UHGV virus genome: UHGV-0289908
Reading direction: 5' to 3' (one strand)
DNA length: 64,000 bases
Origin: a virus
In this document: positions 1-64,000 of the stretch, one piece after another
How positions within the stretch are numbered: the stretch's first letter is position 1
Layout: each line of letters opens with the position of its first letter
The notes under the pieces: model-generated
Told to the model about the DNA's origin: nothing
Databases searched by the model: none
Seen by the model: the letters and a program-made list of their open reading frames with translations, nothing else
Position numbers and translations under genes: made by a program

Positions 1-1306
1 AATCGCAGGCGATGAGAAGAGTCGTTTACAAACATTGTCAATCGGTGTTATTGTTCCCGACAAGTTTATTGAGCTTGCTCGTGAAGGAAAAGACATGTAT
101 GTTTTCGCCCCTCACACGGTGTACTGTGAGTATGGTGAACATTTAGATGACTTAGACATTGATAAAGTATATGATGATTTAGTCGCAAATCCTAATGTAC
201 GTAAGAAGAAGTTAGACCCACGTGCCTTATTAACAAATATTGCTCGTACTCAATTTGAATCGGGTTACCCATATATTATGTACAAGTCAAATGCAAACAA
301 TGCACACGCATTAAAAAACATTGGACAAATTAAGCAGTCAAACTTATGTCAAGAGATTATGCAGTTACAAGAGACTTCTACAATTAATGACTATGGAGTA
401 GAAGATGAAATCCGACGTGACATTAACTGTAACTTAGGGTCATTAAACATTACAAATGTTATGGATAACAATAGCATCGCTTCTGCAACTCGCTTAGGAA
501 TGCGTGCATTAACGTCAGTATCTGACTTAAGCAACATTGCGAATGCTCCATCAGTTGCAAAAGCAAACCGTGAATTACATGCTGTAGGATTAGGAGCTAT
601 GAACTTACACGGATACTTAGCAAAGAACAAGATTTCATATGAGAGCAAAGAAGCTAAAGACTTCGTTCGCACATTCTTCATGATGGTGAACTACTACTCA
701 ATTATGGAAAGTTGTCAAATTGCAATGGATAAAGATGAAGTGTTCAAAGGATTTGAAGAATCAGATTATGCAACTGGAGAATACTTCAAGAAATACATAA
801 CAACCGACTATGCTCCTCAGACTAAAAAGGTTCAAAAACTGTTTGAAGGCATTGAGATTCCATCTCCAAAAGACTGGGAAGAATTATCAGAGCGTGTTAA
901 AGCAGAAGGAATGTACCATGCGTATCGTATGGCAATCGCTCCAACACAGTCTATTGGTTATGTTCAGAATGCGACCCCTTCGATTGCTCCAATCGTAGAT
1001 ATTGTAGAGCGTCGTACTTATGGGGATTCGACAACTTACTACCCTATGCCATACTTAAGTAAACAAAACTTCTTCTTCTATAAATCAGCGTATGAAATGG
1101 ACATGATGAAGTTAATTGACTTAGTGGCAGAAGCTCAAGAGCATATCGACCAAGGAGTTAGTACAATACTATATGTCACGAGCGAGACAACTACAAGAGA
1201 ATTGGTTCGTTACTACCTATATGCTCATCATAAAGGTTTAAAATCACTGTACTACTCACGTACCAAAAACATTTCGATTTCAGAATGCAACTCATGTAGC
1301 GTTTAA
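1..1306 (+). CDS. nrdE: Class Ib ribonucleotide reductase alpha subunit (NrdE), C-terminal part; the frame is open to the window edge, so the gene is 5'-truncated
   Basis: Frame containing ORF 35..1306 stays open back to nt 2. C-terminal RNR-alpha-like sequence. Followed by a redoxin and nrdF. Confidence 0.8.
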   Translation, partial: IAGDEKSRLQTLSIGVIVPDKFIELAREGKDMYVFAPHTVYCEYGEHLDDLDIDKVYDDLVANPNVRKKKLDPRALLTNIARTQFESGYPYIMYKSNANNAHALKNIGQIKQSNLCQEIMQLQETSTINDYGVEDEIRRDINCNLGSLNITNVMDNNSIASATRLGMRALTSVSDLSNIANAPSVAKANRELHAVGLGAMNLHGYLAKNKISYESKEAKDFVRTFFMMVNYYSIMESCQIAMDKDEVFKGFEESDYATGEYFKKYITTDYAPQTKKVQKLFEGIEIPSPKDWEELSERVKAEGMYHAYRMAIAPTQSIGYVQNATPSIAPIVDIVERRTYGDSTTYYPMPYLSKQNFFFYKSAYEMDMMKLIDLVAEAQEHIDQGVSTILYVTSETTTRELVRYYLYAHHKGLKSLYYSRTKNISISECNSCSV

Positions 1307-1330
1307 TAAAAATAACTAGGAGGAAATGAT

Positions 1331-1651
1331 ATGATTAACATTGTAGATATGACAAACTATTTAGATAACGATTTAGAGGAAGTTTTAGCACACGGAGTGT
1401 CAGTGTTAAAGTTTTATAAAGATGGATGTGCTCCATGTAGCGACGTTTCAAATCAAGTAAATCAATTATTCTTTGATGACCGAGCAAACGCAACGATTTA
1501 CAACGTAAAGGTAAGCGACTGCCCCGAGGTTGCAGGAGAGTTCTCAATCTTCTCTGTGCCTACATTAGTGTTCTTAAAAGACGGAGAGGAATATCACCGT
1601 CATAATGGGCTAATTACTAAGGATAAGGTTTTAGAGCTAATCCAAAAATAG
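1331..1651 (+). CDS. Thioredoxin-fold redoxin (NrdH/glutaredoxin-like), CAPC active site
   Basis: 'KDGCAPCSDV' CxxC motif. 106 aa. RBS 'AGGAGGAAATGAT' just upstream of the ATG at 1331. Sits between nrdE and nrdF. Confidence 0.5.
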   Translation: MINIVDMTNYLDNDLEEVLAHGVSVLKFYKDGCAPCSDVSNQVNQLFFDDRANATIYNVKVSDCPEVAGEFSIFSVPTLVFLKDGEEYHRHNGLITKDKVLELIQK

Positions 1652-1766
1652 CGAAAACTTCGGCATAAATTTTTTTAAAAAAGACGATAAAACTGACATT
1701 TTACAGACATTTAGAGGTAGGGTTTAGCCCTATCTCTCACTATATTGACCAAACAGGAGGACTAAC

Positions 1767-2726
1767 ATGACAACAGAATTATTAAAAGCAGTAAATTGGA
1801 ACTCACCAGACCACAAGTTTTATGATGAATTATATAAGAAACAGACAGAGCAATTTTGGTTACCCGAAGAAATCCCAGTGTCAGAAGATAAGTCTTTATG
1901 GGATATATTAGACCCTAAAGTGAAAACGGCTTATGAGCGTATCTTGGCAGGATTGACTTTATTAGATACAAACCAAACAACAGGTATTGCAAAGATTGGT
2001 GATAAGACAGACAACTTATTCATTCAAAGTATCTTCGCTTTATTTGCAGGATTTGAAAGTATTCATGCTCGTTCATACTCAACAATCTTCCAAACATTAT
2101 GTACTACTGAACACATTGACGAGTTGTTTGCATGGGCAGAGACAACTAAAGAGCTTCAAGATAAAGTAAAACGTATCATGAAGGAATATAATCAAGATGA
2201 TTCATTATTCATGTCATATGTTGGGTCATTATGTTTAGAGGGAGTATGTTTCTATAGCGGATTCTATCTGCCATTATGGTTAGCAGGTCAAGGACAAATG
2301 GTCAACAGTGGAGAGGTAATCAACTTAATTTTACGTGATGAGAAGTTGCATACCGTTGGTGTAGGATTCTTTGCTCAAGAGGTATTCAATAAGATGACTC
2401 CAGAGCAACAAGAAGACGCACGCACTCAAGCGTATCAAATGATTGAAGAGATTTATCAATCAGAGTTAACATACTCTCATTTATTATATGACGAGTTAGG
2501 GATGTTTGAAGATGTAAAAACATACATTGAATTCAATGTCAACTATGCTTTAAAATGCTTAGGATTCGAACCTATGTTTGCTGTAACAGAGAATGATGTT
2601 AACCCTGTGGTAATGAACGGTTATTCAATCGAAACAAAGCAGCATGATTTCTTCTCAACCCGAGGGAATGGTTACATTATAAATACAAATGTAGAACCTC
2701 TACAAGATGAAGACTTTGTATTTTAA
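1767..2726 (+). CDS. nrdF: Class Ib ribonucleotide reductase beta subunit (NrdF)
   Basis: Two E..H iron-ligand motifs ('FESIHARSY', 'DEKLHTVG'). About 320 aa. RBS 'CAGGAGGACTAAC'. Adjacent to nrdE. Confidence 0.85.
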   Translation: MTTELLKAVNWNSPDHKFYDELYKKQTEQFWLPEEIPVSEDKSLWDILDPKVKTAYERILAGLTLLDTNQTTGIAKIGDKTDNLFIQSIFALFAGFESIHARSYSTIFQTLCTTEHIDELFAWAETTKELQDKVKRIMKEYNQDDSLFMSYVGSLCLEGVCFYSGFYLPLWLAGQGQMVNSGEVINLILRDEKLHTVGVGFFAQEVFNKMTPEQQEDARTQAYQMIEEIYQSELTYSHLLYDELGMFEDVKTYIEFNVNYALKCLGFEPMFAVTENDVNPVVMNGYSIETKQHDFFSTRGNGYIINTNVEPLQDEDFVF

Positions 2727-2741
2727 TAAGGGGATGAGAGA

Positions 2742-3479
2742 ATGACTAAAGTGGACAAAGACGAGCTCACCTCTCTCGTTGAAGAAGGATTGACTCAAAA
2801 AGAGATAGCGGAACGACTCGGAGTTTCCCCCATGACAGTTTTAAGGACATGCAAGAAATTGGGATTAAAAACACAAGGAAACAAGAAAAAGATAAAGGAT
2901 TATACTGGGATTCGTTCGGGACGATTGGTCTATCTGCAACCAAGTGGAGTGACACAAGATAGAAGAACATTATGGAAGTGCCAATGCGACTGCGGGAATA
3001 TTGTTTACAAAACAGGGGCAGGGATTGGCTACCATCAATCATGCGGTGAATGTGTTGTTCCTCGAAACAGTCAACCTCTTTATAAAATATGGAGAGGAAT
3101 GCACGCAAGATGTAAATATAGCGGAGTAAAAAGCTACCATAGATATGGAGGGAGAGGAATAAAGGTTTGTTCAGAATGGGAGGATTACGAGACTTTCAAA
3201 ACATGGGCTCTAACAAACGGATATGAAGAAGGGTTAAGCATAGACCGAATTGACAATGGCAAAGGATACCAAGCAGATAACTGTCGTTGGGTGTCACAAA
3301 AACAACAAATGCGGAACACAGATAGCAATAGAAACATTACATACAATGACCAAACAAAATGTTTGATAGAATGGGCAGAAGTGAAAGGAATATCGCCAGA
3401 CACTTTGGCTAAAAGGTTGGATAAATATAATTGGAGCATTGAAAAAGCTCTCAATACTCCAGTAAGAGGAAAGAGGTAG
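2742..3479 (+). CDS. Freestanding HNH-type homing endonuclease with an N-terminal HTH
   Basis: 'YKIWRGMHARC...GGRGIKVCSEWE...GLSIDRIDNGKGYQADNCRWVSQKQQ' resembles the phage HNH family. Lies between nrdF and gmk. Confidence 0.55.
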   Translation: MTKVDKDELTSLVEEGLTQKEIAERLGVSPMTVLRTCKKLGLKTQGNKKKIKDYTGIRSGRLVYLQPSGVTQDRRTLWKCQCDCGNIVYKTGAGIGYHQSCGECVVPRNSQPLYKIWRGMHARCKYSGVKSYHRYGGRGIKVCSEWEDYETFKTWALTNGYEEGLSIDRIDNGKGYQADNCRWVSQKQQMRNTDSNRNITYNDQTKCLIEWAEVKGISPDTLAKRLDKYNWSIEKALNTPVRGKR

Positions 3480-3484
3480 AGGGA

Positions 3485-3661
3485 ATGGTTAGATGTCATT
3501 TTTGTAATTCGAAACTTGTGTGGTCAAATGACTTTGATTTTGAAGACTATGGAATCTTTGATAAAGAGGGGATAGTTGCAGTCCTCTCTTGTTCCAATGA
3601 AGATTGTGGGACTCATGCTGAATTTTACCAAGGATTAAACAAAGAGGATGAGATGATATGA
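3485..3661 (+). CDS. Small zinc-ribbon protein (CxxC...CxxC), 58 aa
   Basis: Read by hand: 'MVRCHFCNSKLVW...SCSNEDCGTH'. RBS 'AGAGG' upstream. Not in the ORF track because it is under 60 aa. Confidence 0.3.
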   Translation: MVRCHFCNSKLVWSNDFDFEDYGIFDKEGIVAVLSCSNEDCGTHAEFYQGLNKEDEMI

Positions 3662-3824
3662 TGAACGTCTTAATAGAGACGGTTATACTAGCCCTCTTTG
3701 GGGGAGCAGTCCTAGTATTGGGGGCTGTGATTTGTCGGAACGATAAAAGTGCGGACATTGAGGACAAGCTAGAAGCAGGTTTTCAAGCAATGGGCATTGT
3801 CTTTTATTTAGTAGCCATCGCTTA
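3657..3824 (+). CDS. Small hydrophobic membrane protein, about 55 aa
   Basis: Hand-translated 'MMNVLIETVILALFGGAVLVLGAVICRND...'. Overlaps the previous stop in an ATGA arrangement. Confidence 0.25.
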
Positions 3825-3865
3825 GTTGTTTGGAACTATTGCCACCGCATTATTTTAATTATTCG

Positions 3866-3916
3866 CTAAAATATTATAAAATGAGTTGACAATGCTGTCG
3901 ATACATGATATTATAA
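3866..3916 (+). promoter_or_regulatory. Sigma-A-type promoter module (UP 'CTAAAATATTATAAAATG', TTGACA 3886-3891, 17-bp spacer, TGaTATTAT)
   Basis: Matches the reiterated consensus seen about 18 times in this window. Upstream of gmk. Confidence 0.6.
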
Positions 3917-3966
3917 AGGAGTGGTAAGCAACCACTCCTATTTTATTAGACAAGAGGAGAGATATT

Positions 3967-4512
3967 ATGACAAACAAATTCGTAGCTTTAGTAGGAGCAA
4001 GTGCAACAGGAAAGAGCACTGTAGAACGTATCTTACAGGAGGAGTTTGGTTATAAGCGTTGTATTAGTATGACAACTCGTCCGAAACGAGATTATGAGGT
4101 GGATGGGGTAGACTATTACTTTGTTACGATTGAAGACCTTGACCAACTAGCTCAAGAGGGGTTATTAGCTGAACGTACATGTTTTAACGGATGGCACTAT
4201 TCTTTAACTGTAGCAGAAGTTGAAGATGGAGGAGTTGTGGTTATCGAGCCCAATGGACTGCGACAAATCATTGAGCGTGTTGGACGTGAGAATGTTTTTG
4301 TGGTCTACTTAACATTGCCCGACAAAGTCCGTCTTGTTCGCTCATTAGTAGCCCGAGATGATAATGATGTTGATGAGGTAATTCGTCGATTTCTAGCGGA
4401 TAGAAAGGATATGCAGGGGATGGTAGATATTGCAGATATCACAATCCGCAACGAAGACTCACATAAAACAGCATGTATGATAAATGCTATTTTAAAATCG
4501 CAGTTAAACTAG
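3967..4512 (+). CDS. gmk: Guanylate kinase
   Basis: P-loop 'GASATGKST'. 'SMTTRPKRDYEVDGVDYYFVT' matches the Gmk TTR...E.DG.DY.FV signature. 181 aa. Confidence 0.75.
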   Translation: MTNKFVALVGASATGKSTVERILQEEFGYKRCISMTTRPKRDYEVDGVDYYFVTIEDLDQLAQEGLLAERTCFNGWHYSLTVAEVEDGGVVVIEPNGLRQIIERVGRENVFVVYLTLPDKVRLVRSLVARDDNDVDEVIRRFLADRKDMQGMVDIADITIRNEDSHKTACMINAILKSQLN

Positions 4513-4525
4513 GGGGGATGATGGG

Positions 4526-5137
4526 ATGAAGTGGTATGAAGCATACTATATTATTGAATGTGGAGGAATGGTTCGTCGTAAAGGATGGGAAGAAGGTGTG
4601 TTCATTCGAATGGCAGATGACCTAGACAATGATGATGACCAATACTTAATTAACGAAAAGCAAGAATACATAGAGCTCACGGAAGAGGAGTTACGGGCAA
4701 CAGATTGGGTCGAATACGACCCCTATGTTCGCTCAGATGAAGAGTTAAACGACAAGGAATATTTAAACCTTGTCAAAGAAAGATGTAGAGCCAAATTAAA
4801 CTATCAACAGAGAATCTTAAAGAATTGTCTTCAAATGTTCGCAGAGAAGCAGAAGGCTCTCCCTGTGTGGGAACTAGGTGCTCAGCAAAAGTACTTCATT
4901 GTTTATTCATACTTAAATGGGCAATATCGAGTAGAAGCAACATGCAAGGAGTATTATCCAAACATTGTTTATTTCTCAAATAAGCAGGCATGCGAGGTGG
5001 CAATTCGTACATATCGCCCCATGCTTGATATTGCTCGCATGTTGGATTGTCAGTTCAACTTACTATGTATACAAGAGTACGACCGAGAAACATTAGTTAA
5101 AATCAATAAAATGATAAGTCGTGTTAAAATATTATAA
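4526..5137 (+). CDS. Hypothetical protein
   Basis: ORF with RBS 'AGGGGGGATGATGGG'. No recognisable motif. Confidence 0.4.
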   Translation: MKWYEAYYIIECGGMVRRKGWEEGVFIRMADDLDNDDDQYLINEKQEYIELTEEELRATDWVEYDPYVRSDEELNDKEYLNLVKERCRAKLNYQQRILKNCLQMFAEKQKALPVWELGAQQKYFIVYSYLNGQYRVEATCKEYYPNIVYFSNKQACEVAIRTYRPMLDIARMLDCQFNLLCIQEYDRETLVKINKMISRVKIL

Positions 5138-5173
5138 AACATATTGACAAGATATGACGGAACATGATATAAT
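5126..5173 (+). promoter_or_regulatory. Promoter module (UP element, TTGACA 5144-5149, 18-bp spacer, TGaTATAAT 5165-5173). The UP element overlaps the 3' end of the upstream ORF.
   Basis: Consensus match. Confidence 0.55.
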
Positions 5174-5204
5174 TCTGTCATGCTAATAAGAGAGGAAGAT
5201 AGAA

Positions 5205-5423
5205 ATGAGAAAACAATACACAGACAAACCACACTTTGTGGCAAAATCATTATACTTATGTCGATTCTTACAGCAACGAGGATTTGAGTTGCAAAAGACA
5301 CGAGTCAACAAGTTCAATCCATTGCATAATGTATACTTATTTAAGGATACGAAAGGGTTGTGTAAAGCGGTTAGCGACTACCGAGCAATGAAGCGAACAA
5401 AACGTGAACAACAGGAGGGGTAA
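5205..5423 (+). CDS. Hypothetical small basic protein (72 aa)
   Basis: Follows the promoter. RBS 'AGAGGAAGATAGAAATG'. Confidence 0.35.
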   Translation: MRKQYTDKPHFVAKSLYLCRFLQQRGFELQKTRVNKFNPLHNVYLFKDTKGLCKAVSDYRAMKRTKREQQEG

Positions 5424-5424
5424 C

Positions 5425-6120
5425 ATGGCAGGGAAATTACGCTACTACTATGGTTGTATGAACAGTCTTAAAAGTGGAACATTACTCACCAAGGCTCATC
5501 AATTCAAAGAAGCAGGGTGTGAGGTAATTTGCCTAAAACCATCATTCGATACCCGAGAAAAAGGGGTTATACATAGTCGTGCTATTTCAAGTAGTCAACC
5601 ATGTTATGTATTCGACAAGAACAAAGACCTGTTCAAGTTTATATACTCAATCATGAGGCAACTATTGCGAGAAGGCAAAGACATCTATCGAGTCGTAGTG
5701 TTTGTGGATGAAGTGTCATTCATCACAAAAGAACAAGTTCAGCAGTTGTGGAAGCTGACAAGATGTCCATATAACGTTAACGTGTTTACTTATGGCTTGA
5801 AGAATACTTATCAGAACACTTTATTTGAATCAGCAGAAGAACTCTTAATAGTAGCGGATACTGTCGAGGAAATCAAAAGTATGTGCAGTGCTTGTACAAA
5901 CAAAGCAACAACTCATTTACGATATGTAAATGACAAGCCTGTGTTTACAGGAGAAGATTGTATCGTTGGAGATGTTGCAGGAGAAGAGCGTTATGTATCT
6001 GTATGTCAAGAATGTTGGCATAGAGTCCATAATGAGTCACATAATGTCGGAATTGATGTCAGTGATGTTGAGTCAAAAACAATAAATGAACCAATTAGTT
6101 CCGCACAAGGAGGAGAATAA
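5425..6120 (+). CDS. tdk: Thymidine kinase with a divergent P-loop and a C-terminal zinc ribbon
   Basis: N-terminal 'YYYGCMNSLKSGTLL' at the P-loop position. The TK fold runs through 'VVFVDEVSF'. C-terminal CxxC...CxxC ('MCSACTNK...VCQECWH'). Start moved to the ATG at 5425 behind 'AGGAGGGG'. Confidence 0.55.
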   Translation: MAGKLRYYYGCMNSLKSGTLLTKAHQFKEAGCEVICLKPSFDTREKGVIHSRAISSSQPCYVFDKNKDLFKFIYSIMRQLLREGKDIYRVVVFVDEVSFITKEQVQQLWKLTRCPYNVNVFTYGLKNTYQNTLFESAEELLIVADTVEEIKSMCSACTNKATTHLRYVNDKPVFTGEDCIVGDVAGEERYVSVCQECWHRVHNESHNVGIDVSDVESKTINEPISSAQGGE

Positions 6121-6121
6121 G

Positions 6122-6379
6122 ATGATATATTTTATTGTTGGATTCGCTTTAATCCTGTTGATTGCTGTTCTTGGTATAGGAGTCATGTGTTTTATTGATT
6201 ATATAGACTATTGTTTATGTTTTCTTCATTCCCACAAAGAGCGAAGTAAACAATGGTATAAAACCCCTACTATGATTAAGGTTTTTATTGTGATAGGAGG
6301 AGTGACCATTTCTGGTATTATTCTGTTGTTTATTCTTTTCTTTTCGTTTTTACTGGGATTTGTGGTATTAGGAGGGTAA
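6122..6379 (+). CDS. Small integral membrane protein (2 TM)
   Basis: Highly hydrophobic. RBS 'AAGGAGGAGAATAAGATG'. Confidence 0.4.
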   Translation: MIYFIVGFALILLIAVLGIGVMCFIDYIDYCLCFLHSHKERSKQWYKTPTMIKVFIVIGGVTISGIILLFILFFSFLLGFVVLGG

Positions 6380-6406
6380 CTAACATTAGCAAGATGTATA
6401 TTAAGT

Positions 6407-6436
6407 AGACTGGATTCGTCCAGTCTTTTCTTTTTC
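6407..6436 (+). terminator. Rho-independent terminator: AGACTGGA-ttcg-TCCAGTCT followed by TTTCTTTTT
   Basis: Perfect 8-bp stem with a tetraloop and a T-run. Confidence 0.75.
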
Positions 6437-6446
6437 CTACAAAATA

Positions 6447-6502
6447 TTCGCTAAAATATTATAAAATGTATTGACTATTGTGTCGAAGCATGATATCATT
6501 AG
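6447..6502 (+). promoter_or_regulatory. Promoter module, copy A of a perfect 56-bp direct repeat (TTGACT 6471-6476, TGaTATCAT 6491-6499)
   Basis: Identical to 8282..8337. Confidence 0.65.
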
Positions 6503-6531
6503 TATGTACTTAAGATAACGGAGGTAATCGA

Positions 6532-6645
6532 ATGAAAACATTAATTAAACTTGCAAAAGAATTACGTAAAGGATTAAAAGGATTAAAAGAGTTTAGCAAA
6601 CTTGACGTTACGGTTGGTTATGTTACAGGGTCTAAACATTTATAG
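6532..6645 (+). CDS. Small basic peptide (37 aa) leading the paralogue array
   Basis: 'MKTLIKLAKELRKGLKGLKEF...'. RBS 'GGAGGTAATCGAATG'. Confidence 0.3.
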   Translation: MKTLIKLAKELRKGLKGLKEFSKLDVTVGYVTGSKHL

Positions 6646-6656
6646 GAGGTGAAGTT

Positions 6657-6956
6657 ATGAGATATGAAACTGGAACGAGATTGAGACGAGTAGTAAGAGG
6701 ACAGGAATTTCATCTTGAAGGACTTGATACCTATGTTGTTGTAGGTCAATTAGACAATGGTTTTATTGTGCAAAGACCGCAAAGAGAAGAAGGGAGGGGT
6801 TGGATACTTCTGTCAAAAGAGCCCACAATAGCCGAAGAAGCAATCGCTATAGGGTTGATAACCAAGGAAGAAGCTCGTGAACGAAGATTTTGGTACTATC
6901 CAAACGACGCAGACGGATTTGAATTGGCAGGCAGTGTGATTCAGTGGATAAAATAG
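6657..6956 (+). CDS. Tandem paralogue 1 of 5 (about 100 aa, C-terminal IQWIK), function unknown
   Basis: Shares 'RFW(Y/W)YP' with paralogue 3 and a C-terminal (Q/E)WI(E/K/D) with all five. RBS 'TAGGAGGTGAAGTTATG'. Confidence 0.6.
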   Translation: MRYETGTRLRRVVRGQEFHLEGLDTYVVVGQLDNGFIVQRPQREEGRGWILLSKEPTIAEEAIAIGLITKEEARERRFWYYPNDADGFELAGSVIQWIK

Positions 6957-6969
6957 GAGGAGATAGAAG

Positions 6970-7281
6970 ATGTATTCGATTGGAACTAGAGTAGAAATTG
7001 TGGACGTAAATGACAACTATCGTATGAGAGGATTGGAGATAGGAGACCGAGGATGGGTAATACTCGAACCACGTGAACATGAAGTGGCGGTTATGTTTGA
7101 CAAAGAACTCTCATATGGATTAAGTTTTTCTCCTCATCGAAGCGACAATGCCCAAATTGCACAGATGATTGATAATGGAATTATGATGGATGGAGAACTT
7201 ATTCTGAACAGAAGCATTCATGTAGACTTTAATTGTATTAAGCCATGTAGGTTAGCACAGGCAATTCAATGGATAGAATAG
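6970..7281 (+). CDS. Tandem paralogue 2 of 5 (C-terminal IQWIE)
   Basis: Shares 'HEVAVMFDKE' with paralogue 4. The stop is embedded in 'TGGATAAAATAGGAGG'. Confidence 0.6.
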   Translation: MYSIGTRVEIVDVNDNYRMRGLEIGDRGWVILEPREHEVAVMFDKELSYGLSFSPHRSDNAQIAQMIDNGIMMDGELILNRSIHVDFNCIKPCRLAQAIQWIE

Positions 7282-7291
7282 GAGGAATAAT

Positions 7292-7606
7292 ATGAATGAA
7301 TCAATGGAGTTGAAAGTTGGAGACATTGTTGAATTCGTGAGTCGAGCAGATGATTCATGTGGAGAATGTGGAGGAGATAGAGGTAAGGTTGTCCGTGTTA
7401 GATATGATGGAATATGGGTATATCATCTAACAATGCCATGCGACACCGCATGGTCAATATATGACAGAGATGACTTTATAGCGGAGTGTCTTATCTCAGA
7501 AGGGGTCATTACAAATCACGAAGCACGTCAAAATCGTTTTTGGTGGTATCCTTTTAGTGCAGTAACAAAAGTGGCAAATGCTTCAAAAATTGAATGGATA
7601 GAATAG
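7292..7606 (+). CDS. Tandem paralogue 3 of 5 (C-terminal IEWIE), Cys-rich
   Basis: 'CGECGG', 'RFWWYP'. Confidence 0.6.
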   Translation: MNESMELKVGDIVEFVSRADDSCGECGGDRGKVVRVRYDGIWVYHLTMPCDTAWSIYDRDDFIAECLISEGVITNHEARQNRFWWYPFSAVTKVANASKIEWIE

Positions 7607-7616
7607 GAGGGGTAAC

Positions 7617-7928
7617 ATGTCATTTTCTAGCTTTAATCGAGGAGAACGAGTAAGAATAATCGCCCCCCAAAGAACGAAAGCCTTAGCCGTGGGGGATAAG
7701 GGATATATCATCAGAAATTCCAGTTTTGGACACTACGATGAAGTGGCGGTTATGTTTGACAAAGAATTCAGAGAGGGATTAAATTTCGTTGCGGGAGAAA
7801 ACAGTGATGAAGAGATAATCCGTCGTGGACTTGTGTATGCAGGTGAACATGTACAGAATCGTTCAGCATGGGTTCGAGTAGAAGACCTTGAACTCTGCTC
7901 AGACCACGAGATTCAGTGGATAGAATAG
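7617..7928 (+). CDS. Tandem paralogue 4 of 5 (C-terminal IQWIE)
   Basis: 'DEVAVMFDKEF'. Confidence 0.6.
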   Translation: MSFSSFNRGERVRIIAPQRTKALAVGDKGYIIRNSSFGHYDEVAVMFDKEFREGLNFVAGENSDEEIIRRGLVYAGEHVQNRSAWVRVEDLELCSDHEIQWIE

Positions 7929-7938
7929 GAGGTGCTAT

Positions 7939-8271
7939 ATGGTTGACAGTATGAATGGATTGTGCATAGGTGATAGAGTTATCATTTCTGGCAGTGGAGG
8001 AGATTTTGGAACTCCTTGTTCATGGATGGGGGAACGTGGAAGAATAATCTTTTTCGACACCGATGACGACTCTGCGGTGGTATTTTTTGACTCAAATATT
8101 GGACGCTGGGGATTGGTTGAATTAGATGAACCATACACCAGAGTCGAGCGTATTCAAGGTGGGCTAACAATGGGATGGTTTACTGAAAACGAACTAAAAA
8201 AAGAAAGATGTTCTTGGATAAGTGTTGAAAACCTATCACTGTTCTGCACACCAATTGAATGGATTGACTAA
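7939..8271 (+). CDS. Tandem paralogue 5 of 5 (C-terminal IEWID)
   Basis: N-terminal 'GDRVIISGSGG' beta-strand-like motif shared with the others. Confidence 0.55.
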   Translation: MVDSMNGLCIGDRVIISGSGGDFGTPCSWMGERGRIIFFDTDDDSAVVFFDSNIGRWGLVELDEPYTRVERIQGGLTMGWFTENELKKERCSWISVENLSLFCTPIEWID

Positions 8272-8281
8272 TTTTCACTCT

Positions 8282-8337
8282 TTCGCTAAAATATTATAAA
8301 ATGTATTGACTATTGTGTCGAAGCATGATATCATTAG
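8282..8337 (+). promoter_or_regulatory. Promoter module, copy B of the perfect 56-bp direct repeat
   Basis: Identical to 6447..6502. Confidence 0.65.
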
Positions 8338-8435
8338 GGTGTCAGAAAGAGGTGGAGAATGATTTCGAAGGTTGATTCAAAACAATGACAAAAGACCTAG
8401 CAAAATGAAATGATTTTAAAGAGGAGAGATGAATA

Positions 8436-8771
8436 ATGATTAAAATTTTATACGCTATTAACAATGCAAATGATGATGAACGAGCATTAATTAACTTGGA
8501 TACCAAGGAAATCATTTTTAAGGGAAGCAATCGACGAGACAACATGTTTCATCAAATCAAAACACATGTTGAGTCAATGCAATATTTTGGATTACCATTT
8601 GATTTACAACAAATGCGTATGAATCCAGACCATGAATTATATGAGGTAATTGGTTTTTGTCCTAAAAAGGAATTCAATAACGACGAATTAGTTTTTACAG
8701 CAGGTGCTTGGGGAGTTCCCGTAAATTCTTACACGAAAGTTCAAATGGGACAATTAGCAAGAGCTTGTTAA
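8436..8771 (+). CDS. Hypothetical protein
   Basis: ORF with RBS 'AGAGGAGAGATGAATAATG'. Confidence 0.45.
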   Translation: MIKILYAINNANDDERALINLDTKEIIFKGSNRRDNMFHQIKTHVESMQYFGLPFDLQQMRMNPDHELYEVIGFCPKKEFNNDELVFTAGAWGVPVNSYTKVQMGQLARAC

Positions 8772-8807
8772 AATACATAATGCTTTACTAATATACTTAC
8801 AACAAAA

Positions 8808-8830
8808 AGACACTGGGGTTGCCAGTGTCT
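8808..8830. other. Perfect 9-bp hairpin AGACACTGG-ggttg-CCAGTGTCT. The U-tract is only on the minus-strand side.
   Basis: Seen in sequence. Would terminate antisense transcription. Confidence 0.35.
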
Positions 8831-8974
8831 AATATATGAGATTAAAACTATGGAGCAAGGCGTAGGTAAAAGGAGCTTAAACCTACCAAGGGCTTACCCT
8901 GCTCTAGTATTATATACAGTTTTAAAATAAATATTCATTAAAAAGTAAACAAAAGTAAACAAAGGAGAATTAAC

Positions 8975-9172
8975 ATGAATAAACACACTTGCAAAGATTG
9001 CACAGAACGTAAGGTAGGGTGTCACTCAACCTGTGCAAAATACGTGGTCAAACGAGTTATTCAAACTTATAAGAATCAAAAGAAATGCAATGAATATCAA
9101 TACAGCTTTGACCCAAATGGATATGAAAGAAACTCTCGAAAGTTAAGAAAGCAGTTGAGTGGACATTGTTAA
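8975..9172 (+). CDS. Small Cys-rich protein (CxxC, HSTC)
   Basis: 'CKDCTERKVGCHSTCAKY'. RBS 'AAAGGAGAATTAACATG'. Confidence 0.4.
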   Translation: MNKHTCKDCTERKVGCHSTCAKYVVKRVIQTYKNQKKCNEYQYSFDPNGYERNSRKLRKQLSGHC

Positions 9173-9282
9173 GCCGATTTACAACCTAAAAGGTTAAAAC
9201 TTTTGGGGAGTACGGTGCTATGATGTGTCCTGCTCCCAACCAATGTGACGCAATATTATCATGAATCGACAATAACGTTTGT

Positions 9283-9318
9283 AAAGGACTAGCTTGAGTT
9301 AGTCCTTTTATTTTTTCG
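9283..9318 (+). terminator. Rho-independent terminator (AAGGACTA / TAGTCCTT stem followed by TTTATTTTTT)
   Basis: Stem and T-run. Confidence 0.65.
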
Positions 9319-9332
9319 ACGTTTTTTAGCAA

Positions 9333-9379
9333 AAAGATTATAAAATGTATTGACTATATATGTAAAAACATGCTATAAT
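9333..9379 (+). promoter_or_regulatory. Promoter module (TTGACT 9350-9355, 18-bp spacer, TGcTATAAT)
   Basis: Consensus. Confidence 0.6.
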
Positions 9380-9406
9380 TAGGTCAAGTTAAAGGAGGAT
9401 TGAAAA

Positions 9407-9670
9407 ATGAAATATCGAATCAAAACCATGAGTAAACGAAAGCCTATTGAAGCCGTTCAGTACAACATGGAGAACCTTAATGCCATTATAAAACTGATTG
9501 GTAGTTCAAAGGTGCAATGGCAACCACGGGCAGAGGAGCTGAGCGTCATCTCTTTAGGGAGAGTTATGAAAGTAGACCAAGGAAGCTATGTAGTTAGGCG
9601 ACACGATGGAGAGGTGTTCGTAATTGGCAAACAGGCTTTCGAGAAAGCCTACGAAAGAGTAGAACGATAG
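9407..9670 (+). CDS. Hypothetical protein (87 aa)
   Basis: RBS 'AAAGGAGGATTGAAAAATG'. Confidence 0.45.
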   Translation: MKYRIKTMSKRKPIEAVQYNMENLNAIIKLIGSSKVQWQPRAEELSVISLGRVMKVDQGSYVVRRHDGEVFVIGKQAFEKAYERVER

Positions 9671-9756
9671 GAGAGGTTAATAACGAGTGCAACTTTGTTG
9701 GTATCGACCGTCGACACACCCATTGTTTTAATCATTAGGAATTGGAGGAGCTGAAT

Positions 9757-10188
9757 ATGGGAATTGTAATACCGTTGATAGGGTTGTTGTTTATCTTGTG
9801 TTTCTCGTGTGCTTATGTGGGATATGACGTAGCAGATAAGAGAGCAAAACAAGCAGAACAACGAGCCTTGGAGTACAGCTACAAGCTAGTAGAGTATCAG
9901 AGTAAACTTGCAACAGAAAGAATGCGTTACGAAGCGGAACGAAAGCAACGAACACAAGATATCGAAGACTATAATAAGCTAGTGAACGAATACAATAAGC
10001 TAACTCGTTTATATCGCAATATGAACAATAAACAAGGAGGAGACGCAAATGTGCAATCCCCTGTTATTAAGGAAATGTTGCGTTTTGCAATGACACAGGC
10101 TCATCCAGACGCAGGAAAGGAGAAGACTCCAGACCGCTTTATTAAGTACCGAGAAGAGTATGAAAGACTTTACAAAGGGAGACGATAA
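9757..10188 (+). CDS. Membrane-anchored J-domain-like protein (N-terminal TM, coiled coil, C-terminal HPD motif)
   Basis: 'GIVIPLIGLLFILCF' TM segment. Central KR/E-rich coiled coil. 'AMTQAHPDAGKEKTPDRFIKYREEYERLY' resembles DnaJ helix II-III including HPD. Confidence 0.4.
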   Translation: MGIVIPLIGLLFILCFSCAYVGYDVADKRAKQAEQRALEYSYKLVEYQSKLATERMRYEAERKQRTQDIEDYNKLVNEYNKLTRLYRNMNNKQGGDANVQSPVIKEMLRFAMTQAHPDAGKEKTPDRFIKYREEYERLYKGRR

Positions 10189-10349
10189 CATGAGAAAGAA
10201 TACGGTTTTACAATGCAATGATTGCAAGTTTGGTAAGTAGAATGAATTCCGACGAATTAATTTATGCACCAAATCCTCTGCATTTGTGCTAAGAATATTT
10301 GATAAAGATGGCAACTGTACAATGAAAGTGTCAAGAGAGGAGAAATAAA

Positions 10350-10556
10350 ATGGGAGTATTTTCATTAATACATAAAGACACAAGAGAATGTCTTATCACG
10401 TCTACTCGTTTAGAAGACATAGACGCATACTTAACGAAACAACAAAAAGAACAAGGGAAGTATTATATTGAGGTTCGAGACACCCGAGGGCACTTATGTA
10501 ATGCAACCTACAAAAGCAGCAAAGGAACTTGGATTCTTGTTCCTTTATCTGAATAG
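10350..10556 (+). CDS. Hypothetical protein (68 aa)
   Basis: RBS 'AGAGAGGAGAAATAAAATG'. Confidence 0.4.
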   Translation: MGVFSLIHKDTRECLITSTRLEDIDAYLTKQQKEQGKYYIEVRDTRGHLCNATYKSSKGTWILVPLSE

Positions 10557-10560
10557 TCGT

Positions 10561-10609
10561 CTAAATATTATAAAATGTGTTGACAAAAGGTGACAAACTA
10601 TGATATAAT
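10561..10609 (+). promoter_or_regulatory. Promoter module (TTGACA 10580-10585, TGaTATAAT 10601-10609)
   Basis: Consensus. Confidence 0.6.
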
Positions 10610-10639
10610 TAGCGTATGTTAAAGAGAGGGAGGTAAAAC

Positions 10640-11248
10640 ATGACAAACGAAGAATTGGTAGCAAGATTTCAAAATGGAGAAGATGTATTCGAAGAGTTAT
10701 ATCAAAATAATAAAGGTTTTATTCACAAAAAGGCATTTGAATATAGTCGGAAGTCTTTTCTGGAGAAAGAGGACTTGATAAACTGTTTCATGTTTGTTCT
10801 GTATAAGTGTGCTCATGCTTATGACATTAATGCTGATAACAAGTTTGTCACATTTTTTGGGACATCAATGCTACGTTACTACATGAAGGCGAAAGATAGA
10901 AGTGAATACAAAAACGTATTTATTAAAACTGACTCGTTAAACAAGCAGGTTCAGTCATCTAACATGGGGTCTTACATGGAAAGGATTGATATAATTCCAT
11001 CTCATCACGAGGAGTTTTCATATCTCCGTGAGGTGGAGAATGCTTGTGTGAAAACTTTATCCAACATCATGGGGAAGAATCAAGTTAACATGGTCATGCA
11101 CTATCTTTGTGGGAATTATTCTCAAAGAGAATTAAGTAAAATGTATAATGTTTCTCCACAAGCTGTATCGGGGAATGTTAACCGTGCAAGAGTTATTTTG
11201 AAACGAGAATTGCCCAAACAGGGATTTGAATTAGATTTTAGGAGGTAA
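10640..11248 (+). CDS. Phage sigma-70-family sigma factor (regions 2 and 4)
   Basis: Region 4 HTH 'YSQRELSKMYNVSPQAVSGNVNRARVILKREL'. Region-2-like N-terminus. 202 aa. Confidence 0.6.
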   Translation: MTNEELVARFQNGEDVFEELYQNNKGFIHKKAFEYSRKSFLEKEDLINCFMFVLYKCAHAYDINADNKFVTFFGTSMLRYYMKAKDRSEYKNVFIKTDSLNKQVQSSNMGSYMERIDIIPSHHEEFSYLREVENACVKTLSNIMGKNQVNMVMHYLCGNYSQRELSKMYNVSPQAVSGNVNRARVILKRELPKQGFELDFRR

Positions 11249-11252
11249 TGAT

Positions 11253-11723
11253 ATGATTAAAGTAGTATATGGAGATTTAATGCAAGCAACAGAGGATATT
11301 ATTGTTCATCAAGTAAACTGTAAAGGGGTTATGGGCTCTGGAGTAGCGAAACAAATCAAGGCTAATTTCCCCGAAGTTTTTAATGAGTACCGAGGACATG
11401 CTCAATCTCATGATAGTGATGAGCTATTGGGGACTGCCCAGTTCGTGTTCTCACCAAGTAAGAACAAGATTGTTGCTAACGTATTTGGACAAGACTCTTT
11501 TGGAGCAAGTCGTCGTCGCACATTTGAATCTGCTCTAATTTGGGGATTAATCAAGGTAAAAGAGTTTGCAGAGGACAATAATATGTCGGTTGCCATGCCG
11601 TACAATATTGGCTGTGCATTAGGTGGAGGAGATTGGGATACTGTATACGAAGGTATTCAAGCGGTATTCAGCGACTTTGACCGAGATGTTGTACTTTATC
11701 AATTTGAAGAACCTTCTTGCTAA
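11253..11723 (+). CDS. Macro-domain (ADP-ribose-binding / ADP-ribosyl-hydrolase-like) protein
   Basis: 'IIVHQVNCKGVMGSGVAKQI' matches the macro-domain N..N....G.G(V/I)A motif. 'GCALGGGDW' is the distal glycine loop. Start overlaps the sigma-factor stop. Confidence 0.65.
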   Translation: MIKVVYGDLMQATEDIIVHQVNCKGVMGSGVAKQIKANFPEVFNEYRGHAQSHDSDELLGTAQFVFSPSKNKIVANVFGQDSFGASRRRTFESALIWGLIKVKEFAEDNNMSVAMPYNIGCALGGGDWDTVYEGIQAVFSDFDRDVVLYQFEEPSC

Positions 11724-11768
11724 AATATTATAAAATATGTTGACAAATATTGTCGATAATGGTATAAT
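11720..11768 (+). promoter_or_regulatory. Promoter module (TTGACA 11740-11745, 17-bp spacer, TGgTATAAT). Overlaps the macro-gene stop.
   Basis: First 31 bp identical to the module at 27281. Confidence 0.6.
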
Positions 11769-11804
11769 AAAGGAGTACTGGAAATACGAGAGGAGAAATG
11801 AAGA

Positions 11805-12146
11805 ATGACAAAAGTAGTACAATTACCAATTATTGTAACACATAATGTTAAAGTAGTAGAATACGAGAACATTTCTTATGTTCGTACACGAGACATTGCA
11901 GACGCATTGGGAATTAAACAACCGTTTGAGTTCACAAGCGACATTCGTAAGGTATTAGGAGGACATACGGTACTGAGTGGAGAAGACACAAAAGAGTTTC
12001 GAGGAGGAGCTGACAATTCACGCACCCCATATGTAAAAGTGTCGGATATGATTGAGTTCTTAGAACGAGGTGTCCTAAACCATAAGACCAATGGAACTCG
12101 CAAAAACGTTATTACTGTATTACAGGCTTACATGAATACATATTAG
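11805..12146 (+). CDS. Hypothetical protein
   Basis: RBS 'GAGGAGAAATGAAGAATG'. Confidence 0.4.
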   Translation: MTKVVQLPIIVTHNVKVVEYENISYVRTRDIADALGIKQPFEFTSDIRKVLGGHTVLSGEDTKEFRGGADNSRTPYVKVSDMIEFLERGVLNHKTNGTRKNVITVLQAYMNTY

Positions 12147-12154
12147 TTAGGATT

Positions 12155-12367
12155 TTGATACTTATGAAACAACTTTACGCATTGACTGTAAATGGTCATA
12201 GATATGGTCGAGGGAATATGTCCTACATGTTGGAGCTGATTCAAGAATGGACAGAGACAAGAGACATGTATGGAGCAGAAGAGGTTGTGTTTAAAATTGA
12301 AAAGACCCATCCAAAAGAACCTGCTCCTTTGGAATGTTCTTATCGAGGATTTTTAAATAATAGATAA
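12155..12367 (+). CDS. Hypothetical protein (70 aa)
   Basis: ORF only. Confidence 0.3.
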   Translation: MILMKQLYALTVNGHRYGRGNMSYMLELIQEWTETRDMYGAEEVVFKIEKTHPKEPAPLECSYRGFLNNR

Positions 12368-12737
12368 GGAGGTTGATTATTTTGATATGGGGACTGATTG
12401 ATGGATTGATTAGTGCCTTTATCCTCTCGCTATTTGGATTCGATGATATTGTTGTCGGATGTCTATATGAGTGGTTTGGAGTAACGGTGTCGTCCAATAG
12501 TTACTATATGCTGTTTGCTATTTTAGGAGCATTATCAACATTGGACTAGGAAGAGACTTAATATATGAAGAGCGAGCAATTAAACGCATTGAGATTTTTA
12601 AATATCGACAAGGCTAAGATTGATATATTAGGAGGGCAGGATATGGACTTAAAAAACGTGAGGTATCAATCGAAAAACTGTTTGTATTTAAACAATAAAA
12701 TTAATATTTTATAGTGCTATTTAAAAGGAGGAATTAC

Positions 12738-14036
12738 ATGAAACAAGTTGCAACAATTATTAAACAATTACAAAATACAAGTGGGACAAACGACAAGATT
12801 GCCATTGTCAAAGCTAATGCAGACAATGAAATACTTAAGAAGGTTCTATATTATACATACAACCCACTTATGACTTATAAGATTACAGAGTCGGTATTTA
12901 AAGAATACAAAGCAGGTAAGCACAGAGATGGTGACGTATTTGCAATGTTAGACGAATTAGCCAATAGCAACATCAATGACCAACTACGTGAACAGGTTGT
13001 AGCCTTTGTTGAGGCACAGGATGAGGATATCCAATGGTTAATCAAAGGAATGTTATTCAAGGACTTGCGTATCAATATGGGAGTTAAGAATATCAATAAA
13101 GCTATTCCTAAGTTAATTCCTGCTTGGGAGGTTCAGCAAGGTCACCCTGTGGATAAGGTTAAGAAGTTCAAACCTAATGAATGGTATTGCCTTGCATTAA
13201 AGTTAAACGGTATCCGAAGCACGTTCTATGATGGAGGATTCCGTAGTCGTCAGAATCAACCAATGACAGGGTATCAACATATCGTTGATGATTTAACAGC
13301 TATGTGTAATCACTTTGGTCAAGACGTATTAAACTGGGTATTTGATGGAGAGCTAGTTCACAAGAACCGAGACTATGCAATCCTAGACAACGAGAACTTC
13401 CGCTTAACATGTTCGATTGTTAACTCAGACGCTTTAGAGAAGCCACAAATTGAGCTTGTTTTATTCGATATGCTACCCATTGCTGAATTCAATAAAGGAG
13501 AGAGTAAGTTGGGATACAAAATGCGTTTAGAACGTCTTAAACGTATCCAGAATGCCATCGACTCTTTAGGGTTAGAACACATTCGTATTGCCCCAGTATT
13601 CTATGAAGGTAATGGGGTAGACCAAGCCGTCATTGACCATTACTTGGACTGGACTACTGAAATGAAGCTAGAAGGATTAATGTTAATCCGAGACTTTAAA
13701 TATCAGCGTAAGCGACATAATGGCATCTTGAAGGTTAAGCGATTCCTATTTTCAGATGTTCGTATCATTGGATACGAAGAAGGAGAAGGGAAACATGCAG
13801 GCAAATTAGGGTCTTTCATTATCGACTTCAAAGGAACACCAGTAGGTGTCGGTAGCGGCTATACAGACGCAGAACGTGAAGAATTCTGGGCTAATAGAGA
13901 CTTCTATATTGGCAAGATTTTAGAGGTTAAATATAAAGAAGAGACAAAGAATAAAAAGGATGATAGCATTAGCTTACAATTCCCTACTTTTAGTCGCATG
14001 CGATTAGATAAGGATGAAGTAAGCTACGAATCATAG
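12738..14036 (+). CDS. ATP-dependent DNA ligase (or nucleotidyltransferase-family RNA ligase)
   Basis: Motif I 'LKLNGIR' (KxDG-like). OB-fold-like C-terminus. RBS 'AAAAGGAGGAATTACATG'. Replication neighbourhood. Confidence 0.55.
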   Translation: MKQVATIIKQLQNTSGTNDKIAIVKANADNEILKKVLYYTYNPLMTYKITESVFKEYKAGKHRDGDVFAMLDELANSNINDQLREQVVAFVEAQDEDIQWLIKGMLFKDLRINMGVKNINKAIPKLIPAWEVQQGHPVDKVKKFKPNEWYCLALKLNGIRSTFYDGGFRSRQNQPMTGYQHIVDDLTAMCNHFGQDVLNWVFDGELVHKNRDYAILDNENFRLTCSIVNSDALEKPQIELVLFDMLPIAEFNKGESKLGYKMRLERLKRIQNAIDSLGLEHIRIAPVFYEGNGVDQAVIDHYLDWTTEMKLEGLMLIRDFKYQRKRHNGILKVKRFLFSDVRIIGYEEGEGKHAGKLGSFIIDFKGTPVGVGSGYTDAEREEFWANRDFYIGKILEVKYKEETKNKKDDSISLQFPTFSRMRLDKDEVSYES

Positions 14037-14047
14037 GAGGAAACCGC

Positions 14048-14194
14048 ATGTTGGAGTTGATTAACTTTATTTCCATGATGGCAGTTCTTGTAGGGCTAGG
14101 GATGATTGCGTCCACAGACCGCATTGACGGGAGACATAGAGCAGGAATTGTTGTGTACTTTGTTGGTATGGCACTATTTTTACTAACAGCTTAA
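14048..14194 (+). CDS. Small membrane protein (about 48 aa)
   Basis: Hand-translated hydrophobic peptide. RBS 'GGAGGAAACCGCATG'. Confidence 0.3.
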   Translation: MLELINFISMMAVLVGLGMIASTDRIDGRHRAGIVVYFVGMALFLLTA

Positions 14195-14202
14195 ATATTC
14201 GT

Positions 14203-14251
14203 CAAAATATTATAAAATGTGTTGACAAGCAATTACAAAGTTTGATATAAT
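14203..14251 (+). promoter_or_regulatory. Promoter module (TTGACA 14222-14227, TGaTATAAT 14243-14251)
   Basis: Consensus. Confidence 0.6.
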
Positions 14252-14326
14252 CAAGATGTCGAAAACGACAATGAATACATAGGGAGACGGTAGGTCTCCT
14301 ACCTCTCCCATAGGGAGGACATACTT

Positions 14327-14941
14327 ATGAACATTAAAACATTAGCAGTTGCAGGGATTGAGCAGTCCATGAAAGGGATGCGTAATCCGATGGATTCTTG
14401 GCACTTGCAGGATACCACAGGAGACATAATTGGAGAAAAGGATTTGAACCTCGCTCAACGTTTATTAAAAGCAGGAGCAGAGCACGCAAAATTCATGAGA
14501 CAAATTCATGTGTGGGTTGACATGGACATGCCACGTTATTGGTGGAGTGAGTTTGATACATACCACTATAATACGAAAAACAGTTGTTCAACAATGCACA
14601 AACTGTTAAACAAGAAAACACCAATTCGTTTAGAGCAGTTTTATTATGAACCACAAGATGAAGAATTCATGATGATTATTGTTGATAAGTTAAATGAAAT
14701 TCGAGAAGAATGGAATAACGCTCAAGGAACAAGCGATAAAAACTTGTGTCTTAAAAGAGCAAAACAGTTGTTACCAGAAGGGTTTTTACAGTTGCGAACG
14801 GTATCAACCAATTATGCTGAAATTCGCAATATTTACTTCCAACGTAAAAACCACCGTTTAAAAGAAGAATGGCAAGATACTTTTGTGGAATGGGTTAAGA
14901 CCTTACCATATGCGGAAGAGTTGATTATGTATGAAGGATAA
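14327..14941 (+). CDS. Hypothetical protein, possibly nucleotide-metabolism related given its position beside folD. Not assignable by eye.
   Basis: 204 aa. Preceded by a GGAGA/TCTCC-type hairpin in the leader. Confidence 0.4.
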   Translation: MNIKTLAVAGIEQSMKGMRNPMDSWHLQDTTGDIIGEKDLNLAQRLLKAGAEHAKFMRQIHVWVDMDMPRYWWSEFDTYHYNTKNSCSTMHKLLNKKTPIRLEQFYYEPQDEEFMMIIVDKLNEIREEWNNAQGTSDKNLCLKRAKQLLPEGFLQLRTVSTNYAEIRNIYFQRKNHRLKEEWQDTFVEWVKTLPYAEELIMYEG

Positions 14942-15572
14942 TCCGAGAAAGTGTTCTGTAGAAGGATGTGAAACACAGGCAAAACATAATTGCTTTGATG
15001 GCAAGCCATACTGTGGAAAACACCTTCATCACATGTATAGACATGGAGAAATAAGAACAATACATCGAAGAAGTCCAAATAACTATACAACTAATGGCAA
15101 CATTACTACAGTTGATTTATATGGGAATCGTGGGGAATTAAAAGGGCAAGCCATCATCGACACAGAAGACAAAGAAATTGTATCAAAACATAAATGGGGC
15201 TACACTCCCGATGGATATGTGAAAAGTTCAGCACAAAGACTACTATTGCACCGATTAGTGATGAATTGCACGGACAAGTATTTACAGGTAGACCATATTA
15301 ACGGAAATCCATTAGACAATCGCAAGGCGAATTTGCGATTAGTCACAAATCAACAAAATCAGTTTAATTCAAAAAACACTGGTTCGGGAGACAACTCTCG
15401 AAAAGGAGTTTCATTTCGCAAAGACCGAAACAAATGGAGAGCTTATATCACGCTAAACGGAAAACAAATAGCCCTCGGTTCGTTTGACACAGAAGCGGAA
15501 GCAATAGAGGCTAGAATCCAAGCAGAAGAAAAGTACTATCGAGAATACAGGAGAGGGGAATATTATGAGTAA
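14931..15572 (+). CDS. HNH homing endonuclease with a C-terminal AP2-like DNA-binding domain
   Basis: N-terminal Zn knuckle 'CSVEGCETQAKHNCFDGKPYCGKH'. 'VDHINGNPLDNRKANLRLVTNQQN' HNH core. 'GVSFRKDRNKWRAYITLNGKQIALGSFDTEAEAIEAR' AP2. Confidence 0.7.
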   Translation: MKDNPRKCSVEGCETQAKHNCFDGKPYCGKHLHHMYRHGEIRTIHRRSPNNYTTNGNITTVDLYGNRGELKGQAIIDTEDKEIVSKHKWGYTPDGYVKSSAQRLLLHRLVMNCTDKYLQVDHINGNPLDNRKANLRLVTNQQNQFNSKNTGSGDNSRKGVSFRKDRNKWRAYITLNGKQIALGSFDTEAEAIEARIQAEEKYYREYRRGEYYE

Positions 15573-16413
15573 GATTATTGATTGTGTGTCTATTGCACAG
15601 AAAGTAAAAGAAGAGGTAAAACAAGAAGTTTCAACAATGGAGCATGCACCTTGTTTAACAGTTGTGATTGTGGGGGACGACCCTGCGTCACAGGTGTATG
15701 TGCGAAACAAAGAGAAAGTATGCGAAGAGGTTGGAATTAAATCTGTAGTGCATAGACTTCCTAGTGATTCAACGCAAACGATGGTAGAAGGGGTCGTAAA
15801 GGCATTAAATCATGACCATAATATTCATGGCATTTTGGTTCAGTTGCCATTGCCAAAGCACTTGGATGAACAGCGTATAATTGACTGTATTGACCCACGT
15901 AAGGACGTAGACGGTTTGACAGTCCACAACCAAGGATTATTAGCTTTAGGACGACTTAGCGAAGCAGTATTACCATGTACTCCAAGCGGAGTCATCCGTA
16001 TCTTTGATGAAATCGGGTATGACCTTGCAGGGAAAGATGTGGTCATTGTAGGACGCTCTAACCTGTTTGGAAAGCCAATGGCTCAATTATGTTTAAATCG
16101 TAATGCTACGGTTACCATGTGTCATAGCAAGACACAAGCGTTAAAACATGTCACAGCCTTATCAGATGTAGCAATTTGTGCAATCGGAGCACCTAAATTC
16201 TTTGATGAGAACTTCTTCCGTAACAATGATGTAGTTATTGATGTAGGAATTAACCGAGACGAGAACGGGAAGTTATGTGGAGACGTAGACCTTCACGCAG
16301 TATTAGAAGAGGTAGGAGCTATCACCCCTGTTCCACGTGGAGTTGGTGTGCTCACTACCGCTATGTTATTAAAGAATGTATTAAAGTGCTCAAAACTATT
16401 GGGCAATAAATAG
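15565..16413 (+). CDS. folD: Bifunctional methylene-THF dehydrogenase / methenyl-THF cyclohydrolase (FolD)
   Basis: 'VGDDPASQVYVRNKEK', 'VQLPLPKHLDE', 'DVDGL', 'PCTPSGV', 'VVIVGRSNLFGKPMAQL' all match FolD signatures. Confidence 0.8.
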   Translation: MSKIIDCVSIAQKVKEEVKQEVSTMEHAPCLTVVIVGDDPASQVYVRNKEKVCEEVGIKSVVHRLPSDSTQTMVEGVVKALNHDHNIHGILVQLPLPKHLDEQRIIDCIDPRKDVDGLTVHNQGLLALGRLSEAVLPCTPSGVIRIFDEIGYDLAGKDVVIVGRSNLFGKPMAQLCLNRNATVTMCHSKTQALKHVTALSDVAICAIGAPKFFDENFFRNNDVVIDVGINRDENGKLCGDVDLHAVLEEVGAITPVPRGVGVLTTAMLLKNVLKCSKLLGNK

Positions 16414-16426
16414 GAGGATATTATAG

Positions 16427-16690
16427 ATGGAAAGACCAAGTTACCCACAAGACTTCTTCTCTTTCGAGCACGGAGTCGATATTAACGATGAAAAGATTAA
16501 CGGATTTATTGATGAAGCACTAACATACCTTGCACAAAACCCTCATGAGTCGTTCTATGAAATTGCATTTGGACGAGTCTTAATTGTCGCTACACGCACA
16601 GAGGATGGAATGGTAGATATTACCGTTACGAAACGATACACACAGGCTTCAATCATTGATGGAGAGGTTGTGCGCTTTGACCCGCAATAA
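16427..16690 (+). CDS. Hypothetical protein (87 aa)
   Basis: RBS 'AATAGGAGGATATTATAGATG'. Confidence 0.4.
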   Translation: MERPSYPQDFFSFEHGVDINDEKINGFIDEALTYLAQNPHESFYEIAFGRVLIVATRTEDGMVDITVTKRYTQASIIDGEVVRFDPQ

Positions 16691-16741
16691 TGTAAAAAAA
16701 TGTTAAAAAGGATTGACATGTCGAAATAGACATGATATAAT
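16690..16741 (+). promoter_or_regulatory. Promoter (A-rich upstream, TTGACA 16713-16718, 17-bp spacer, TGaTATAAT)
   Basis: Consensus hexamers. Lacks the exact ATATTATAAAAT element. Confidence 0.5.
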
Positions 16742-16892
16742 CTAAACATATCGCAAATGAACAAAATATGTCGAGGAGGTATTAACCTCCTTGTCAAAGA
16801 ATATCAAAACATGGTGTTCTTTGACAAGGACTGAACAGAAGAGTTGAAGTTCTTGGTTAATACATACTATATTAAATACTAGGAGAGATAAT

Positions 16893-17492
16893 ATGAAAAC
16901 ATTACTTACTAACTTAACATTACAAGAAGCAACAGAAGCGATTCAAGGAACTACAAATACTATGTACCGTGGGGCTTGGACAGCAGAGTATTCACCTGCG
17001 GAAGTAGCAATCGGGTTCGATGAATATGGGGAACTATACGACGTAGCAGATGATGTGGAAGCAACATTATCATTAGAAGACATCATGGCTAAAGATTGGT
17101 GTGTATTAGCTGACACAGACGCAGATATCGAGAAATGGGAGGAAGGCATGCGTCATGTATTAGAAGGTTTCCGATTAATGGATGGGACACAGGTAGATGA
17201 ATTCCGATTCATGTTCTGGAAGCAGTTGACAATGTTATTGTCGACCTATTTCGGAGAAGCTACATCAGCACACTACATTAAGACAGGGGAACTTGTTCAC
17301 AATAGAAAATGTGATTGTCCAGATTGTCGTATTGGGCGATTCCAAAAGAATCCAGAGGAAGAATTAAAGAAAACATTAGACCGTTTAGCTAACATGGTTG
17401 GAACGGTGAATCCAGAAGACAACTTTATTGAGTTTCCAGACGGTGGGAAAGAAATGAATGATTTCTTAAAGTTCTTATTCGGAGACAAGTAA
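16893..17492 (+). CDS. Hypothetical acidic protein
   Basis: ORF. RBS 'TAGGAGAGATAATATG'. Confidence 0.4.
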   Translation: MKTLLTNLTLQEATEAIQGTTNTMYRGAWTAEYSPAEVAIGFDEYGELYDVADDVEATLSLEDIMAKDWCVLADTDADIEKWEEGMRHVLEGFRLMDGTQVDEFRFMFWKQLTMLLSTYFGEATSAHYIKTGELVHNRKCDCPDCRIGRFQKNPEEELKKTLDRLANMVGTVNPEDNFIEFPDGGKEMNDFLKFLFGDK

Positions 17493-17500
17493 TTGAGTAT

Positions 17501-17522
17501 GCACGAGCCTTCGGGTTCGTGC
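17501..17522 (+). other. Stable hairpin GCACGAGCC-ttcg-GGTTCGTGC with no U-tract
   Basis: UUCG-type tetraloop. Possible terminator or RNA stability element. Confidence 0.3.
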
Positions 17523-17537
17523 TAAAAATAAAAACTG

Positions 17538-17587
17538 CTAAAATATTATAAAATGCTATTGACAATATCTTACAGATATGTTAATAT
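17538..17587 (+). promoter_or_regulatory. Promoter module (TTGACA 17559-17564, 17-bp spacer, TGtTAATAT)
   Basis: Consensus with a slightly degenerate -10. Confidence 0.5.
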
Positions 17588-17631
17588 ACAGGAGTCGAAT
17601 ACGACAGAAATTTGTCAAAGGAGAGATGAAC

Positions 17632-18321
17632 ATGGCAACACAAAAGAACAAACGCAAGTCTTGGACTGCAACAATCAAACGTTGGTTTGGGATGAAAGCA
17701 GAAGCAGCTAATGACGCAATGGACGGAATGGTGGATTTAGAAGTCCAATTAAAACGCAAGAAACGTGAATTATTAGAACGACGAGATGAAATCCGCAACG
17801 GAGATAACATGAGTCAAATCTTAGGTTTAAAAGCTCAGTTAGAGAACGACCTAATCGCAGAGCGTCGCAAGTTCGAACAGTCGAAGTACATTGAAACAAT
17901 TCGTCGCTTACGTGACACTGGTCAAACAGAACAGGCTAAACGATTATTAATCGAGAAGAACCAAAAAGAGCAAAAGATTGAAACTCTTGTTCAACAGTTG
18001 GCAGAAGCAACAAATGCAGAAACTGAAATCTTACGTCAGTTAGACATCTTAGACCGCAACATTGCTCAAGCTACGGCAGAGTTAGACGAGTTCCAACGAC
18101 GCAATCAAATGGCACAACAAACAGAAGCTATCTACGACGTATTAAACAGTGTTACTGACATCAACACAGGATATGACGCAGACGGAATTCATGAAGCTAT
18201 TGCAGAGCGTGAAAGAGCAGCGGCAGGACGACGCACGTTATATAATAATGCTAATGTTGCAAACAATGCTCGCTATGACGCAGAGATGTCTTCTCTTGAT
18301 GACGAATTAGCAAACTTATAA
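17632..18321 (+). CDS. Coiled-coil protein, function unknown
   Basis: Long heptad-like charged helices. RBS 'CAAAGGAGAGATGAACATG'. Confidence 0.4.
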   Translation: MATQKNKRKSWTATIKRWFGMKAEAANDAMDGMVDLEVQLKRKKRELLERRDEIRNGDNMSQILGLKAQLENDLIAERRKFEQSKYIETIRRLRDTGQTEQAKRLLIEKNQKEQKIETLVQQLAEATNAETEILRQLDILDRNIAQATAELDEFQRRNQMAQQTEAIYDVLNSVTDINTGYDADGIHEAIAERERAAAGRRTLYNNANVANNARYDAEMSSLDDELANL

Positions 18322-18366
18322 TACTTAACATACTATTAAGAATACATACTCAAGGAGAGATTAACT

Positions 18367-18909
18367 ATGGCAATTAACTTAGAAAAAGGAAATGGAATTT
18401 GTTTAGATAAAGGATTATCACGTGTAGCATTCACAGTAAGTTGGGATACAAATGAAGATGTGGACATCTCAGCCATGTTATTAGAAAATGGTCGTGGAAA
18501 ACGAGATACAGACTTTGTATTCTTCAACAACTTACAACATGAAAGTGGAGCAGTAAAGCACAGTGGAGACATTCGTAACGGAGCTCATGCACTTGGTGTA
18601 GATGATGAAGTAATTGACATCGACTTAAACAAAGTGCCTGCAAACTTCACCGAGATTGTCTTAGTAGCAGATATCTACAATGGAGCTTCTAAAGGATTGC
18701 ACTTCGGTAAGATTGCAAACTCAACAGCTAAGATTGTTGACTTAGACACTAATCGAGTATTGGCTTCATTTAAGTTGGACAAAGACTTAATCGGTCAAAC
18801 AACTTGTGAGTTAGCCCGTGTGGTTCGTGACAATGGAGCATGGAAGTTTGAGAACTTATCTCATCCAGTAATGTCTCTAACAGGAGCATTGACTTCAAGA
18901 GGTTTTTAG
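18367..18909 (+). CDS. TerD-domain protein (tellurium-resistance / Ca2+-binding stress protein family)
   Basis: 'MAINLEKG...ISLDKGL...' start, 'DVDISAMLL', 'GDIRNGA..GVDDEVIDIDL', 'GASKGLHFGKI'. About 180 aa is typical for TerD. Confidence 0.7.
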   Translation: MAINLEKGNGICLDKGLSRVAFTVSWDTNEDVDISAMLLENGRGKRDTDFVFFNNLQHESGAVKHSGDIRNGAHALGVDDEVIDIDLNKVPANFTEIVLVADIYNGASKGLHFGKIANSTAKIVDLDTNRVLASFKLDKDLIGQTTCELARVVRDNGAWKFENLSHPVMSLTGALTSRGF

Positions 18910-19002
18910 TTGAGTAAAGGGCACTAATGCCACAGCACTTTACTGAGACAGAGTGGCAGTAAGGGGTCGTAATTGACCCCCTCTCTTAAAAGGAGGATGG
19001 AT

Positions 19003-19266
19003 ATGTTCTTTAAGAAGAAAAGCTACATTGACAAGGTTCGAGAGAAAACCCGACAAGGAAAGTTAAGAAGTGCAAGAACCGCAATATATGAGGTGCAGTG
19101 TTCAATAGAAAGAGCTTGTGAAGAAGGTAAAAGCAGTACAAAGGTGACCTATTACGGGGGCGACCAAGAGAGGGTTGAGTTTATCTCGCAATATCTAAGC
19201 GAACAAGGGTTTAAAACCTCCATTGACAAGGGAAGTACTTATGCAACCCTAAAAATTAGTTGGTAA
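19003..19266 (+). CDS. Hypothetical protein
   Basis: RBS 'AAAAGGAGGATGGATATG'. Confidence 0.35.
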   Translation: MFFKKKSYIDKVREKTRQGKLRSARTAIYEVQCSIERACEEGKSSTKVTYYGGDQERVEFISQYLSEQGFKTSIDKGSTYATLKISW

Positions 19267-19278
19267 ACTTATACTTTT

Positions 19279-19806
19279 ATGCACATTGAAAGGAAGATGA
19301 AGATGAAAGAAACAACAATTATTAGCGGATTCCCTGGGGTTGGGAAAACAGAATTTTTTAAAGACCAAAAGTATCATGGGAGAGTATGTTTGGATAGTGA
19401 TAGTAGTGAGTTTAGTTGGGTAAAAGATGAAAATGGAAATAATACAAAAGAAAGAAACCCAGAGTTTCCAAATAATTATATAAAACATATTAAAGAGAAC
19501 ATCGGTAAAGTTGATATTATATTTGTGAGTAGTCATGACGTTGTTAGAAAAGCGTTAGAAGAAGCTGATGTTAGATATGTATTGGTTTACCCAGAATTAA
19601 CAGCAAAAGATGAATATGTTAGAAGATACCGACAACGAGGTAACAATGATGGTTTTATTAAATTTATTAGTGATAATTGGGATAGTTTTATAAACGATAT
19701 GAAGAATGAAACTTTTCCATACAAAAAGGAATTGAAAGAATGGCAATATCTATCATCAATGGGAGTTGTTTTTAGTTGTGAGGTTGCAGGGTATTGTGAA
19801 TGTTAA
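19279..19806 (+). CDS. P-loop NTPase / putative nucleotide or polynucleotide kinase
   Basis: Walker A 'GFPGVGKT'. About 170 aa. Noticeably AT-rich, with AGA/AGG arginine codons. Confidence 0.45.
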   Translation: MHIERKMKMKETTIISGFPGVGKTEFFKDQKYHGRVCLDSDSSEFSWVKDENGNNTKERNPEFPNNYIKHIKENIGKVDIIFVSSHDVVRKALEEADVRYVLVYPELTAKDEYVRRYRQRGNNDGFIKFISDNWDSFINDMKNETFPYKKELKEWQYLSSMGVVFSCEVAGYCEC

Positions 19807-19852
19807 AAGTGAATAAAATTTAATTTTTAAATACATTTTGAGGAGATGATTT

Positions 19853-19996
19853 ATGAGATACTTGAAAAACTTCTTGGTTAATTTGTTTACGATAATCGGT
19901 GTTTGGATAATTCTAATCAACTGGTTTGGTTTTAAAGTCCTATTAACCATCCCAGAGTTTTGGTGGGATAAGTTTAAAAATAAATTTATGAGGTGA
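19853..19996 (+). CDS. Small membrane protein
   Basis: Hand-translated 'MRYLKNFLVNLFTIIGVWIILINWFGF...'. Confidence 0.25.
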   Translation: MRYLKNFLVNLFTIIGVWIILINWFGFKVLLTIPEFWWDKFKNKFMR

Positions 19997-20001
19997 TAAA
20001 A

Positions 20002-20151
20002 GTGGAAGAATTTGATTTAGTTACTTGCGAACTTTGTTTTTGGAATGATGTTGACTCTGACGTTCAGTGCGAGAAGTGTGGAAGATATTTTTGTGAGGAC
20101 TGCGGTTCTTATGGTGAGTGCATTTGCAACAATTGTAAAGATGGTAAATAA
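20002..20151 (+). CDS. Small double-CxxC zinc-ribbon protein (paralogue a)
   Basis: 'CELCFW...CEKCGRYFCEDCGSYGECICNNC'. Confidence 0.3.
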   Translation: MEEFDLVTCELCFWNDVDSDVQCEKCGRYFCEDCGSYGECICNNCKDGK

Positions 20152-20184
20152 AATTAAATTTTTATACAGAAATGAGGTTAAAGA

Positions 20185-20364
20185 ATGAACGAACGTATAT
20201 ATAGTGGTGAAGTTTGTGACTTTTGTGCGAATTGTTTAACAATACTTAATGAGGGTGATGAGTATATAAGATGTGAAGTTTGTGGGGACTTATATTGTGC
20301 AGACTGTATTAGAAAAAACGAGATTGGCGAGTATGTTTGTATTCGCTGTGTTGAAGAAGAATAA
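20185..20364 (+). CDS. Small double-CxxC zinc-ribbon protein (paralogue b)
   Basis: 'CDFCANC...CEVCGDLYCADC...CIRC', same arrangement as the previous ORF. Confidence 0.3.
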   Translation: MNERIYSGEVCDFCANCLTILNEGDEYIRCEVCGDLYCADCIRKNEIGEYVCIRCVEEE

Positions 20365-20585
20365 GTAAATAAAATCAGAAGTTAACAGACATTTAAGGAG
20401 TGGTAAAATGGATTTTAATAAGTGTCATATTGAACTACTTGTAAGAGCATTAGACCATTATAAGTGGTATCAAGTGATTTCAGATGAAGAAAAAGAAGAG
20501 TGTGTCAGAATAAAACGCATTCTTCAAAAGTTATATAAACAAATTGATGGCAAACAAAATTAGAATTTTAAAGGAGACGATATTA

Positions 20586-21287
20586 ATGGCTATTAACTTA
20601 ACTAAAAATCAAGGAATTAACTTAACAAAAGATGTTGAAGGGGTTGAAGAAGCATTAAAGACTATTAAATTAGGATGTGGATGGCAAGCGTCTGATTCGG
20701 GCTATGTAACTATTACACGAACAGTAACGAAAACTCGTCGCACTGGAGGATTCCTTGGATTTGGTGGAACGATTGAAACTTACGAAGAGCCAGCAACTGA
20801 GGAAGTGTATGTAGGAAACATTGATGTAGACGCTTCGGTATTTGCCTTCAAGAATGGAACATTAGTTGGAGAGTGTACATTCCGCAATCAAACAATGAAG
20901 AATCGAGTAGGTAAAACTGTTGCTAAATCAAGCGGAGATGACACAGTGGGGTCTCGTGGTAAGAACAAGAGCGACAATGAAACAGTTACCATTAACCTTG
21001 AGAATGCTGTTGGATTTGCAGATACATTATACTTAGCATTAAACATCTTCCAAGCGAAGAGCAAGGGTCAGCACTTCAACATGATTAATAATTCTTATGT
21101 GCGAGTGTATGATGACAAAGGTATTGAGTTGGCATACTTCAACTTAGCAGAAGACTATGACAAGAAAACAGGAATTGTGGTCGGTAAATTAGTTGAACGA
21201 AATGGGAAGTTTGAGTTTGTTGCATTAGGTGACGGAGTGATTGTTAGCGACTTACGTGACTTAGCTTCAAAATCAAAACGATACTAA
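20586..21287 (+). CDS. TerD-domain protein, second copy
   Basis: Starts 'MAINLTKNQGINLTK' like the first TerD. RBS 'AAAGGAGACGATATTAATG'. The ORF-track start at 20544 is probably too far upstream. Confidence 0.6.
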   Translation: MAINLTKNQGINLTKDVEGVEEALKTIKLGCGWQASDSGYVTITRTVTKTRRTGGFLGFGGTIETYEEPATEEVYVGNIDVDASVFAFKNGTLVGECTFRNQTMKNRVGKTVAKSSGDDTVGSRGKNKSDNETVTINLENAVGFADTLYLALNIFQAKSKGQHFNMINNSYVRVYDDKGIELAYFNLAEDYDKKTGIVVGKLVERNGKFEFVALGDGVIVSDLRDLASKSKRY

Positions 21288-21373
21288 TACATATGAGGGG
21301 ATGACCCCCTCAACCTACTAAATGAGATACTTAGAATAAATACTATACTTAGAACAAAGGAGCAACTATACTT

Positions 21374-23944
21374 ATGAAGAATATTAATGGATTAACAAAC
21401 GCAGAAGTGGAATCGCAACGCATGCTATTTGGAGATAATAAGATTGCAGAAGCAGAACCAAAGAAGTTTTGGACAGAATGGTTGGCAAACTTTGAAGACC
21501 CAATGTTAAAATTATTAGTGGGAATTACAGTGTTAATGGCGGTAATCGCTGCCTTTGGATTCACAGAATGGTTTGAAGTCATTGGTATCTTAATCTCTGT
21601 GACAATCGTAACACTTATTTCAACAAAGACTGCAATGGTTTCAGATGGAGAATACCGCAAGTTAAAAGAAGAGAACTCTCATGAGACTTGTAAGGTATGC
21701 CGTAATGGACAAATTGAAATCATTGACACTAACGACTTGGTGGTTGGAGACTTTGTTTTAGTTCAATCGGGAGAGAAGATTCATGCAGATGGATTCTTAT
21801 ATGATGGGAACATTAAGGTAGACAACTCAGCGTTAAACGGTGAGTCAGATGAAGTTAAAAAGATTCCAACAGACTTCTATGACTTTGCAAATGGTGAAAT
21901 GACAGACTCTCACATGATGTTACGTGGAGCTTTAGTTGCTGACGGGGAAGGTGTTATGAAAGTAGCCAAGGTTGGAGCAAACACTATGATGGGACGTATG
22001 GCAGAAGAGATGACAGAAGAAGAGGTTGACTCTCCATTAAAAGTTAAGTTAACACACTTAGCAGAGCAAATCTCTAAATTCGGTTATATCGGAGCAGTAG
22101 TTATTGGATTAGCTATCTTAGGTAACTCAATCTTAAGTAACGGGCTACAGTCTTGGTTGGCACAACCATTCGCATTAATGGCTAAAGACGTGTTAAATGC
22201 CTTATTAGTATCAGTAACAATCGTAGTTATGGCAGTACCAGAGGGATTACCTTTAATGATTGCAATTGTATTAATGCAAAACACTTCAAAGATGTTGCAA
22301 CACAATGTATTAGTGCGTAAGGCAGTAGGTATTGAAACAGCGGGGTCATTAAACATCTTATTCTCAGATAAAACAGGAACTATCACTAAAGGTCAGTTAG
22401 AAGTAGTAAACTTCATTGACAAGGACGGAAACCAGTTTGATTCAATCACTGGATTAGACGAAGGTATGCAGAAGTTAGTTGCCACATCATTAAAGATTAA
22501 CAACTCGGCTATGATTGTAGACGGTGAAATCACAGGTGGGAACATGACAGACCGCGCTTTATTACAATATGTTAAAGATATTGAGCATGAAGATTTAAAG
22601 GTAGTAAAAGTGGAAACATTCAACTCTGCTAAGAAGTTCATGGCAACTCAATGTGAGACAGCAATGGGTCGTACATTAACGCTATACAAAGGTGCAGTTG
22701 AACGAGTATTAGACAAATGTATCAATATTACAGATGAAGAACGCAACAAAATCAACACTATTGTTGACGAAATGGCTAACAATGCAATCCGTGTACTTGC
22801 TATCAGTTATGCTCATGGAGAGTTAGTAGCAGGTGAATTATCACCAGAGATGAGCTTATTAGGGGTAATTGGTATCCGTGACGATGTTCGTCCAGAAGCT
22901 AAAACAGCCATTGCAGAAGTACAAAATGCAGGTGTTCAAGTAGTCATGATTACTGGAGACCGCAAAGAAACAGCAGTAGCAATCGCAAAAGACGCAGGAT
23001 TAATTACCAAAGACACAGATGTGGTATTAACATCAAGTGAATTACAGGACTTATCAGATGAAGAAGTAAAAGCAATCATTCCAAACTTAAAGGTAGTTGC
23101 TCGTGCATTGCCAACAGACAAGTCACGTATGGTTCGTTTATCACAGGAGCTAGGACTTGTAGCAGGGATGACAGGTGACGGAACTAACGACAGTCCTGCC
23201 TTAAAACGAGCAGACGTAGGGTTTGCCATGGGGTCTGGAACAGATGTAGCGAAAGAAGCAGGAGACATCATCATCTTAGATGACAACTTCAAGTCAATCG
23301 CAGACTCGGTGTTATATGGTCGTACTATCTATAACAATATCTTAAAGTTTATCAAGTTCCAATTAACAATCAACGTAGTAGCAGTATTTATTTGTGCAGT
23401 GTGCCCATTCTTCGGTATCCAAGAGCCATTAAACATTATCCAGTTGCTAATCCTCAATTTAGTAATGGACAGCTTAGGGGCTATGGCATTAGGTGGAGAA
23501 CCTGCATTAAAAGAGTACATGAATGAGAAGCCAAAGTCTCGTACACAATCAATCGTAGATAAAGCTATGATGATTCAAGTAGGTGCTATGGGAGCATTCA
23601 TGGCAGTATTAAGTTTATTATTCTTATTTGTTCCTATGTTCAAAGACATGTTTGGTCAAGCACATTTAACAGGATACTTCGCACTATTCATGTTGATGTC
23701 TGTATTCAATGGATTCAATGTGCGTAGCATGGATTCAAATGTATTCAAGGGATTAGATGAAAACAAAACATTCGCTAAGGTTATGGTTGCTATCGTTGCC
23801 ATCTTAGTAGTGTTAACACTCATTGGAGGAGAATTCTTATCAGTAACCCCAATGAACTTAGTGCAATGGGTTGTGGTGTCAGTAATGGCAGTAACAGTAA
23901 TTCCATTCGGAAGTTTCTTAAAAGGATTAATTTCGTCAAAATAA
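21374..23944 (+). CDS. P-type cation-transporting ATPase (type IIA, Ca2+-ATPase-like)
   Basis: 'DKTGTIT' phosphorylation site, 'MITGDRKETA', 'GDGTNDSPALKRADVGFAMG', an N-terminal cation-ATPase-N segment and about 8-10 TM helices. Confidence 0.85.
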   Translation: MKNINGLTNAEVESQRMLFGDNKIAEAEPKKFWTEWLANFEDPMLKLLVGITVLMAVIAAFGFTEWFEVIGILISVTIVTLISTKTAMVSDGEYRKLKEENSHETCKVCRNGQIEIIDTNDLVVGDFVLVQSGEKIHADGFLYDGNIKVDNSALNGESDEVKKIPTDFYDFANGEMTDSHMMLRGALVADGEGVMKVAKVGANTMMGRMAEEMTEEEVDSPLKVKLTHLAEQISKFGYIGAVVIGLAILGNSILSNGLQSWLAQPFALMAKDVLNALLVSVTIVVMAVPEGLPLMIAIVLMQNTSKMLQHNVLVRKAVGIETAGSLNILFSDKTGTITKGQLEVVNFIDKDGNQFDSITGLDEGMQKLVATSLKINNSAMIVDGEITGGNMTDRALLQYVKDIEHEDLKVVKVETFNSAKKFMATQCETAMGRTLTLYKGAVERVLDKCINITDEERNKINTIVDEMANNAIRVLAISYAHGELVAGELSPEMSLLGVIGIRDDVRPEAKTAIAEVQNAGVQVVMITGDRKETAVAIAKDAGLITKDTDVVLTSSELQDLSDEEVKAIIPNLKVVARALPTDKSRMVRLSQELGLVAGMTGDGTNDSPALKRADVGFAMGSGTDVAKEAGDIIILDDNFKSIADSVLYGRTIYNNILKFIKFQLTINVVAVFICAVCPFFGIQEPLNIIQLLILNLVMDSLGAMALGGEPALKEYMNEKPKSRTQSIVDKAMMIQVGAMGAFMAVLSLLFLFVPMFKDMFGQAHLTGYFALFMLMSVFNGFNVRSMDSNVFKGLDENKTFAKVMVAIVAILVVLTLIGGEFLSVTPMNLVQWVVVSVMAVTVIPFGSFLKGLISSK

Positions 23945-23985
23945 TATAAAATAGATTGACAACATATGACAATCTATGATATAGT
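23941..23985 (+). promoter_or_regulatory. Promoter module (TTGACA 23956-23961, 18-bp spacer, TGaTATAGT)
   Basis: Consensus. Confidence 0.55.
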
Positions 23986-24097
23986 TTAAATGCACCTAGG
24001 AAATAGTTTTTGACAGTCAGTACCTACCATGGTAGGTATTGGCAATCAAGAACTGATTCAAAAAGAGAGAGTGAGTTCTTAATACTTGTTAGGAGAG

Positions 24098-25543
24098 ATG
24101 AACATGAATTATAACCACAGAAGTTTTATTTGGGATTGTGACGCTTACAAGCTAGGACATATGTGCCAGTACCCAAGCGACACAGAATATGTTTACTCAG
24201 TATTACAATTACGCAGTGACCGATACTTCACTGAGACACCGATTGTTGGGTTACAATACCTAATTAAAGAGTACTTAATGCAACCAATTTTAAAAGGTGA
24301 TGTCGAAGGGCTAATTGCAGAAGCAAAAGCAATGGGAATCTATCACCCAGATACTGAAACAAAGTTGATGGCTTTAGTAGACTTAGGATACTTACCATTA
24401 GAGATTAAGGCATTACCAGAGGGTAGTGTTGTGGGAATGCCAAATGCAGTGTGTACAATTCAAAATACCGTTGCAGGATTCCACTGGGTAGTAGGGTTCG
24501 TAGAAACATTATTGTTAAAATGGTGGTCAGCCTTAGCAACAGGAGCTTGTAGCTTAAAGTATCGTCGCATTGTTGATAAGTACTTTGCAGAAACATCAGA
24601 CAACGACTTCTTACGACCATTCGCTGTTCATGATTTTGGTTCACGTGGGGCAATGACTCCAGAGGGAGCAGCTTTTACAGGAATGGCTCACGCATTAAAC
24701 TTCGATGGTTCTGACACAATCGTATCAGCTCCATTAATTCGCAAGTTCTACAATGCAGAAGGAATGGTAATCTGCTCAGTGCCTGCTAGCGAACACTCTG
24801 TAATGTGTTCATTTGGACGAGAAGATGAAATTAAAGCATTTGAGAACATGTTAGATATTTACCCTACAGGGATTGTTTCAATCGTTTCAGATACATATAA
24901 TTGGTACAATGTTATGGATAACATGACGCTACAACTAAAAGACCGCATTATGGCTCGTGATGGTAAAGTGGTATTTCGACCAGACAGTGGTAATCCATAT
25001 CACATCATTTGTGGCGAGTACACTGATAAGACATTGAGAAAGTATTGTGAAGAAAGCTGTCAAACTCATGGCGGAATCCATATGTTAGATAAAATATTTG
25101 GTCACACAGTCAACTCAAAAGGATACAAAGTATTGGATTCACATGTAGGACTAATCTACGGGGATGGAATGTATTTAGAACGTTTCGAGAAGACGTTAGA
25201 AACATTAAAAGACCTAGGATATAGTGCGGAAAACTTAGTAATTGGGGTAGGTGGAATCTTACGCAATCACACTCGAGATACTTTAGGAGCGGCATTCAAA
25301 GCGACTTGCGTGTGTCGTGATGGCAAATGGATTCCTATTATGAAAGACCCTATCACTGACCAAGGGAAGAAATCATATCAAGGCTTTGTATCCGTCATCA
25401 AAGAAGATGGACAATATAAAACGGTCGAAGGTGGACATCCACAAGACTTATTACAAACAGTGTTTAAGGATGGACAATTAGTAAAAGACTTCACTTGGCA
25501 GGAAGTTAAAGACCGATACAATTCAGAGTTAGGAGACCGATAA
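24098..25543 (+). CDS. nadV: Nicotinamide phosphoribosyltransferase family protein (NAMPT/NadV-like; candidate Namat of the phage NAD+ reconstitution pathway 1)
   Basis: Blocks 'LPLEIKALPEG', 'HDFGSRG', 'NFDGSDT', 'PASEHSV', 'VSDTYN', 'RPDSGNP', 'NSKGYKVL', 'IYGDG', 'DLLQTVFKDGQL' align one-for-one with NAMPT signature blocks. Confidence 0.85.
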   Translation: MNMNYNHRSFIWDCDAYKLGHMCQYPSDTEYVYSVLQLRSDRYFTETPIVGLQYLIKEYLMQPILKGDVEGLIAEAKAMGIYHPDTETKLMALVDLGYLPLEIKALPEGSVVGMPNAVCTIQNTVAGFHWVVGFVETLLLKWWSALATGACSLKYRRIVDKYFAETSDNDFLRPFAVHDFGSRGAMTPEGAAFTGMAHALNFDGSDTIVSAPLIRKFYNAEGMVICSVPASEHSVMCSFGREDEIKAFENMLDIYPTGIVSIVSDTYNWYNVMDNMTLQLKDRIMARDGKVVFRPDSGNPYHIICGEYTDKTLRKYCEESCQTHGGIHMLDKIFGHTVNSKGYKVLDSHVGLIYGDGMYLERFEKTLETLKDLGYSAENLVIGVGGILRNHTRDTLGAAFKATCVCRDGKWIPIMKDPITDQGKKSYQGFVSVIKEDGQYKTVEGGHPQDLLQTVFKDGQLVKDFTWQEVKDRYNSELGDR

Positions 25544-25544
25544 G

Positions 25545-26390
25545 ATGAACCGACAGGATGTAAAACGATTAACAGATGATTTTCGTAGTAATATTTATGT
25601 CAAAACTGTCCATGGCATGACAGTGGTTGATTTAGACCAGTGGGGAGCAGGAGAGTATCGAGTGACCTATGATATTTGTGAAAAGTATGGGAAATACATT
25701 CATTTGTATATTCCATACGCTACAATGAGCACCCTAGAGAAAGCCATTGTGTTTACACGCTTTGCTTATAAGCAAGGGGCAAAACTGCGTACAACAATAG
25801 GGTATGTGGCATATGGACGACAAGAGCGAGAAACTGGATTAGAACCAGAGCTATTCTCTGTAGTCAAAGACATGATTGCACACCTTCACAACGTGCACAT
25901 CATTGACCCTCATAACATTCCTTCTGCCCTTGAGTATAACACAGAGTGGTTTTCTCCTAAAATCAACGATATGTTGCCAAGGGGGTTCTTAATTGTAGCC
26001 CCAGACAAGGGAGCTGACACTCGCAACAAGAAATTAAATCTGCACTCTGACTATGTAATTGAAAAGGTTCGTACAGTAGACGGAGTAAAATCTCGCATTA
26101 TAGAAGATGACACATTCACTGGAGAAGTGGTTAACGACCCTATAGATTTTATTATCTATGACGACATTTGTGATGGAGGTCGCACTTTTGTGAACGTAGC
26201 AGACATTATGAGAGCCAAGTATCCAAACTGCACCATCACGCTATGTGTTGCACATGCTATCCTGCCTTTTGGGACAGACCATTTAAAAGGTAAGATTAAT
26301 AAGATTATCACGTCAAACACATGTTTCCCTGCGGGAACCTATGATGATGGATTCTTAGATGTTTTAAATGCGTTAAATATCTTCTATTAA
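25545..26390 (+). CDS. Ribose-phosphate pyrophosphokinase (PRPP synthetase) homologue; candidate Adps (ADP-ribose pyrophosphate synthetase)
   Basis: 'LIVAPDKGADTR', 'IIYDDICDGGRT' (PRTase-type nucleotide loop), 'CVAHAILPFG'. Starts 1 nt after the NAMPT-like stop, so likely an operon. Confidence 0.75.
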   Translation: MNRQDVKRLTDDFRSNIYVKTVHGMTVVDLDQWGAGEYRVTYDICEKYGKYIHLYIPYATMSTLEKAIVFTRFAYKQGAKLRTTIGYVAYGRQERETGLEPELFSVVKDMIAHLHNVHIIDPHNIPSALEYNTEWFSPKINDMLPRGFLIVAPDKGADTRNKKLNLHSDYVIEKVRTVDGVKSRIIEDDTFTGEVVNDPIDFIIYDDICDGGRTFVNVADIMRAKYPNCTITLCVAHAILPFGTDHLKGKINKIITSNTCFPAGTYDDGFLDVLNALNIFY

Positions 26391-26397
26391 AAATAGT

Positions 26398-26447
26398 TAA
26401 AATATTATAAAATAATGCTTGACGAATCAAGTCGAGTAATGTAAAAT
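26398..26447 (+). promoter_or_regulatory. Promoter module (TTGACG 26419-26424, 17-bp spacer, TGtAAAAT)
   Basis: Consensus. Drives the structured leader that follows. Confidence 0.5.
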
Positions 26448-26455
26448 AAAAGAGT

Positions 26456-26719
26456 ACCAAGGCGGTTCACTTCGAACCAGTCTTGGGGAAGAGTATCACT
26501 CTCCTCCAATTACCCAATACAAAAACCCTCGTGATACTCTTCCCCAAGACTCTAACCCCCTACTAAGGGTCTTGGCGAACAACATTGATAGTTGTAAATA
26601 AAAATCTAAAAATGAATCTTTCCCCTCTATCAGTGTTGTTCTCCAAGAGTCTTAATAAGATTCTTGATGAGAGATTGAAAAATGAAAGGAGCGATACAAT
26701 GTATACACGGAGTGATTAA
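26456..26719 (+). ncRNA. Roughly 260-nt highly structured leader / candidate ncRNA with nested alternative hairpins built on GTCTTGG / CCAAGAC
   Basis: Perfect 20-bp inverted repeat 26480-26499 / 26531-26550. Overlapping 7-bp pair 26545-26551 / 26569-26575. Further 'CCAAGAGTCTT...GATTCTTG' at about 26643. No ORF over 30 aa. Confidence 0.4.
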
Positions 26720-27283
26720 ATGAGCACTGAGCTAATGAATGAGTATCGAAACAGTCATAAGACTGTAATTACACTGAATGCGGAAACACTTGAATTGTAT
26801 GACAAATATCATGCAAAGCAACATCCATTCAGAAAGAATCAAAGCCTATCATGGCTAGGGAAGACACGAACTGGAGTGTTACCGATGTTAAACAACTTCC
26901 TTAATGTTCGCACTGCAATTCAACGCAGTCAACGTAAGGCAGATGTTGGTGATTATGTTAAATACACACTACAGTCACAGGGTGTTAAACAAACAATGAT
27001 TGAACATTGTATGGTAGTTGTCAAACACTATAATCCAACTAAACGAGAGTTCGACTTAGATGGTGTGAGCGTAAAAAGTTGTTTTGATGCAATGACTGCT
27101 CACGGATTTTGGGTGGATGACAATTACAAAGTAGTAAAACCACTAATCTTCACTGGAGGTTACGACAAAACCAATCCACGAAGTGAGATATGTGTTTACG
27201 AGATTACTGACGAATATCCATACGAATTTGTATTGCAAGTGGTTATGGATGAGTTACAGCAAGAAAGCGACAAAACTTGCTAA
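26720..27283 (+). CDS. Hypothetical protein
   Basis: ORF, 187 aa. Confidence 0.45.
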   Translation: MSTELMNEYRNSHKTVITLNAETLELYDKYHAKQHPFRKNQSLSWLGKTRTGVLPMLNNFLNVRTAIQRSQRKADVGDYVKYTLQSQGVKQTMIEHCMVVVKHYNPTKREFDLDGVSVKSCFDAMTAHGFWVDDNYKVVKPLIFTGGYDKTNPRSEICVYEITDEYPYEFVLQVVMDELQQESDKTC

Positions 27284-27328
27284 AATATTATAAAATATGT
27301 TGACAAAGTTCAACAAAAATGGTATAAT
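27281..27328 (+). promoter_or_regulatory. Promoter module (TTGACA 27300-27305, 17-bp spacer, TGgTATAAT). Overlaps the upstream stop codon.
   Basis: 31 bp identical to the module at 11720. Confidence 0.6.
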
Positions 27329-27400
27329 AAAGAAGGGCATTGATGATAACTCATGTAAGACCACAAATATTAAAATTCATATTAAGAGGAGACGATTTAC

Positions 27401-28474
27401 ATGACAACAGAATTACGACAAGCAATTAACAAAATTTCAGTAGCAGGTGCAGTTAAAGAAGCAGATTTCAAAGTGAACTCTGGAGCAAACGAAAATGGAG
27501 AATATACATACATTAGTGGTAAATTAGTAGTAAAAGCAGGGGAAACTCGTGAAATCACAGTTAAAGCTCGTGCTAACCAATTAACTAAAAAAGGTGAACC
27601 AAACCACATGTTCGAAACATTAAGCAAATTCATGGATGGAACTTACCCAACTATGGCAACACCAGATGTAACAGAAGAGTTAGCAACTAAAGTATCTATT
27701 TGGGGTAGCAAAGACTTCCAACCTCGTTTATCGGATAACATTTACTGCCAAGATGGACAATTACGTGAAAACATCTCATTCGAATTAGGATTCGGTAAGT
27801 TAACAATTAAGGACAACTTAACTCCAGACCAATACAAAGCTGAGTTTGAAGTTGAAATGTTCGTAAATGACGTTGTTCAAGAAATCAAAAATGATATGCC
27901 AACTGGTCGTACTGTAATTGAAGGATATGTGCCTGTATACGGTGGGTCAGCAATGCCAATCAAGATGATTGCAGAAGATATTGTGACAGAAGATGGAACA
28001 GTAATCCCATTCGCAGATGATGTATTAGGTGGAGTATATCCAGAACAAACATATGTATTCTGGGGAGATATCCGCTACGAATTCATTGAAACACAAATTT
28101 CAAAAGGTGGTACATTAGGAATTGCTAAGATTGAAACTAAGAAAGAATCAGTTCGTGAGTTTGTAACAACTGGAGGAGACATCGTAACTGACCCAGACAA
28201 AATGTACACTCGTGAGCAAATCCAAGCCGCTTTAGTTGAACGTGAAAACCGCAAACAGCAAGAAATTGAAAAAGACGAACAACGTTCTCAAACTAACTCT
28301 CGTGGAGTAGGATTAGGAGGAGGAACTAAACCAAGCCCAGTTGCACGTCCAACAGCACCTGCAATGACCAAGCCTGTTGCACCGACTGCTCCAGTTGCAG
28401 GACGACCTGTAGCTCCTGCAAAACCAACAATGCCAACTGCACCTAAACGTCCAGAAGGAGTGCCAGCGTTCTAA
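27401..28474 (+). CDS. Abundant-looking protein with a C-terminal Pro/Ala-rich repeat tail. Possibly a DNA-binding protein (for example SSB-like) given the replication context. Unassigned.
   Basis: C-terminus 'PVARPTAPAMTKPVAPTAPVAGRPVAPAKPTMPTAPKRP'. Strong RBS 'AAGAGGAGACGATTTACATG'. Confidence 0.4.
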   Translation: MTTELRQAINKISVAGAVKEADFKVNSGANENGEYTYISGKLVVKAGETREITVKARANQLTKKGEPNHMFETLSKFMDGTYPTMATPDVTEELATKVSIWGSKDFQPRLSDNIYCQDGQLRENISFELGFGKLTIKDNLTPDQYKAEFEVEMFVNDVVQEIKNDMPTGRTVIEGYVPVYGGSAMPIKMIAEDIVTEDGTVIPFADDVLGGVYPEQTYVFWGDIRYEFIETQISKGGTLGIAKIETKKESVREFVTTGGDIVTDPDKMYTREQIQAALVERENRKQQEIEKDEQRSQTNSRGVGLGGGTKPSPVARPTAPAMTKPVAPTAPVAGRPVAPAKPTMPTAPKRPEGVPAF

Positions 28475-28518
28475 TCTAAATCATACTTAGGGCAGTGCCA
28501 ATATACATAACATGGTGG

Positions 28519-28541
28519 AGAGAGATTTCTTCTCTCTCCCA
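28519..28541 (+). other. Perfect 9-bp polypurine/polypyrimidine hairpin GGAGAGAGA-tttct-TCTCTCTCC in the 5' UTR of the HNH gene
   Basis: Seen in sequence. Confidence 0.4.
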
Positions 28542-28557
28542 ATAATGGAGGACGACA

Positions 28558-29196
28558 ATGAGCAAAACAGGAAAGACCTGTTGTGTGTCAGAATGTGACA
28601 AAAAGCACTATGCAAACGGCTATTGTGAAAAACATTATTGGCAAGTCAGAAGACATGGAAAAGTGGTCTTATGTACACGTAGCAAATTTGACAATAATGA
28701 AATCATCTTAAATGGAGATGAAACAGCAACCATTATAACCTATGATAATCATGGGGTTGCCAATGGTAAAACAATAATTTCTGATTCCTGTGTAGAACAG
28801 GTCAGAGACAAAAAGATTGGGAAACATACTTCGAAAGATTATTATTACATCCTAATTGACGGCAACCGCTATGCACTTCACCGCTATCTAATGAATGCTC
28901 ACCTTTCTAGGCATAAAGTGGTGGTTGACCACATTAACCGAAACCCGAGTGATAACCGACTATCAAATTTAAGAATAACAAACCATTCTGGCAACAACTG
29001 TAACAGAGGTTTAATGTCAAATAATTCACTAGGTATTAAAAATATTGGATTAACCAAGTACGGAACATATCGAGTGCAGATTTCTTTGAAAGAGAAGAAG
29101 CACAGTAAAACATTTAAGACACTTGAAGAAGCAATTAAATGGAGAAATGAAACTTTGGTTGCTCTACAAGGAGATTTTGCAAACATACAAGATTAA
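28558..29196 (+). CDS. HNH homing endonuclease with an AP2-like domain (paralogue of 14931..15572)
   Basis: 'CCVSECDKKHYANGYCEKH' Zn knuckle, 'VVDHINRNPSDNRLSNLRITNHSGN', 'GTYRVQISLKEKKHSKTFKTLEEAIKWR'. Confidence 0.7.
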   Translation: MSKTGKTCCVSECDKKHYANGYCEKHYWQVRRHGKVVLCTRSKFDNNEIILNGDETATIITYDNHGVANGKTIISDSCVEQVRDKKIGKHTSKDYYYILIDGNRYALHRYLMNAHLSRHKVVVDHINRNPSDNRLSNLRITNHSGNNCNRGLMSNNSLGIKNIGLTKYGTYRVQISLKEKKHSKTFKTLEEAIKWRNETLVALQGDFANIQD

Positions 29197-29217
29197 ATAT
29201 TAAGGAGAGATATACTT

Positions 29218-30243
29218 ATGGCTATTAGTTCATTATTAGCAGGATTAGCAGAAACAACAATGAAAGGACGTGCAACAGTGTCTAAATTAGACCCTTCTAT
29301 CCGTGGTAAAATTGTGTTCACTTACGGAGGAAATAATCTTGGTAAGACTAAGAATGCAGTTAAGTTCCCCAACCCAGTTGTAATTCCTTTAGAAAAAGGT
29401 ATGAACGGGACACAAGGAGCATTAGTATTAAAAACTGCAACTTACACAGATGTTAAAATGCACGTGCGAACATTAACTACTAACCCACAATGGTTAAAAG
29501 CATTGGAACAAGAACCAATTACAATCGTAATCGACGGAGCTGAGAAGTTAGGACTTATGTGCCAACGTTGGTTATGTCAAAAGTATGACGTAGCTGATAT
29601 CTCAGAAGGTAAAGGTGGATATGGTTTATGGGGTTACTACGAGAAAGAAATCGCAGGATTAGTAATGGACTTAACTTCTCAAGGATACACTATCTTATTC
29701 ATCGGACACCGTCAAGTAGACCATAAGACAGGATTCATTACTCCTAAAGGAGATAAACGTAATATCGACCCAATCATTGACGTATGCGACGTTGTTGCTT
29801 ACTTAACACCAAACGGAGTAGACGAAAACAACCAAGTAATCCCTTCATCGGCTTGGTTAGCAGAAACAGACCAATTCTTCGCTCGCTCTCGTTTCGACTA
29901 CATGGACACATACCTAGAAACATTCTCGGCAGGGAACTTAATCGAAGCAATTCGTGAAGGTATTCAACGTGAGATTGACGCAACAAGCGGAGAGGTAACA
30001 GACTTCGCAGGACAACAAGAAATGTATCAATCTTCTATTCAAATGAACCATGAAGAAACAATCAGTGCTTTAGCAGGACAGTATGACCAGTTAGCAAACA
30101 TTGACCGCTTAGATGTGTGGGAAGATGTGGTAGCTCGTCACTTAGATGGTATCCCAGTATCAGAAGCCAAGCCATCTCAATTAGAGAACTTACATGCTAT
30201 TTACAACGATTTAGCTGAGTTCTTAGAAACAGCAGGTGCATAA
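29218..30243 (+). CDS. P-loop ATPase (RecA/Sak4-like or helicase-loader-like)
   Basis: Walker A 'GGNNLGKT'. 341 aa. Immediately upstream of the helicase/primase block. Confidence 0.4.
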   Translation: MAISSLLAGLAETTMKGRATVSKLDPSIRGKIVFTYGGNNLGKTKNAVKFPNPVVIPLEKGMNGTQGALVLKTATYTDVKMHVRTLTTNPQWLKALEQEPITIVIDGAEKLGLMCQRWLCQKYDVADISEGKGGYGLWGYYEKEIAGLVMDLTSQGYTILFIGHRQVDHKTGFITPKGDKRNIDPIIDVCDVVAYLTPNGVDENNQVIPSSAWLAETDQFFARSRFDYMDTYLETFSAGNLIEAIREGIQREIDATSGEVTDFAGQQEMYQSSIQMNHEETISALAGQYDQLANIDRLDVWEDVVARHLDGIPVSEAKPSQLENLHAIYNDLAEFLETAGA

Positions 30244-30300
30244 AATTCCCGAATAATTCGGACATAAATTTTCGTAAAAAGACGATAAAATCCGTATTTT

Positions 30301-30330
30301 ATAGCAATTAGAGGGGGAACTTCCCCCTCT
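30301..30330 (+). terminator. Rho-independent terminator AGAGGGGGAA-ct-TTCCCCCTCT followed by CTTTTTTT
   Basis: 10-bp GC-rich stem and a T-run. Confidence 0.8.
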
Positions 30331-30358
30331 CTTTTTTTAAAGAAAATGAGGTGAACAT

Positions 30359-30856
30359 ATGGCTCGGAAAGTTAAATGTCCAGTTTGTGACAAGATGAAC
30401 CCAAAAGACGAAACCGTCAAATTGGGGAATCGCTACTACTGCCCTGCATGTGCAGAGGAGCGAAATCACCAACAACTATCAGATTGGGACATACTGTTCC
30501 AATACATCTGTTGGCTGTATCGTATCCCCAACTTAACTGGGCAAATGTATAAACAGTTAAAGGATTATCGAGACAACTGGGAATATACAGACATTGGAAT
30601 GTATCACACCCTAAGATATTACCATGAGATTCTTGGGAAGCCTGTCAAAGATGACGCAGGATTGGGGATTATCCCATATTACTACGATAGAGCAAAGGCA
30701 TTTATATACAAACAGTATTCACTTAAACAACAGTATGACCAATATAACCAAGAAGAGAAAGAGGTTTATGTGCAACGCACTCAGCCAGAACGATGGAAGA
30801 AACGAGAACCGTTAAATTTTGACACAGTAGATTGGGGAGATACTAATGAAGATTAA
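30359..30856 (+). CDS. Zinc-ribbon protein (N-terminal CPVC...CPAC)
   Basis: 'CPVCDKMNPKDETVKLGNRYYCPACAEE'. Confidence 0.45.
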   Translation: MARKVKCPVCDKMNPKDETVKLGNRYYCPACAEERNHQQLSDWDILFQYICWLYRIPNLTGQMYKQLKDYRDNWEYTDIGMYHTLRYYHEILGKPVKDDAGLGIIPYYYDRAKAFIYKQYSLKQQYDQYNQEEKEVYVQRTQPERWKKREPLNFDTVDWGDTNED

Positions 30857-32879
30857 AAAGGAAACCATTGAGAAATACTATGACACCAGAGCTTGTTGCC
30901 AAGTCCTAGGATGTCTAATGCTTGAACCACAACGTCTAAGCTCACGAGAAATGCAGGTAGCAGAGTTTGACTTTGTCTCACCAATTCACAAGACATTGTT
31001 TATTTCTATCTACAACTTAGGTTTACAAGGTCTTAAGGCTATCAGCTTGGGAGATGTAGAAACATACTTGGCGAACAACAATCCAGTTGGACATAAGAAG
31101 ATGTTTGAAGAGTGGAACGGAGCTGAATGGATTACAAGTATCCTAGAAGACGCTAATGTACACAACTACGACTATTACTATTGGATTGTTCGTAAGTTCT
31201 CGTTCCTACGTATTAAAATGCAGAATGGTCAAGATGTATCAGCTCTATTAGATATGACTGAGCTAGACTGTGAAGCGTTACGTATTCAACGTGAGAACTT
31301 CGATTTGCTAACTATTGATGATATTATTCGATACTTCGATTCAGTCAACCTATCTGCTAAACGACCATTCGTAACACGAGCAGAAGAAGCTCGTCGTAAA
31401 GCAGGAGACAACGCATTTGAGTTATTAAAGCAATTAGCCTTAGCTCCTTCATTTGGATTTGCTACTGAGTCTGCATATCTAAACACTATCATGCGTGGAC
31501 TACGACGAGGAACATTCATGCTCGAAACCCGTGATTCTGGTTGCGGAAAAACGAGGGTGGCGATTAAACGCCTATTATTAACTTCTGCTCCTTATCTATG
31601 GGACTTTAAGAAGAGAGCATTTGTTCGCAACCCACACACTCCTGTGGCAAGTTTATACATAGGTACAGAGATGGATTTATACACTGAGTTAGAGCCAATG
31701 ATGTGGGCTTTCTTATCGGGTGTGGACGAAGATAAAATCCATGCAAATACTCTGACACCAGATGAGCGTCAACGTGTAGAACGAGCGATTAAGATTCTAC
31801 AAGACACTCCATTATACTTAGAAGATGAAGAGAACTATGACATCTCTTTCTTATCTCACACTATTGAACACTACAAGACAGAATACAATATCGGAGTAGT
31901 TGCTATTGACTACTTAGAGTTAACATCTGCATTAACAACTGAGTTCACTCATACAACACGTGGAATGGGTGTACGTGAAGACCAAGTGTTATTAAACTTA
32001 TCTACTAATGTTAAGAACATGGCTAAACGCTTTGACATTGCCATGATTGGATTTACTCAAACTACTGACTTAGCACGTGCAGAGGGGGTTCGTGACCAAC
32101 GTGCCGTAAAAGGTGCTCGTTCACTTCCTAATAAATGTGACTTAGGGATGACTTCGTTTGCTCCTACCAAACAAGAGATTGAGTTATTAGAGCCATTAAT
32201 TGAGAAGTGTGGATTGAACAATGGTCGTTGTGTTCCTAACATTGGATACAACATCTACAAGAATCGTGGCGGTAAATTCAAGAACATTAAGATTTGGGGA
32301 TATCAAGATTTAGGAACAATGGAATATGTAGATTTATTCTGTACAGATGAATCATATGCTCCTATCAATGTTGATAAAACATACTTAATGCCTAATATCG
32401 TAGCCTTAACAGAAGAAGAGTATGACGAGAAGTATGGTAGCTTAGAAGAACAAGAAGCTCCAGAAGGGTATTCATTAGACGCTGAAACAGGAGAACTTGT
32501 TGAGATTGTTGAAGATGAGGACATTGACGCACCGTTAACAGATGAAGACATTAGTGGTTTCCATAAAGAAGAGGAAGAAGATGAATTAACAGAAGAAGAA
32601 ATTGCCCTAAAAGAATACGAGGAGCAAGTAAAAGCCTACAATGACGCTATGATGGCTCAATATGAAGGCGATGAAAGCCATGTATTGCAATACGATGAAA
32701 ATGGATTGCTACAAGCTATTCCAGTTGAATTTGAACCACAAGAAGAAGTAGAAGAAGCAATAGAAGAGTTAGAAGACCCATTTGCTGAACTTCCTATAAT
32801 TGATGATACGGAGTTAGACTTCTTAAATGAAGAAGAACCTGCTCCAACTTTAGGTACAAGAAAACGTATTGGATTCTAG
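30846..32879 (+). CDS. dnaB: DnaB-like replicative DNA helicase with a long acidic C-terminal tail
   Basis: Walker A 'RDSGCGKTR'. RecA-like core. About 150-aa Glu/Asp-rich C-terminus. Confidence 0.55.
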   Translation: MKIKKETIEKYYDTRACCQVLGCLMLEPQRLSSREMQVAEFDFVSPIHKTLFISIYNLGLQGLKAISLGDVETYLANNNPVGHKKMFEEWNGAEWITSILEDANVHNYDYYYWIVRKFSFLRIKMQNGQDVSALLDMTELDCEALRIQRENFDLLTIDDIIRYFDSVNLSAKRPFVTRAEEARRKAGDNAFELLKQLALAPSFGFATESAYLNTIMRGLRRGTFMLETRDSGCGKTRVAIKRLLLTSAPYLWDFKKRAFVRNPHTPVASLYIGTEMDLYTELEPMMWAFLSGVDEDKIHANTLTPDERQRVERAIKILQDTPLYLEDEENYDISFLSHTIEHYKTEYNIGVVAIDYLELTSALTTEFTHTTRGMGVREDQVLLNLSTNVKNMAKRFDIAMIGFTQTTDLARAEGVRDQRAVKGARSLPNKCDLGMTSFAPTKQEIELLEPLIEKCGLNNGRCVPNIGYNIYKNRGGKFKNIKIWGYQDLGTMEYVDLFCTDESYAPINVDKTYLMPNIVALTEEEYDEKYGSLEEQEAPEGYSLDAETGELVEIVEDEDIDAPLTDEDISGFHKEEEEDELTEEEIALKEYEEQVKAYNDAMMAQYEGDESHVLQYDENGLLQAIPVEFEPQEEVEEAIEELEDPFAELPIIDDTELDFLNEEEPAPTLGTRKRIGF

Positions 32880-32888
32880 GAGGGGCAT

Positions 32889-33662
32889 ATGACAAATAGA
32901 AGTAAAAAACATGAATACATGAACCAGACCTTCACTACAAATGAGGGGTACAATATCAAGATTGTAGATTATGTTAATAGTCGCAATGTGACAGTTGAAT
33001 TTGACAATGGATATAGAACCAATGCTCAACTTGGCTCAATTTTAAAGGGGAGAGTCTCATTCCCCTTTCACCCCTCTGTATATGGGGTAGGTTGCTTGGG
33101 GGTTGGAGAGTATCTGGCAAGTCATAAAAGAAAACACACAAAGACCTACAAAGTATGGCATAGCATGATGGCACGCTGTTATAGCAACTCTTGCTTGGCG
33201 AGCAGGAGCACTTATATGGATTGCTCTGTATACGAGGGATGGCACAATTTCCAAAACTTTGCCAAATGGTATGAAGACAACTATTATGAGATAGAGGGGG
33301 AGCAAATGCACTTGGACAAGGATATTCTTGTAAAGGGCAATAAGGTTTATTCCCCCGACACCTGTGTATTTGTTCCAGAAACCATTAACGGACTGTTTGT
33401 CAAAAGCAATGCCATTAGAGGGGCATTGCCAATAGGTGTCAGCTATCATAAAAAAGACAGGATGTATTACTCTCGATGTAATAATCAGCTATTGGGGAAG
33501 ACTATCACCATTGGGACTTTTACCACCCCCGAGGGTGCGTTCGAAGCCTATAAAGAATACAAAGAGAAGTATATTAAAGAAGTGGCAGAGAAATATAGGG
33601 GCAATATTCCTTCTCATCTGTATGACGCACTAATCCAGTATGAAGTCGAAGTTACTGATTAA
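32889..33662 (+). CDS. Freestanding HNH-family homing endonuclease (paralogue of 2742..3479)
   Basis: 'YKVWHSMMARC...YEGWHNFQNF..W' conserved with the 2742 protein. Lies between the helicase and the primase. Confidence 0.5.
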   Translation: MTNRSKKHEYMNQTFTTNEGYNIKIVDYVNSRNVTVEFDNGYRTNAQLGSILKGRVSFPFHPSVYGVGCLGVGEYLASHKRKHTKTYKVWHSMMARCYSNSCLASRSTYMDCSVYEGWHNFQNFAKWYEDNYYEIEGEQMHLDKDILVKGNKVYSPDTCVFVPETINGLFVKSNAIRGALPIGVSYHKKDRMYYSRCNNQLLGKTITIGTFTTPEGAFEAYKEYKEKYIKEVAEKYRGNIPSHLYDALIQYEVEVTD

Positions 33663-33677
33663 GAGAGGAGGAAGGAC

Positions 33678-33827
33678 ATGGATAGAGATGAATTATTAGA
33701 GTTGTATTCAACGGAAGATGTGATTAACTTAATGATGGACTTAGGGTCAACTTACCCAACTCCAGACCATCAAGGGAACTTATACTTTAACACAGTCTGC
33801 CATGGCAGGAGACTCTAAGAAGTTGCT
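33678..33827 (+). CDS. Primase N-terminal fragment (in the 0 frame), ends '...YFNTVCHGRRL*'
   Basis: Hand-translated. Supplies the C/H part of a C-H...C-x2-C zinc-finger motif that continues in the +1 frame of the 33802 ORF. Confidence 0.35.
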
Positions 33828-34803
33828 ATATTATCCCGAATCACGATTAATGATGTGTTTCAGTTGCTGTGGCTCTCTGAGTCTTTTTGACGTAGTTAGT
33901 GGAGCATTAAATATGGACTTTGGAGAATCCTTCAAATATCTTGCCAAACGCAAAGGTGTTGCACTTGGCAAGAGAAAGTTGGGTCTCCAAACCCTAAAAA
34001 TTGAAAATGAAGATTTAGAATTCTTAAGTATACATTTATACAAACCTAAGAAACAAAGCATTGAACTTCCTGCTTTTTCAGAAACAATTCTTAATGTATT
34101 CATGCCTGTATATCCATTAGATTGGTATAAAGAGGGGATTGGAGAAGAAGCCGCTAAATTATTTGAAATCGGGTACTACCCGTCTCAGAATCGAGCAACT
34201 ATCCCTCATAGAGACATCAATGGTAATCTGGTTGGAATTCGAGCTAGAAGTTATAATGATTATGAAGTTAACAACGGAAGAAAGTACATGCCCATTACTG
34301 TGCAAGGATTAACGTATCGGTATCCTATGTCTCACAATTTATATGGGATATATCAGAATCAAGACAACATCAGAAGACATAAGCGAGCTATTATCTTTGA
34401 ATCAGAGAAGAGTTGTTTACTTTATGAAACATTGTACGGCAGAGACAAAAACATCACTGTTGCACTATGTAGCATGAACATGTCTTTGTATCAAAGAGAC
34501 CTCTTGCTTAACCTTGGGGTCAATGAGGTCATCTTTTGCCTTGATAAACAATACACCCTAGAATGCTTAGAGACCAAAAAAGGTAAGGAATATCTTGGCT
34601 TCGTGTCATATGTTAAAAAGCTCAAAAGATTATCGGCAATGTTTATGAATTACTGTCAAGTATCTGTCGTATTGTGTTGGGATGATAGAATCGGTTATAA
34701 AGATGCACCTATCGACAGAGGGATTGCCACTTTTGAAGAACTACTGAATGAGAAATACTTAATTAGTGATACGTCACAATTTGATGAACTAATTGACGAA
34801 TAA
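33802..34803 (+). CDS. dnaG: DnaG-like DNA primase (zinc-binding plus TOPRIM region); N-terminus apparently frameshifted
   Basis: 'MMCFSCCGSL' Zn-motif half. Downstream acidic TOPRIM-like 'IFESEKS...LDKQ'. Position between the helicase and RecJ. Confidence 0.55.
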   Translation: MAGDSKKLLYYPESRLMMCFSCCGSLSLFDVVSGALNMDFGESFKYLAKRKGVALGKRKLGLQTLKIENEDLEFLSIHLYKPKKQSIELPAFSETILNVFMPVYPLDWYKEGIGEEAAKLFEIGYYPSQNRATIPHRDINGNLVGIRARSYNDYEVNNGRKYMPITVQGLTYRYPMSHNLYGIYQNQDNIRRHKRAIIFESEKSCLLYETLYGRDKNITVALCSMNMSLYQRDLLLNLGVNEVIFCLDKQYTLECLETKKGKEYLGFVSYVKKLKRLSAMFMNYCQVSVVLCWDDRIGYKDAPIDRGIATFEELLNEKYLISDTSQFDELIDE

Positions 34804-34812
34804 CGGGAGGAT

Positions 34813-36600
34813 TTGAATATGAAGTATATTGTTAAGAATAAAGATTATAGTTATGTAGCAGACACGGAATTATTAGAGCTGTTATTACAACAGCGTGGGG
34901 TAGCAAATCCTCAAGGATTATTAAACTTAGACCCGTCATGTATTCATGATGGGATGTTATTTAACAACATGAAGTGGGGGCTTGAGTTGCTAGCATGGCA
35001 CATTAACAATGGTAGCCGTATCCACATTATTATTGACTCAGACGTTGATGGCTTTACCTCTGCCGCCTTTATGTTCCAATACTTAACCGACTTAGGAGTA
35101 GAAGCAACTTACTCTACACACGTTGGTAAGGAACACGGTATTACCGAGAAGGCTATTGCGGGCTTTGATTTTGATTTATTAATTGTGCCAGACGCAGGAA
35201 CTAATGATGTTGAAATGAGCAAATACTTAGCAGACCAAGGTAAGGATATTATTATCCTTGACCACCATAAATTTGAAGGAGAATACAACACTCATGCCTG
35301 TGTTATCAACTGCCACGACGGACACTATCCCAACAACACCTTATCGGGGGTAGGAGTGGTTTACAAATTCTGTCGTGAATTTGACAAGATGTATGGTTTT
35401 GATTTTGCAAATTATTATTTAGACTTGGTTGCAGTAGGTCTTGTTGCAGATAGTATGGACTTACGCAACTTTGAAACTCGATTCCTTGCATTAGAAGGAA
35501 TTAAGCTGATTGGACAATGTAATGAGTTCTTAAAAGAGATTGCCATTGAACAAGAGTTCAGCTTAGGAGACGAAATCACCTTACACGGTATCAGTTGGTA
35601 TATTGCCCCATTAATCAACGGTGCTATTCGTGGTGGGTCTCAAGAAGAGAAGATTCGTGTGTGGGAAGCTCTTGCGGGATTCCGAGCAGAAGTTGAGTAT
35701 AAGCCACGCAAGTCAGCCAAGAATCCTAATCCACAGATTGAGATTCAAACCTTACAGAAAGCAATGGTGCGAGTATGTAAGAGTATTAAAGGGAAGCAAG
35801 ACCGTGAAATCAAAAAATCTGTTGCCACCATGCTAGACCACATTGAAGCAGAGGGGTTAGCAGAAGAGAAAATCATTATGATGGACGTGACAGATGTACT
35901 GGCTCAGTCTCATACAGGACTTGTTGCCAACAAACTTGCTTCTCAATTCAAACGTCCAGTTATCTTGTTGCGAGACAAAAAGAATGATGATTCGTCGTAT
36001 GGTGGCTCTGGTCGTAACTATTCACGATTTGCCGTTGACAATCTACGATTATTCCTATTGGAAACTGGACAATTTGAATCGGTGTCGGGACATGATTCTG
36101 CATTTGGATTTTCACTGCCTAAAGCCAATGTAGAAACACTACGCACACAGGTCAATGAACAGTTAAAAGACGTGGTAATTGAAGACGTGTATCATGTTGA
36201 TTATGAAATTGCTGTGGGTCGCTTAAAAGAGAAACATGTGAAGCAGGTTGGACAATGGAAGAACATGTGGGCAAATACGCTACCAGAACCAACGTTTGCC
36301 ATCACAGATGTTTATATTTCATCTGAGGAAATCAAGCTCTTGGGTGAGAAGAAGAATATCATTAGGTTTGACATTGTTCGTGGAGACGAAAAGATTGCCT
36401 TCATCAAACGATTTGCGTCAGAATCGTTGTATAATGAAATCATTCACCGTTCTGCTCATGGGTTGTCAAGTGGGAATAAACGACTCAAACTGACAGTTAT
36501 TGGGAAGTTCTCCATTAATAAGTTTAATGGAAATGAATACCCACAAGTGGAAATCGTTGATGTACTGAGTGAGGTACAAGCTCGCAAAGTAATGTTCTAA
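34813..36600 (+). CDS. RecJ-like DHH-family single-strand exonuclease
   Basis: 'IHIIIDSDVDGFTSAA' (DxD motif I), 'VPDAG', 'IILDHHK' (DHH), DHHA1-like 'GGSGRN...GHDSAFGF'. Confidence 0.7.
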   Translation: MNMKYIVKNKDYSYVADTELLELLLQQRGVANPQGLLNLDPSCIHDGMLFNNMKWGLELLAWHINNGSRIHIIIDSDVDGFTSAAFMFQYLTDLGVEATYSTHVGKEHGITEKAIAGFDFDLLIVPDAGTNDVEMSKYLADQGKDIIILDHHKFEGEYNTHACVINCHDGHYPNNTLSGVGVVYKFCREFDKMYGFDFANYYLDLVAVGLVADSMDLRNFETRFLALEGIKLIGQCNEFLKEIAIEQEFSLGDEITLHGISWYIAPLINGAIRGGSQEEKIRVWEALAGFRAEVEYKPRKSAKNPNPQIEIQTLQKAMVRVCKSIKGKQDREIKKSVATMLDHIEAEGLAEEKIIMMDVTDVLAQSHTGLVANKLASQFKRPVILLRDKKNDDSSYGGSGRNYSRFAVDNLRLFLLETGQFESVSGHDSAFGFSLPKANVETLRTQVNEQLKDVVIEDVYHVDYEIAVGRLKEKHVKQVGQWKNMWANTLPEPTFAITDVYISSEEIKLLGEKKNIIRFDIVRGDEKIAFIKRFASESLYNEIIHRSAHGLSSGNKRLKLTVIGKFSINKFNGNEYPQVEIVDVLSEVQARKVMF

Positions 36601-36611
36601 AAATATTTCCG

Positions 36612-36661
36612 CTAAAATATTATAAAACACCCTTGACTCGGGGTGTTTTTTGTTATATAAT
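36612..36661 (+). promoter_or_regulatory. Promoter module (TTGACT 36633-36638, 17-bp spacer, TGtTATATAAT) with an embedded hairpin
   Basis: Consensus. The ACACCC/GGGTGT hairpin sits between the -35 and the -10. Confidence 0.5.
36627..36652 (+). terminator. Hairpin ACACCC-ttgactcg-GGGTGT followed by TTTTTT, embedded in the promoter
   Basis: Stem and T-run immediately after the RecJ-like gene. Confidence 0.5.
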
Positions 36662-36693
36662 GTCGTTGTAAACAAAAGAAGGGAGGAGTCGAA

Positions 36694-37317
36694 ATGACAC
36701 CACAGGAAGAATACGAAAAGATATTAAAGATACGTAACAAGGAAATAAGTTTTGACGAAGCAGTCAAGAGTTACAAAGGAATGCTAGTTAAAAAGTCAAA
36801 ATCCTACCATATAGCAGGGCAAGATAAAGACGACCTTTATTCTTGCTCAATGTACTCCTTATACAAGGCGGTCAACACCTTTGATGGTAGCGGTAGTTTT
36901 ATAAAATACTTGGGATATATTATCGACAACGATTTTAAAAGCATGATTCGAAAGTCTTGGGGAGAAAGAAATGGTGATATTCACTATACTAATTGTGCTC
37001 GTCTAAACAAGCCTGTTGCAGCACATGTTGATGGGAACTTTGTTGAAATGGGGGAGCTGCTCCCAACCAATCTTTCATTAGATTGTTTGGATTACAACCT
37101 GCTAATTCCAATTGTTAAAGAAGCGATGATTGCCCTACCCCCAGAGGTTCAGAAATTACTCCAACTACATCTTTTTGAAGAATGCAATCAACAAGAAATT
37201 GCTAAAGAGTTTGGAGTGTTGCAGAGTACAATTTCAAGACGCATTCAACGGTCTCTTCTCTTACTACAAAAAGAGCTAGAGAAGCTAGACATCACCAACC
37301 CATATCCAAAACAATAA
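36694..37317 (+). CDS. Second phage sigma-70-family sigma factor
   Basis: Region-4 HTH 'NQQEIAKEFGVLQSTISRRIQRSLLLLQKEL'. Region-2-like 'DDLYSCSMYSLYKAVNTFD'. Confidence 0.6.
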   Translation: MTPQEEYEKILKIRNKEISFDEAVKSYKGMLVKKSKSYHIAGQDKDDLYSCSMYSLYKAVNTFDGSGSFIKYLGYIIDNDFKSMIRKSWGERNGDIHYTNCARLNKPVAAHVDGNFVEMGELLPTNLSLDCLDYNLLIPIVKEAMIALPPEVQKLLQLHLFEECNQQEIAKEFGVLQSTISRRIQRSLLLLQKELEKLDITNPYPKQ

Positions 37318-37331
37318 AATGGAGGTTTTAT

Positions 37332-40300
37332 ATGGATAAATTTATTAACTTACACACGCATGACGAATATTCAAACATTCGATTAAAAGACTCTACAAAT
37401 AGAATTCCAGTTATGGTGGACTATGTTGCCAATCAACTAGGACAGAAAGGATTCGCCATTACAAACCACGACTGTTTAAGCAACCATGTTAAATATATCA
37501 ATACAGTCAAAGACATGAAGAAAGAGGGTAAAATCCCACAAGACTTTAAATACATACTCGGTAACGAGATTTACTTATTGAGTGAAGAAGAAATGAACCA
37601 TCAATTAGAAAACAAATTGTACGTTCCTTTCTACCACTTTATACTTATTGCAAAAGACGAGATTGGACATTCGCAATTAAGAGAGTTAAGCTCTAGGGCA
37701 TGGAAACGAGGATTTAGCTATCGTGGTATGGATAGAGTTCCAACCTTTTACTCAGATATTGAGGAGGTTGTTGGTGGCAACCGAGGACATTTAGTTGCTT
37801 CAACAGCCTGCCTTGGGAGTAGATTTGCTCGTCTAGCATTGCAGTTCGCTCGTATGGAATTGTGCTTGGAGCAAGGGTACTACAATGACTCGTTTAAAAA
37901 AGAGCAGGTTCATGTAGGAGAGCAAGAAGCAAAACAAGCCATTGACGAGTTAAGAGGTCAAATTCATGATTTCCTTACTTGGTGTACATGGGCTTTTGAG
38001 GGCGATTTCTACATTGAAATGCAACCAAGTGAACAGGAAGACCAACTTTTATACAATAAAGTCGCTCAAAGGATAGCCATGGCATATAACATCCCAGTTA
38101 TCATTACAACAGACGCACATTACCTCAATGTAGAGGATAAGGCTATTCACAAGGCATTCCTTAAATCAGACGAAGATGACGAAACATTTGCTTCTGGAGG
38201 ACGTGAAACTGACGACTTCTATGACTCTACTTATTTCATGAGTAGTGAAGAGATACATACAAGACTTTCATATCTTGACCCCGAGTTTGTTGAAGAATGT
38301 ATTAGTAACACATATGCTATTTATAAATCGGTGGAGCAATACGACCTTCACATTAATCAAGAAGTTCCAGAGATACCTTTACCACCTGTTGTTTCATGGT
38401 TCTACAACGAAGAAATTGTTTCTTTAATCACAAAAGAGTTATTCCCTAATATTATAGCCATGAGAGAGTCGGACAATGAATACGATAGATATTTATATAC
38501 ACTTATCATAAAGGGGATGAAGGAACGAATTGCTCCAGAAGAATACTTAATGACATTGGTAAGGGTAGACCTAGAATGTAAAGAGGTAATAGGGATTTCT
38601 AAGGCGAAACAAACAACCATGAGTAGTTATTTCATCACCTTACAGAAGTTCGTAGACATTATTTGGGATGAAGCTGAATCTTTTGTCGGTGTTTCTCGTG
38701 GTTCGGCAGCAGGGTTTGAGATTAACTATCTGTTACAGATTGTTCAAATCAACCCGTTAAAACAACCAGTCGAAATGCCACATTGGAGGTTCATTAGTGC
38801 AGAGCGTCCAGACTTCCCCGATGTGGATTTAGATATTAGCTCCCATAAGCGAGACATTGCCTTCCGTAAGGTGCAAGAATACTACCAATCATTTGGTGGA
38901 GAAGTTGTCCGAGTTGGAACATTTAAAACAGAATCTTCTAAGAGTGCTATTCAAACAGCTTGTCGAGGAATTGGAGTATCGAGCGATATTGGAACTTATT
39001 TATCGTCACTCATCCCTATCACTCGTGGGTCTGTACACAGTTTGAAAGATACATACTATGGCAATCCAGACAAAGACTTAAAGCCAGTAACGGAATTTGT
39101 TAACCAAGTAAATCAATATGAAGGATTACTTGAATTAGCCATTGGTATTGAAGATATTATCTCTGGTCGAGGGGTTCACCCATGTGGAGTATGCTGTTTC
39201 ACAGACATTAACAAACATACTGCAATCATGAAAGCTCCTAATGGGGAATTAATCACCCAATACGACTTAGGAGATAACGAATATACAGGAAGTATCAAGA
39301 TGGACTTCTTAAACACTAAAACCATGAGTATGTTGCAAATTGCGTCAGAATTACTTATTGAAGCAGGGCACATGGAGTGGCAGGGTACTTTACGAGAAAC
39401 ATATAATAAGTATCTTCATCCAGACGTTCGTGATTATGACAACCCACACTATTATGAAGCATTAAATAAGGGAGAGTTAATAAGTGCGTTCCAATTCGAT
39501 TCGCAGGTTGGTAGTGTTGCATTGTCTTCTATTCGACCAACATCTCTATTAGAGGTTGCCAATGCCAACTCGTTAATGCGACTTATGAGCGACCATGAGG
39601 AACAACCTATGGATAAATATATCCGCTATAAAAACGACATTAACGAATGGTACAAAGACATGGAAGACTATGGATTAACAGAAGATGAGATTATGTTAGT
39701 TCGTAAACACCTTGACAAAGACAACGGAGTATGCTCTTCACAAGAGGGTATGATGCTTTTAACTATGGATGAGAAGGTAGCAAACTTTGACGTAGTTCAG
39801 TCAAATAAACTTCGAAAAGGTTGTGCGAAGAAAGTTCCTAAGTTAATTCAACAAGCCAAAGAGATGGTATTTGAACAAGGCATTGCCAACGGAGCGAGCG
39901 ACAAACTTTTACACTACATTTGGGACGAACAGATTAGCATGCAGTTAGGGTACAGTTTCTCGATTCTGCATACCATTGGATACTCACACATCTTATTACA
40001 ACAGTTAGAGTTAATTACTAACTACCCTCCTATCTATTGGAATACCGCAGTGCTACTCCTTGAATCTGGAGCTATCACTCAAGATACTGAGTCAGAGGAA
40101 GATAACAAGAAAGAGAAGACGACAAACTATGGGGTTGTAGCTTCTGCGATTTCAGATTTACAATTCCACGGGGTAACTATTGACCTACCTCACATTAATA
40201 AAGCAGAGGTGGGGTTCACGCCTCACGAAGAATCGAACTCAATCATGTTTGGTTTCAAAGGAGTCTCTACAATCAACAATGACGTAGCGGCTACTATTAT

Positions 40301-41447
40301 TGCAAACCGTCCATATGCGAGCTTACAAGACTTCCATGAGCGAATGGTAGAGGTTAAGCGAGAAGTAACATTATCAACAGGTAAGAAACAGATGAAGTCT
40401 TTAGTGTCATCTACGCAGACCATCAACTTAATCAAAGCAGGGGCATTCGATGACCTAGAGCAACGACCTCGTGCTGAGATTTTAGAAGATTACCTACGTC
40501 TGTTAAACCCACCTAAGAAGACCATGACGACAGCCAACATTAATGCTGTCATGGAAATGGGAATCATCCCTTCTGAATACCAACCTATGTTGTCAATGTT
40601 CAACTTCAAGAAATACATTCAAACACTTCCAAAGTATCAAGATGAATCATCTAAGTCAATCGTATGGCATGTCATTAACTGTGGTGACCATGAAATGACT
40701 GAATACTCAAACAATTTCTTCTTCAATAACTTTGGTGAATTACAAGAAGGTCGTGACTACTTCTATGATGAAGAGGGATATGTAAACGTAGCCTTAAAAA
40801 CAACTCGTAAAGGGTCGTTTGAGGATGTATTAAAACAGAAGACTAAGCCATTTACACAGTGGTTAAACAGTCCTGCTTGTATTGATACATACAATTACAT
40901 TGTCTTTGAGGATATCAAGCGTAACCTCATGGACGGCAATCAATCAAGATGGGAAATGGAATCAATGAACTACTACTATTCTGAGCATGAATTAGCAGGC
41001 ATTGATAAAGAACGCTATGGAATTGTGGACTTCAATGAACTTCCAGAAGAGCCAGTTATTACAGGATTCTCTCAATGGAGAGGTCAAGAGATTCCTCGTT
41101 TCGAATTGTCTCGTATCTGTGGTACAGTGCTCGACCGTGACAAAAACAAACACACGGTGTCTCTATTAACAGAATATGGGGTAGTTACACTTAAATTCCA
41201 TAGTGGACAATTCAGTTTCTATGATAAGACATTGTCTATGAATGACGCTGAAACAGGTAAGAAAGTAACCGTGGAGGAGTCTTGGTTCAAACGAGGACAG
41301 CTTTTGGTGTGTGTGGGCTATCGCAGAGGAAACCAATTCAGACCGAAACGCTACTCTAACTCAATCTATCAACACGCATTATGCAAGATTACACAATTAC
41401 ATGAAGATGGAACAGTATCTTACCAAGACGAACGTGCACAAATTTAA
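37332..41447 (+). CDS. dnaE: DnaE-type (Pol III alpha-like) replicative DNA polymerase with an N-terminal PHP domain
   Basis: 'INLHTHDEYSN' PHP motif. 1371 aa. 'GVHPCGV' and finger/palm-like regions. Single uninterrupted ORF. Confidence 0.7.
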   Translation: MDKFINLHTHDEYSNIRLKDSTNRIPVMVDYVANQLGQKGFAITNHDCLSNHVKYINTVKDMKKEGKIPQDFKYILGNEIYLLSEEEMNHQLENKLYVPFYHFILIAKDEIGHSQLRELSSRAWKRGFSYRGMDRVPTFYSDIEEVVGGNRGHLVASTACLGSRFARLALQFARMELCLEQGYYNDSFKKEQVHVGEQEAKQAIDELRGQIHDFLTWCTWAFEGDFYIEMQPSEQEDQLLYNKVAQRIAMAYNIPVIITTDAHYLNVEDKAIHKAFLKSDEDDETFASGGRETDDFYDSTYFMSSEEIHTRLSYLDPEFVEECISNTYAIYKSVEQYDLHINQEVPEIPLPPVVSWFYNEEIVSLITKELFPNIIAMRESDNEYDRYLYTLIIKGMKERIAPEEYLMTLVRVDLECKEVIGISKAKQTTMSSYFITLQKFVDIIWDEAESFVGVSRGSAAGFEINYLLQIVQINPLKQPVEMPHWRFISAERPDFPDVDLDISSHKRDIAFRKVQEYYQSFGGEVVRVGTFKTESSKSAIQTACRGIGVSSDIGTYLSSLIPITRGSVHSLKDTYYGNPDKDLKPVTEFVNQVNQYEGLLELAIGIEDIISGRGVHPCGVCCFTDINKHTAIMKAPNGELITQYDLGDNEYTGSIKMDFLNTKTMSMLQIASELLIEAGHMEWQGTLRETYNKYLHPDVRDYDNPHYYEALNKGELISAFQFDSQVGSVALSSIRPTSLLEVANANSLMRLMSDHEEQPMDKYIRYKNDINEWYKDMEDYGLTEDEIMLVRKHLDKDNGVCSSQEGMMLLTMDEKVANFDVVQSNKLRKGCAKKVPKLIQQAKEMVFEQGIANGASDKLLHYIWDEQISMQLGYSFSILHTIGYSHILLQQLELITNYPPIYWNTAVLLLESGAITQDTESEEDNKKEKTTNYGVVASAISDLQFHGVTIDLPHINKAEVGFTPHEESNSIMFGFKGVSTINNDVAATIIANRPYASLQDFHERMVEVKREVTLSTGKKQMKSLVSSTQTINLIKAGAFDDLEQRPRAEILEDYLRLLNPPKKTMTTANINAVMEMGIIPSEYQPMLSMFNFKKYIQTLPKYQDESSKSIVWHVINCGDHEMTEYSNNFFFNNFGELQEGRDYFYDEEGYVNVALKTTRKGSFEDVLKQKTKPFTQWLNSPACIDTYNYIVFEDIKRNLMDGNQSRWEMESMNYYYSEHELAGIDKERYGIVDFNELPEEPVITGFSQWRGQEIPRFELSRICGTVLDRDKNKHTVSLLTEYGVVTLKFHSGQFSFYDKTLSMNDAETGKKVTVEESWFKRGQLLVCVGYRRGNQFRPKRYSNSIYQHALCKITQLHEDGTVSYQDERAQI

Positions 41448-41450
41448 TGC

Positions 41451-41500
41451 TAAAATATTATAAAACCTATTGACAGTGTTCGACACTGCATGATATAATT
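41451..41500 (+). promoter_or_regulatory. Promoter module (TTGACA 41471-41476, 18-bp spacer, TGaTATAAT)
   Basis: Consensus. Confidence 0.6.
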
Positions 41501-41501
41501 A

Positions 41502-41535
41502 CCCTGTGATTAAACGTCACAGGGTTTTTATTTTA
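41502..41535 (+). terminator. Hairpin CCCTGTGA-ttaaacg-TCACAGGG followed by TTTTTATTTT, immediately downstream of the promoter -10
   Basis: Perfect 8-bp stem and a T-run. Likely terminates the polymerase transcript; it sits at about +1 of the next transcript. Confidence 0.6.
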
Positions 41536-41552
41536 CTACAAGGAGCGATTGT

Positions 41553-41972
41553 ATGTTAAGAGATGTAGCTTATGAAGAACATTCAATACTGAAGCACATT
41601 CGTGCAGACAAGATTGTTACAGACAATGTTAGAGTGCGTGGAACAGTCGAGCTAATAAAGACAGAGTATGACGGATATTCTAAAAAGAAAATGGTCTACG
41701 TTACAGACTTGAGTCTATGTAGTTGGGACAATACTCCAAAGTGCGATTTACCAGACATTAAGCTAAGAGTGAGTTATTCCGACAACTTTAAAAAGAATCG
41801 TGTAGAAAGCGGAGACCATATCGCTTTCACATGTAGAATTCAAATTGAACATCCTCAACAAACGTGTTACGATGGGCTAAGACCTAATCATTGCAACAAT
41901 ATTACAAAACTTATTGTTGCATATTATGAGCAATATCAGAATCTAAAGGAGGATGTAGATAATGAACAATAG
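41553..41972 (+). CDS. Hypothetical protein
   Basis: ORF. RBS 'CAAGGAGCGATTGTATG'. Confidence 0.45.
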   Translation: MLRDVAYEEHSILKHIRADKIVTDNVRVRGTVELIKTEYDGYSKKKMVYVTDLSLCSWDNTPKCDLPDIKLRVSYSDNFKKNRVESGDHIAFTCRIQIEHPQQTCYDGLRPNHCNNITKLIVAYYEQYQNLKEDVDNEQ

Positions 41973-44349
41973 AGAGTTTACCTGCATGGTGGAATTCAAT
42001 CGACAATTCTATCCTAAAGACAACAAAAAGATTATGGATGGAGATTGGGGGATTGTTACTGTAAAAGTTCACGAGATTGAGGTTGATGGTGAAATGCTCG
42101 ACTATAATAAACTGGACTTTAACAACAAGCATAAAGATTATGCTTTGCATATTGACTCTCGATTTGGCACTATCACTATCAAGGGAAACATGTGCGAAAT
42201 GCACAAGGATACGAGATACAAGGTTTGTCTTAAAGAGGTCTACGACAGTAAAAACGAGCGTTGGGGATATGACATCAAGTTTATTCAAGAGCGATATTCA
42301 TTTGATACAGTAGAGAAACAAAGAAAGTTCCTATTGCGTATCCTAACCGAGCGTCAAGTGGACAACATCTTCGCCACATTCGAGAGCCCTATGGAGATTC
42401 TTGAGAATAACGACGTAGAAGCATTAACGAATGTCAAAGGAATTGGTGGAAAGACGGCTCAAGACATCCTGTCTAAATTCATGGCTACCAAAGATTTTGG
42501 AAAAGCGTTCGTAGAGCTTAGTGGGTATGGATTAACAAATGCTATGATTTACAAACTTGTTGACCGCTACGGTAGTCCAGACATTGTGGTAAGTAAGGTG
42601 AAGAACAATCCATACATTCTCGCACACGAGGTTGATGGTATCGGATTCTTAAAAGCCGACGCTATTGCGTTGTCAGTGGGATATGACCCAAATTCGCCTA
42701 AACGTTGTTCGGCATATTTACAGTACTTCTTCGATAATATGGTTCAAGAGGGTCATTCATATGTAACAGGAGAGCATATGATGGATGCCATCTACGACGC
42801 TCTAGGGAACACATTTAATCATGGAAGTATTGGTTTGGCACTACGTTGGCTAACTGATAAAGGCAAGCTATGGTTCAATGAAGACCGCACCGTATTTGCT
42901 TCACGCAAGCATTACGAAACCGAGCGTCTTGTTGCCTTAAATATCATTCGACTGGTCAATGCCGAAAACAACTTCTACTTTGATAATTGGGAGGAGAAGA
43001 TAGCACAGGTTGAAGCAGAACAGGGATGGCAGTTCACAGACGAACAATATACTTCTATCCAATCAACCCTTGAGCACAATGTAGTAGTTACCGCAGGATA
43101 TGGAGGAACAGGGAAATCAAGTTCTGTTTCTGGAATGTTGAGAGTCCTTGAGGGATATACTTTTGCTCAGTGTGCTCTTTCGGGGAAAGCGTCTGTAAAC
43201 ATGATGCACATTACGGGAGCAGATGGGTACACAATCCACCGATTGCTTGGATACAATCCTCAGACTGGGTGGAAGCACAGTGAGAGCAATCCATTAGAGT
43301 ATGACATCATTATCCTAGACGAGTTCTCAATGGTTGACGCTGAACTGTTTGCTCGATTGCTATGTGCCATCAAAGACGGGGCAAAGTTAATTATGTTAGG
43401 CGATACAGGACAGTTAACCAACATTGGAATTGGAAATGTCATGCACGACCTAATTGAGTCTGGATATGTTTGGACTAACCAACTTACACAGATTCACCGA
43501 CAGGCAGCCAAGTCCGCTATCATCACAGAGTCAATCAAACTTCGTAATTCAGAACATATTGTTAAGGCAGGATTTGAAGGACGAGTGATACTTGGTGAAT
43601 TGCAAGACCTTGAGATTATTGGATATAAGGAACATGAGAACCGCAAGACTGGCGAGAATGGCAAGGGTGTTCAACTCATTATGGACGAATACTTACGCAT
43701 TCGACCTAATGTAAGCAACATCATGGACATCTCAGTAATTCTCCCAACAAACTATCGAGGGACATGCACTTACAAGTTGAACCTGCTGATTCAAGCTGTG
43801 GAGATTAATCACAAGAAAGGCTTAAACGTTCGAGGTCTTGAGATTGGTGGAGACCACCCATACACATTATACATAGGTGACAAGGTCATCAATACAAAGA
43901 ACAACTATCAGTCGTTCTACAGAGAATACTTAGGGGAAGACGAATTTGGTAACCCAATGTATGACAAAGTTAAACGTGAGATTTATAATGGAAACATGGG
44001 AATTGTAACAGCGATTGACCATCAAAACCGAGAAATCGAAGTTGACTTTGAGCGTATAGGAAAGGTTACAATTACAGCGGACGATTTGAGCAATATCCAC
44101 CTTGGGTATGCGATTAGTGTCCATAAGTCGCAGGGGGCAACAATTCCTTATGTTATTGTAGGGGTGGATTACACTCACTTTAAAATGCTGTCTCGTGAGT
44201 TAGTATACACAGCAATTACCCGAGCCAAAAAACATTGTGTCTTGGTAGCAGAAACACGAGCATTGCGTCGAGCAACCACTACAACAAACATTATCTCAAA
44301 ACAGACTTTCCTTCCATTCTTCTTGGATGGGTCATTGCCAATTTTGTGA
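41962..44349 (+). CDS. RecD-like (RecD2-type) ATP-dependent DNA helicase with an N-terminal HhH
   Basis: 'KGIGGKTAQDIL' HhH. Walker A 'TAGYGGTGKSS'. 'IILDEFSMVD' Walker B. C-terminal 'AISVHKSQG...VTRAK' motifs. Confidence 0.75.
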   Translation: MNNREFTCMVEFNRQFYPKDNKKIMDGDWGIVTVKVHEIEVDGEMLDYNKLDFNNKHKDYALHIDSRFGTITIKGNMCEMHKDTRYKVCLKEVYDSKNERWGYDIKFIQERYSFDTVEKQRKFLLRILTERQVDNIFATFESPMEILENNDVEALTNVKGIGGKTAQDILSKFMATKDFGKAFVELSGYGLTNAMIYKLVDRYGSPDIVVSKVKNNPYILAHEVDGIGFLKADAIALSVGYDPNSPKRCSAYLQYFFDNMVQEGHSYVTGEHMMDAIYDALGNTFNHGSIGLALRWLTDKGKLWFNEDRTVFASRKHYETERLVALNIIRLVNAENNFYFDNWEEKIAQVEAEQGWQFTDEQYTSIQSTLEHNVVVTAGYGGTGKSSSVSGMLRVLEGYTFAQCALSGKASVNMMHITGADGYTIHRLLGYNPQTGWKHSESNPLEYDIIILDEFSMVDAELFARLLCAIKDGAKLIMLGDTGQLTNIGIGNVMHDLIESGYVWTNQLTQIHRQAAKSAIITESIKLRNSEHIVKAGFEGRVILGELQDLEIIGYKEHENRKTGENGKGVQLIMDEYLRIRPNVSNIMDISVILPTNYRGTCTYKLNLLIQAVEINHKKGLNVRGLEIGGDHPYTLYIGDKVINTKNNYQSFYREYLGEDEFGNPMYDKVKREIYNGNMGIVTAIDHQNREIEVDFERIGKVTITADDLSNIHLGYAISVHKSQGATIPYVIVGVDYTHFKMLSRELVYTAITRAKKHCVLVAETRALRRATTTTNIISKQTFLPFFLDGSLPIL

Positions 44350-44397
44350 TAAAATATTATAAAATGGATTGACATTTTGCGACATTTTTGATATAAT
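44350..44397 (+). promoter_or_regulatory. Promoter module (TTGACA 44369-44374, 17-bp spacer, TGaTATAAT)
   Basis: Consensus. Confidence 0.6.
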
Positions 44398-44424
44398 ATA
44401 GGTATGTTGAAAGGAGGTGACAAC

Positions 44425-44604
44425 ATGTCACAGAAGAGAGAGAAAAAGAAACATGAATATGACTTTCTATGCTTTTGTGGAGAGGTGTCAACACACCAAC
44501 TCCCTATAGAGCATGGGCTTAGCGGGACAAAGGCAAAGGGATTCGTTAGGTGTCCGCATTGCGACCGTGAGACATACTTGAAGATATACTTAGACTTAAA
44601 ATAG
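44425..44604 (+). CDS. Small zinc-ribbon protein
   Basis: 'CFCGE...CPHCDRETY'. RBS 'AAAGGAGGTGACAACATG'. Confidence 0.35.
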   Translation: MSQKREKKKHEYDFLCFCGEVSTHQLPIEHGLSGTKAKGFVRCPHCDRETYLKIYLDLK

Positions 44605-44615
44605 GGGGAAACAAT

Positions 44616-44798
44616 ATGGTAAAATTTATTACATATGCACTACAACTGGTTATCATTCTTATTTTACTTAAGGTGTGTTTCAATCTTGTGGTGATGGTAA
44701 TGGTGGGATTTATTAAAGCCATACCTGCTCTTGTTCTTGCGGTGCTTGCCTTGGTACTTTTAGATAAGATTTTTGACAACGAAGAAGAAGAAGAATAG
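44616..44798 (+). CDS. Small membrane protein with an acidic tail
   Basis: Two hydrophobic helices followed by 'DNEEEEE'. Confidence 0.35.
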   Translation: MVKFITYALQLVIILILLKVCFNLVVMVMVGFIKAIPALVLAVLALVLLDKIFDNEEEEE

Positions 44799-44810
44799 GA
44801 GACGATTTAC

Positions 44811-45980
44811 ATGGCATTAGTTATTAAACGAGATGGAAATTTAACAGGGTTTAACAAGAATAAGATTAAGGTGGCAATTTTAAAAGCAATGGAGTATGGT
44901 AGCGGCATTGTCAATAAAGAGATTGCCGAAACTGTTGCTCAAGAAGCTGAAAATACATACAATGTTGATGGAAAGATGACAGTAAGCATTGCAGAGATTG
45001 AAGCATTCGTGTTTCAACAATTAGTCCAACACGGACATGAATTAACCGCACGTGCCTATGAAGGATACCGTTCTGTTCAAGCCTTCAAACGTGAGACAAA
45101 CACAACGGATGAATCAATCTTGGGGCTAATTCGTGGAACAAATGAAGAAGCTATCAATGAGAACTCAAACAAAAATGCTTACATTGCTTCTACTCAACGA
45201 GACCTTGTAGCAGGAGAGGTTTCAAAAGACCTTGCACGTAGACACTTAATTCCTGCTCATATTGTGCAAGCTCATGATGAAGGTGTCATTCACTATCACG
45301 ACCTTGATTATGCGTTACAACAAATTCCAAACTGTAACTTAGTTAACTTAAAAGATATGTTGGATAATGGCACTGTGATTAATGGAAAACGTGTTGACTC
45401 TCCAAATTCATTCTTAACTGCTTGTACTATTGCTACTCAAATTATGGCACAGGTTGCAAGTGGACAATTCGGAGGACAAACAAGCTCATTATCGCACTTA
45501 GCTCCTTACGTTCGTAAATCAAGAGAGCGTTACTATGACTTATTAAAGGACACAATCAACTCTATTGACGAGTTAAATAACACAGTTGATAAGTTAGTTA
45601 AGAAGGAGATTGCTTCTGGAGTACAGACAATCCAATATCAAATACAGACGCTCGCAACATCTAATGGTCAGTCACCTTTCGTTTCTTTATTCATGTATTT
45701 AAACGAAGATGAAGAGTATATCGAAGAGATGGCTTTAATCATTGAAGAAGTATTAAAGCAACGCATCTTAGGGGTGAAGAATGAGCAAGGAGTATACATT
45801 AGTCCTGCATTCCCTAAATTGCTTTACGTTCTTGATGAGAACAATACATACGAAGGTAGCGAATACTACTACTTAACTAAATTAGCAGTTGAATGTGTGT
45901 CTAAACGCATTGTTCCAGACTTCATCAGTGCTAAAAAGATGAAAGAACATTATGAAGGACAAGTGTTCCCTTGTATGGGT
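44811..45980 (+). CDS. nrdD: Anaerobic ribonucleotide reductase NrdD, exon 1 (ATP-cone plus N-terminal catalytic region)
   Basis: 'MALVIKRDGNLTGFNKNKIKVAILKA' ATP-cone. The ORF runs into intron sequence after '...VFPCMG'. Confidence 0.8.
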
Positions 45981-46948
45981 AAGTAAAACTGCCCATGTAA
46001 AACTCGGTGAACCTAGAAATCTAGGGTGTATAATCAGCGATTAGTAGCATTAGGAAATGAGTGCTAATGATTATGCTAACAGGGGAAGTCGCATAGATTA
46101 TCCTGTGCTAAGTCTCAACATGCAGTATAGGAGGAGATGTCATGTATACTGTATATAAAGCCACCAATGTAAATAATCATAAAATCTATATTGGGGCAAC
46201 TAACAATTTAAAACGAAGAATAAATGAACACAAAAACCACGCACGCAAAGATAAGAGTAGATTCCACGGTGCAATTTTAAGGTATGGAATTGAAAGTTTT
46301 GTTTTTGAAATACTTTTACAATGTGAAAACAAAGAAGAAATGTTTGAAAAAGAAAAAGAGATGATTGCCCTTTTTGACTCTACGAACCCAGAGATTGGCT
46401 ATAACGAGACCGAGGGAGGTAGAGGAGGTCAAACTCACGACATACACGGAGAGAGAAATCCTATGCACGGCAAACTTTACACCGAAGAGGAGAGGAAAGC
46501 TCTATCGGACAAATTAAAAGGTCGAAAGATAACTGCCGAACATAGGCACAAAATAAGCTCAAGTCTCAAAGGAAAAGAAAAGAGTGAGCAACACAGGTTG
46601 AATTTATCAAAGGCTCTTAAAGGGAATCTTCCATCCAACTCCCGCAAAATCTCTGTGATACATACGATAACTGGAGAAATATTAACCTTTAACTCAGAAG
46701 CGGAAATGGAACGAGCGTTAAAATGTGGTCGTGCAACGGTTAAAAGTGGGCGAATTACCAAGAATGGATATAAATTGTATGTTGAGAAAAGTCAAGAGAC
46801 TATCGAAAGCATAGCATAAGAGAAAAACTTATGTGAAGAAGCGAGTAGAGTACATTTGAGGTGGAATTCCTCATTTGGAAGTGCCGAGGTCTTGTGTGTT
46901 GGTAATAGACATGCAAGACATGATATAGTCCAACCTCGCAAGAGGTTG
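45981..46948 (+). mobile_element. Group I self-splicing intron in nrdD carrying a GIY-YIG homing endonuclease
   Basis: The exon-1 end 'ATGGGT' pairs with intron 'GCCCAT' at 45991-45996 (P1 helix with the U.G wobble at the splice site). CAACCTC-GCAA-GAGGTTG GNRA hairpin ends at G46948 directly before exon 2. Joining gives '...PCMG|CRSFLSPW...'. Confidence 0.75.
46142..46819 (+). CDS. GIY-YIG homing endonuclease (intron-encoded)
   Basis: 'MYTVYKATNVNNHKIYIGATNNLKRRINEHKN' GIY-YIG motif. C-terminal repeated 'KLKG / SLKG / ALKG' NUMOD-like DNA-binding repeats. Confidence 0.8.
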   Translation: MYTVYKATNVNNHKIYIGATNNLKRRINEHKNHARKDKSRFHGAILRYGIESFVFEILLQCENKEEMFEKEKEMIALFDSTNPEIGYNETEGGRGGQTHDIHGERNPMHGKLYTEEERKALSDKLKGRKITAEHRHKISSSLKGKEKSEQHRLNLSKALKGNLPSNSRKISVIHTITGEILTFNSEAEMERALKCGRATVKSGRITKNGYKLYVEKSQETIESIA

Positions 46949-47908
46949 TGTAGAAGTTTTTTATCTCCATGGAAAGATGAGAACGGAAACTACAAGTGGT
47001 ATGGTCGTCAGAATTTAGGAGTGGTCACTTTAAACCTACCAGATGTAGCATTAACTGCAAAAGGTGACTTAGACATGTTCTGGAACATTCTTGACCGCAG
47101 ATTAGAATTATGTAAAGAAGCATTAATGGTGCGAGTAGACTTATTGCGTGGAACACCATCTGATATTAGTCCAATCCACTGGCAATATGGAGCTGTAGCA
47201 CGACTTAAAAAAGGTGAAACTATTGACTCTATTATTGATAGTGGAGCTTGTTCTATTAGTTTAGGATACATTGGTCTTTGCGAAACTGTACGTGCTTTAA
47301 TTGGACAGTCACATACTACTCCAGAGGGTGAGAAGTTGGCAGTTGCAATTATGAAACGATTACGAGAATCAACAGACCGATGGAAACAAGAAACTGGCTT
47401 AGGATTTGGGCTTTACGGGACACCATCTGAATCTTTAACTTACCGTTTTGCTACTAAACTTCAACAACGTCATGGTATCATTGATGGAATCACTGACAAG
47501 TTATACTTAACAAACAGCTACCATGTTCACGTTTGCGAAGAGATTGACGCTTTCTCTAAAATGGCATTCGAGTCACAATTCCAAAAGATTTCATCTGGTG
47601 GAACTATTTCATATATTGAAGTGCCTAACATGAAGCACAATTTAGAAGCTCTACACCGAACAGTAGAATTCATGTATGAGAACATGCAATACTGTGAAAT
47701 CAATACTAAATCAGACTATTGCCAAGAGTGTGGATACGATGGAGAGATTTTAATTGATGACGAACTTGAATGGTATTGTCCAAACTGCGGTAACAGAGAC
47801 AAGAGCAAGATGAACGTTGTCCGCAGGACTTGTGGCTATTTAGGGGAGAACTTCTTCAACAAAGGTCGCACTCAAGAAATCAAAGAGCGAGTGTTACACT
47901 TAAACTAA
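46949..47908 (+). CDS. nrdD: NrdD exon 2 (glycyl-radical domain and C-terminal Zn ribbon)
   Basis: 'RRTCGYLGE' glycyl-radical motif. 'CQECGYDGE...CPNCGN' Zn ribbon. The in-frame upstream part of ORF 46856 is intron. Confidence 0.8.
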   Translation, partial: CRSFLSPWKDENGNYKWYGRQNLGVVTLNLPDVALTAKGDLDMFWNILDRRLELCKEALMVRVDLLRGTPSDISPIHWQYGAVARLKKGETIDSIIDSGACSISLGYIGLCETVRALIGQSHTTPEGEKLAVAIMKRLRESTDRWKQETGLGFGLYGTPSESLTYRFATKLQQRHGIIDGITDKLYLTNSYHVHVCEEIDAFSKMAFESQFQKISSGGTISYIEVPNMKHNLEALHRTVEFMYENMQYCEINTKSDYCQECGYDGEILIDDELEWYCPNCGNRDKSKMNVVRRTCGYLGENFFNKGRTQEIKERVLHLN

Positions 47909-47927
47909 TAATAAAGGGAGATATGAA

Positions 47928-48290
47928 ATGGCAGTTTACGAGTTAAAAGATTTTAAATATGAGGTGAAGGGGTCTGGCAATAGCTTTAAGCCCCATGCCC
48001 CTGTGCTAAATTGGTTTTTTATTCATGGTAATAAAGGGATAGAAACTTTTAATGGAATACCATCTGGGGTTTATAGCAAACTTGTTGACTTCATGAATAA
48101 TTGCGAACAATTCTCTCTGTCGCTTCATCAATGCGAGGGGACAACCACAGACTTTATTATTGTCAAAGGACGTGCATTCAATGGCATTCGTGAAATGAAG
48201 CAATGGATTAAAACTTGTGAGAACAAGTATCCTACTTACAAATATCTAATTGCGGATTACGAAACAGGACAGATTGAGCGTTTTATGTAA
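47928..48290 (+). CDS. Hypothetical protein
   Basis: ORF between nrdD and nrdG. Confidence 0.4.
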   Translation: MAVYELKDFKYEVKGSGNSFKPHAPVLNWFFIHGNKGIETFNGIPSGVYSKLVDFMNNCEQFSLSLHQCEGTTTDFIIVKGRAFNGIREMKQWIKTCENKYPTYKYLIADYETGQIERFM

Positions 48291-48341
48291 TTTACAACTG
48301 GGGCTATGTGCCCCTTTTGCCATATCTATAGGAGGAATACT

Positions 48342-48845
48342 ATGAATTATCAGTTAGTGAAGTACAACAATATCGGCAATGGAATCGGCATCAGAACAAG
48401 TTTGTTCGTGACAGGATGTTCACATGGTTGTAAAGGATGTTTCAATCAGTCTATTGCTAACAAAAACGCAGGAGAGCCATTCACAGATGACGTTAAAACA
48501 GCAATTTTACAGTCATTAGAGCCTTCTTATATTGCAGGGTTATCTTTATTAGGAGGTGAGCCCATGGTGTCATACAACGCTCCAGAGTTAGCCAAACTAT
48601 GCCGTGAAGTGCGAGAGCTACATCCCACAAAGAATATATGGGTATATAGTGGCTTTACCTATGAGCAGATTATTGCAGACCCAATCAAACTAGAGTTACT
48701 GGAACAGTGCGATGTTCTAGTTGATGGGAAGTTTGAACAAAACCTATACTCTCCTCTGCTACGATTTAGAGGGAGTAGCAATCAGAGAATCATTGACATA
48801 AAGAAATCCCTAGAATCTGGTGCTGTGACACTATTCTTGGAATAA
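48342..48845 (+). CDS. nrdG: Anaerobic RNR activating enzyme NrdG (radical SAM)
   Basis: 'TGCSHGCKGCFN' C-x3-C-x2-C cluster. About 165 aa. RBS 'TATAGGAGGAATACTATG'. Confidence 0.8.
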   Translation: MNYQLVKYNNIGNGIGIRTSLFVTGCSHGCKGCFNQSIANKNAGEPFTDDVKTAILQSLEPSYIAGLSLLGGEPMVSYNAPELAKLCREVRELHPTKNIWVYSGFTYEQIIADPIKLELLEQCDVLVDGKFEQNLYSPLLRFRGSSNQRIIDIKKSLESGAVTLFLE

Positions 48846-48849
48846 TTGT

Positions 48850-48898
48850 TAAAATATTATAAAACACTGTTGACTTTATTGTCGAACGGTGATATAAT
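48850..48898 (+). promoter_or_regulatory. Promoter module (TTGACT 48870-48875, 17-bp spacer, TGaTATAAT)
   Basis: Consensus. Confidence 0.6.
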
Positions 48899-48951
48899 TC
48901 AAATGTACCAGACGAGAGGTACAATACTTAATGATAGAGAGGTAGATACAT

Positions 48952-49425
48952 ATGACAACTAAATTATACTTACGTGGATTTGAGGAAGTTCCAACTCAAT
49001 TTAAACAAGTAGAGAATGAAACAACCATCCTCCCAGTTCGAGGAGACGCACGCAGTGCAGGATACGATTTCTATTCCAAAGAGACCGTAACAATTCCTCC
49101 ACATCAATCTCATTTATTCTGGACAGATGTGTGTGCATACATGCAAGACAATGAGGTATTGTTAATTCATGTACGCTCATCCATTGGTGTAAAGAAAGGG
49201 TTAATGCTTAAAAACACAACAGGGGTGATTGACTCTTCATACTATGCAAATCCAAGCAACTATGGAAACATTGGAATCTGCTTATACAACAATTCTGACA
49301 AACCAGTTGTGATTGAAGCACAAGAACGCATTGCTCAAGGGGTATTCCAAAACTATTTAGTGACAGACGAAGACTCTACATTACACATGGAACGTTCTGG
49401 AGGATTCGGTTCATCTAACCGATAA
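48952..49425 (+). CDS. dut: dUTPase (dUTPase / dCTP-deaminase fold)
   Basis: 'RGDARSAGYDFYS' (motif I/II) and 'NTTGVIDSSYYAN' (motif III) resemble trimeric dUTPase motifs. Confidence 0.65.
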   Translation: MTTKLYLRGFEEVPTQFKQVENETTILPVRGDARSAGYDFYSKETVTIPPHQSHLFWTDVCAYMQDNEVLLIHVRSSIGVKKGLMLKNTTGVIDSSYYANPSNYGNIGICLYNNSDKPVVIEAQERIAQGVFQNYLVTDEDSTLHMERSGGFGSSNR

Positions 49426-49470
49426 GCAATATTGACAACTAAATAATTTTCCAAACAATCGAAAGGAGAT

Positions 49471-50211
49471 ATGGAAATGGTTAGCGTAACGACATTATGT
49501 GGCACACTACTTACTGTGTGTGCTACCATGAATAGTGTGCCTACAGAAGAAGTGGTTGCACAAAGTACATATGATACTGTAGATTCCCAACAGATTACCG
49601 AGTGGTTGGAGCAGGAGACTAATAAGTCTGTTTACTCCGACACTCGAAGTGTACTAAAGCCAGAGGTGGTAGAATACCTTGTTGGCTATCAAGCTCATGT
49701 TGAAGAAAAGGAGCGTCTTCGATTAGAAGAAATTGAACGTCAACAACAAGAGGAACTAGAGAGACAACGACTGGCAGAAGAAGCCCGACAACGAGAATTA
49801 GCGTCTTATACCAATACAGGGTATCGTCAGACGTATTACTCAGTTGCCGAGGGAGAAACAAACTTAGGAGCAGGCTATAATTATCAAAGTAAAGAAATCA
49901 CTGTTATTGACAATGTAATGAATTTTTACGACAAAGATTTCGGTTATCTCCCAATTTATGCCATTAATATTAATGAAGTGATGGAAAGCGGATTAAACGC
50001 AAAAGGAACACCCAATCTTTATGGAAGCGTTATTCAAATCAAGGACGAGAATGGGAATATTAGTCAAGGTATCGTCCTAGACGCATGTGGAGCTTGCTCC
50101 CGAGCCAATAAGATTGACCTCTGGGTTTATAATAACAATCAAGTCCATGACGTGTCAAATCTGGATTTTAAATATGTCCGTAAGGGATGGGATGATTATG
50201 TCGTTTATTAA
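49471..50211 (+). CDS. Secreted 3D-domain (MltA / YuiC-like) cell-wall-binding protein with a coiled-coil linker
   Basis: N-terminal hydrophobic signal. ELERQ-rich coil. C-terminal 'GYLPIYAINI...IVLDACGAC...IDLWV' matches the 3D-domain D..D..D pattern. Confidence 0.5.
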   Translation: MEMVSVTTLCGTLLTVCATMNSVPTEEVVAQSTYDTVDSQQITEWLEQETNKSVYSDTRSVLKPEVVEYLVGYQAHVEEKERLRLEEIERQQQEELERQRLAEEARQRELASYTNTGYRQTYYSVAEGETNLGAGYNYQSKEITVIDNVMNFYDKDFGYLPIYAININEVMESGLNAKGTPNLYGSVIQIKDENGNISQGIVLDACGACSRANKIDLWVYNNNQVHDVSNLDFKYVRKGWDDYVVY

Positions 50212-50224
50212 AATTTATAGTAAA

Positions 50225-50270
50225 TAATTGTCAAATAGAGATTGTACTATCATACGTAATGTGATATAAT
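50225..50270 (+). promoter_or_regulatory. Promoter (TTGTAC 50242-50247, 17-bp spacer, TGaTATAAT)
   Basis: Good extended -10, weaker -35. Confidence 0.4.
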
Positions 50271-50315
50271 GAGCAAGAAACAGAGGATTTATATGAAAAG
50301 GAAGGGACAAAATTC

Positions 50316-50708
50316 ATGGTTACAAATATGGCACTTACACAACATTACAAACACAAGCATAGGGAATGTTTATGTTTTCACTGCAATGAGCTTAAAGACG
50401 TTGGGGAGTTAATCAAGCGAACAATTAGTGGACGAGATTATCCGTCTGAATTCGATTCAATGACATTCGAGGTGCAATTATGCAAAGAATGTTACGAAGC
50501 ATTAGAGGTAGAAGACAAATGGTTTGACAATCAAATGTCACACGATAACACAACAGGGCAGTGGAAATATGAATCATATTTACACAACTTATTCGAGCTG
50601 TTCCCAATATGCAATCAAGAATATGTTTATAATTGTAAGAATAGCCTTTGCCCCCCAGACCAAGAGATGTCTAGGGAGGCGTGGATACGCTTGCAAGAAG
50701 AAGCGTAA
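50316..50708 (+). CDS. Cys-rich hypothetical protein
   Basis: 'CLCFHCNEL', 'CKECYE', 'CNQEYVYNCKNSLC'. Confidence 0.4.
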   Translation: MVTNMALTQHYKHKHRECLCFHCNELKDVGELIKRTISGRDYPSEFDSMTFEVQLCKECYEALEVEDKWFDNQMSHDNTTGQWKYESYLHNLFELFPICNQEYVYNCKNSLCPPDQEMSREAWIRLQEEA

Positions 50709-50752
50709 AAAAAAGAGTAGACGAGGGTTTTATCCCTTATCTACTCTTTTTC
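50704..50752. terminator. Bidirectional rho-independent terminator between convergent + and - gene blocks
   Basis: A-run, then AAAGAGTAGA...TCTACTCTTT hairpin with an inner AGGG/CCCT, then a T-run. Confidence 0.75.
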
Positions 50753-51063
50753 TATTGCTTTAAATCACGAATGTCATTGCGAATTTCTTTGACATCATGT
50801 TCTAGGTTCGTCATCTTATGAGACAGTGAACTAAATTCTCTAACAGAATTTTCAAATGAAGCTACCGCAGAAGCAAACATAGCCTTGTCCTGTTTGTTTT
50901 CTTCTCGCAGTTCTTTAATTTCATCCTTCATCTCTTGATGTCTCTCGTTTTGATATGCGTCCCTTTTGTCAAGTTCTATATTGAGCTTCCATATTGCCCC
51001 AATTAAAATTGCCCCTAATAAACCAACTTGACCTACTACCTCTAACATTGCTGTTACGTCCAA
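50752..51063 (-). CDS. Lysis-associated membrane protein (holin-like: one N-terminal TM plus a coiled coil)
   Basis: 'VVGQVGLLGAILIGAIW' TM segment. Charged coiled-coil tail. Immediately downstream of the endolysin. Confidence 0.35.
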   Translation of the reverse strand: MDVTAMLEVVGQVGLLGAILIGAIWKLNIELDKRDAYQNERHQEMKDEIKELREENKQDKAMFASAVASFENSVREFSSLSHKMTNLEHDVKEIRNDIRDLKQ

Positions 51064-51105
51064 CCCCGTTCACCTCCAACCATTACAAATTACTTACGTT
51101 GAAGG

Positions 51106-52107
51106 CTAAACTTTTTGAACGTATTTACTGTTCATTGAAATCCACCCTGCACCAGACTTTAATTGTCCCAGTCCATTAGATTCCTTAACGATTGTATATA
51201 CATCGTTTTTATAAACAGTTCCCACAGCTTTAGAATCGAAGCTGTCTGATTGACGAATTGTTAAAGCGTCTGTTGTGATTTTGACCTTAAATGAGGTTGG
51301 TGTTGCTTCCACTTTTTCAAGGTCAAAATCCCATAACCATGAAACAATATCAGACACTAAAATCTTGTTTCCATTGATTTTAGCTACTTCATAAGTTGAC
51401 CCATTCACCCAAGATGGGATAGCCTTACCTTGTGTACTTCCGTCTGTTGGAGCGTAGTGAGTTGCTTGAGCCTTAACTTTCACCTTATCTCCCACCTTGA
51501 AGCTAGATGTGTTCGGTTGGCTTGGGGCAGGTTGTGATACCACAACTTTTGTTAACCCTAAGTATTCGATGATTGACTCTGCAACAGCTTCTGCATATTG
51601 TTGTTGCCCTTTGTCAGAAGTGATGATTTCATAGTCCGATACAGTATCCATGAATCCACCCTCTACTAAGATTGCAGTTGCGTTACATCCTAATACTGCG
51701 AACTGTGCTTGCTTAACCCCACGATTTCGCAGACCTGTTTTTGATGCTAATTTTGGTGCTACAATGCTTGCTATCTTTTTATCTTCAGCAGTGCCATATG
51801 TATGCCAGTAAACCTCTGTACCTGTACCGCCACCCGCATTTTCATGGATGCTGACAAATAAATCTGGTTTATAGCTATTGCAACGTCGTACTCGTTCTGC
51901 TAATGAAATGTCTGTTTTCCCACTTGGGTCATCAGTACGATGGATAGTTACATTGTATGCAGAAAGAATTGAAGTAATTTTGCGTACAACAGAGTCATTC
52001 ATAGTCCACTCTTTCACAATCCCTCTTGAACCGTTCATTGTTTGTTTCCCCGCAGTATTGAATCCATGCCCTGCATCTAACACTAAAATTTTGTTTGCCA
52101 TGAACAT
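51106..52107 (-). CDS. Endolysin: N-acetylmuramoyl-L-alanine amidase (Amidase_3-like) with a C-terminal SH3-like cell-wall-binding domain
   Basis: 'KILVLDAGHGFNTAGK', 'SIHENAGGG' Zn-amidase motifs. C-terminal 'GxW' SH3b-like repeats. Confidence 0.7.
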   Translation of the reverse strand: MFMANKILVLDAGHGFNTAGKQTMNGSRGIVKEWTMNDSVVRKITSILSAYNVTIHRTDDPSGKTDISLAERVRRCNSYKPDLFVSIHENAGGGTGTEVYWHTYGTAEDKKIASIVAPKLASKTGLRNRGVKQAQFAVLGCNATAILVEGGFMDTVSDYEIITSDKGQQQYAEAVAESIIEYLGLTKVVVSQPAPSQPNTSSFKVGDKVKVKAQATHYAPTDGSTQGKAIPSWVNGSTYEVAKINGNKILVSDIVSWLWDFDLEKVEATPTSFKVKITTDALTIRQSDSFDSKAVGTVYKNDVYTIVKESNGLGQLKSGAGWISMNSKYVQKV

Positions 52108-52166
52108 TTCCCCTTTGTGATATTATTTTTATTTATGTCATGGTGCTAGTTCTTGATGTCGTTATT

Positions 52167-53207
52167 TTACAGGTCTTTTAGACCTTTTTGTTCTACCTGT
52201 TTTATTCCCTCGTCAGAGAAGAATTGTCCTAATACTTCGTCTTTAGGACGGTCGTCATAGGTGCTGACTAAATCTATTGAAGCCCAACCGACAATCTCTT
52301 TAACCACTTCCGCAGGAATCCCCGCTCGCAATAGTTCGGTAGTAAAGTTATGTCTCAGACAGTGGAAATAAAAATCAACGTTAAGCATTTTCCCAAATGT
52401 CTTTGCGTATGAATCTAATGTTGTTTCTTGCATAGGAACGAACTCTCCGTTTCTACGAACCACAAACATCTCATCCACGTCTTCTGGAATACCTAACGCT
52501 TTACGCTCTTCTGCCCATAAGTCAAAATACTTTTTAAACTTATTTGCTAAGACATAACGCTCCAATAACTTCCCTTGTTGTCCTCTTCCTTTAGTTTTCA
52601 TTTTCTCGGGAGTCATATATAAAGCCCCACCAAAGCGTAAGTTTTCATCTTTGATGTAAGACATTTTAAATCTTAACAACTCCGCCTTGCGTGCCCCACT
52701 AGCCCAAGCAAGAGCCAATACACAGGCTTTCTGATACTGCTGTTTAGACACTAAAAAGTCTAGTAGTTTTTCAACCTGCTCGTCCTCTAGCACTGTCTTC
52801 TCTCGCACTGGTGCTAAAACAGGATTCGGAACTTTATTCACAATATTCTTGAAGTTCTCCCACTTCTCTTCTTCATCCAACATATCCTCGATATATTTAG
52901 ACAGACTACTTAACGAAGATTTTAATGCTCGAATGCGAGCAGGAGATAAACCTTCCTTCATTAAGTGTCCTTGAAATCCCAAAATGTCTTTTTTCTTAAT
53001 GTCACAAAAGTCTTTATTCTTACGATGGTTCATTAACCATACAAAAAAGATGTTAAGGTTTGAGCGAGTAACCTTTGCAGATTTCTCACTATGGTCTACT
53101 GTTAGGTAGTAATCCATAAACTCATCAATTAACTCTAGGTTGTCTGGATTGATTTTCGCAATATCCTCTGCTGTGGTAGAAAATGTTTTCTTTGTCTTTC
53201 GTGCCAC
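52167..53207 (-). CDS. Tyrosine recombinase / phage integrase family protein
   Basis: C-terminal 'HCLRHNFTTELLRAGI...VGWASIDLVSTYDD' (HxxR...Y). SAM-like N-terminal core-binding domain. Probable GTG start at 53207 behind 'GAAAGGGGAAACAAAGTG'. Confidence 0.7.
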   Translation of the reverse strand: MARKTKKTFSTTAEDIAKINPDNLELIDEFMDYYLTVDHSEKSAKVTRSNLNIFFVWLMNHRKNKDFCDIKKKDILGFQGHLMKEGLSPARIRALKSSLSSLSKYIEDMLDEEEKWENFKNIVNKVPNPVLAPVREKTVLEDEQVEKLLDFLVSKQQYQKACVLALAWASGARKAELLRFKMSYIKDENLRFGGALYMTPEKMKTKGRGQQGKLLERYVLANKFKKYFDLWAEERKALGIPEDVDEMFVVRRNGEFVPMQETTLDSYAKTFGKMLNVDFYFHCLRHNFTTELLRAGIPAEVVKEIVGWASIDLVSTYDDRPKDEVLGQFFSDEGIKQVEQKGLKDL

Positions 53208-53228
53208 TTTGTTTCCCCTTTCAAATTG

Positions 53229-53247
53229 GCAAGAGGTGTATAACACC
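53229..53247. other. Perfect inverted repeat AGAGGTGT-ata-ACACCTCT immediately upstream of the recombinase start
   Basis: Seen in sequence. No adjacent U-tract. Confidence 0.4.
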
Positions 53248-53248
53248 T

Positions 53249-53566
53249 CTATGCTTCAATAAATTTAACTGTTGTTGTATCATACTCGGTTAGACGGTTA
53301 TCAAATTCTTGAACTAGAACACTGTTTTGTTCTGTTTGCTGTTTTAATTTTTCAACATTTGTTAACATAGTTTCAGTCCTTTGAATAACAGCATTTACTT
53401 GGTCTACTATCTCATCTATACCTTCAGTATTTTCAACTACCGTAGTTTTCAAGTCTGTTATACGCTCTTCTAAACCTGTAATGGATTGTTTTAAGGCATT
53501 TAAGTCTCCCTTAGAAACACCTCCACCTTTTCTACAAAGTGCATATGTTACTACATCAAAACCCAT
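53249..53566 (-). CDS. Coiled-coil protein
   Basis: ORF. Heptad-like pattern. Confidence 0.4.
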   Translation of the reverse strand: MGFDVVTYALCRKGGGVSKGDLNALKQSITGLEERITDLKTTVVENTEGIDEIVDQVNAVIQRTETMLTNVEKLKQQTEQNSVLVQEFDNRLTEYDTTTVKFIEA

Positions 53567-53593
53567 AAGACACCTCCTGTTTTATTGTTTATA

Positions 53594-55105
53594 TTAATCC
53601 CAATCTGCACAATCAAATGTAATAGTATTTTCACCTTGTTCCAAATCAACCACATAGTAAACTGCTCCCCATTCCCCTGTATATTTAGTAGCAATTTTTA
53701 GCACACCATCTAAATAACTGTGCGATTCAATTTTGTCACTGTCTACACTAGGAATAACGTTGGTTAAATCTAAAGGTTGACCATTTAACTGAATATTACT
53801 ATATTGCTTTTTATAAAATCCTTCTGTAGAAGAGTTCCCAAAAAATGCCATACTCACCTTACTAGCCGTTTCTAGGTTGAAGGTACAATCTCCACTTCCT
53901 TCTGCATAAGTAGTTACCCAATCTTCGCTTGCTATCGTCAAGTAACCATCAAAAGCAACAGTTTCTTCAACTGTGATTGTGGTAGTTAATGTTGTAGTAG
54001 TTGTAACCAAATCGCTTTCTTCAACCTTTTTGGCTTTCACTGTTGAAACTCCACTTCCACTAAAGATAATTTCATTGGTTTGAAGGACTCTACTACCAAC
54101 GCCATTCACTGATACAAAGTTATATCCCACTGGAATAGTGTACTTTTGGTTGGCTTTAACTGTTGCAGTTTGGTTTTCTTCTTTGGTGATTTGTTGTTTA
54201 TCAACCGTGATAGTTACAGTTTTTGTGATGATACCTTTTTGGTTTTCTTCTTCGTAAGGTTTAGTAACTTTTACAACACATTGCCCAACTGCATTGAACA
54301 CTACTTGCCCATTTTGGTGCGTACCCACACCACTAACACTAGAGAATGTCCATCCTTGCGGAATAGTGTAGGTTTGATTTGCAGTTTTGGTTAATGATTC
54401 ACTCTCTTCTTTATTGACTGTTTTTTTACCAACCGTAAATGTTAAAGTGGCAGCTTCTGACCATAGGTTGCGATTATCCTTAACTTTTAATTGTATAGAT
54501 TGTTCCCCTGCTAAATCATATTGAGTTTTCTTATTGCTTGAAAACCATTCATCACGTTTTGTAATACGTTCATTTTCAAACTCAACGTCATATAGATATG
54601 AGATAGTTTGGTCTACCACTGGTTCAGCAGGTTCAATACGGAAATTGGAAATTACAGGTTTCTTAGGTTCGGCAATCTTAAACTCAATATATTTAATATC
54701 CGACCATTTACCTCTTTGGTCTTTAACTTGGACACCCACTTTGTTTTTACCAACAGGATAGCTATTACGCTTGTTGTACCATTTTTCCTCTGCCTTGCTT
54801 GAGCTATCATAGGTAGCTTCATAATTGAATGTCACTGCCTCCCCCCAAGCTAGGTCAATAGGGGTCATGGTTAAACTTGTGATTTCTGGCTTATTGTATG
54901 CACCATCTGGTTTAACCACTATGCTGTTATCTACTAACGAGTGCCAACTTGAATTTTCTTCATTGAACATATAGACATTTCCCGTAGCAACTACAATACA
55001 GGTACTTCCTTGTCCAACTAAATGGGGTAATTGAGTGACTTCTTCCTCAGTTGAAATGGCATATTCAACTACCCCATATGAATTTGCACCAATTTTCTTA
55101 ATCAT
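53594..55105 (-). CDS. Tail / adhesin-like structural protein with tandem Ig-like (BIG-type) repeats
   Basis: Internal repeats 'QTYTIPQGWTFSSVSGVG' and 'QKYTIPVGYNFVSVNGVG'. Repeated 'KDNRNLWSE' and 'KDQRGKWSD' beta-sandwich-like modules. Confidence 0.5.
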   Translation of the reverse strand: MIKKIGANSYGVVEYAISTEEEVTQLPHLVGQGSTCIVVATGNVYMFNEENSSWHSLVDNSIVVKPDGAYNKPEITSLTMTPIDLAWGEAVTFNYEATYDSSSKAEEKWYNKRNSYPVGKNKVGVQVKDQRGKWSDIKYIEFKIAEPKKPVISNFRIEPAEPVVDQTISYLYDVEFENERITKRDEWFSSNKKTQYDLAGEQSIQLKVKDNRNLWSEAATLTFTVGKKTVNKEESESLTKTANQTYTIPQGWTFSSVSGVGTHQNGQVVFNAVGQCVVKVTKPYEEENQKGIITKTVTITVDKQQITKEENQTATVKANQKYTIPVGYNFVSVNGVGSRVLQTNEIIFSGSGVSTVKAKKVEESDLVTTTTTLTTTITVEETVAFDGYLTIASEDWVTTYAEGSGDCTFNLETASKVSMAFFGNSSTEGFYKKQYSNIQLNGQPLDLTNVIPSVDSDKIESHSYLDGVLKIATKYTGEWGAVYYVVDLEQGENTITFDCADWD

Positions 55106-55710
55106 AACTTCACCTCGTCTTGTTTATAATTCATGAATGCATGAAAGTTTGAATGTGATTTTATCCCATTCCATTTATCATCTTCTACTGTGATAACTTC
55201 CCCCACATGCTTAAAATAGCTTAATGGCATTCTCACCATAATTCTATTTAAAATGTCTCTTTTAGTAATGTAGTGGTATACATTCTCTGGATATTTAGGA
55301 GTGCAAATGTGTTTAATTCCTGCCCCATTGAATGTTATGGCAATAAAATTTACATTACTAATACTAGATACACAATACTCTGTTATTGCCCCACCCAACG
55401 AATGTCCACACACTATTGTTTTCTTTTGAGGGTTGTATACTTCTAAGCAAAATTCTAAAGCGTCTGTAAATTGACGTGGTTTTATACCAAACGCCATTTG
55501 AATATTTGTAAACCAATCACGTAAAGAGGTAAAATCTGTTCCACTAAATACAATGTAATCTACATTGTCGTAGCTAAAGACCTCTGCCTTCATACCACTT
55601 AACTTTCTAACAGATTTCTTAATCTTCATGTTGTCTGGATAGGCTAGTCCTTTGTAAACACAATTACAAAGAAATACTGCCATTTGATACTCTTCTTTAG
55701 TTAGATTCAT
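55102..55710 (-). CDS. Alpha/beta-hydrolase, class-3 lipase-like (GHSLGG nucleophile elbow)
   Basis: 'IVCGHSLGGAIT' with the upstream 'DYIVFSGT' strand. Sits in the tail-fibre module. Confidence 0.55.
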   Translation of the reverse strand: MNLTKEEYQMAVFLCNCVYKGLAYPDNMKIKKSVRKLSGMKAEVFSYDNVDYIVFSGTDFTSLRDWFTNIQMAFGIKPRQFTDALEFCLEVYNPQKKTIVCGHSLGGAITEYCVSSISNVNFIAITFNGAGIKHICTPKYPENVYHYITKRDILNRIMVRMPLSYFKHVGEVITVEDDKWNGIKSHSNFHAFMNYKQDEVKL

Positions 55711-55731
55711 ATAACCCCTCCTAATTGAGAA

Positions 55732-55881
55732 TTATTCTGCTCCTAATACCATTTCTAATAGTTCCATATATTGAGCTTGTGTAATACGACCATTTGCGAA
55801 GAATGTGTCCAACTTGGTTAACATATCATCTTTGTCATATCCACCTTTATTGATTAACTTGTATAACATTGTAAATGTCAT
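55732..55881 (-). CDS. XkdX-like small protein (49 aa), paralogue 1
   Basis: Hand-translated 'MTFTMLYKLINKGGYDKDDMLTKLDTFFANGRITQAQYMELLEM'. The Y..G.Y..DDM..KLD.F...GRIT..EY pattern resembles the XkdX family found next to fibre genes. Confidence 0.45.
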   Translation of the reverse strand: MTFTMLYKLINKGGYDKDDMLTKLDTFFANGRITQAQYMELLEMVLGAE

Positions 55882-55884
55882 TGA

Positions 55885-56217
55885 CTATTCCCCCTTAATA
55901 ATTGGTTCTTGCCCCACTTCTGGAGCTACTGGAGTTTCCTCTGGTAGAACATCTTCAACCACTTCGTCTTCCACTGGTGTGTCCACTTCTGGAATTTCCA
56001 CCTCTGGATGTTCTACTCCCATGTCTGGGTCAATCTCTTCGATTTCTTCCTCCACTACTTCATCTTGTACTGGTGGACAAATCATGTCATAAAGAGTGTT
56101 ATACTCTTGGTCTGTTAATGTTCCCACCAGATAAAAGACATCCAGTTTTTGTAACATATCATCTTGTGTGTATAATCCACGCTCAATGATTTTGTGTAGC
56201 ATGTAATATAATTGCAT
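55885..56217 (-). CDS. XkdX-like N-terminus fused to an acidic Pro/Glu/Val repeat tail
   Basis: 'MQLYYMLHKIIERGLYTQDDMLQKLDVFYLVGTLTDQEYNTLYDMI' followed by 'PEVEIPEVDTPVEDEVVEDVLPEETPVAPEV'. Confidence 0.45.
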   Translation of the reverse strand: MQLYYMLHKIIERGLYTQDDMLQKLDVFYLVGTLTDQEYNTLYDMICPPVQDEVVEEEIEEIDPDMGVEHPEVEIPEVDTPVEDEVVEDVLPEETPVAPEVGQEPIIKGE

Positions 56218-56255
56218 AGAATACCTCCTTGCATAATAAAAAGGCTAGAAGATTT

Positions 56256-58019
56256 CTAGCCTAACATCATCATTTGTAATTCATAATCAAATTGTAATAA
56301 AGTACGTTCATACTCCATTTGTACAACTTGTGTTAATAATAGTTCTTCAAGACCAATGATTTGTTGCTCTTGTTTGCGAAGAACTTTAGTGTTTTGTGTT
56401 ACCTGTCCTGTACGACCTGTGACCACACTGTATTTTAAGTGTGGGGATAATGATTGTCCGCTTGACCCACTTTCTAAAACCATATGTCCATTAGCGTATG
56501 CAAACGGAATAGTTGATGGTTTAATAATGGCAGTGGTTGGCTCAGCAACTGCATATTGAATTGTGATTGGATTTGCTTGAAGATAACGTCTCAATTCACC
56601 CACATTGTTGGAAGCCAAGGTCGAAGGAGACAGTGCTATTCTCAACTCAAAATGTGAATCATGATTATATGTTGTAATTTGCTCCTGTTTTGGTTCTTGT
56701 GCTACATCTCCCACCTTCAATCTGTCGCAAATTAAAGCGGTTTTATCTGCACTTTTATTACCAAAAATTGGGAGGTTTATACCAAACCTGTAATTATCGC
56801 CCTTCATCTCTGCAAAATTCCACGCTTCGCTCTCACTACCATTGAACACATATTCCACAATACGTTGCACATATTCGCCAGTTAAGGCATTATAAGAATC
56901 CTTAGTATCTCCAACACTTCTTAAAATAACCTCTTCTGACGTGCGTAAAATATTTGTTTTATGGTCTTCGTAGGTTGTTGCAGTTGGGGATTCTTCAACT
57001 TGGATATTGGAGAACTCCGCTTCCCCTACTTCTCCTGCCCCAGAATAGAACAAAATAGAAATATCGTTGAAATCTTTAGGTGTCGTAAATGTGATTGCAT
57101 CACCGCCACCACCTGTTACCCATTGACTAGTTCTATTATAGTATATGTTCCACTTAACCGTTGTTCCCGATATTCCTTTGACATTCATCTTCACTGTATA
57201 TTCGGTATTGGGCTTTAAGGGTAGTATTTGCCTTACATACCATTCTCCTTTAACTCTTAAAGTGCCATTGCTTATATTATAAGTGTTGGTAGTATAAGGA
57301 ATTATCTCACCATTAATATCAAATAGGTTCTTCCCCACATTGCGTAAAATGGGCATTTTACAACTTCCCAGTCCTTCAAAGTAGGGAGGTAATTCTGCAT
57401 TAGTCCAATCTCCTTCTAAAACCATTAAGTTTGAAAGGGTGACTCTATCGCTATTGGACGTAACCGCCCTGTGAGCAGTTAAGGCATTAGACGTAGATTC
57501 AGCAGAGGTAGAGATTAATACTGCAAATCGACCTCTTGAACCAATGCTTCGATTGACCTCCCAAGACTTGTCGCCTTCTCGGAAACCAATTACAATCCCA
57601 TCTACATCAAAATCCAATTCTCCAACAACTGTATATGTTGTGTTTGGTTTGAGCAGTGCAGCGTAATTTAAAAAAAGTACTCCACTGGCATTAAGTGTAA
57701 ACGAACTTCCGTTTCTCACCCAAGCGGAATCTGTGTCGGGGCGAAGACTGGTAAGAAGATTAACCAAGCTCTTCCCCTTAAACACAAGACTCTCATATGC
57801 TCCATCTTTAACGTTAGCACTGTAATCTACATCAACTCCAGTACCAACTTTGAACATACTCTTATCCTGTGCAATAGTCGGAGTAAACATCTGACTCTTT
57901 GACATCAAAGTGTCAAGGTTCTCTCCATTGCTCATAGTAACACACTCACCTAAAGTTAATGGGTGAAGCACATTACCATTTGCATCTTGTAATTGAATCT
58001 TTTTAGCCATCTTACTCAC
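56256..58019 (-). CDS. Tail fibre / receptor-binding protein (587 aa), paralogous family member
   Basis: Shares 'PYFEG..SCKMPILR..GKNLFD', the 'LTGEYVQRI' module and the C-terminal '...LQFDYELQMMMLG' with the other fibres. Confidence 0.6.
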   Translation of the reverse strand: MSKMAKKIQLQDANGNVLHPLTLGECVTMSNGENLDTLMSKSQMFTPTIAQDKSMFKVGTGVDVDYSANVKDGAYESLVFKGKSLVNLLTSLRPDTDSAWVRNGSSFTLNASGVLFLNYAALLKPNTTYTVVGELDFDVDGIVIGFREGDKSWEVNRSIGSRGRFAVLISTSAESTSNALTAHRAVTSNSDRVTLSNLMVLEGDWTNAELPPYFEGLGSCKMPILRNVGKNLFDINGEIIPYTTNTYNISNGTLRVKGEWYVRQILPLKPNTEYTVKMNVKGISGTTVKWNIYYNRTSQWVTGGGGDAITFTTPKDFNDISILFYSGAGEVGEAEFSNIQVEESPTATTYEDHKTNILRTSEEVILRSVGDTKDSYNALTGEYVQRIVEYVFNGSESEAWNFAEMKGDNYRFGINLPIFGNKSADKTALICDRLKVGDVAQEPKQEQITTYNHDSHFELRIALSPSTLASNNVGELRRYLQANPITIQYAVAEPTTAIIKPSTIPFAYANGHMVLESGSSGQSLSPHLKYSVVTGRTGQVTQNTKVLRKQEQQIIGLEELLLTQVVQMEYERTLLQFDYELQMMMLG

Positions 58020-61000
58020 CTCCTAATGACATCATTTGCATTTCATAATCGAATTGTAAAATAGCTTTATCATAAGCAGACTGAACCATGCTTGTTAACA
58101 TCATAGCTTCAAAATCATCTAACTGTTTTTGATGTGCAGACACACGTTTTGTGTTCGAGTTGATTTGACCCGATTTATTAGCAACCAATGAGTATTCAAC
58201 CTTAGGTGTTAATGATTGTTCAATAGAACCAGATGATAATTGCACATGACCGTCTTTATAGGCATATGGGAATCCTTGTACGTCAATAGTTGATACGATT
58301 GGTGTCTCTAGTTCGTATTGAACTGTAATTGGATTTTGTGAAACCCATTGTCTAAATCCAGTTACGTTCAATTCTGTTAGTTTTGTTTTCTTAATAGAAA
58401 TGTACATAACACTTGAACCTGCTTCTCCCCAAATTCCTTCTCTTGTTACGATTCCCCCAGTATTAACAATAGAAGACGTTACAGTAGGGAAGCTATCACA
58501 AACCATGTTTTGTGCTCCTGTCTTTTTGTTTGGTAGACCCATAGCATTTACATTCCAATAACAAGCTACATAATCACCATTTGCCCAATTACTGTTGTAC
58601 CACATTTCCTCATCACTTGAACCATCAAAAACAACCTCACCAATTCTCTGTACATACTCACCAGTCTCCACATTCAAAGTATCACATACTCCATTTTGCA
58701 ATGAACGTAAAACAATCGTTTTATCAACTTCTGAAAGTGTTATAATATTACTGTTTAACACACCTACTGAAATTGATGAGTTATTAGTGTAACGGATTGA
58801 AATAACTGCATATTGTTCACTACTTGTTGTAGTAAACATTATATCATTACTCCATACAAGTCTATTAGATGTGCTAAGTTTTTCTTTATTGTAAGTTTGC
58901 ACATATCCTTGATAGTTGTCTGATAATTTTAAACGGTATGTGGTATTAGGCTTCACTTTGACAATATCTTTTAATCGTAAACGAGCATTATTTGACTCTT
59001 TATTGTTTTGATATAAAACACCAACAGTTGTGATTGTTCCACCTTGTTCAAACATATCTTCCGTTAATTCAATCTTGTCACCATTTGCCGATAAAATGTT
59101 GGATTTATATGATTCATAGGGGGAAGGATACGAGCCTTGTTCAATTATGGCAAATCTCTCTTTGTCAACTTTACTATTAAACCACTTTACATAATGGCAA
59201 TTAGTCTTTGTTGTAAATGGTTTATTTCCAATCCAATTACGCTCGATTATGTTTTTATTGAAGTCATATTCTATTATGTTAAATCCATCAATAGCTGACG
59301 CATCACTAATTTTATATGTTGTATTCGGTGAGACACGAGTGAAGTTCATACTTCTTTGTAGTATGTCACTATCATAAGGTATCCCATTACTTCCAATTCC
59401 ACCCAATTCAATTTTTCCATCAAATAAATTCTTCCCACAATTCGATAAAATAGGAGATTTAACGTCACAGATACCCTCAAAGTAAGGTTCATCACCTGCC
59501 ACATCTCCCTCAATAACCATCACGTTGTTTAACTTATTACCTCGTCCACTCATAGTTAATAACTCATTGCTTAGTGTAGATGGAGTTGTAATGGTGGTTA
59601 CACGATTACCTACCGTTGTTGAAGCAGTAGCTCCACCTAAGTTAAAGTTGATAGCAGAGTTCGTATGGTCATTGCTATATGAGTTTGTAACAATCGAATA
59701 TTTAGTTGATGGTTTTAAGATGACTGGATAAGTTGGGTTTGAATGTGATAAGATTGGATATAATGAATTTTCTGGAATTTCAGAATAGATGTGAGTTGTT
59801 GTATTCCATGATTTAAGAGTTGGAATTACATTACCATTTTGGTCTACTACTTTTAAGTCAACTGTTTTATGGACTGGTTCGGCACATATTGTTTGGAATG
59901 TAATGGGATTGTCAGTGATGTATGTTTTGAATGAATTAGCAGTACCTTGAAGTTTGTTTTTTGAGATAAAGAAATAAAATTTTGCCCCCCAATAATAAGA
60001 ATGTTCATAATCACCAGTGTAATTTGTGTCTACACTGAATTTATCACACATAGATTTCATAACATAGTCATTACTTAAATTATTACTAATATGGTCTGCA
60101 TTAACACCAAAACGATATACGTTTTCAAATTCGTCTACTGTTACATTTCTGTCTTTAAAAGATTCATCGAATACAATCTTATAGACACGTTTAGTCAAGT
60201 CACCAGTTAGCAAATCAAACGTATCTTGTACATCACCAACGCTACCTAATTCAACAGGCTCTAAAGTAGATAAAATACTTGATTTATAGGGTTCGTAAGG
60301 TGTAGGTGCTGTGCCTTGTTCAAGTTGAATGTGAGATATATTATCAATATCCATTTGAAAGACGGTTCTCAAAAAAGTTGATTTTTCATTTGGTGAAGTT
60401 CCGATAAATTTTTTTTCACTATCATAGTATCTTATTAAGTCTGATGATGTAGTTCCATCAACTCCATATGAGGTGGCAATATACTTAGTATTTTGAACGA
60501 TAGGAATATAATCCTTACTTCTTGTTTGAGTTGTGTATTGATTTAAATTGTCCCCACTTAAATGATTAATACTTCCACGCTCTAGTGTATAATTATTCCA
60601 TAAGTTCTTACCAATAGTTCGTAAAATAGGCATTTTACATGAAGCCATACCTTCAAAGTAAGGAATGTCCCACTCTTCCATACCTTCTTGGTATTCAATA
60701 ATCATAATATCTCTGATTTTAATTGCTCCTCTTGCAAACGCATTTTGACAACGTAGAGCCATAAATATTTCATCAGTTAATTCACTTTTTGTTGTTGAAA
60801 GCCATTGATAACGTCCAACACCATTGACTATCATAGAATCTCCAAAAATAGATTCCACACTTGGGTTATTAAGACGATAACCTTCATTATTAACAACTTC
60901 AAAAGTTTCAACATAACAACTTATATAATATTTCGTGTTTGGTTTTAAATCTTGTAATGCTCTCCATTGGTCGAATGATTGTTTTGAATTTTGGACTAAT

Positions 61001-61464
61001 TGATGATAACCATCCCAATCACTAGAAGCGGTATAATCAATAATTTTTTTCGGCACTAAATTAACCAACGTCTGTCCTTTAAGTTCAACCCCTAAAGCAC
61101 CACTCTCTTTAGTGTCATTAATCGTCACATATTGTCCATCTTCGAACTCGTAAGGTAAAACAACGTCTTGTGAACTAGGTTCTTGGATACAGTTAACCAT
61201 TGTCTTTCCTTTTAAAACACATGAGTTGTAAGCCCCATCAATAGCACTCTCGCTTAAATCAACACTGTCTCCTTCTCCGACTTTAAACATCGCTTTTGAG
61301 CTTTCAATAACAGGGGAATATTTACTACTGTCGCTATTTGTTAACGCTTCTTCAATAGTTGTACCATCGTCCATAGTGACATACTTGGCTTCTGTTAACG
61401 GATACAGAGTAGTCTCACTGCCATCTAAGTTTGTACGATACATTTGAATAGTTTTTGTTGTCAC
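58012..61464 (-). CDS. Large tail fibre / receptor-binding protein (1150 aa) with repeated modules
   Basis: Two copies of the 'EPYKS...(V/L)..G(D/E)...R' module. C-terminal 'ILQFDYEMQMMSLGGE' conserved with the paralogues. Confidence 0.6.
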   Translation of the reverse strand: MTTKTIQMYRTNLDGSETTLYPLTEAKYVTMDDGTTIEEALTNSDSSKYSPVIESSKAMFKVGEGDSVDLSESAIDGAYNSCVLKGKTMVNCIQEPSSQDVVLPYEFEDGQYVTINDTKESGALGVELKGQTLVNLVPKKIIDYTASSDWDGYHQLVQNSKQSFDQWRALQDLKPNTKYYISCYVETFEVVNNEGYRLNNPSVESIFGDSMIVNGVGRYQWLSTTKSELTDEIFMALRCQNAFARGAIKIRDIMIIEYQEGMEEWDIPYFEGMASCKMPILRTIGKNLWNNYTLERGSINHLSGDNLNQYTTQTRSKDYIPIVQNTKYIATSYGVDGTTSSDLIRYYDSEKKFIGTSPNEKSTFLRTVFQMDIDNISHIQLEQGTAPTPYEPYKSSILSTLEPVELGSVGDVQDTFDLLTGDLTKRVYKIVFDESFKDRNVTVDEFENVYRFGVNADHISNNLSNDYVMKSMCDKFSVDTNYTGDYEHSYYWGAKFYFFISKNKLQGTANSFKTYITDNPITFQTICAEPVHKTVDLKVVDQNGNVIPTLKSWNTTTHIYSEIPENSLYPILSHSNPTYPVILKPSTKYSIVTNSYSNDHTNSAINFNLGGATASTTVGNRVTTITTPSTLSNELLTMSGRGNKLNNVMVIEGDVAGDEPYFEGICDVKSPILSNCGKNLFDGKIELGGIGSNGIPYDSDILQRSMNFTRVSPNTTYKISDASAIDGFNIIEYDFNKNIIERNWIGNKPFTTKTNCHYVKWFNSKVDKERFAIIEQGSYPSPYESYKSNILSANGDKIELTEDMFEQGGTITTVGVLYQNNKESNNARLRLKDIVKVKPNTTYRLKLSDNYQGYVQTYNKEKLSTSNRLVWSNDIMFTTTSSEQYAVISIRYTNNSSISVGVLNSNIITLSEVDKTIVLRSLQNGVCDTLNVETGEYVQRIGEVVFDGSSDEEMWYNSNWANGDYVACYWNVNAMGLPNKKTGAQNMVCDSFPTVTSSIVNTGGIVTREGIWGEAGSSVMYISIKKTKLTELNVTGFRQWVSQNPITVQYELETPIVSTIDVQGFPYAYKDGHVQLSSGSIEQSLTPKVEYSLVANKSGQINSNTKRVSAHQKQLDDFEAMMLTSMVQSAYDKAILQFDYEMQMMSLGGE

Positions 61465-61538
61465 TGTATCACTTCCTTTTTAGCATAATATAAAAGAGGG
61501 TAATTACACCCTCTTGCAATAAAACTTTGATTTTACTG

Positions 61539-61718
61539 TTAGTCTAATTCTGGAATCACAACAGGTTGATAGTGTCGTAAATCTAATAACGACAATAATT
61601 CTTCAACCTCTGCTTCCGTTAAACGACCATTGTTTTTGAATGTCTCAATCTTATGACGAATTTCATCATAGTTGTAAGAGTCTGCATTAATCATTTTTAG
61701 AATCATATTATAAATCAT
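61539..61718 (-). CDS. XkdX-like small protein (59 aa), paralogue 3
   Basis: Hand-translated 'MIYNMILKMINADSYNYDEIRHKIETFKNNGRLTEAEVEELLSL...'. Confidence 0.45.
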   Translation of the reverse strand: MIYNMILKMINADSYNYDEIRHKIETFKNNGRLTEAEVEELLSLLDLRHYQPVVIPELD

Positions 61719-61728
61719 GATATTCCTC

Positions 61729-64000
61729 CTATTCGGCTAATGCCATCATTGATAGTTCCATATCAAATTTTAATAAACGTAGATTGTATTCTGCGTTTAC
61801 AAATGATACGATTAGGTTATCTAAATCTAAGATGTCTAATTCGTGACGTTGAAGTGTTTCATTGTTAGCTTGAATCTGTTGCGTTTGGTTCACGTTGTAA
61901 GCAATTTCAACCACTGGAGCAATCTCGCTATTTAAGAAGATGTGTCCGTCTTTATAGATATATGGGAATCCTTCTAGGTCTACTTCTGTGACTACTGGGG
62001 TTTCGAGTTGATAATAAACAGTGGTTGGATTTTTAGATAGCCAACTTCTAAAAGAACTTTCGTCTTTAGTACATCTTAATTGTATGTTTTTATTTTCGTT
62101 CAATGCTATTCCAGATTCGTATTTGTTGTTCCAGTTGCTGTTTGCAGTGCGAACCAAGATATTCTTACAAAGCAGGTGTTCAGAAGCGTCATTGCTATTT
62201 GCTTTTGCATCACGTACATAACATTGGTACAAATATGAGGTAGTGTCGGACGGTGAATCCATGAAGCCCCATATTTCGTTATCAGAGCCATCAAACATAG
62301 CTTTTCCAACCCTTTGAATTAAAGTGGCTTTCTTCTTCATTCGGTCAATGATTAACTCATCACACGCTCCATTAGGAAGACTTCTTAATGGCGATAAAAG
62401 TGGGATTTTAGTGCTATTTGACTTGTAAGGTTCGTAGGTAGTTACTGTGCCACCTTCTTCTAATTGAACATTGTAAATCTTAAATGTTTCATTTAAGATA
62501 GTTCCGTTAGAGAATCTAATTGTAATTTTGTTGGATAATGTGACAAATGAAATGTTGTTTTTGTTAGCCCCCATATTACTTATGCTATTCATATTGGAAG
62601 TGACAAATCCATCGTAGATGGTTGTACAATTCCTCTGCATTATATTTCTTTCTAGTGATAAGGTGTAACTGGTGTTTGGTTTCACATAAAAATGATAATA
62701 CGCTGCTCCCTTATATGTGCTTGAAGCATTCCATTCAATGAAGTTATCTCCAATAATCACTTCGTTTTTGTCATAATTTCCTAAGTAGTCGTATTCCGAT
62801 AGTTTTCTGTCAAACAAGTTCTTCCCAGTCGATAAAACTTCAATTTTACTTTCATCTTCAAACGCAGACTTAATACCTTTGAAATAAGGTAGTGCTTTTG
62901 AAGTTAAATCTCCTTCAAGAATCATTAAATCATTAACCCAACCTGTTGTATAAAATAAATTATTTACTGGAAGTTGTCCACTATTAAACGGTCTACTTAT
63001 CATATATCCAATTTCTTGACCATTATGTGCAACAAAAGCACCGTTCCCTGCACTTAATTTCATAGTGTATACGCTATTGGCTTTCATCAAGTCCATATGA
63101 TATGAGTTGCTTGTAGGAACTTCATAATTAAGACTAGGAATTAATGAACCTTCTTCACTTGAAAGTTGAATATGACCATTAGAGAATGATAACACCTCAG
63201 TGATTGAGTTTTCTTTTGAAGTAGTAGTTTGATACCATACTGTAATAGGGTTTTGAGATAAGTATTGTTTTAAGCCATTCACATCTTGAGTCGGTAGATT
63301 GTTATTTAGCACCCTAACATGGATTGAATTTAATGTACTATTGATTATGATACCCTGTACATTATCAATGTTCCACACACTCTTGTTCTCCATACCATTT
63401 ACAATGCAATTTTGAGTTGAAGCAATTGGGGATAAAGGTATTGTAAAATACTTTGAATTTTGTTGTGTTTGACTATCTACAATAGTCCAACCAGTTTCAC
63501 TTCCATCTAATACAACTTTTTCCCAATTGCCATAACTAGATAAATCAACTGTTTTATGAACTGGTTCTGCTAGTCGATAGTATATTTTAGTCCCTATAAC
63601 TTTAGCCTTAAATGCTTCTAAATCATCACCTGTCTCATATATAACAAAGTTTCCTAGGTTTTGATAGATACCAAAATCAGTATTAGCAGGAGCACCATGT
63701 GAAACTTTATCAGCTAGGAAGTTATCTGAAGAGTAACTTGATATTTTATCTGTTAGATTTCCCACAATACAAGTACATTTTCCATCAAGTAAAGTTGTTG
63801 AAAATGAATCTTCTTCAGTTACAATACGTTCTCCATAATAGTTAGTCAATTCACCAGTTAGTAAGTTCAATTCATCTTGTACGTCACCAACTCCACGTAA
63901 TTCTAAATCACTTGGAGTAGATAAAATGTTTGATTTATAGGGTTCATAGGTTGTAGCAACAGCACCTTCTTCTACCTGTAATTCTTTGAAGTATACAACA
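61729..64000 (-). CDS. Tail fibre / receptor-binding protein; the 5' end lies beyond the window (the frame stays open to nt 64000)
   Basis: The ORF-track start at 63870 is a TTG inside a repeated 'LTGEL' module. The upstream in-frame translation ('...TTYEPYKSNILSTPSDLELRGVGDVQDELNLLTGEL') has no stop and matches modules of the 1150-aa fibre. C-terminal 'LLKFDMELSMMALAE'. Confidence 0.6.
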   Translation of the reverse strand, partial: VVYFKELQVEEGAVATTYEPYKSNILSTPSDLELRGVGDVQDELNLLTGELTNYYGERIVTEEDSFSTTLLDGKCTCIVGNLTDKISSYSSDNFLADKVSHGAPANTDFGIYQNLGNFVIYETGDDLEAFKAKVIGTKIYYRLAEPVHKTVDLSSYGNWEKVVLDGSETGWTIVDSQTQQNSKYFTIPLSPIASTQNCIVNGMENKSVWNIDNVQGIIINSTLNSIHVRVLNNNLPTQDVNGLKQYLSQNPITVWYQTTTSKENSITEVLSFSNGHIQLSSEEGSLIPSLNYEVPTSNSYHMDLMKANSVYTMKLSAGNGAFVAHNGQEIGYMISRPFNSGQLPVNNLFYTTGWVNDLMILEGDLTSKALPYFKGIKSAFEDESKIEVLSTGKNLFDRKLSEYDYLGNYDKNEVIIGDNFIEWNASSTYKGAAYYHFYVKPNTSYTLSLERNIMQRNCTTIYDGFVTSNMNSISNMGANKNNISFVTLSNKITIRFSNGTILNETFKIYNVQLEEGGTVTTYEPYKSNSTKIPLLSPLRSLPNGACDELIIDRMKKKATLIQRVGKAMFDGSDNEIWGFMDSPSDTTSYLYQCYVRDAKANSNDASEHLLCKNILVRTANSNWNNKYESGIALNENKNIQLRCTKDESSFRSWLSKNPTTVYYQLETPVVTEVDLEGFPYIYKDGHIFLNSEIAPVVEIAYNVNQTQQIQANNETLQRHELDILDLDNLIVSFVNAEYNLRLLKFDMELSMMALAE

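Follow-up and report, generated by a model that had tools for sequence, protein, structure and literature searches.

A candidate terminator/attenuator cassette repeated between genes of an SPbeta-like gut phage

The intrinsic terminators and intra-operon attenuators of Firmicutes and of their phages are among the closest counterparts of the element described here. Like them, it has a GC-rich hairpin on the sense strand right after a stop codon, followed in two of its copies (c2 and c5, see below) by a U-tract. It differs from them in that one copy (c1) has no U-tract, and its termination activity is a prediction. The nutL and nutR sites of phage lambda, which combine boxA with a boxB hairpin, are antitermination sites. 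They too are conserved and non-coding, exist in two copies and place a small hairpin ahead of a terminator that has to be passed. On the contrary, the loops of the AU palindrome (H2) of our element are not conserved, its copies lie kilobases from a promoter and abut the terminator, and a third copy is found in a late operon.

In SPbeta (YorH ~29% identity), the yorG-yorH spacer contains AAGAGGAGAGA-TTAT-TCTCTCCTCCTT, annotated as a stem_loop (NC_001884, 101995-102029), in the same place as c2; the copies in the window add 45-60 nt upstream (H1, an A/T tract and H2) that are absent in SPbeta. The T4-type phages harbor numerous mobile regulatory cassettes, the PeSL (promoter-early stem-loop), which consist of an early promoter and a stem-loop (PMC2839356, PMC4122927). 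Our element is also a short, repeated, intergenic stem-loop cassette that occupies several spacers, shows indels between close relatives and may plausibly have spread or recombined, but it exists in only 2-3 copies, and no promoter can be recognised in c1 and c2. The closer analogue of PeSL in this phage is the set of 14 sigma-A modules discussed below, some of which are followed by hairpins. Last, SPBRE is the operator of the SPbeta repressor MrpR, which binds it upstream of yorE (PMC10516654). The likeness lies in A/T-rich (A)TAAAA repeats ~10-11 bp apart and in the presence of an MrpR-like gene in the same phage; the difference is that the SPBRE-like 16-mers of the window are nearly invariant and always just upstream of a sigma-A -35 element, which is not the case of c1 and c2, where there is no promoter.

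We analysed a window of 64 kb (that is, the whole stretch of 64,000 nt) from a genome of ~154 kb, together with ~8 kb upstream of it and ~350 kb of relatives. The gene order (YorF, HNH, YorG of the AAA_24/Sak4-like type, YorH, the DnaB-like YorI, the RecJ-like YorK, a sigma factor, and the Pol III alpha subunit YorL) and the match to the YorH family indicate an SPbeta-like phage. Identical genes are present on 152-155-kb contigs of human-gut metagenomes, NrdF is 73% identical to the NrdF of Turicibacter, which points to a Turicibacter-like Firmicute as the probable host, and there is no DNA-level match in the cultured-phage collection. The genes are on the + strand up to ~50.7 kb, and then on the minus strand (late, tail-type genes).

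Anatomy and copies of the element

The copies are referred to as c1, c2 and c5, and their parts, from 5' to 3' in c1 and c2, as the H1 hairpin, the A/T tract, the AU palindrome H2 and the GC hairpin H3.

c1, 1652-1766, + strand: the entire 115-nt spacer between a thioredoxin-like gene and nrdF
H1 of c1, 1652-1662, + strand: CGAA-AAC-TTCG, directly 3' of the stop codon
A/T tract of c1, 1664-1687, + strand: CATAAATTTTTTTAAAAAAGACGA, common to c2
H2 of c1, 1688-1703, + strand: AU palindrome TAAAA-N6-TTTTA, a marginal RNA hairpin (~ -1 kcal/mol)
H3 of c1, 1713-1737, + strand: GC hairpin AGAGGTAGGG-TTTA-GCCCTATCTCT, -16 kcal/mol, with no U-tract
c2, 30244-30358, + strand: the entire 115-nt spacer between the yorG-like (AAA_24) and yorH-like genes
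5' block of c2, 30244-30278, + strand: H1 CCGAA-TAA-TTCGG (30249-30261) and CATAAATTTTCGTAAA, with TAAAA repeats at its edges; missing in the relatives L015-L017
H2 of c2, 30286-30301, + strand: AU palindrome TAAAATCCGTATTTTA
H3 of c2, 30310-30338, + strand: 9-bp GC hairpin (30310-30330) and U7 (30332-30338)
c5, 61465-61538, minus strand: third, partial copy, with H2 (61517-61538), H3 (61494-61515) and then a U-rich tail, flanked by a 59-aa ORF and a 1150-aa late ORF
H2-only site, 12696-12711, + strand: TAAAATTAATATTTTA, just 5' of the RBS that serves the gene at 12739, with no H3

An earlier, sequence-only reading of this DNA had described two related elements, upstream of nrdF and of the gene at 30359, and both are found where it placed them. 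A blastn search of the whole window with c1 as query aligns c2, a spacer of the same size, at 74% identity over 85 nt (3 gaps, E 7.8e-10). The genes that follow are nrdF (PF00268) and a member of the YorH family (PF26927), respectively, and both spacers are non-coding, with stops in every frame. The shared pattern that had been quoted is correct as written; its core, GACGATAAAA-N5-ATTTTAYAG, matches c1 and c2 exactly, and if as many as 3 mismatches are allowed the window contains 9 matches, versus 0.2 expected. That the element is present twice is true of the full 85 nt, but its 3' half (AU palindrome and GC hairpin) has a third copy on the minus strand, c5.

H1 is a 4-5-bp hairpin that lies directly 3' of the stop codon. 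The A/T tract has the form CATAAATTTT...AAAAAGACGA in both copies, with AAAAAGACGA at its end. H3 follows a short spacer (YAG.CA.TT) and is a purine-first GC hairpin, AGAGG...CCTCT, of ~ -16 kcal/mol; on the sense transcript the values range from -12.8 to -16.3 kcal/mol for c1, c2 and c5, and from -12 to -16.6 kcal/mol if all copies and orthologs are considered. The hairpin that had been proposed at 1713-1738 is indeed there (1713-1737). It is followed by CACUAUAUU, which is not a U-tract, and it is not listed by the terminator scan. The second hairpin had been placed ~9 nt too far left, at 30301-30322 instead of 30310-30330; the U-tract attributed to it exists. This H3 of c2 is the highest-ranked terminator-like site between 20 and 40 kb and, judging by its sequence, H3 and U7 make a canonical intrinsic terminator.

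In c5, the module that follows the stop codon is CAGTAAAATCAAAGTTTTATTG-CA-AGAGGGTGTAATTACCCTCTT-TTATATTATG, which corresponds to H2, H3 and the U-rich tail (UUUUAUAUUAU). It is the first-ranked terminator-like site of the minus strand between 44 and 64 kb. It sits in the late tail operon, while c1 and c2 sit in early or replication operons.

The search for further copies that had been proposed along with the first description gave no additional full 85-nt copy, neither in the 64-kb window nor in the ~350 kb of relatives, and the count of the 5' motif in the window equals the chance expectation. Within the window, a covariance model of H2 and H3 detects c1, c2 and c5 only, with E values of 1e-10 to 1e-13; the match ranked after them has an E value of 0.04 and no H3. 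In the relatives, the same model returns the orthologs of c1, c2 and c5 and a single weak H2-only match, L026:17587 (with a duplicate in L027). An exact scan of IMG/VR with the core pattern gave 3 matches and 0 copies of the element: two are at gene starts, where the pattern spans the RBS and the start codon, and the last one (L008) has H2 alone, in a spacer that runs from a stop codon to the following RBS. Seven matches were obtained in 185,579 species genomes; they are taxonomically scattered, and we judged them to be due to chance from the hosts alone.

H2 also occurs alone just upstream of an RBS, at 12696-12711 and at L026:17592-17613; the former site is possibly a relative of H2 that has no H3. 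In L026, a relative with 83% NrdF identity, the stretch 17587-17653 contains a perfect 9-bp AU hairpin, CGATAAAAG-ACGA-CTTTTATCG, with a GACGA flank as in c1 and c2, immediately 5' of the RBS of a gene for a small membrane protein; the GC hairpin is absent. In the window, the palindrome TAAAA-N4-6-TTTTA occurs at 16 sites (including 12696, 19814, 20149, 37315, 55249, 56946, 57345, 58708, 60622, 62395 and 62833), versus ~1.5 expected from a first-order Markov model, with a 6-nt spacer at 15 of the 16. Half of the sites (8/16) are intergenic, intergenic DNA being 9% of the window. The coding ones are all in frame as K-x-x-[IV]-L, several of them in paralogous late genes, and codon usage thus contributes to the over-representation.

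A look-alike of the c1 core was found inside nrdG (48306-48845), at 48480-48521 (77% over 43 nt, E 8e-4). It is a coding stretch, GACGTTAAAACAGCAATTTTACAGTCATTAGAG, read in the frame D-V-K-T-A-I-L-Q, and AAA and TTA codons favour the match. It could reflect chance or a shared origin, and we left it out of the count of copies.

Relatives and the layers of the element

Searches of the viral and genome collections for YorH-related loci gave none, while a metagenome scan gave 2 loci. In the relatives L015-L017 (YorH 98% identical), the yorG-yorH spacer is 78 nt long: its first 35 nt, which correspond to H1 and most of the A/T tract, are missing, and AAGACGA-H2-H3-U7 is retained, between flanking genes that are 94-97% identical. 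The long form of c2 also exists in L003-L005 and in L014, where an extra gene sits between the terminator and yorH. The 35-nt length polymorphism and this extra gene are the indel features observed at c2. The sequences of long c2 and c1 differ by ~25%, while the genes around the two length variants of c2 are 94-97% identical, so the short form is most simply regarded as a recent deletion. TAAAA repeats flank the missing block. We considered that it might be a MITE or an insertion and rejected this, since there are no terminal inverted repeats and the repeats at the edges fit a slippage deletion better. The absence of the 5' block in L015-L017 shows that it is dispensable in nature.

Further away, the c2 position contains only H2, H3 and the U-tract, from the stop codon on, in L013 (YorH 73%) and L019 (70%), and H3 alone in L018 (84%). 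A hairpin is therefore found at the yorG-yorH position in the relatives with 98%, 84%, 73% and 70% YorH identity, and in SPbeta.

At the other position, c1 is kept in the relatives whose NrdF is 94% identical, with few changes: several are in the loop of H2, one is a bulged C in H3, and an A->G change in H1 preserves the pair as G.U. It is missing in L026, L029 and L011 (NrdF 83%, 76% and 68%), though nrdF is retained. The spot between thioredoxin and nrdF is occupied by a small ORF and an unrelated hairpin in the 83% and 76% relatives, and by a hairpin only in the 68% relative, so that a hairpin 5' of nrdF also exists in these three, with unrelated sequences. As for a small ORF or pseudogene at c1 itself, this was rejected: there are stops in all frames, and the ORFs of the relatives (43 and 82 aa) appear unrelated.

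In the orthologs of c5 (78-97% identity), H2 is unchanged and the inner stem of H3 is swapped in a compensatory manner, from GGGT/ACCC to CCTA/TAGG. The c5 spacer begins with 28 nt that are the same (28/28) in lineages whose flanks are 62-86% identical.

The pairing was examined with a covariation test on a model-fitted alignment of 13 distinct sequences. The proportion of paired cells is 85.5%, versus 77.5% in shuffles, and the covariation score of the whole H2 and H3 is 0.20, versus 0.11 in shuffles (0/500) and 0.06-0.14 when the partners are slid. In H3 (helix 2), three of the seven stem pairs have changes on both sides. In H2, on the contrary, the five central pairs are invariant and the changes are confined to the two flanking pairs (A-U, G-C or G.U at one, U-A or U.G at the other); the TAAAA and TTTTA arms are the same in 11/11 distinct sequences, while the loops vary among copies (CTGACA, TCCGTA, TCAAAG, GTGTGA). 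RNAalifold independently recovers the core of H3 and finds no covariation outside it. The H3 hairpin is a genuine structure. As for H2, its sequence forms a conserved palindrome, and its folding as RNA is only putative: we rejected a stable RNA hairpin, since RNAalifold does not recover it and its free-RNA folding energy in c1 and c2 is only -0.1 to -2 kcal/mol, which is predicted to be too weak to matter.

The comparison shows layers of different ages. H3 is an old one, of which only the position and the pairing are conserved. The combination of H2 and H3 is specific to this gut clade, where it occupies at least three spacers, and the block made of H1 and the A/T tract belongs to one sub-lineage, in two spacers, and can be lost.

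Transcription context, proposed function and alternatives

This phage has 14 near-identical sigma-A modules, all on the + strand, which consist of (C)GCTAAAATATTATAAAAY followed by TTGACA-N17/18-TATAAT and head early operons; a module precedes nrdE, at a site just beyond the window. As the first description had stated, c1 and c2 do not match this module: neither contains one, and the best hexamers that inspection could find for a sigma-A-type promoter agree at 3/6 and 3/6 positions, so this candidate was rejected. Two other candidates were discarded as well: an ECF-type AAC...CGT, of which c1 has only the -35-like part and c2 only the -10-like part, and a T4-late-like CATAAAT or an antisense extended -10, which are inconsistent among copies or orthologs. 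After c1 there is no sigma-A module before 3862, and after c2 none before 36595, over 2-6 kb, which implies that nrdF onward and yorH-yorK would need transcription through the elements.

The promoter modules carry a near-invariant 16-mer, TAAAATATTATAAAAY, made of two TAAAAT repeats 10 bp apart and situated 3-5 nt upstream of the consensus sigma-A promoter; such modules are found on the + strand at 3867, 5125, 6452, 8287, 9331, 10561, 11721, 14203, 17539, 23937, 26398, 27281, 36613, 41451, 44350 and 48850. Perfect copies number 12, and 16 sites are within 2 mismatches; every one of these is a + strand site at a promoter module. At 3 mismatches 4 more matches appear, away from the modules and in one case on the minus strand, and none is in c1 or c2. 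The 16-mer is similar to the sequence upstream of SPbeta yorE, an MrpR-like gene lies just upstream of the window (L001:2263-3468), and TAAAATATTATAAAAY is probably the analogue, in this phage, of the SPBRE/MrpR operator. Many sigma-A modules also have TGTCGAA or TGTCGAT, an inverted copy of the -35, between the -35 and the -10 (for example at 3895-3901, 6481-6487, 8316-8322, 11751-11757, 16718-16724 and 48881-48887). This motif matches the Spo0A-box consensus and, together with the ATTATA of the 16-mer, it makes an interleaved promoter-like site on the minus strand, TCGACA-N17/18-TATAAT.

We propose that the three copies (c1, c2 and c5, the last one shorter) are paralogs, and that they represent an intercistronic terminator/attenuator cassette located in 3'-UTRs, with H3 as its working part; we give this reading a probability of about 0.55. 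Of the three functions that had been suggested for the element (promoter class, terminator/attenuator unit, small RNA motif), the second fits best, c2 being the top-ranked site and the position being conserved as far as SPbeta, while the promoter class read by a phage sigma factor is not supported. On the sense transcript, H3 would form a stable stem-loop. Where it is followed by a U-tract, in c2 and c5, it would act as an intrinsic terminator and stop a fraction of the host RNA polymerase molecules; where it is not, in c1, it is more likely to be a pause site, an attenuator or a hairpin that protects the mRNA end. nrdF and the replication genes yorH to yorK would then depend on read-through for their expression, and within long operons the cassette would determine how strongly upstream genes are expressed relative to downstream ones. 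The presence of the module in early or replication operons and in a late one fits an RNA element that is neutral with respect to timing. One intergenic cassette may have been copied to another spacer by recombination and then have diverged moderately: the similarity of H1, the A/T tract and H2 is best explained by common descent, and no separate function is needed.

Two points speak against this proposal: H3 of c1, having no U-tract, is not a canonical terminator, and a strong terminator right upstream of essential replication genes demands that read-through be explained. Besides, the invariant arms of H2 and the identity of 28 nt in c5 hint at a sequence-specific recognition that plain descent does not explain. 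If our main reading is correct, it shows how an SPbeta-like gut phage punctuates long operons with hairpin terminators or attenuators, how such cassettes reach new spacers by copying and are shortened by small deletions, and it should help annotate the operons of this group. The cassette is most likely a fairly ordinary one, and not a new class of promoter. Regarding c5, the late genes of SPbeta form one operon, which is read by YonO from a single start (PMC5467207). One may speculate, by analogy, that a hairpin inside the late operon of this phage stops the host polymerase selectively.

The hint of recognition leads to a reading which we consider doubtful, namely that H2 and its GACGA flank are the site of a phage-encoded factor that gates the passage of H3, either an antiterminator loaded onto an RNA hairpin in the manner of lambda nut/boxB, or a DNA repressor (MrpR-like, recombinase-derived) acting as a roadblock in lysogeny. 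The invariance of the arms in all copies in spite of variable loops would be expected of such a site, and so would the 28/28 identity of the H2 region in the orthologs of c5; this local identity could nevertheless come from mosaic recombination, and the loops of boxB, contrary to those of H2, do not differ between copies. The excess of palindromes (16 versus 1.5 expected, 8 of them in the intergenic 9%) goes in the same direction, but codon usage inflates it. On the RNA side, the G.U pairs at the flanks of H2 fit the sense strand, and essential genes behind a strong terminator call for regulated read-through, but the antiterminator itself is hypothetical. On the DNA side, AAAAGACGATAAAAT has two (A)TAAAA repeats ~10-11 bp apart, like the SPBRE-like operator, and the MrpR-like gene adjoins the window; however, neither c1 nor c2 comes within 3 mismatches of the operator 16-mer, and the MrpR peaks of SPbeta are all at promoters (PMC10516654). 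If true, this reading would mean that nrdF, the replication helicase block and the tail genes are switched at internal checkpoints instead of promoters, which would be a new regulatory layer for SPbeta-like phages. To our knowledge, what is so far understood of regulation in the SPbeta family takes place at promoters only (MrpR/SPBRE, the arbitrium system, YonO). Stable RNAs are an unlikely explanation: the copies would either give small 3'UTR-derived species that end at H3, or be processing sites, as in the intercistronic regions of T7 and SP82, where a 3' hairpin stabilises the upstream mRNA. Each copy is indeed structured, close to a stop codon and ended by a stable hairpin, and the same operons contain other intercistronic hairpins with no U-tract (for example in the spacers 28475-28557 and 21288-21373). 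The sub-threshold Rfam matches at c1 and c2 are all to terminator-ended sRNAs, but they are driven by the terminator, and no Rfam family reaches the gathering score in the whole window. Moreover, stems of 9-11 bp are short for RNase III and covariation is restricted to H3.

The idea that the elements are decayed copies of the sigma-A/operator module, or coding remnants, with no present function beyond the hairpin, is quite improbable. It draws on the similarity of c2 to the module at 14192-14235 (74% over 46 nt, E 0.002), on that of the c1 core to nrdG, in the same D-x-K-T-x-I-L-Q frame, and on the small ORFs (43 and 82 aa) that fill the thioredoxin-nrdF spacer in relatives; but no remnant of a -35 or -10 is present, stops occur in all frames, the ORFs of the relatives do not look like c1 by eye, and the nrdG match is short and favoured by AAA/TTA codon usage. 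Even less probable, in our opinion, is a promoter function, in which a phage sigma factor or a YonO-like polymerase would read the elements as a promoter class. The absence of the sigma-A module from elements whose downstream genes have no promoter of their own would be accounted for in this way, and the AGAGG arm, with a T-run ~17 nt later, superficially resembles the middle-promoter consensus of SPO1 (AGGAGA-N17-TTTNTTT). A sigma gene is also available, at 36694-37317, but it is the only clear one in the window, while two had been announced: the HTH protein at 2742-3479 has only sub-threshold matches to sigma region 4. No relative of the phage sigma was found by tblastn in cultured phages, so there is no promoter consensus to borrow. 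Inspection reveals no consistent -35/-10 pair, be it of sigma-A or ECF type, and only two full copies exist in the window and in ~350 kb of relatives. The downstream genes are kept in L015-L017, which have lost the 5' block, and in more distant relatives, which have no c1. The U7 terminator of c2 falls within the first ~50 nt of any transcript begun in the element, between the supposed promoter and its gene, so that such a promoter would abort its own transcript. Finally, the shared sub-module is found in early operons and in the late tail operon alike, and does not mark one temporal class.

Other genes of the phage

Two genes look like free-standing homing-endonuclease insertions, an HNH endonuclease gene (28558-29196) and an AP2-domain gene (32889-33662). 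Both are missing in L015, where YorF is directly followed by YorG, and YorI by the next conserved gene. The nrdD gene, which encodes the anaerobic ribonucleotide reductase, is interrupted by a GIY-YIG/NUMOD3 homing-endonuclease gene (46142-46819), with its N part at 44811-45986 and its C part at 46856-47908; the arrangement is intron-like, and no Rfam intron is detected at the gathering score.

The stretch 20544-25543 encodes a TerD-like protein, a P-type cation ATPase (21374-23944) and a nicotinamide phosphoribosyltransferase (24086-25543). P-type ATPases are unusual auxiliary genes in phages. Between 6657 and 8271 there are five tandem paralogous ORFs of ~100 aa each, with near-identical RBS contexts and a spacing of ~322-325 nt (repeat families D11 and D12). 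On the minus strand, between 56256 and 63972, late ORFs of 587, 1150 and 713 aa share repeats of 46-131 nt with 60-75% identity (families D5-D10); these ORFs are probably paralogous tail-fibre or receptor-binding modules, and relatives have genes with BppU_N and YomF_N domains at this locus.

Among the relatives, L019 (2892-5103; YorH 70%) and L018 (2501-4800; YorH 84%) have their DnaB-like helicase gene in two ORFs with a gap of ~250 nt between them, and the Pol III alpha gene of L019 (8772-12902) contains intein (Hint) domains.

Follow-up and report, generated by a model that had tools for sequence, protein, structure and literature searches.

Several described systems lie close to the locus reported here. 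SPBRE is an operator of MrpR, the master repressor of SPbeta, and recurs at about ten early promoters (PMC10516654). The accordion-type loci tifA of phage T4 (PMC9391042) and the SegB-driven locus of phage T6 (PMC13096335) undergo recent amplification of identical units under laboratory selection. T4-like phages also encode an LSm-like early protein family, with GoF, MotB.1 and Frd.2, the function of which is largely unknown (PMC12152347). At the level of structure, the SH3-like superfold takes in the Xrn1 SH3-like domain (PF18129), the KOW domains of NusG and Spt5, Tudor and PsaE; membership of this fold class says nothing specific on function.

A stretch of 64,000 nucleotides (the window) was analyzed, and the source of its array of five small genes, P1 to P5, is an SPbeta-like human-gut phage of ~154 kb. 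The promoters of the array carry a module which, like SPBRE, is a conserved element in many early-region promoters of an SPbeta-type genome. However, the 50-kb SPbeta early region held no match to the module at up to 2 mismatches, and the module lacked the 15-bp SPBRE motif (the MrpR operator), the SPbeta promoters sharing a different sequence. The module lies upstream of the -35 box and includes it, whereas in the SPBRE-bearing promoters examined the shared sequence spans -35 to -10.

Like the accordion-type loci, the array shifts in copy number by short-homology recombination. In contrast, its units are ancient diverged paralogues with a pairwise identity of only 20–32%, its natural variants show losses and one fusion only, and a link to defence is conjecture. 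Relative to the SH3-like superfold, to which all sequence matches fell below curated cut-offs, the array proteins differ in a helical insert and a unique invariant tail, and in being acidic, stand-alone and phage-encoded. Searched with hmmsearch, the SPbeta early region yielded YorP (PDB 2HEQ) at best (E 0.2), and hhalign with this protein gave a probability of 12%; neither was significant. YorP and the T4 GoF/MotB.1/Frd.2 family are single-copy, carry no I-x-W-I-(D/E) tail and form no translationally chained array.

Organization of the operon

The five tandem plus-strand ORFs were confirmed at 6657–8271, where the original prediction had placed them, together with the 37-aa leader ORF ahead of them (Table 1). 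Over the whole array the window was identical to L043, a 154,609-bp human-gut contig from a k=127 assembly; therefore, the structure of the array is no assembly artefact.

Table 1. Features of the array and its flanks (positions in the window)
Feature	Position	Strand	Description
Intrinsic terminator	6407..6434	+	Stem-loop AGACTGGATTCGTCCAGTCT followed by a T-run
Promoter copy 1	6447..6502	+	Upstream module, -35, 17-nt spacer with TG, -10
37-aa basic ORF	6532..6645	+	First cistron of the operon, pI 10.1
P1, 99 aa	6657..6956	+	RFWYY subtype, tail IQWIK
P2, 103 aa	6970..7281	+	EVAVMFDKE subtype, tail IQWIE
Internal direct repeat	7079..7127	+	Shared with 7738–7786; 88% over 49 nt, 24–29 nt exact
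16-nt junction repeat	7270..7285	+	TGGATAGAATAGGAGG; encodes W-I-E, the stop codon and the next RBS
P3, 104 aa	7292..7606	+	RFWWY subtype, tail IEWIE
P4, 103 aa	7617..7928	+	EVAVMFDKE subtype, tail IQWIE
P5, 110 aa	7939..8271	+	Third subtype (GWF...CSWIS), tail IEWID
Promoter copy 2	8282..8337	+	Identical to copy 1
Non-coding remnant	8354..8435	+	3' end of a further family member, from alignment
111-aa gene	8436..8771	+	Downstream of promoter copy 2, highly conserved

The terminator ahead of the array, kept in clades A and C, ends an upstream operon encoding thymidine kinase and a 97-aa membrane protein; no plus-strand terminator was found within the array. In promoter copy 1 the phage-wide upstream module TAAAATATTATAAAATGTATTGAC (6452–6475) is joined to a -35 box TTGACT (6471–6476) and a TG-extended -10 box TATCAT (6494–6499). 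The 37-aa leader protein was 100% conserved across clade A (segregating sites: 2 synonymous, 0 nonsynonymous) and had a 34-aa counterpart in clades B and C. The five paralogues are acidic (pI 4.3–5.5).

The stop codon of the leader ORF overlapped the RBS of P1 (TAGGAGG), and at all five junctions the TAG lay inside AGGAGG, with stop-to-start gaps of 10–13 nt. This overlap, found at the leader and at the four internal junctions, occurred in 3 of the 50 other long plus-strand ORFs examined. The junction repeat TGGATAGAATAGGAGG was exact at 7270–7285, 7595–7610 and 7917–7932, while the P1/P2 junction (6945–6960) read TGGATAAAATAGGAGG, with one mismatch. The stop codon of P5 is followed by no RBS. 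The overlaps fit the suggested translational coupling, and the cistrons may be coupled. The exact 16-nt junction had eight single matches in IMG/VR; none encoded a family member, so they were put down to chance.

Promoter copy 2 begins 11 nt past the stop codon of P5 with no terminator between, and transcripts from promoter 1 probably run on into the 111-aa gene behind it as well. This gene showed 99% identity within clade A and 75–80% in the other clades. In front of it lies the remnant of a family member of which clades B, C and D, as well as L035, have an intact version. The window also held NAMPT and a weakly Tad2-like gene; at the matching position the relatives carried Macro-domain, RtcB and RNA-ligase genes. 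No Rfam match was found in 5000–10000 at E up to 1.

The protein family and its C-terminal tail

The five ORFs proved to be true paralogues, as had been proposed: they are full-length homologues falling into three subtypes, and hhalign between the subtypes gave probabilities of 97.4–98.5% over the full length (E 1e-11 to 2e-15). The motifs said to be common to all five did not hold up, each being present in two proteins only. RFW(Y/W)YP was found in P1 and P3, EVAVMFDKE in P2 and P4, and neither in P5.

A shared small beta-barrel fold was predicted by AlphaFold2 and profile comparison. The two models (pLDDT 75.5 and 86.4) showed the five-stranded, strongly bent antiparallel beta-barrel of the SH3-like class (SH3/KOW/Tudor), and each paralogue is predicted to be a beta-barrel of SH3/KOW type that carries a helical insert between strands.

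The statement that no known domain is recognizable was borne out at curated thresholds, with no match for the five proteins among Pfam, PHROG, NCBIfam, PADLOC and PDB families. For Pfam SH3_12 (Xrn1 SH3-like, PF18129; threshold 26.2 bits), P4 scored 21.3 and P2 12.8, with no match for P1, P3 and P5; for DUF4314 (PF14192; threshold 27 bits), P2 reached 15 bits and the other four were unmatched. No KOW family in Pfam was reported for the five proteins at E up to 1, and the PDB sequence-profile search returned only Spt5 KOW3 (E 0.34); the resemblance to KOW domains of NusG and Spt5 is structural only. In PHROGs, the best pair was P4 and phrog_7146 (E 0.0024, 19 bits), followed by P2 and phrog_7871 (E 0.079), with P1, P3 and P5 unmatched. 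The NCBIfam search gave nothing meaningful, the defence proteins of PADLOC did not match any of the five, nor did the anti-defence families of Pfam, including the Tad2-like one. Foldseek against BFVD returned only small phage proteins that are uncharacterised, all of them weak matches (TM up to 0.59). The protein family is previously undescribed.

About 20 full-length relatives were found among 1.84 billion representative proteins. All relatives with the locus examined had it at the same syntenic position in related phages, with arrays of 3, 4, 5 or 6 members. A JGI metagenome search with the 111-aa gene added one relative, L035. No match was obtained by tblastn of P4 against 50,697 GenBank phage records or by megablast of the 3-kb region against GenBank phages, and IMG/VR held no relative with P3 as the query. 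The search of GTDB species genomes with P5 revealed no prophage; its single match, over 33 residues of a Phycisphaerales MAG, was spurious.

The proteins P1 to P5 end in QWIK, QWIE, EWIE, QWIE and EWID. In an alignment of 28 sequences with a mean column identity of 33%, only I(-5) and W(-3) were invariant after Met1, and I(-2) was nearly so. The invariant tail I-x-W-I-(D/E)-COOH is apparently flexible, with pLDDT < 50 in both AlphaFold2 models, a value that speaks for an exposed tail only indirectly. Within the window only the five array genes have such a tail; in clade C, an otherwise unrelated Cys-rich protein encoded beside the array carries the same one. Conservation of the tail as a mere RNA-level effect of the stop/RBS overlap was rejected, because the last gene of every array keeps the tail although no RBS follows, and because different synonymous codons (ATT/ATC, ATA/ATT) are used for the same, fixed tail residues.

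The bacterial sliding-clamp-binding motif has the consensus QL[SD]LF, with hydrophobic residues at i, i+2 and i+3 and a conserved Gln. As read from the sequence, the tail x-I-x-W-I-(D/E) would have the same hydrophobic spacing, but without the Gln and with I/W/I in place of L/L/F.

Copy-number turnover and the 56-bp repeat

Copy-number variation among relatives, which the original prediction had anticipated, was present; however, it went through internal repeats and not through the flanking 56-bp repeats, and all the copy-number changes found map to repeats inside the array. A clean deletion of P4 in relatives had its crossover within the 16-nt junction. In a P2::P4 hybrid, the crossover lay inside the 24-nt identity that encodes EVAVMFDKE, within the internal repeat shared by P2 and P4 (Table 1). 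Independent homopolymer frameshifts were found three times in P4 and once in P5, and the window itself carries the dead remnant of a sixth member.

The 56-bp direct repeat at 6447–6502 and 8282–8337 was perfect, as reported, and 0 of 100 shuffles gave such a match. Its two copies are copies of the promoter module, which occurs 11 times in the window, always on the plus strand; the promoter consensus corresponds to the first 24–30 nt of the repeat. In other clades, promoter copy 2 stands inside the array, with one or two more family members after it, and an internal position was the original one for this copy. The two copies were fully identical in the sublineage of the window, and they differed by 5 substitutions and one indel in L002, L011 and L012. 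Copy 1 of clade A had a spacer and a -10 box like those of copy 2 and unlike those of copy 1 in clade B. Since concerted evolution was seen, the promoter copies exchange sequence. In the reading favoured below, gene conversion keeps the two 56-bp promoter copies alike, and they do not mark the ends of a cassette.

The original proposal takes the 56-bp repeats as the borders of a cassette, with recombination between them excising, amplifying or contracting the array as a whole. It drew on the repeats being perfect and direct and fits the exchange of sequence between them. Counter-defence loci of T4 and T6 do amplify between short homologies (PMC9391042, PMC13096335), and one short scaffold, L009, follows a path from the upstream flank through the repeat to the downstream flank. 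However, the L009 junction is ambiguous because it contains an N-gap and the repeat is as long as k (the scaffold is probably a k=55 product). An exact search of JGI metagenomes with a degenerate pattern matched neither an excised nor an intact junction and is therefore uninformative. In no contig, four scaffolds of ~150 kb or more among them, was the array as a whole missing or duplicated. Together with the internal origin of every observed change, the 11-fold recurrence of the promoter consensus and the position of copy 2 within the array in other clades, this makes a cassette very unlikely. Contigs of ~1.84 kb (L004–L008) were considered as excised circles and rejected as assembly products, because 1839 (1779 + 2x30) is the length that a k=31 graph gives for a unique segment flanked by two copies of a 56-bp repeat.

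Relative to their flanks, the genes P1–P3 are evolving far more quickly. Their segregating sites comprised 15 synonymous and 41 nonsynonymous changes, compared with 17 and 6 in the flanking genes (Fisher p = 1.5e-4), and pN/pS was 0.4 to above 1 in P1–P3 and 0.08–0.12 in the flanks. The fastest-evolving member was P3, with 2 synonymous and 13 nonsynonymous sites, a ratio not significantly above the neutral expectation. Intact P4 was under purifying selection (pN/pS ~0.1). Relaxed constraint, and not diversifying selection, could lie behind the raised nonsynonymous rate.

Possible function of the array

We favour, with moderate confidence, an early operon of host-interaction proteins that evolves by birth and death. 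A sigma-A-type promoter with the conserved upstream module of the phage would drive the 37-aa peptide and then the five paralogues, and stop codons embedded in the next RBS (TAG-GAGG) would chain the cistrons. Expression would be early or middle; the promoter class "early" is suggested by the nucleotide-metabolism and replication genes that surround the operon and by analogy with SPbeta. The paralogues would be host-interaction factors for takeover or counter-defence, in which the fast-changing barrel and insert may recognise variable targets and the constant tail may dock all paralogues onto one common partner. Members would be gained and lost by unequal homologous recombination at the short internal repeats of the array and by frameshifts. 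An anti-defence or host-takeover function is plausible; the searches of Pfam, PHROG, NCBIfam, PADLOC and PDB families matched no characterised anti-defence or takeover protein.

The five paralogues may instead form one hetero-oligomeric complex, in the manner of an Sm/LSm ring or tandem KOW domains, with a core role in transcription, RNA handling or replication. Here translational coupling, suggested by the stop/RBS overlaps that chain all cistrons, would serve equal amounts of the paralogues, and coupled stoichiometric expression would suit such a complex just as well as it suits host-interaction factors. The KOW domains of NusG/Spt5 and the SH3-like domain of Xrn1 belong to the fold class, an LSm-like family of early proteins is described in T4-like phages (PMC12152347), and the conserved tail could mediate subunit contacts. 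We consider such a complex possible but unlikely.

More speculative still, and rather improbable, is a phage adaptor system in which the tail is a portable docking peptide that tethers diversifying barrels to one host hub, for example the sliding clamp, and in which the repeated losses of P4 by deletion, fusion and three frameshifts, in spite of strong purifying selection on the intact gene, reflect hosts sensing P4. That the paralogues are decaying, functionless duplicates persisting through their location in a transcribed region would agree with the high nonsynonymous fraction in P1–P3, the recurrent frameshifts and deletions and the dead remnant, but is most improbable: ORFs of constant length persist in four clades sharing only 20–50% identity, all four retain the invariant tail and two conserved glycines, intact P4 is constrained, the tail residues are fixed despite synonymous codon variation, and a common fold is confidently predicted by AlphaFold2.

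Most of the unexplored means by which phages manipulate their hosts are found among small orphan early proteins. The present locus is unusually tractable, with one fold in three to six diverged copies and a sharply defined invariant tail that can be mutated or used as bait, and gut metagenomes already offer natural knock-outs and fusions. Its breakpoints reveal how such arrays contract. If the tail docks on a host hub, it would be a new interaction module, and its sequence could serve as a signature in the search for more effectors; if it is not a docking motif, the array would still be a well-documented case of birth and death in a lineage-specific phage gene family.

Array anatomy and the tail-bearing family

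Five consecutive related ORFs (P1-P5) were found at 6657-8271 as originally described, between perfect 56-bp direct repeats that had zero matches in the shuffled window. Throughout the array, the window was identical to a human-gut contig of 154,609 bp (k=127 assembly), so the array structure was not an assembly artefact. At all internal junctions, and after the basic leader ORF that forms the first cistron, the TAG stop lay inside the next AGGAGG; outside the array, this arrangement was seen in 3/50 other long plus-strand ORFs examined in the window. The junction carrying the stop and the next RBS, TGGATAGAATAGGAGG, had been described as shared; it was exact at three junctions and had one mismatch at P1/P2. 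These features point to an operon of promoter-proximal cistrons, probably with translational coupling. An intrinsic terminator at 6407 ended the preceding operon and the next strong plus-strand terminator lay at 9283; therefore, transcripts from the first promoter should carry the leader and P1-P5, continue across the second promoter and include the 111-aa gene downstream.

Coordinates of features in the window (or in the named related contig) and segregating sites among clade A alleles
Feature	Position	Strand	Size	Synonymous	Nonsynonymous
Leader ORF	6532-6645	+	37 aa	2	0
P1	6657-6956	+	99 aa	9	20
P2	6970-7281	+	103 aa	4	8
P3	7292-7606	+	104 aa	2	13
P4	7617-7928	+	103 aa	15	7
P5	7939-8271	+	110 aa		
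Thymidine kinase				11	5
111-aa gene	8436-8771		111 aa	4	1
Repeat copy 1	6447-6502		56 bp		
Repeat copy 2	8282-8337		56 bp		
TAAAATATTATAAAATGTATTGAC promoter module (sequence search of window)	3867, 5125, 6452, 8287, 9331, 10561, 11721, 14203, 27281, 41451, 44350	+			
HTH/TnsD-like protein	2742-3479		245 aa		
Two small ORFs (L001, L002)	2516-2889		58 and 55-66 aa		
Protein with Tad2-like match	4526-5137		203 aa		
P-type cation ATPase	21374-23944		856 aa		
NAMPT	24086-25543				
Cys-rich protein (L027)	4463-4756		97 aa		
RtcB + RNA ligase (L002)	8215-10425				
RtcB + RNA ligase (L029)	1923-4144				

Pairwise identity among P1-P5 was 20-32%. The predicted relatedness held, but the motifs claimed for all five did not: RFW(Y/W)YP occurred only in P1 and P3, and EVAVMFDKE only in P2 and P4. 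Profile-profile comparison of the subtypes P1/P3, P2/P4 and P5 gave full-length matches at 97.4-98.5% probability, so all five are genuine paralogues. P1-P5 had acidic pI values of 4.3-5.5, and the leader peptide a basic one of 10.1.

In agreement with the initial impression that no known domain was present, no curated family was matched; Pfam returned only sub-threshold SH3_12 and DUF4314 matches, and PHROGs, NCBIfam, PADLOC and the PDB sequence profile gave nothing useful for P1-P5. Searching 5.8 billion proteins with a word index recovered 12 sequences (orthologues of the five and one diverged P3-like protein). An exhaustive profile search across 1.84 billion representatives yielded about 20 members at full length (89-110 aa); only generic multi-repeat SH3-like proteins ranked below these. 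AlphaFold2 models (pLDDT 86.4 for P3, built with a deeper alignment, and 75.5 for P4) showed the small beta-barrel core that had been suggested, predicted to carry helices inserted between strands.

Alignment of 28 family sequences (33% mean column identity) showed that, past the start Met, only I(-5) and W(-3) of the C-terminal tail were invariant; I(-2) was nearly invariant and the final residue was almost always D or E. The tail was present on the last gene of every array, where no RBS follows, and its codons changed synonymously (ATT/ATC, ATA/ATT). In addition, a Cys-rich protein of clade C (CPIKCVCG...CDDCG), encoded immediately 5' of the terminator and promoter of the array, ended in RIEWIE; hhalign aligned just its 8 tail residues with the family, and nothing else was common. 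These results showed that the tail is conserved as protein and not merely as an RNA junction. Of the 519 ORFs in the 64-kb window that reach 30 aa or more, only the five array genes ended in the tail. With pLDDT below 50 in both the P3 and P4 models, the tail may be a short, exposed motif by which every member docks. The spacing of its hydrophobic residues (i, i+2, i+3) loosely matched the bacterial clamp-binding motif, and by this loose likeness clamp-type binding is a candidate.

Among clade A alleles, P1-P3 differed from the flanking genes in segregating sites (Fisher p = 1.5e-4), and pairwise pN/pS agreed with this contrast, showing that P1-P3 are under relaxed or diversifying selection, which the data do not separate. 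P4 is under strong constraint when intact, yet is the member most often destroyed.

Copy-number turnover and the flanking promoter copies

At the fetched loci of related phages, all family members occupied one locus, between the thymidine kinase (5') and the homologue of the 111-aa gene (3'), in an array preceded by a 34-37-aa leader. As anticipated, copy number varied: most strains of clade A (the window and close relatives) had 5 members, clade B (L021-L024) 3 + 1, clade C (L027) 4 + 2, and clade D (L029) at least 4. Within clade A, a 322-bp deletion took out exactly P4, with the crossover within the 16-nt junction repeat, in a 154-kb scaffold and an independent Logan contig. A P2::P4 hybrid lacked the P2 C-terminus, P3 and the P4 N-terminus, with the crossover in a 24-nt identity encoding VAVMFDKE; a second 99-aa sequence from another sample fell in the 90%-identity cluster of the hybrid, a link by cluster membership only. 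Such tolerated variation weakens the main rival to a role in host interaction, namely assembly into a hetero-oligomer that serves a core phage function, which we consider unlikely.

Three independent P4 frameshifts (in the clade A relatives L002, L006 and L008) lay at different short G or C homopolymer runs, corresponding to 7661-7666 (C6), 7690-7694 (G5) and the 7928 region of the window, and one P5 frameshift lay at an A7 run in L001. These may be genuine mutations, switches resembling phase variation, or sequencing errors.

With up to 3 mismatches allowed, the window had 11 plus-strand copies of the first part of the 56-bp repeat, TAAAATATTATAAAATGTATTGAC, each separated by a spacer of 17-18 nt from a TG-extended -10 (TGnTATAAT) downstream; this part therefore represents a promoter class of the phage, and the modules precede operons for nucleotide metabolism and replication. 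Conservation of the AT-rich stretch 5' of the -35 was far above that of a generic UP element. The SPbeta master repressor MrpR has as its operator an element, SPBRE, that recurs at about ten early promoters (PMC10516654). The module of the window had no sequence similarity to SPBRE of SPbeta, so the parallel is an analogy only, by which the module may be a candidate operator.

Among the module copies, only the pair flanking the array was identical through the spacer and -10. The downstream copy differed by five substitutions and one indel in the close relatives L002, L011 and L012, and the two copies shared 82% identity in a more distant clade. The copy 1 spacer and -10 of clade A were nearer to copy 2 than to copy 1 of the other clade, which indicates repeated gene conversion; the flanking repeats are best read as promoter copies made alike in this way. 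In other clades the array continued past copy 2, with one or two more family members directly 5' of the 111-aa gene homologue. About 80 nt of non-coding sequence between copy 2 and the 111-aa gene (8354-8435) aligned with the 3' end of such a member and is a deletion remnant, because the member is intact in other clades.

The original prediction of a cassette expanding, contracting or being excised through its flanking repeats was right about recombination-driven copy-number change but not about its site, and is now very improbable, since the mapped crossovers lie in internal repeats and no contig of the relatives examined lacked or duplicated the whole array.

Public short-read assemblies (L003-L008) broke at the 56-bp repeat, one 154.5-kb scaffold ending exactly there, and several samples gave isolated ~1.84-kb contigs holding the array alone. 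Such contigs are liable to be mistaken for small circular elements; this origin was rejected, as a k=31 graph yields that length between the two copies. An array-less path in the short L009 scaffold was ambiguous through the same effect.

Genomic setting and proposed role

The window (G+C 37.8%) encoded both ribonucleotide reductase subunits, guanylate kinase, thymidine kinase, DNA ligase, a DnaB-type helicase, RecJ, RecD2 and a Pol III alpha-type polymerase with 41% identity to YorL of Bacillus phage SPbeta and relatives; the phage was therefore read as large and SPbeta-like. A nicotinamide phosphoribosyltransferase (NAMPT) gene adjoined that of a P-type ATPase, an unusual phage cargo.

Accessory genes surrounding the array differ among relatives. 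An RtcB and RNA-ligase pair (RNA-repair cargo) lay just 3' of the 111-aa gene in L002 and L029 and was absent from ~8800-9400 of the window. The HTH/TnsD-like gene followed the small ribonucleotide reductase subunit in the window, L003 and L043; the locus is an insertion or replacement polymorphism, because two small ORFs hold its place in L001 and L002. The large subunit of L002 contained an intein with a LAGLIDADG domain. The 203-aa protein had an N-terminal weak, sub-threshold match to a Thoeris anti-defence Tad2-like domain (E 3.5e-4, 21.5 bits; cut-off 25). The surroundings of the array are rich in accessory and counter-defence-like genes, namely those of NAMPT and of this 203-aa protein in the window and, at the corresponding position in relatives, Macro-domain, RtcB and RNA-ligase genes.

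Already known were the fold class, the occurrence of small early protein families in phages, and changes in copy number through short-homology recombination, the last documented in T4 and T6 (PMC9391042, PMC13096335). What is new about the family is the invariant tail, the array of chained cistrons and the natural series of deletion, fusion and frameshift variants whose breakpoints were mapped; the family was absent from all libraries searched. The array encodes small, acidic, fast-evolving, lineage-restricted paralogues, whose variable barrel body would act in recognition and whose constant tail would act in docking; interaction with host components is their most likely role, which we hold at about even confidence.

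Follow-up and report, generated by a model that had tools for sequence, protein, structure and literature searches.

The Adpp protein of Vibrio phage Gary converts ADPR-1''-phosphate to ADPR, which is then used by the NARP1 pathway (Namat and Adps) against the aRES defence, and disabling any of these three genes eliminated anti-defence (Osterman et al., bioRxiv 10.64898/2026.01.28.702374). An H24A mutant of Adpp is included in the primer table of the same preprint, in which NARP1 is reported from 859 of 20,185 phage genomes and a phosphatase from 15% of the NARP1 systems (bioRxiv 10.64898/2026.01.28.702374).

The window considered here, a stretch of 64,000 nucleotides from the virus genome UHGV-0289908, encodes both a macro-domain protein and a NAMPT/Prs pair; the latter, already noted in the initial annotation, is located at 24086-25543 and 25545-26390 and is predicted from profile matches to represent NARP1. 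On balance, the favoured assignment for the macro-domain protein, made by analogy with the Gary enzyme, is to the phage family which includes Adpp, with a role as an ADPR-1''-phosphate phosphatase which would extend NARP1 and serve the rebuilding of NAD+ by the phage. The relevant features of the window are as follows.

10580..10609, + strand: perfect sigma-A-type promoter (TTGACA-N18-TATAAT with a TG extended -10), by sequence match; upstream of the sigma and macro genes, which presumably share one transcript
10640..11248, + strand: sigma-70-family gene, 202 aa; stop codon TAA at 11246-11248
11240..11245, + strand: AGGAGG Shine-Dalgarno of the macro gene, read from the sequence; within the final codons of the sigma gene and 7 nt ahead of the ATG
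11253..11723, + strand: macro-domain gene, 156 aa; predicted ADP-ribose-1''-phosphate phosphatase, Adpp/Poa1p-like (ALC1-like class), on the basis of family, fold, residues, tree and literature
11740..11768, + strand: next perfect sigma-A-type promoter, 16 nt past the macro stop codon; downstream limit of the two-gene unit
23956..23985, + strand: near-consensus sigma-A-type promoter (TTGACA-N18-TATAGT with TG), preceding the NARP1 pair
24086..25543, + strand: NAMPT-like gene, predicted Namat of NARP1 (PF04095, 1.4e-37; NAMPT_N, 6.7e-10; phrog_448, 7.6e-152)
25545..26390, + strand: Prs-like gene, predicted Adps of NARP1 (phrog_619, 1.6e-30); start 1 nt beyond the Namat stop

Eight perfect promoter matches occur in the window, all on the + strand, against a chance expectation of 0.14, and no terminator was found between the macro stop codon and the promoter at 11740..11768. 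The macro gene had been described as starting 5 nt after the sigma stop codon, and its ATG does begin at the fifth base beyond it, with four nucleotides (TGAT) between the two genes. This small gap, together with a downstream ribosome binding site within the upstream open reading frame, is the layout expected of translational coupling. The strong independent Shine-Dalgarno of the macro gene, however, makes dependence on translation of the sigma gene unnecessary, and the tight spacing is ordinary for this genome, where the gap is at most 4 nt at 8 of the 62 same-strand junctions and at most 15 nt at 25 of them. The macro gene is separated from NARP1 by 13 kb, in which many genes and several promoters are located, and NARP1 is preceded by a promoter of its own. 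It thus falls outside the two genes from NARP1 used as an operational limit for Adpp, and shares its genome with both Adps and Namat. A megablast search with positions 10000-12500 against 50,697 phage records returned no match, and the phage therefore has no close cultured relative among them.

The product of the upstream gene has two domains, one sigma2-like (residues 1-87) and one sigma4-like (residues 129-190), connected by a disordered linker, and thus combines the sigma2 region and the sigma4 helix-turn-helix of the sigma-70 family. It matches phrog_351 (2.1e-14) and, in profile searches against the PDB, SigB across both regions (8x6g, 4e-5), SigF in region 2 and WhiG in region 4. The AF2 model (pLDDT 74) contains two helical domains, and sigma-70-family proteins make up all of the top 50 Foldseek matches. 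Pfam Sigma70_r2 alone scores 14.3 bits on this open reading frame, under the threshold of 24, and the sigma factor identity given in the initial annotation is thus borne out by profile and structure searches, beyond Pfam and the single-sequence PDB search.

The macro-domain protein passes the gathering threshold of Pfam PF01661 (33.9 bits, cut-off 22), matches phrog_335 (1.6e-40) and is modelled by AF2 with a macro fold (pLDDT 93.9), in agreement with what had been read from the sequence and to the exclusion of a non-macro fold. At E<=0.001 Foldseek returned 220 matches in the PDB, and every one of the 50 listed is a macrodomain protein. DarG, Poa1p, TARG1 and BT1257 occupy ranks 1-17 (TM-score normalised to the query 0.73-0.84) and SCO6735 rank 36, and the MacroD-like alphavirus nsP3 macros appear from rank 18 on (TM-score ~0.71, rmsd ~4.3 Å); YmdB and MacroD entries are absent from the top 50. 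The modelled fold thus places the protein in the ALC1-like class (TARG1/DarG/Poa1p/SCO6735), which settles the subtyping proposed earlier in favour of neither a MacroD-like, a PARG-like nor a macroH2A-like domain. The MacroD/YmdB reading suggested by the JGI annotation was rejected on account of the mismatched fold class. Among solved structures, the Mycobacterium tuberculosis DarG macrodomain is the nearest in sequence (E 3.3e-12) and also heads the Foldseek list.

The key residues of the macro-domain protein are H19, N22, Q80 and the loop G120-C-A-L-G-G-G-D-W128. Among 60 homologues, N22, Q80, P116 and W128 never vary, and H19 is retained in at least 90%. The initial annotation had pointed to an N..N...G.G.A pocket motif and a GGGD-like loop; the loop is present (L123-G-G-G-D-W128), as is the G.G.A part of the motif (G28-S-G-V-A32), but the N..N part is not, the segment H19-Q-V-N22-C-K-G25 containing a single Asn. 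The ADP-ribose pocket itself appears intact, with both G28-S-G30 and G124-G-G126 in place. When compared with the nine representative Adpp sequences in Table S1 of the preprint (bioRxiv 10.64898/2026.01.28.702374), H19, N22, Q80 and a G-[CA]-x-[LR]-x-G-x-x-W loop are common to the window protein and all nine, and H19 aligns with H24 of Gary Adpp and H23 of Poa1p. In DarG (5m3i, 5m31) and AdfM (PhiKZ gp104), by contrast, position 19 is N or I, the Lys of a P-T-K motif occupies position 80, and the sequence GNGGL occurs. The catalytic Lys of these enzymes (K80 in Taq DarG, K78 in PhiKZ AdfM) is replaced in the window protein by Gln80 within an F-G-Q motif. The active-site Asn (DarG N22, AdfM N23) is matched by N22, a class-wide residue which does not discriminate between the two types. 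In a neighbour-joining tree the window protein grouped with Adpp, Poa1p and SCO6735, apart from DarG and AdfM; pairwise, it shares ~31% identity with Gary Adpp (44 bits), and scores 48 bits against M. tuberculosis DarG. The same His/Asn/Gln signature occurs in the macros of T4-like phages, where the 6.5 kb examined contain no NARP1 genes, and thus marks the whole phage family phrog_335 rather than NARP1 helpers only. Its use as proof of Adpp function was discarded, as it is also found in T4-like and FelixO1-like macros that do not adjoin NARP1. As a residue rule, the Adpp/SCO6735 type is recognised by His19 with Gln80 and the DarG/AdfM type by Asn or Ile19 with Lys80, and this rule separates two kinds of phage macro which are currently annotated alike as 'phosphatase', 'RNase III regulator' or 'macro domain protein'.

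The genomic contexts of homologous macros bear on the link with NARP1. Macro loci in IMG/VR were collected by an alignment-based scan, a single-sequence scan having yielded one weak locus. Adps was recognised in these loci by tblastn with the window Adps (2 loci) and by an iterated HMM seeded from it, which placed a Prs-like gene beside NAMPT in 47. Among the best 80 macro loci, Adps, Namat and the macro lie within ~3 kb in 48 and are directly adjacent (<600 nt) in 45; these 48 loci correspond to 9 of 35 clusters after dereplication at 70% identity, and NARP1 is absent within 10 kb in the remaining 26 of the 35. The macros inside the Adps-Namat operons share 36-47% identity with the window macro. 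In Vibrio phage Quinn, which is included in Table S1 of the preprint, a macro homologue is encoded between Adps and Namat. A split layout resembling that of the window, with NAMPT 20-40 kb from the macro, is found in at least 16 of 25 macro-bearing Bacillus-group phages, such as Kirov, a co-occurrence drawn from related, large genomes which are not phylogenetically independent. 'Bacillus' occurs 90 times in the rows with genome taxonomy in Table S2 of the preprint, which we take to be a list of aRES homologues, and this adds plausibility to such a defence in Bacillus-group hosts.

Under the favoured assignment, the host-type promoter at 10580 would drive early transcription of the sigma and macro genes, with the macro translated from its own strong Shine-Dalgarno, and NARP1 would likewise be expressed early. 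The aRES (RES-domain) defence of the host would phosphorolyse NAD+ to nicotinamide and ADPR-1''-phosphate, the latter being unusable by Adps. The macro enzyme would bind ADPR-1''-phosphate in its canonical glycine-lined pocket and remove the 1''-phosphate, for which His19 would be required; this phosphatase activity is ascribed to the window protein by analogy. The freed ADPR would be pyrophosphorylated by Adps and joined with nicotinamide by Namat to yield NAD+. Being encoded 13 kb away, the phosphatase would act in trans, with the sigma factor as its neighbour and not its partner. The initial annotation had suggested the feeding of ADPR into a reconstitution pathway, and this part of it gains support from the role demonstrated for the homologous Gary Adpp.

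A second suggestion, the reversal of host ADP-ribosyltransferase defences, fares less well. In its most specific form the macro would be a DNA de-ADP-ribosylase directed against DarT2-type toxins, clearing ADP-ribose from thymidine in phage single-stranded DNA and thereby permitting replication. Anti-DarT macrodomain factors are known in phage (AdfM, PhiKZ gp104), and the DarG macrodomain of M. tuberculosis is the nearest solved structure both by sequence and by fold. In SCO6735, furthermore, the corresponding positions are also His, Asn and Gln; this enzyme cleaves thymidine-linked ADPr-DNA and is inactivated by the Q85A substitution, so that a Gln-type site may support this chemistry. However, the catalytic Lys of DarG and AdfM is replaced by Gln80, the DarG-type N-T-V-N and GNGGL motifs are missing, and the protein lies outside the DarG/AdfM branch of the tree; a DarT-countering function would moreover leave unexplained why close relatives are recurrently embedded in Adps-Namat operons. 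We consider it unlikely.

Somewhat less probable again is an action on another ADP-ribose conjugate independently of NARP1, be it protein or RNA mono-ADP-ribosylated by host defence transferases, O-acetyl-ADPR or Appr-1''-p from RNA repair. Homologues occur in 1,322 phage records, including the T4-like phages without neighbouring NARP1 genes; RtcB and an RNA ligase are encoded within 6 kb of the macro in sister-clade loci; ALC1-like enzymes are often promiscuous, as exemplified by the action of SCO6735 on both DNA and protein; and the JGI annotation 'regulator of RNase III' would make O-acetyl-ADPR a candidate substrate. Against this, the best fold matches are ALC1-like (TM-score 0.74-0.84), with the MacroD-like nsP3 macros being poorer, and no ADP-ribosyltransferase, Tpt1 or RtcB was found among the scanned part of the window open reading frames. 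An RNA-repair source of Appr-1''-p was rejected as a separate explanation, as neither RtcB nor an RNA ligase was detected among the scanned open reading frames, and is retained as a minor part of this alternative.

A functional pairing of sigma factor and macro, in which the macro would de-ADP-ribosylate RNA polymerase or the sigma factor and coupling would set their stoichiometry, is highly improbable despite the 4-nt gap, the Shine-Dalgarno inside the sigma gene, the single promoter and an adjacency kept in three related clades as sigma identity falls to 39-59%, because no sigma homologue lies within 10 kb of the macro in any of the best 80 IMG/VR loci, none occurs in the macro neighbourhoods of Geobacillus phage E3 and Bacillus phage Nate, the sigma gene, the downstream promoter and the same 113-aa downstream gene occur without the macro in L096, a close relative with conserved synteny, the gene following a remoter sigma homologue (P0128) is unrelated and encodes 264 aa, and tight gaps are common in this genome. 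Between clades the macro is 88% identical and the sigma factor 39%, which indicates that the two genes have not co-evolved. The functional unit proposed in the initial annotation is accordingly abandoned, and the adjacency, as judged from gene order, appears restricted to this phage group and accidental. In L096, ~15 nt past the sigma stop codon resemble the 3' end of the macro gene and may be a remnant of it, although this is suggestive only.

With the Adpp-type assignment, the window macro would be a new, NARP1-unlinked addition to a known anti-defence family, and it reveals no new mechanism. If the assignment is right, this phage would possess the full Adpp-Adps-Namat route, effective against the phosphorolytic aRES as well as hydrolytic NADases. 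Macro identity is 88% between clades that differ much more in the neighbouring genes (35-58% identity), and from one close relative the macro gene is missing altogether. More tentatively, it may be speculated that a split NARP1-AP is usual in large Firmicute phages, with the Adpp-type phosphatase as an independently mobile anti-defence cassette acting in trans and its Gln-type site perhaps serving a dual purpose in ADPR-1''-phosphate recycling and in DNA or protein de-ADP-ribosylation. Should phosphatases indeed act in trans with NARP1, the true share of NARP1 systems served by one would lie well above the published 15%. Such split cases would escape any operon-based search for NARP1-AP, and they matter for the prevalence of aRES resistance and for phage host range in Bacillus-like hosts.

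Among the known systems, the DarG macrodomain (PDB 5M3I, 5M3E) and AdfM share with the window protein the fold, a V-N-C-x-G-V-M-G-x-G segment and Asn22, but differ in having N-T rather than H-Q at positions 19-20, GNGGL rather than ALGGG, and Lys rather than Gln80. SCO6735 of Streptomyces coelicolor (PDB 5E3B), a Gln-type ALC1-like member, has the same His, Asn and Gln and a GCGLAGGxW loop; it is 27% identical and is a cellular enzyme acting on thymidine-linked ADPr-DNA and ADP-ribosylated protein. Poa1p of Saccharomyces cerevisiae (PDB 6LFQ, 6LFR) is alike in fold (Foldseek E ~1e-11, TM-score 0.84), in the catalytic-site His23 aligned with His19 and in its glycine-rich phosphate loops. It differs in overall identity (~22%), in having Ser or Thr in place of Gln80 and Ser30 in place of Val26, and in its role, the clearance of a tRNA-splicing by-product as against the proposed phage counter-defence.

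The greatest likeness is to Gary Adpp (KNV71_gp137; Osterman et al., bioRxiv 10.64898/2026.01.28.702374), likewise a single-domain protein of ~155 aa with a Poa1p-like macro fold and with H-Q-x-N-C, G-Q and G-C-x-L-x-G-G-D-W motifs, in which the mutated His (H24) corresponds to H19. Both phages also encode Adps and Namat, and relatives of the window macro are found inside Adps-Namat operons. The window macro differs in its sequence (~31% identity) and in its position: it follows a sigma factor gene in a promoter unit of its own, 13 kb away from NARP1. The phages differ as well, the window deriving from a Firmicute-type phage and the described Adpp proteins from Vibrio or Pseudomonas phages, with no Bacillus phage in Table S1 of the preprint.

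Both open reading frames that the initial annotation had placed side by side, a sigma factor gene and a macro-domain gene, are present, four nucleotides apart. The elements of this locus and the related promoters are:

10580-10609, plus strand: perfect host-type promoter upstream of the pair, TTGACA-N18-TATAAT, TG extended -10
10640-11248, plus strand: sigma-70-family sigma factor, ATG ORF of 202 aa, TAA at 11246-11248
11240-11245, plus strand: AGGAGG Shine-Dalgarno sequence of the macro gene, within the last codons of the sigma gene
11253-11723, plus strand: macro-domain protein, ATG ORF of 156 aa, starting four nucleotides beyond the sigma stop
11740-11768, plus strand: perfect host-type promoter downstream of the pair, TTGACA-N17-TATAAT, TG extended -10
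5144, 10580, 11740, 14222, 16713, 27300, 41470 and 44369, plus strand: the eight perfect promoters, all with a TG extended -10

No terminator-like site was found between the promoters at 10580-10609 and 11740-11768, and co-transcription of the two genes is likely. The eight perfect TTGACA-N16-19-TATAAT promoters in the window, all on the plus strand, compare with 0.14 expected by chance. A shared A/T-rich motif, AAAATATTATAAAAyrTG, precedes several of them and is also conserved in the related loci L096 and L098, and the combination looks like an extended early-promoter consensus. The GC content is 35-39%; promoter type, AGGAGG sites and nearest homologues each suggest that the source is a large phage infecting a low-GC Gram-positive host. 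An identical macro protein is present on metagenomic contigs of ~154 kb, while no cultured phage close at the nucleotide level was found. At the coding-strand switch point (51106-53246, minus strand) an integrase gene (52167-53246) adjoins an endolysin gene (51106-52107), which suggests a possibly temperate lifestyle in spite of the ~154 kb size. A GIY-YIG homing endonuclease gene (46142-46819) interrupts the anaerobic ribonucleotide reductase gene nrdD (44811-47908, plus strand), leaving one ORF at 44811-45986 and another at 46856-47908, and HNH endonuclease genes (2742-3479, 14931-15572, 28558-29196 and 32889-33662) adjoin RNR, FolD, Sak4-like and helicase genes. Four consecutive paralogous genes (6970-8271, plus strand; 103-110 aa, 10 nt apart, 23-40% identical) encode products that all end in I-(Q/E)-W-I-(E/D), none of the four having a Pfam or PHROG match; at the matching position L096 and L098 have successive ORFs of like size (83-114 aa).

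The product of 10640-11248 is a sigma factor. Its Pfam matches are Sigma70_r2 (14.3 bits against a cut-off of 24) and a YlxM-type HTH (2e-4), while PHROGs returned phrog_351, 'RNA polymerase sigma factor' (2.1e-14). A nine-homologue profile matches Staphylococcus aureus SigB over regions 2 and 4 (4e-5), as well as WhiG and SigF. The AF2 model (pLDDT 74) has one helical domain at residues 1-87 and a second at 129-190, with a disordered linker between them, and its best 50 Foldseek matches in the PDB are all sigma-70-family proteins. A second sigma-70-family gene (36694-37317, plus strand; phrog_351, 4.5e-21), 22% identical to the first, lies 14 nt upstream of a 1371-aa DNA polymerase gene, which brings the sigma factors of the phage to at least two.

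The macro-domain identity of the 11253-11723 product is borne out by a Pfam Macro match above cut-off (33.9 bits against 22), by phrog_335 (1.6e-40) and by the macro fold that AF2 predicts from 60 homologues (pLDDT 93.9). The best PDB fold matches are the DarG macrodomains of Mycobacterium tuberculosis and Thermus aquaticus, yeast Poa1p, human TARG1, BT1257 and SCO6735, with TM-scores of 0.73-0.84 (normalised to the query), whereas MacroD-type viral macros align distinctly more poorly. On the predicted structure, the protein is thus of the ALC1-like class and not of the MacroD type, which gives the subtype sought initially. The nearest solved protein by sequence is M. tuberculosis DarG (E 3.3e-12). 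In the family alignment N22, Q80, P116 and W128 are invariant, and H19, G25, G28 and G125 near-invariant. From the pocket motif first described, the GGGD loop (G124-G-G-D127) and the G.G.A element (G28-S-G-V-A32) are found, but the 'N..N' part is absent.

The window also encodes NAD+ reconstitution pathway 1 (NARP1), placing a phosphatase candidate 13 kb from this pathway:

23956-23985, plus strand: near-consensus promoter of the NARP1 pair, in front of the 24086-26390 genes
24086-25543, plus strand: NAMPT-like gene (predicted Namat of NARP1); PF04095, 1.4e-37; phrog_448, 7.6e-152
25545-26390, plus strand: Prs-like gene (predicted Adps of NARP1), one nucleotide after the NAMPT-like gene; phrog_619, 1.6e-30

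Directly upstream of this promoter (20544-23944, plus strand) lie genes for a TerD-domain protein (20544-21287) and an 856-aa P-type cation-transporting ATPase (21374-23944), cargo unusual for a phage. The N-terminal 62 residues of the 4526-5137 (plus strand) product, which has no PHROG match, show a sub-threshold Pfam Tad2-like (Thoeris anti-defence 2) match (21.5 bits against a cut-off of 25); were this domain real, the gene would be the third NAD/ADPR-related counter-defence gene of the phage.

Of 20,185 phage genomes, 859 carry NARP1, and a Poa1p-like macro protein, Adpp, is present in 15% of the NARP1 operons, as counted within two genes of NARP1 (bioRxiv 10.64898/2026.01.28.702374). Defence proteins with a RES domain (aRES) break NAD+ down by phosphorolysis into nicotinamide and ADPR-1''-phosphate, the latter unusable by Adps and Namat; purified Adpp of Vibrio phage Gary converts it to ADPR, and a three-gene operon overcomes aRES unless any one gene is inactivated (bioRxiv 10.64898/2026.01.28.702374). 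On balance, the window macro protein is probably such an ADPR-1''-phosphate phosphatase feeding NARP1, the sequence, structure and context being those described here and the chemistry that of a ~31%-identical homologue alone. Transcription by host RNA polymerase from the promoter at 10580 would yield the sigma-macro message, presumably at an early stage of infection; the macro enzyme would remove the 1''-phosphate of ADPR-1''-phosphate made by RES-type NAD+ phosphorylases; and Adps and Namat, from their own host-type promoter, would turn the released ADPR and nicotinamide back into NAD+. The NAD/ADPR-salvage role proposed at the outset is supported, anticipating the published Adpp mechanism in a window that encodes NARP1.

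In an alignment-based IMG/VR scan, 48 of the best 80 macro loci, taken with flanks of up to 10 kb depending on the contig, carried a NAMPT homologue, and an adjacent Prs-like gene was also detected in 47. The usual order is Adps-Namat-macro, with the macro start typically within ~20-300 nt of Namat. Identity of these macros to the query is 36-47%, a level that no relative outside its own clade exceeds. Many loci are redundant, and dereplication at 70% macro identity left 35 clusters, with NAMPT adjacent in six and NARP1 within 10 kb in nine. In Vibrio phage Quinn, an entry of Table S1 of bioRxiv 10.64898/2026.01.28.702374, the macro homologue lies between Adps and Namat. Macro homologues (E<=1e-18) occur in 25 distinct cultured Bacillus or Geobacillus phages, at least 16 of which are also among the best 60 NAMPT matches, with the two loci 20-40 kb apart (for example PBC2, Tsamsa, Kirov, FADO, PJN02 and vB_BcoS-136). 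The split layout is therefore common in this phage group, although, with genomes that are large and akin to one another, these cases do not count as independent events. At 76.8-79.9 kb in Bacillus phage Kirov, Adps and Namat are separated by two small YorP-like genes, so the macro is not the only recurrent insert of NARP1 operons.

The window protein was aligned with DarG, Poa1p and SCO6735 fragments, PhiKZ gp104, T4-like and FelixO1-like macros and nine representative Table S1 sequences (Osterman et al., bioRxiv 10.64898/2026.01.28.702374). The catalytic position is a lysine in DarG (K80) and TARG1 (K84) but Gln85 in SCO6735, where Q85A is inactive (PMC9411070), while the phage anti-DarT factor AdfM (PhiKZ gp104) has N23 and K78 (PMC13309987). 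A DNA de-ADP-ribosylase of the SCO6735 or DarG kind is an unlikely alternative: the Gln-type site is shared with SCO6735, but the DarG/AdfM lysine is lacking and the NARP1 linkage would be left unexplained. It is doubtful, too, that the substrate is another ADP-ribose conjugate or an RNA-repair by-product, a reading favoured by homologues in 1,322 phage records, including T4-like phages in which the examined 6.5 kb of macro surroundings contains no NARP1 genes.

That sigma and macro form a true functional pair is very improbable. A sigma homologue does lie 11 nt upstream of the macro in the sister clade (L005-L008; representative P0020) and 16 nt upstream in the P0123 clade (L098), but the 'coupled unit' of the initial annotation is incidental, as sigma homologues are absent from the flanks of all 80 IMG/VR loci, the macro is missing from L096 and small gaps are frequent (<=4 nt at 8 of 62 junctions, <=15 nt at 25 of 62). 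No sigma was seen in the macro neighbourhoods of Geobacillus E3 and Bacillus Nate, and downstream of a more distant sigma homologue lies an unrelated gene. L096 is syntenic, with neighbours 53-93% identical to those of the window; its sigma gene leads straight to the promoter and 113-aa gene that the window also has, the macro ORF being cleanly missing. Some 15 nt after the L096 sigma stop resemble the macro 3' end (L096 4545-4700 against window 11190-11810), possibly the scar left by a deletion. The macro proteins of the window and L005 share 88% identity (80% for the nucleotides, across L005-L008), against 39% for sigma and 35-58% for other neighbours, which indicates mosaicism; the 113-aa gene is relocated in L005. 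In L005-L008, RtcB and RNA ligase genes lie within 6 kb of the macro, RtcB in L006 bearing an intein plus an HNH insertion. Taken together, the pattern is what a mobile or strongly selected accessory gene in a permissive slot would leave, rather than a co-evolving pair. The macro gene has a strong Shine-Dalgarno sequence of its own, and obligatory translational coupling would not be needed.

As a putative ADPR-1''-phosphate phosphatase, the window macro is a new, unlinked member of a family already known, and searches restricted to operons will undercount NARP1 with its phosphatase (NARP1-AP). It shares H19, N22, Q80 and a G-[CA]-x-[LR]-x-G-x-x-W loop with all nine NARP1-associated macros compared, and the His of H-Q-C-N-C in the ~31%-identical Gary Adpp (H24, replaced in the H24A mutant of the primer table in bioRxiv 10.64898/2026.01.28.702374) aligns with H19 of H-Q-V-N-C. 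DarG and AdfM instead have N or I at 19, T20, P-T-K with Lys80, and GNGGL, and in a neighbour-joining tree (no bootstrap) a long branch parts them from the group of the window protein, all Adpp, Poa1p and SCO6735. The signature His19/Gln80 versus Lys80 tells Adpp/SCO6735-type from DarG/AdfM-type phage macro domains.
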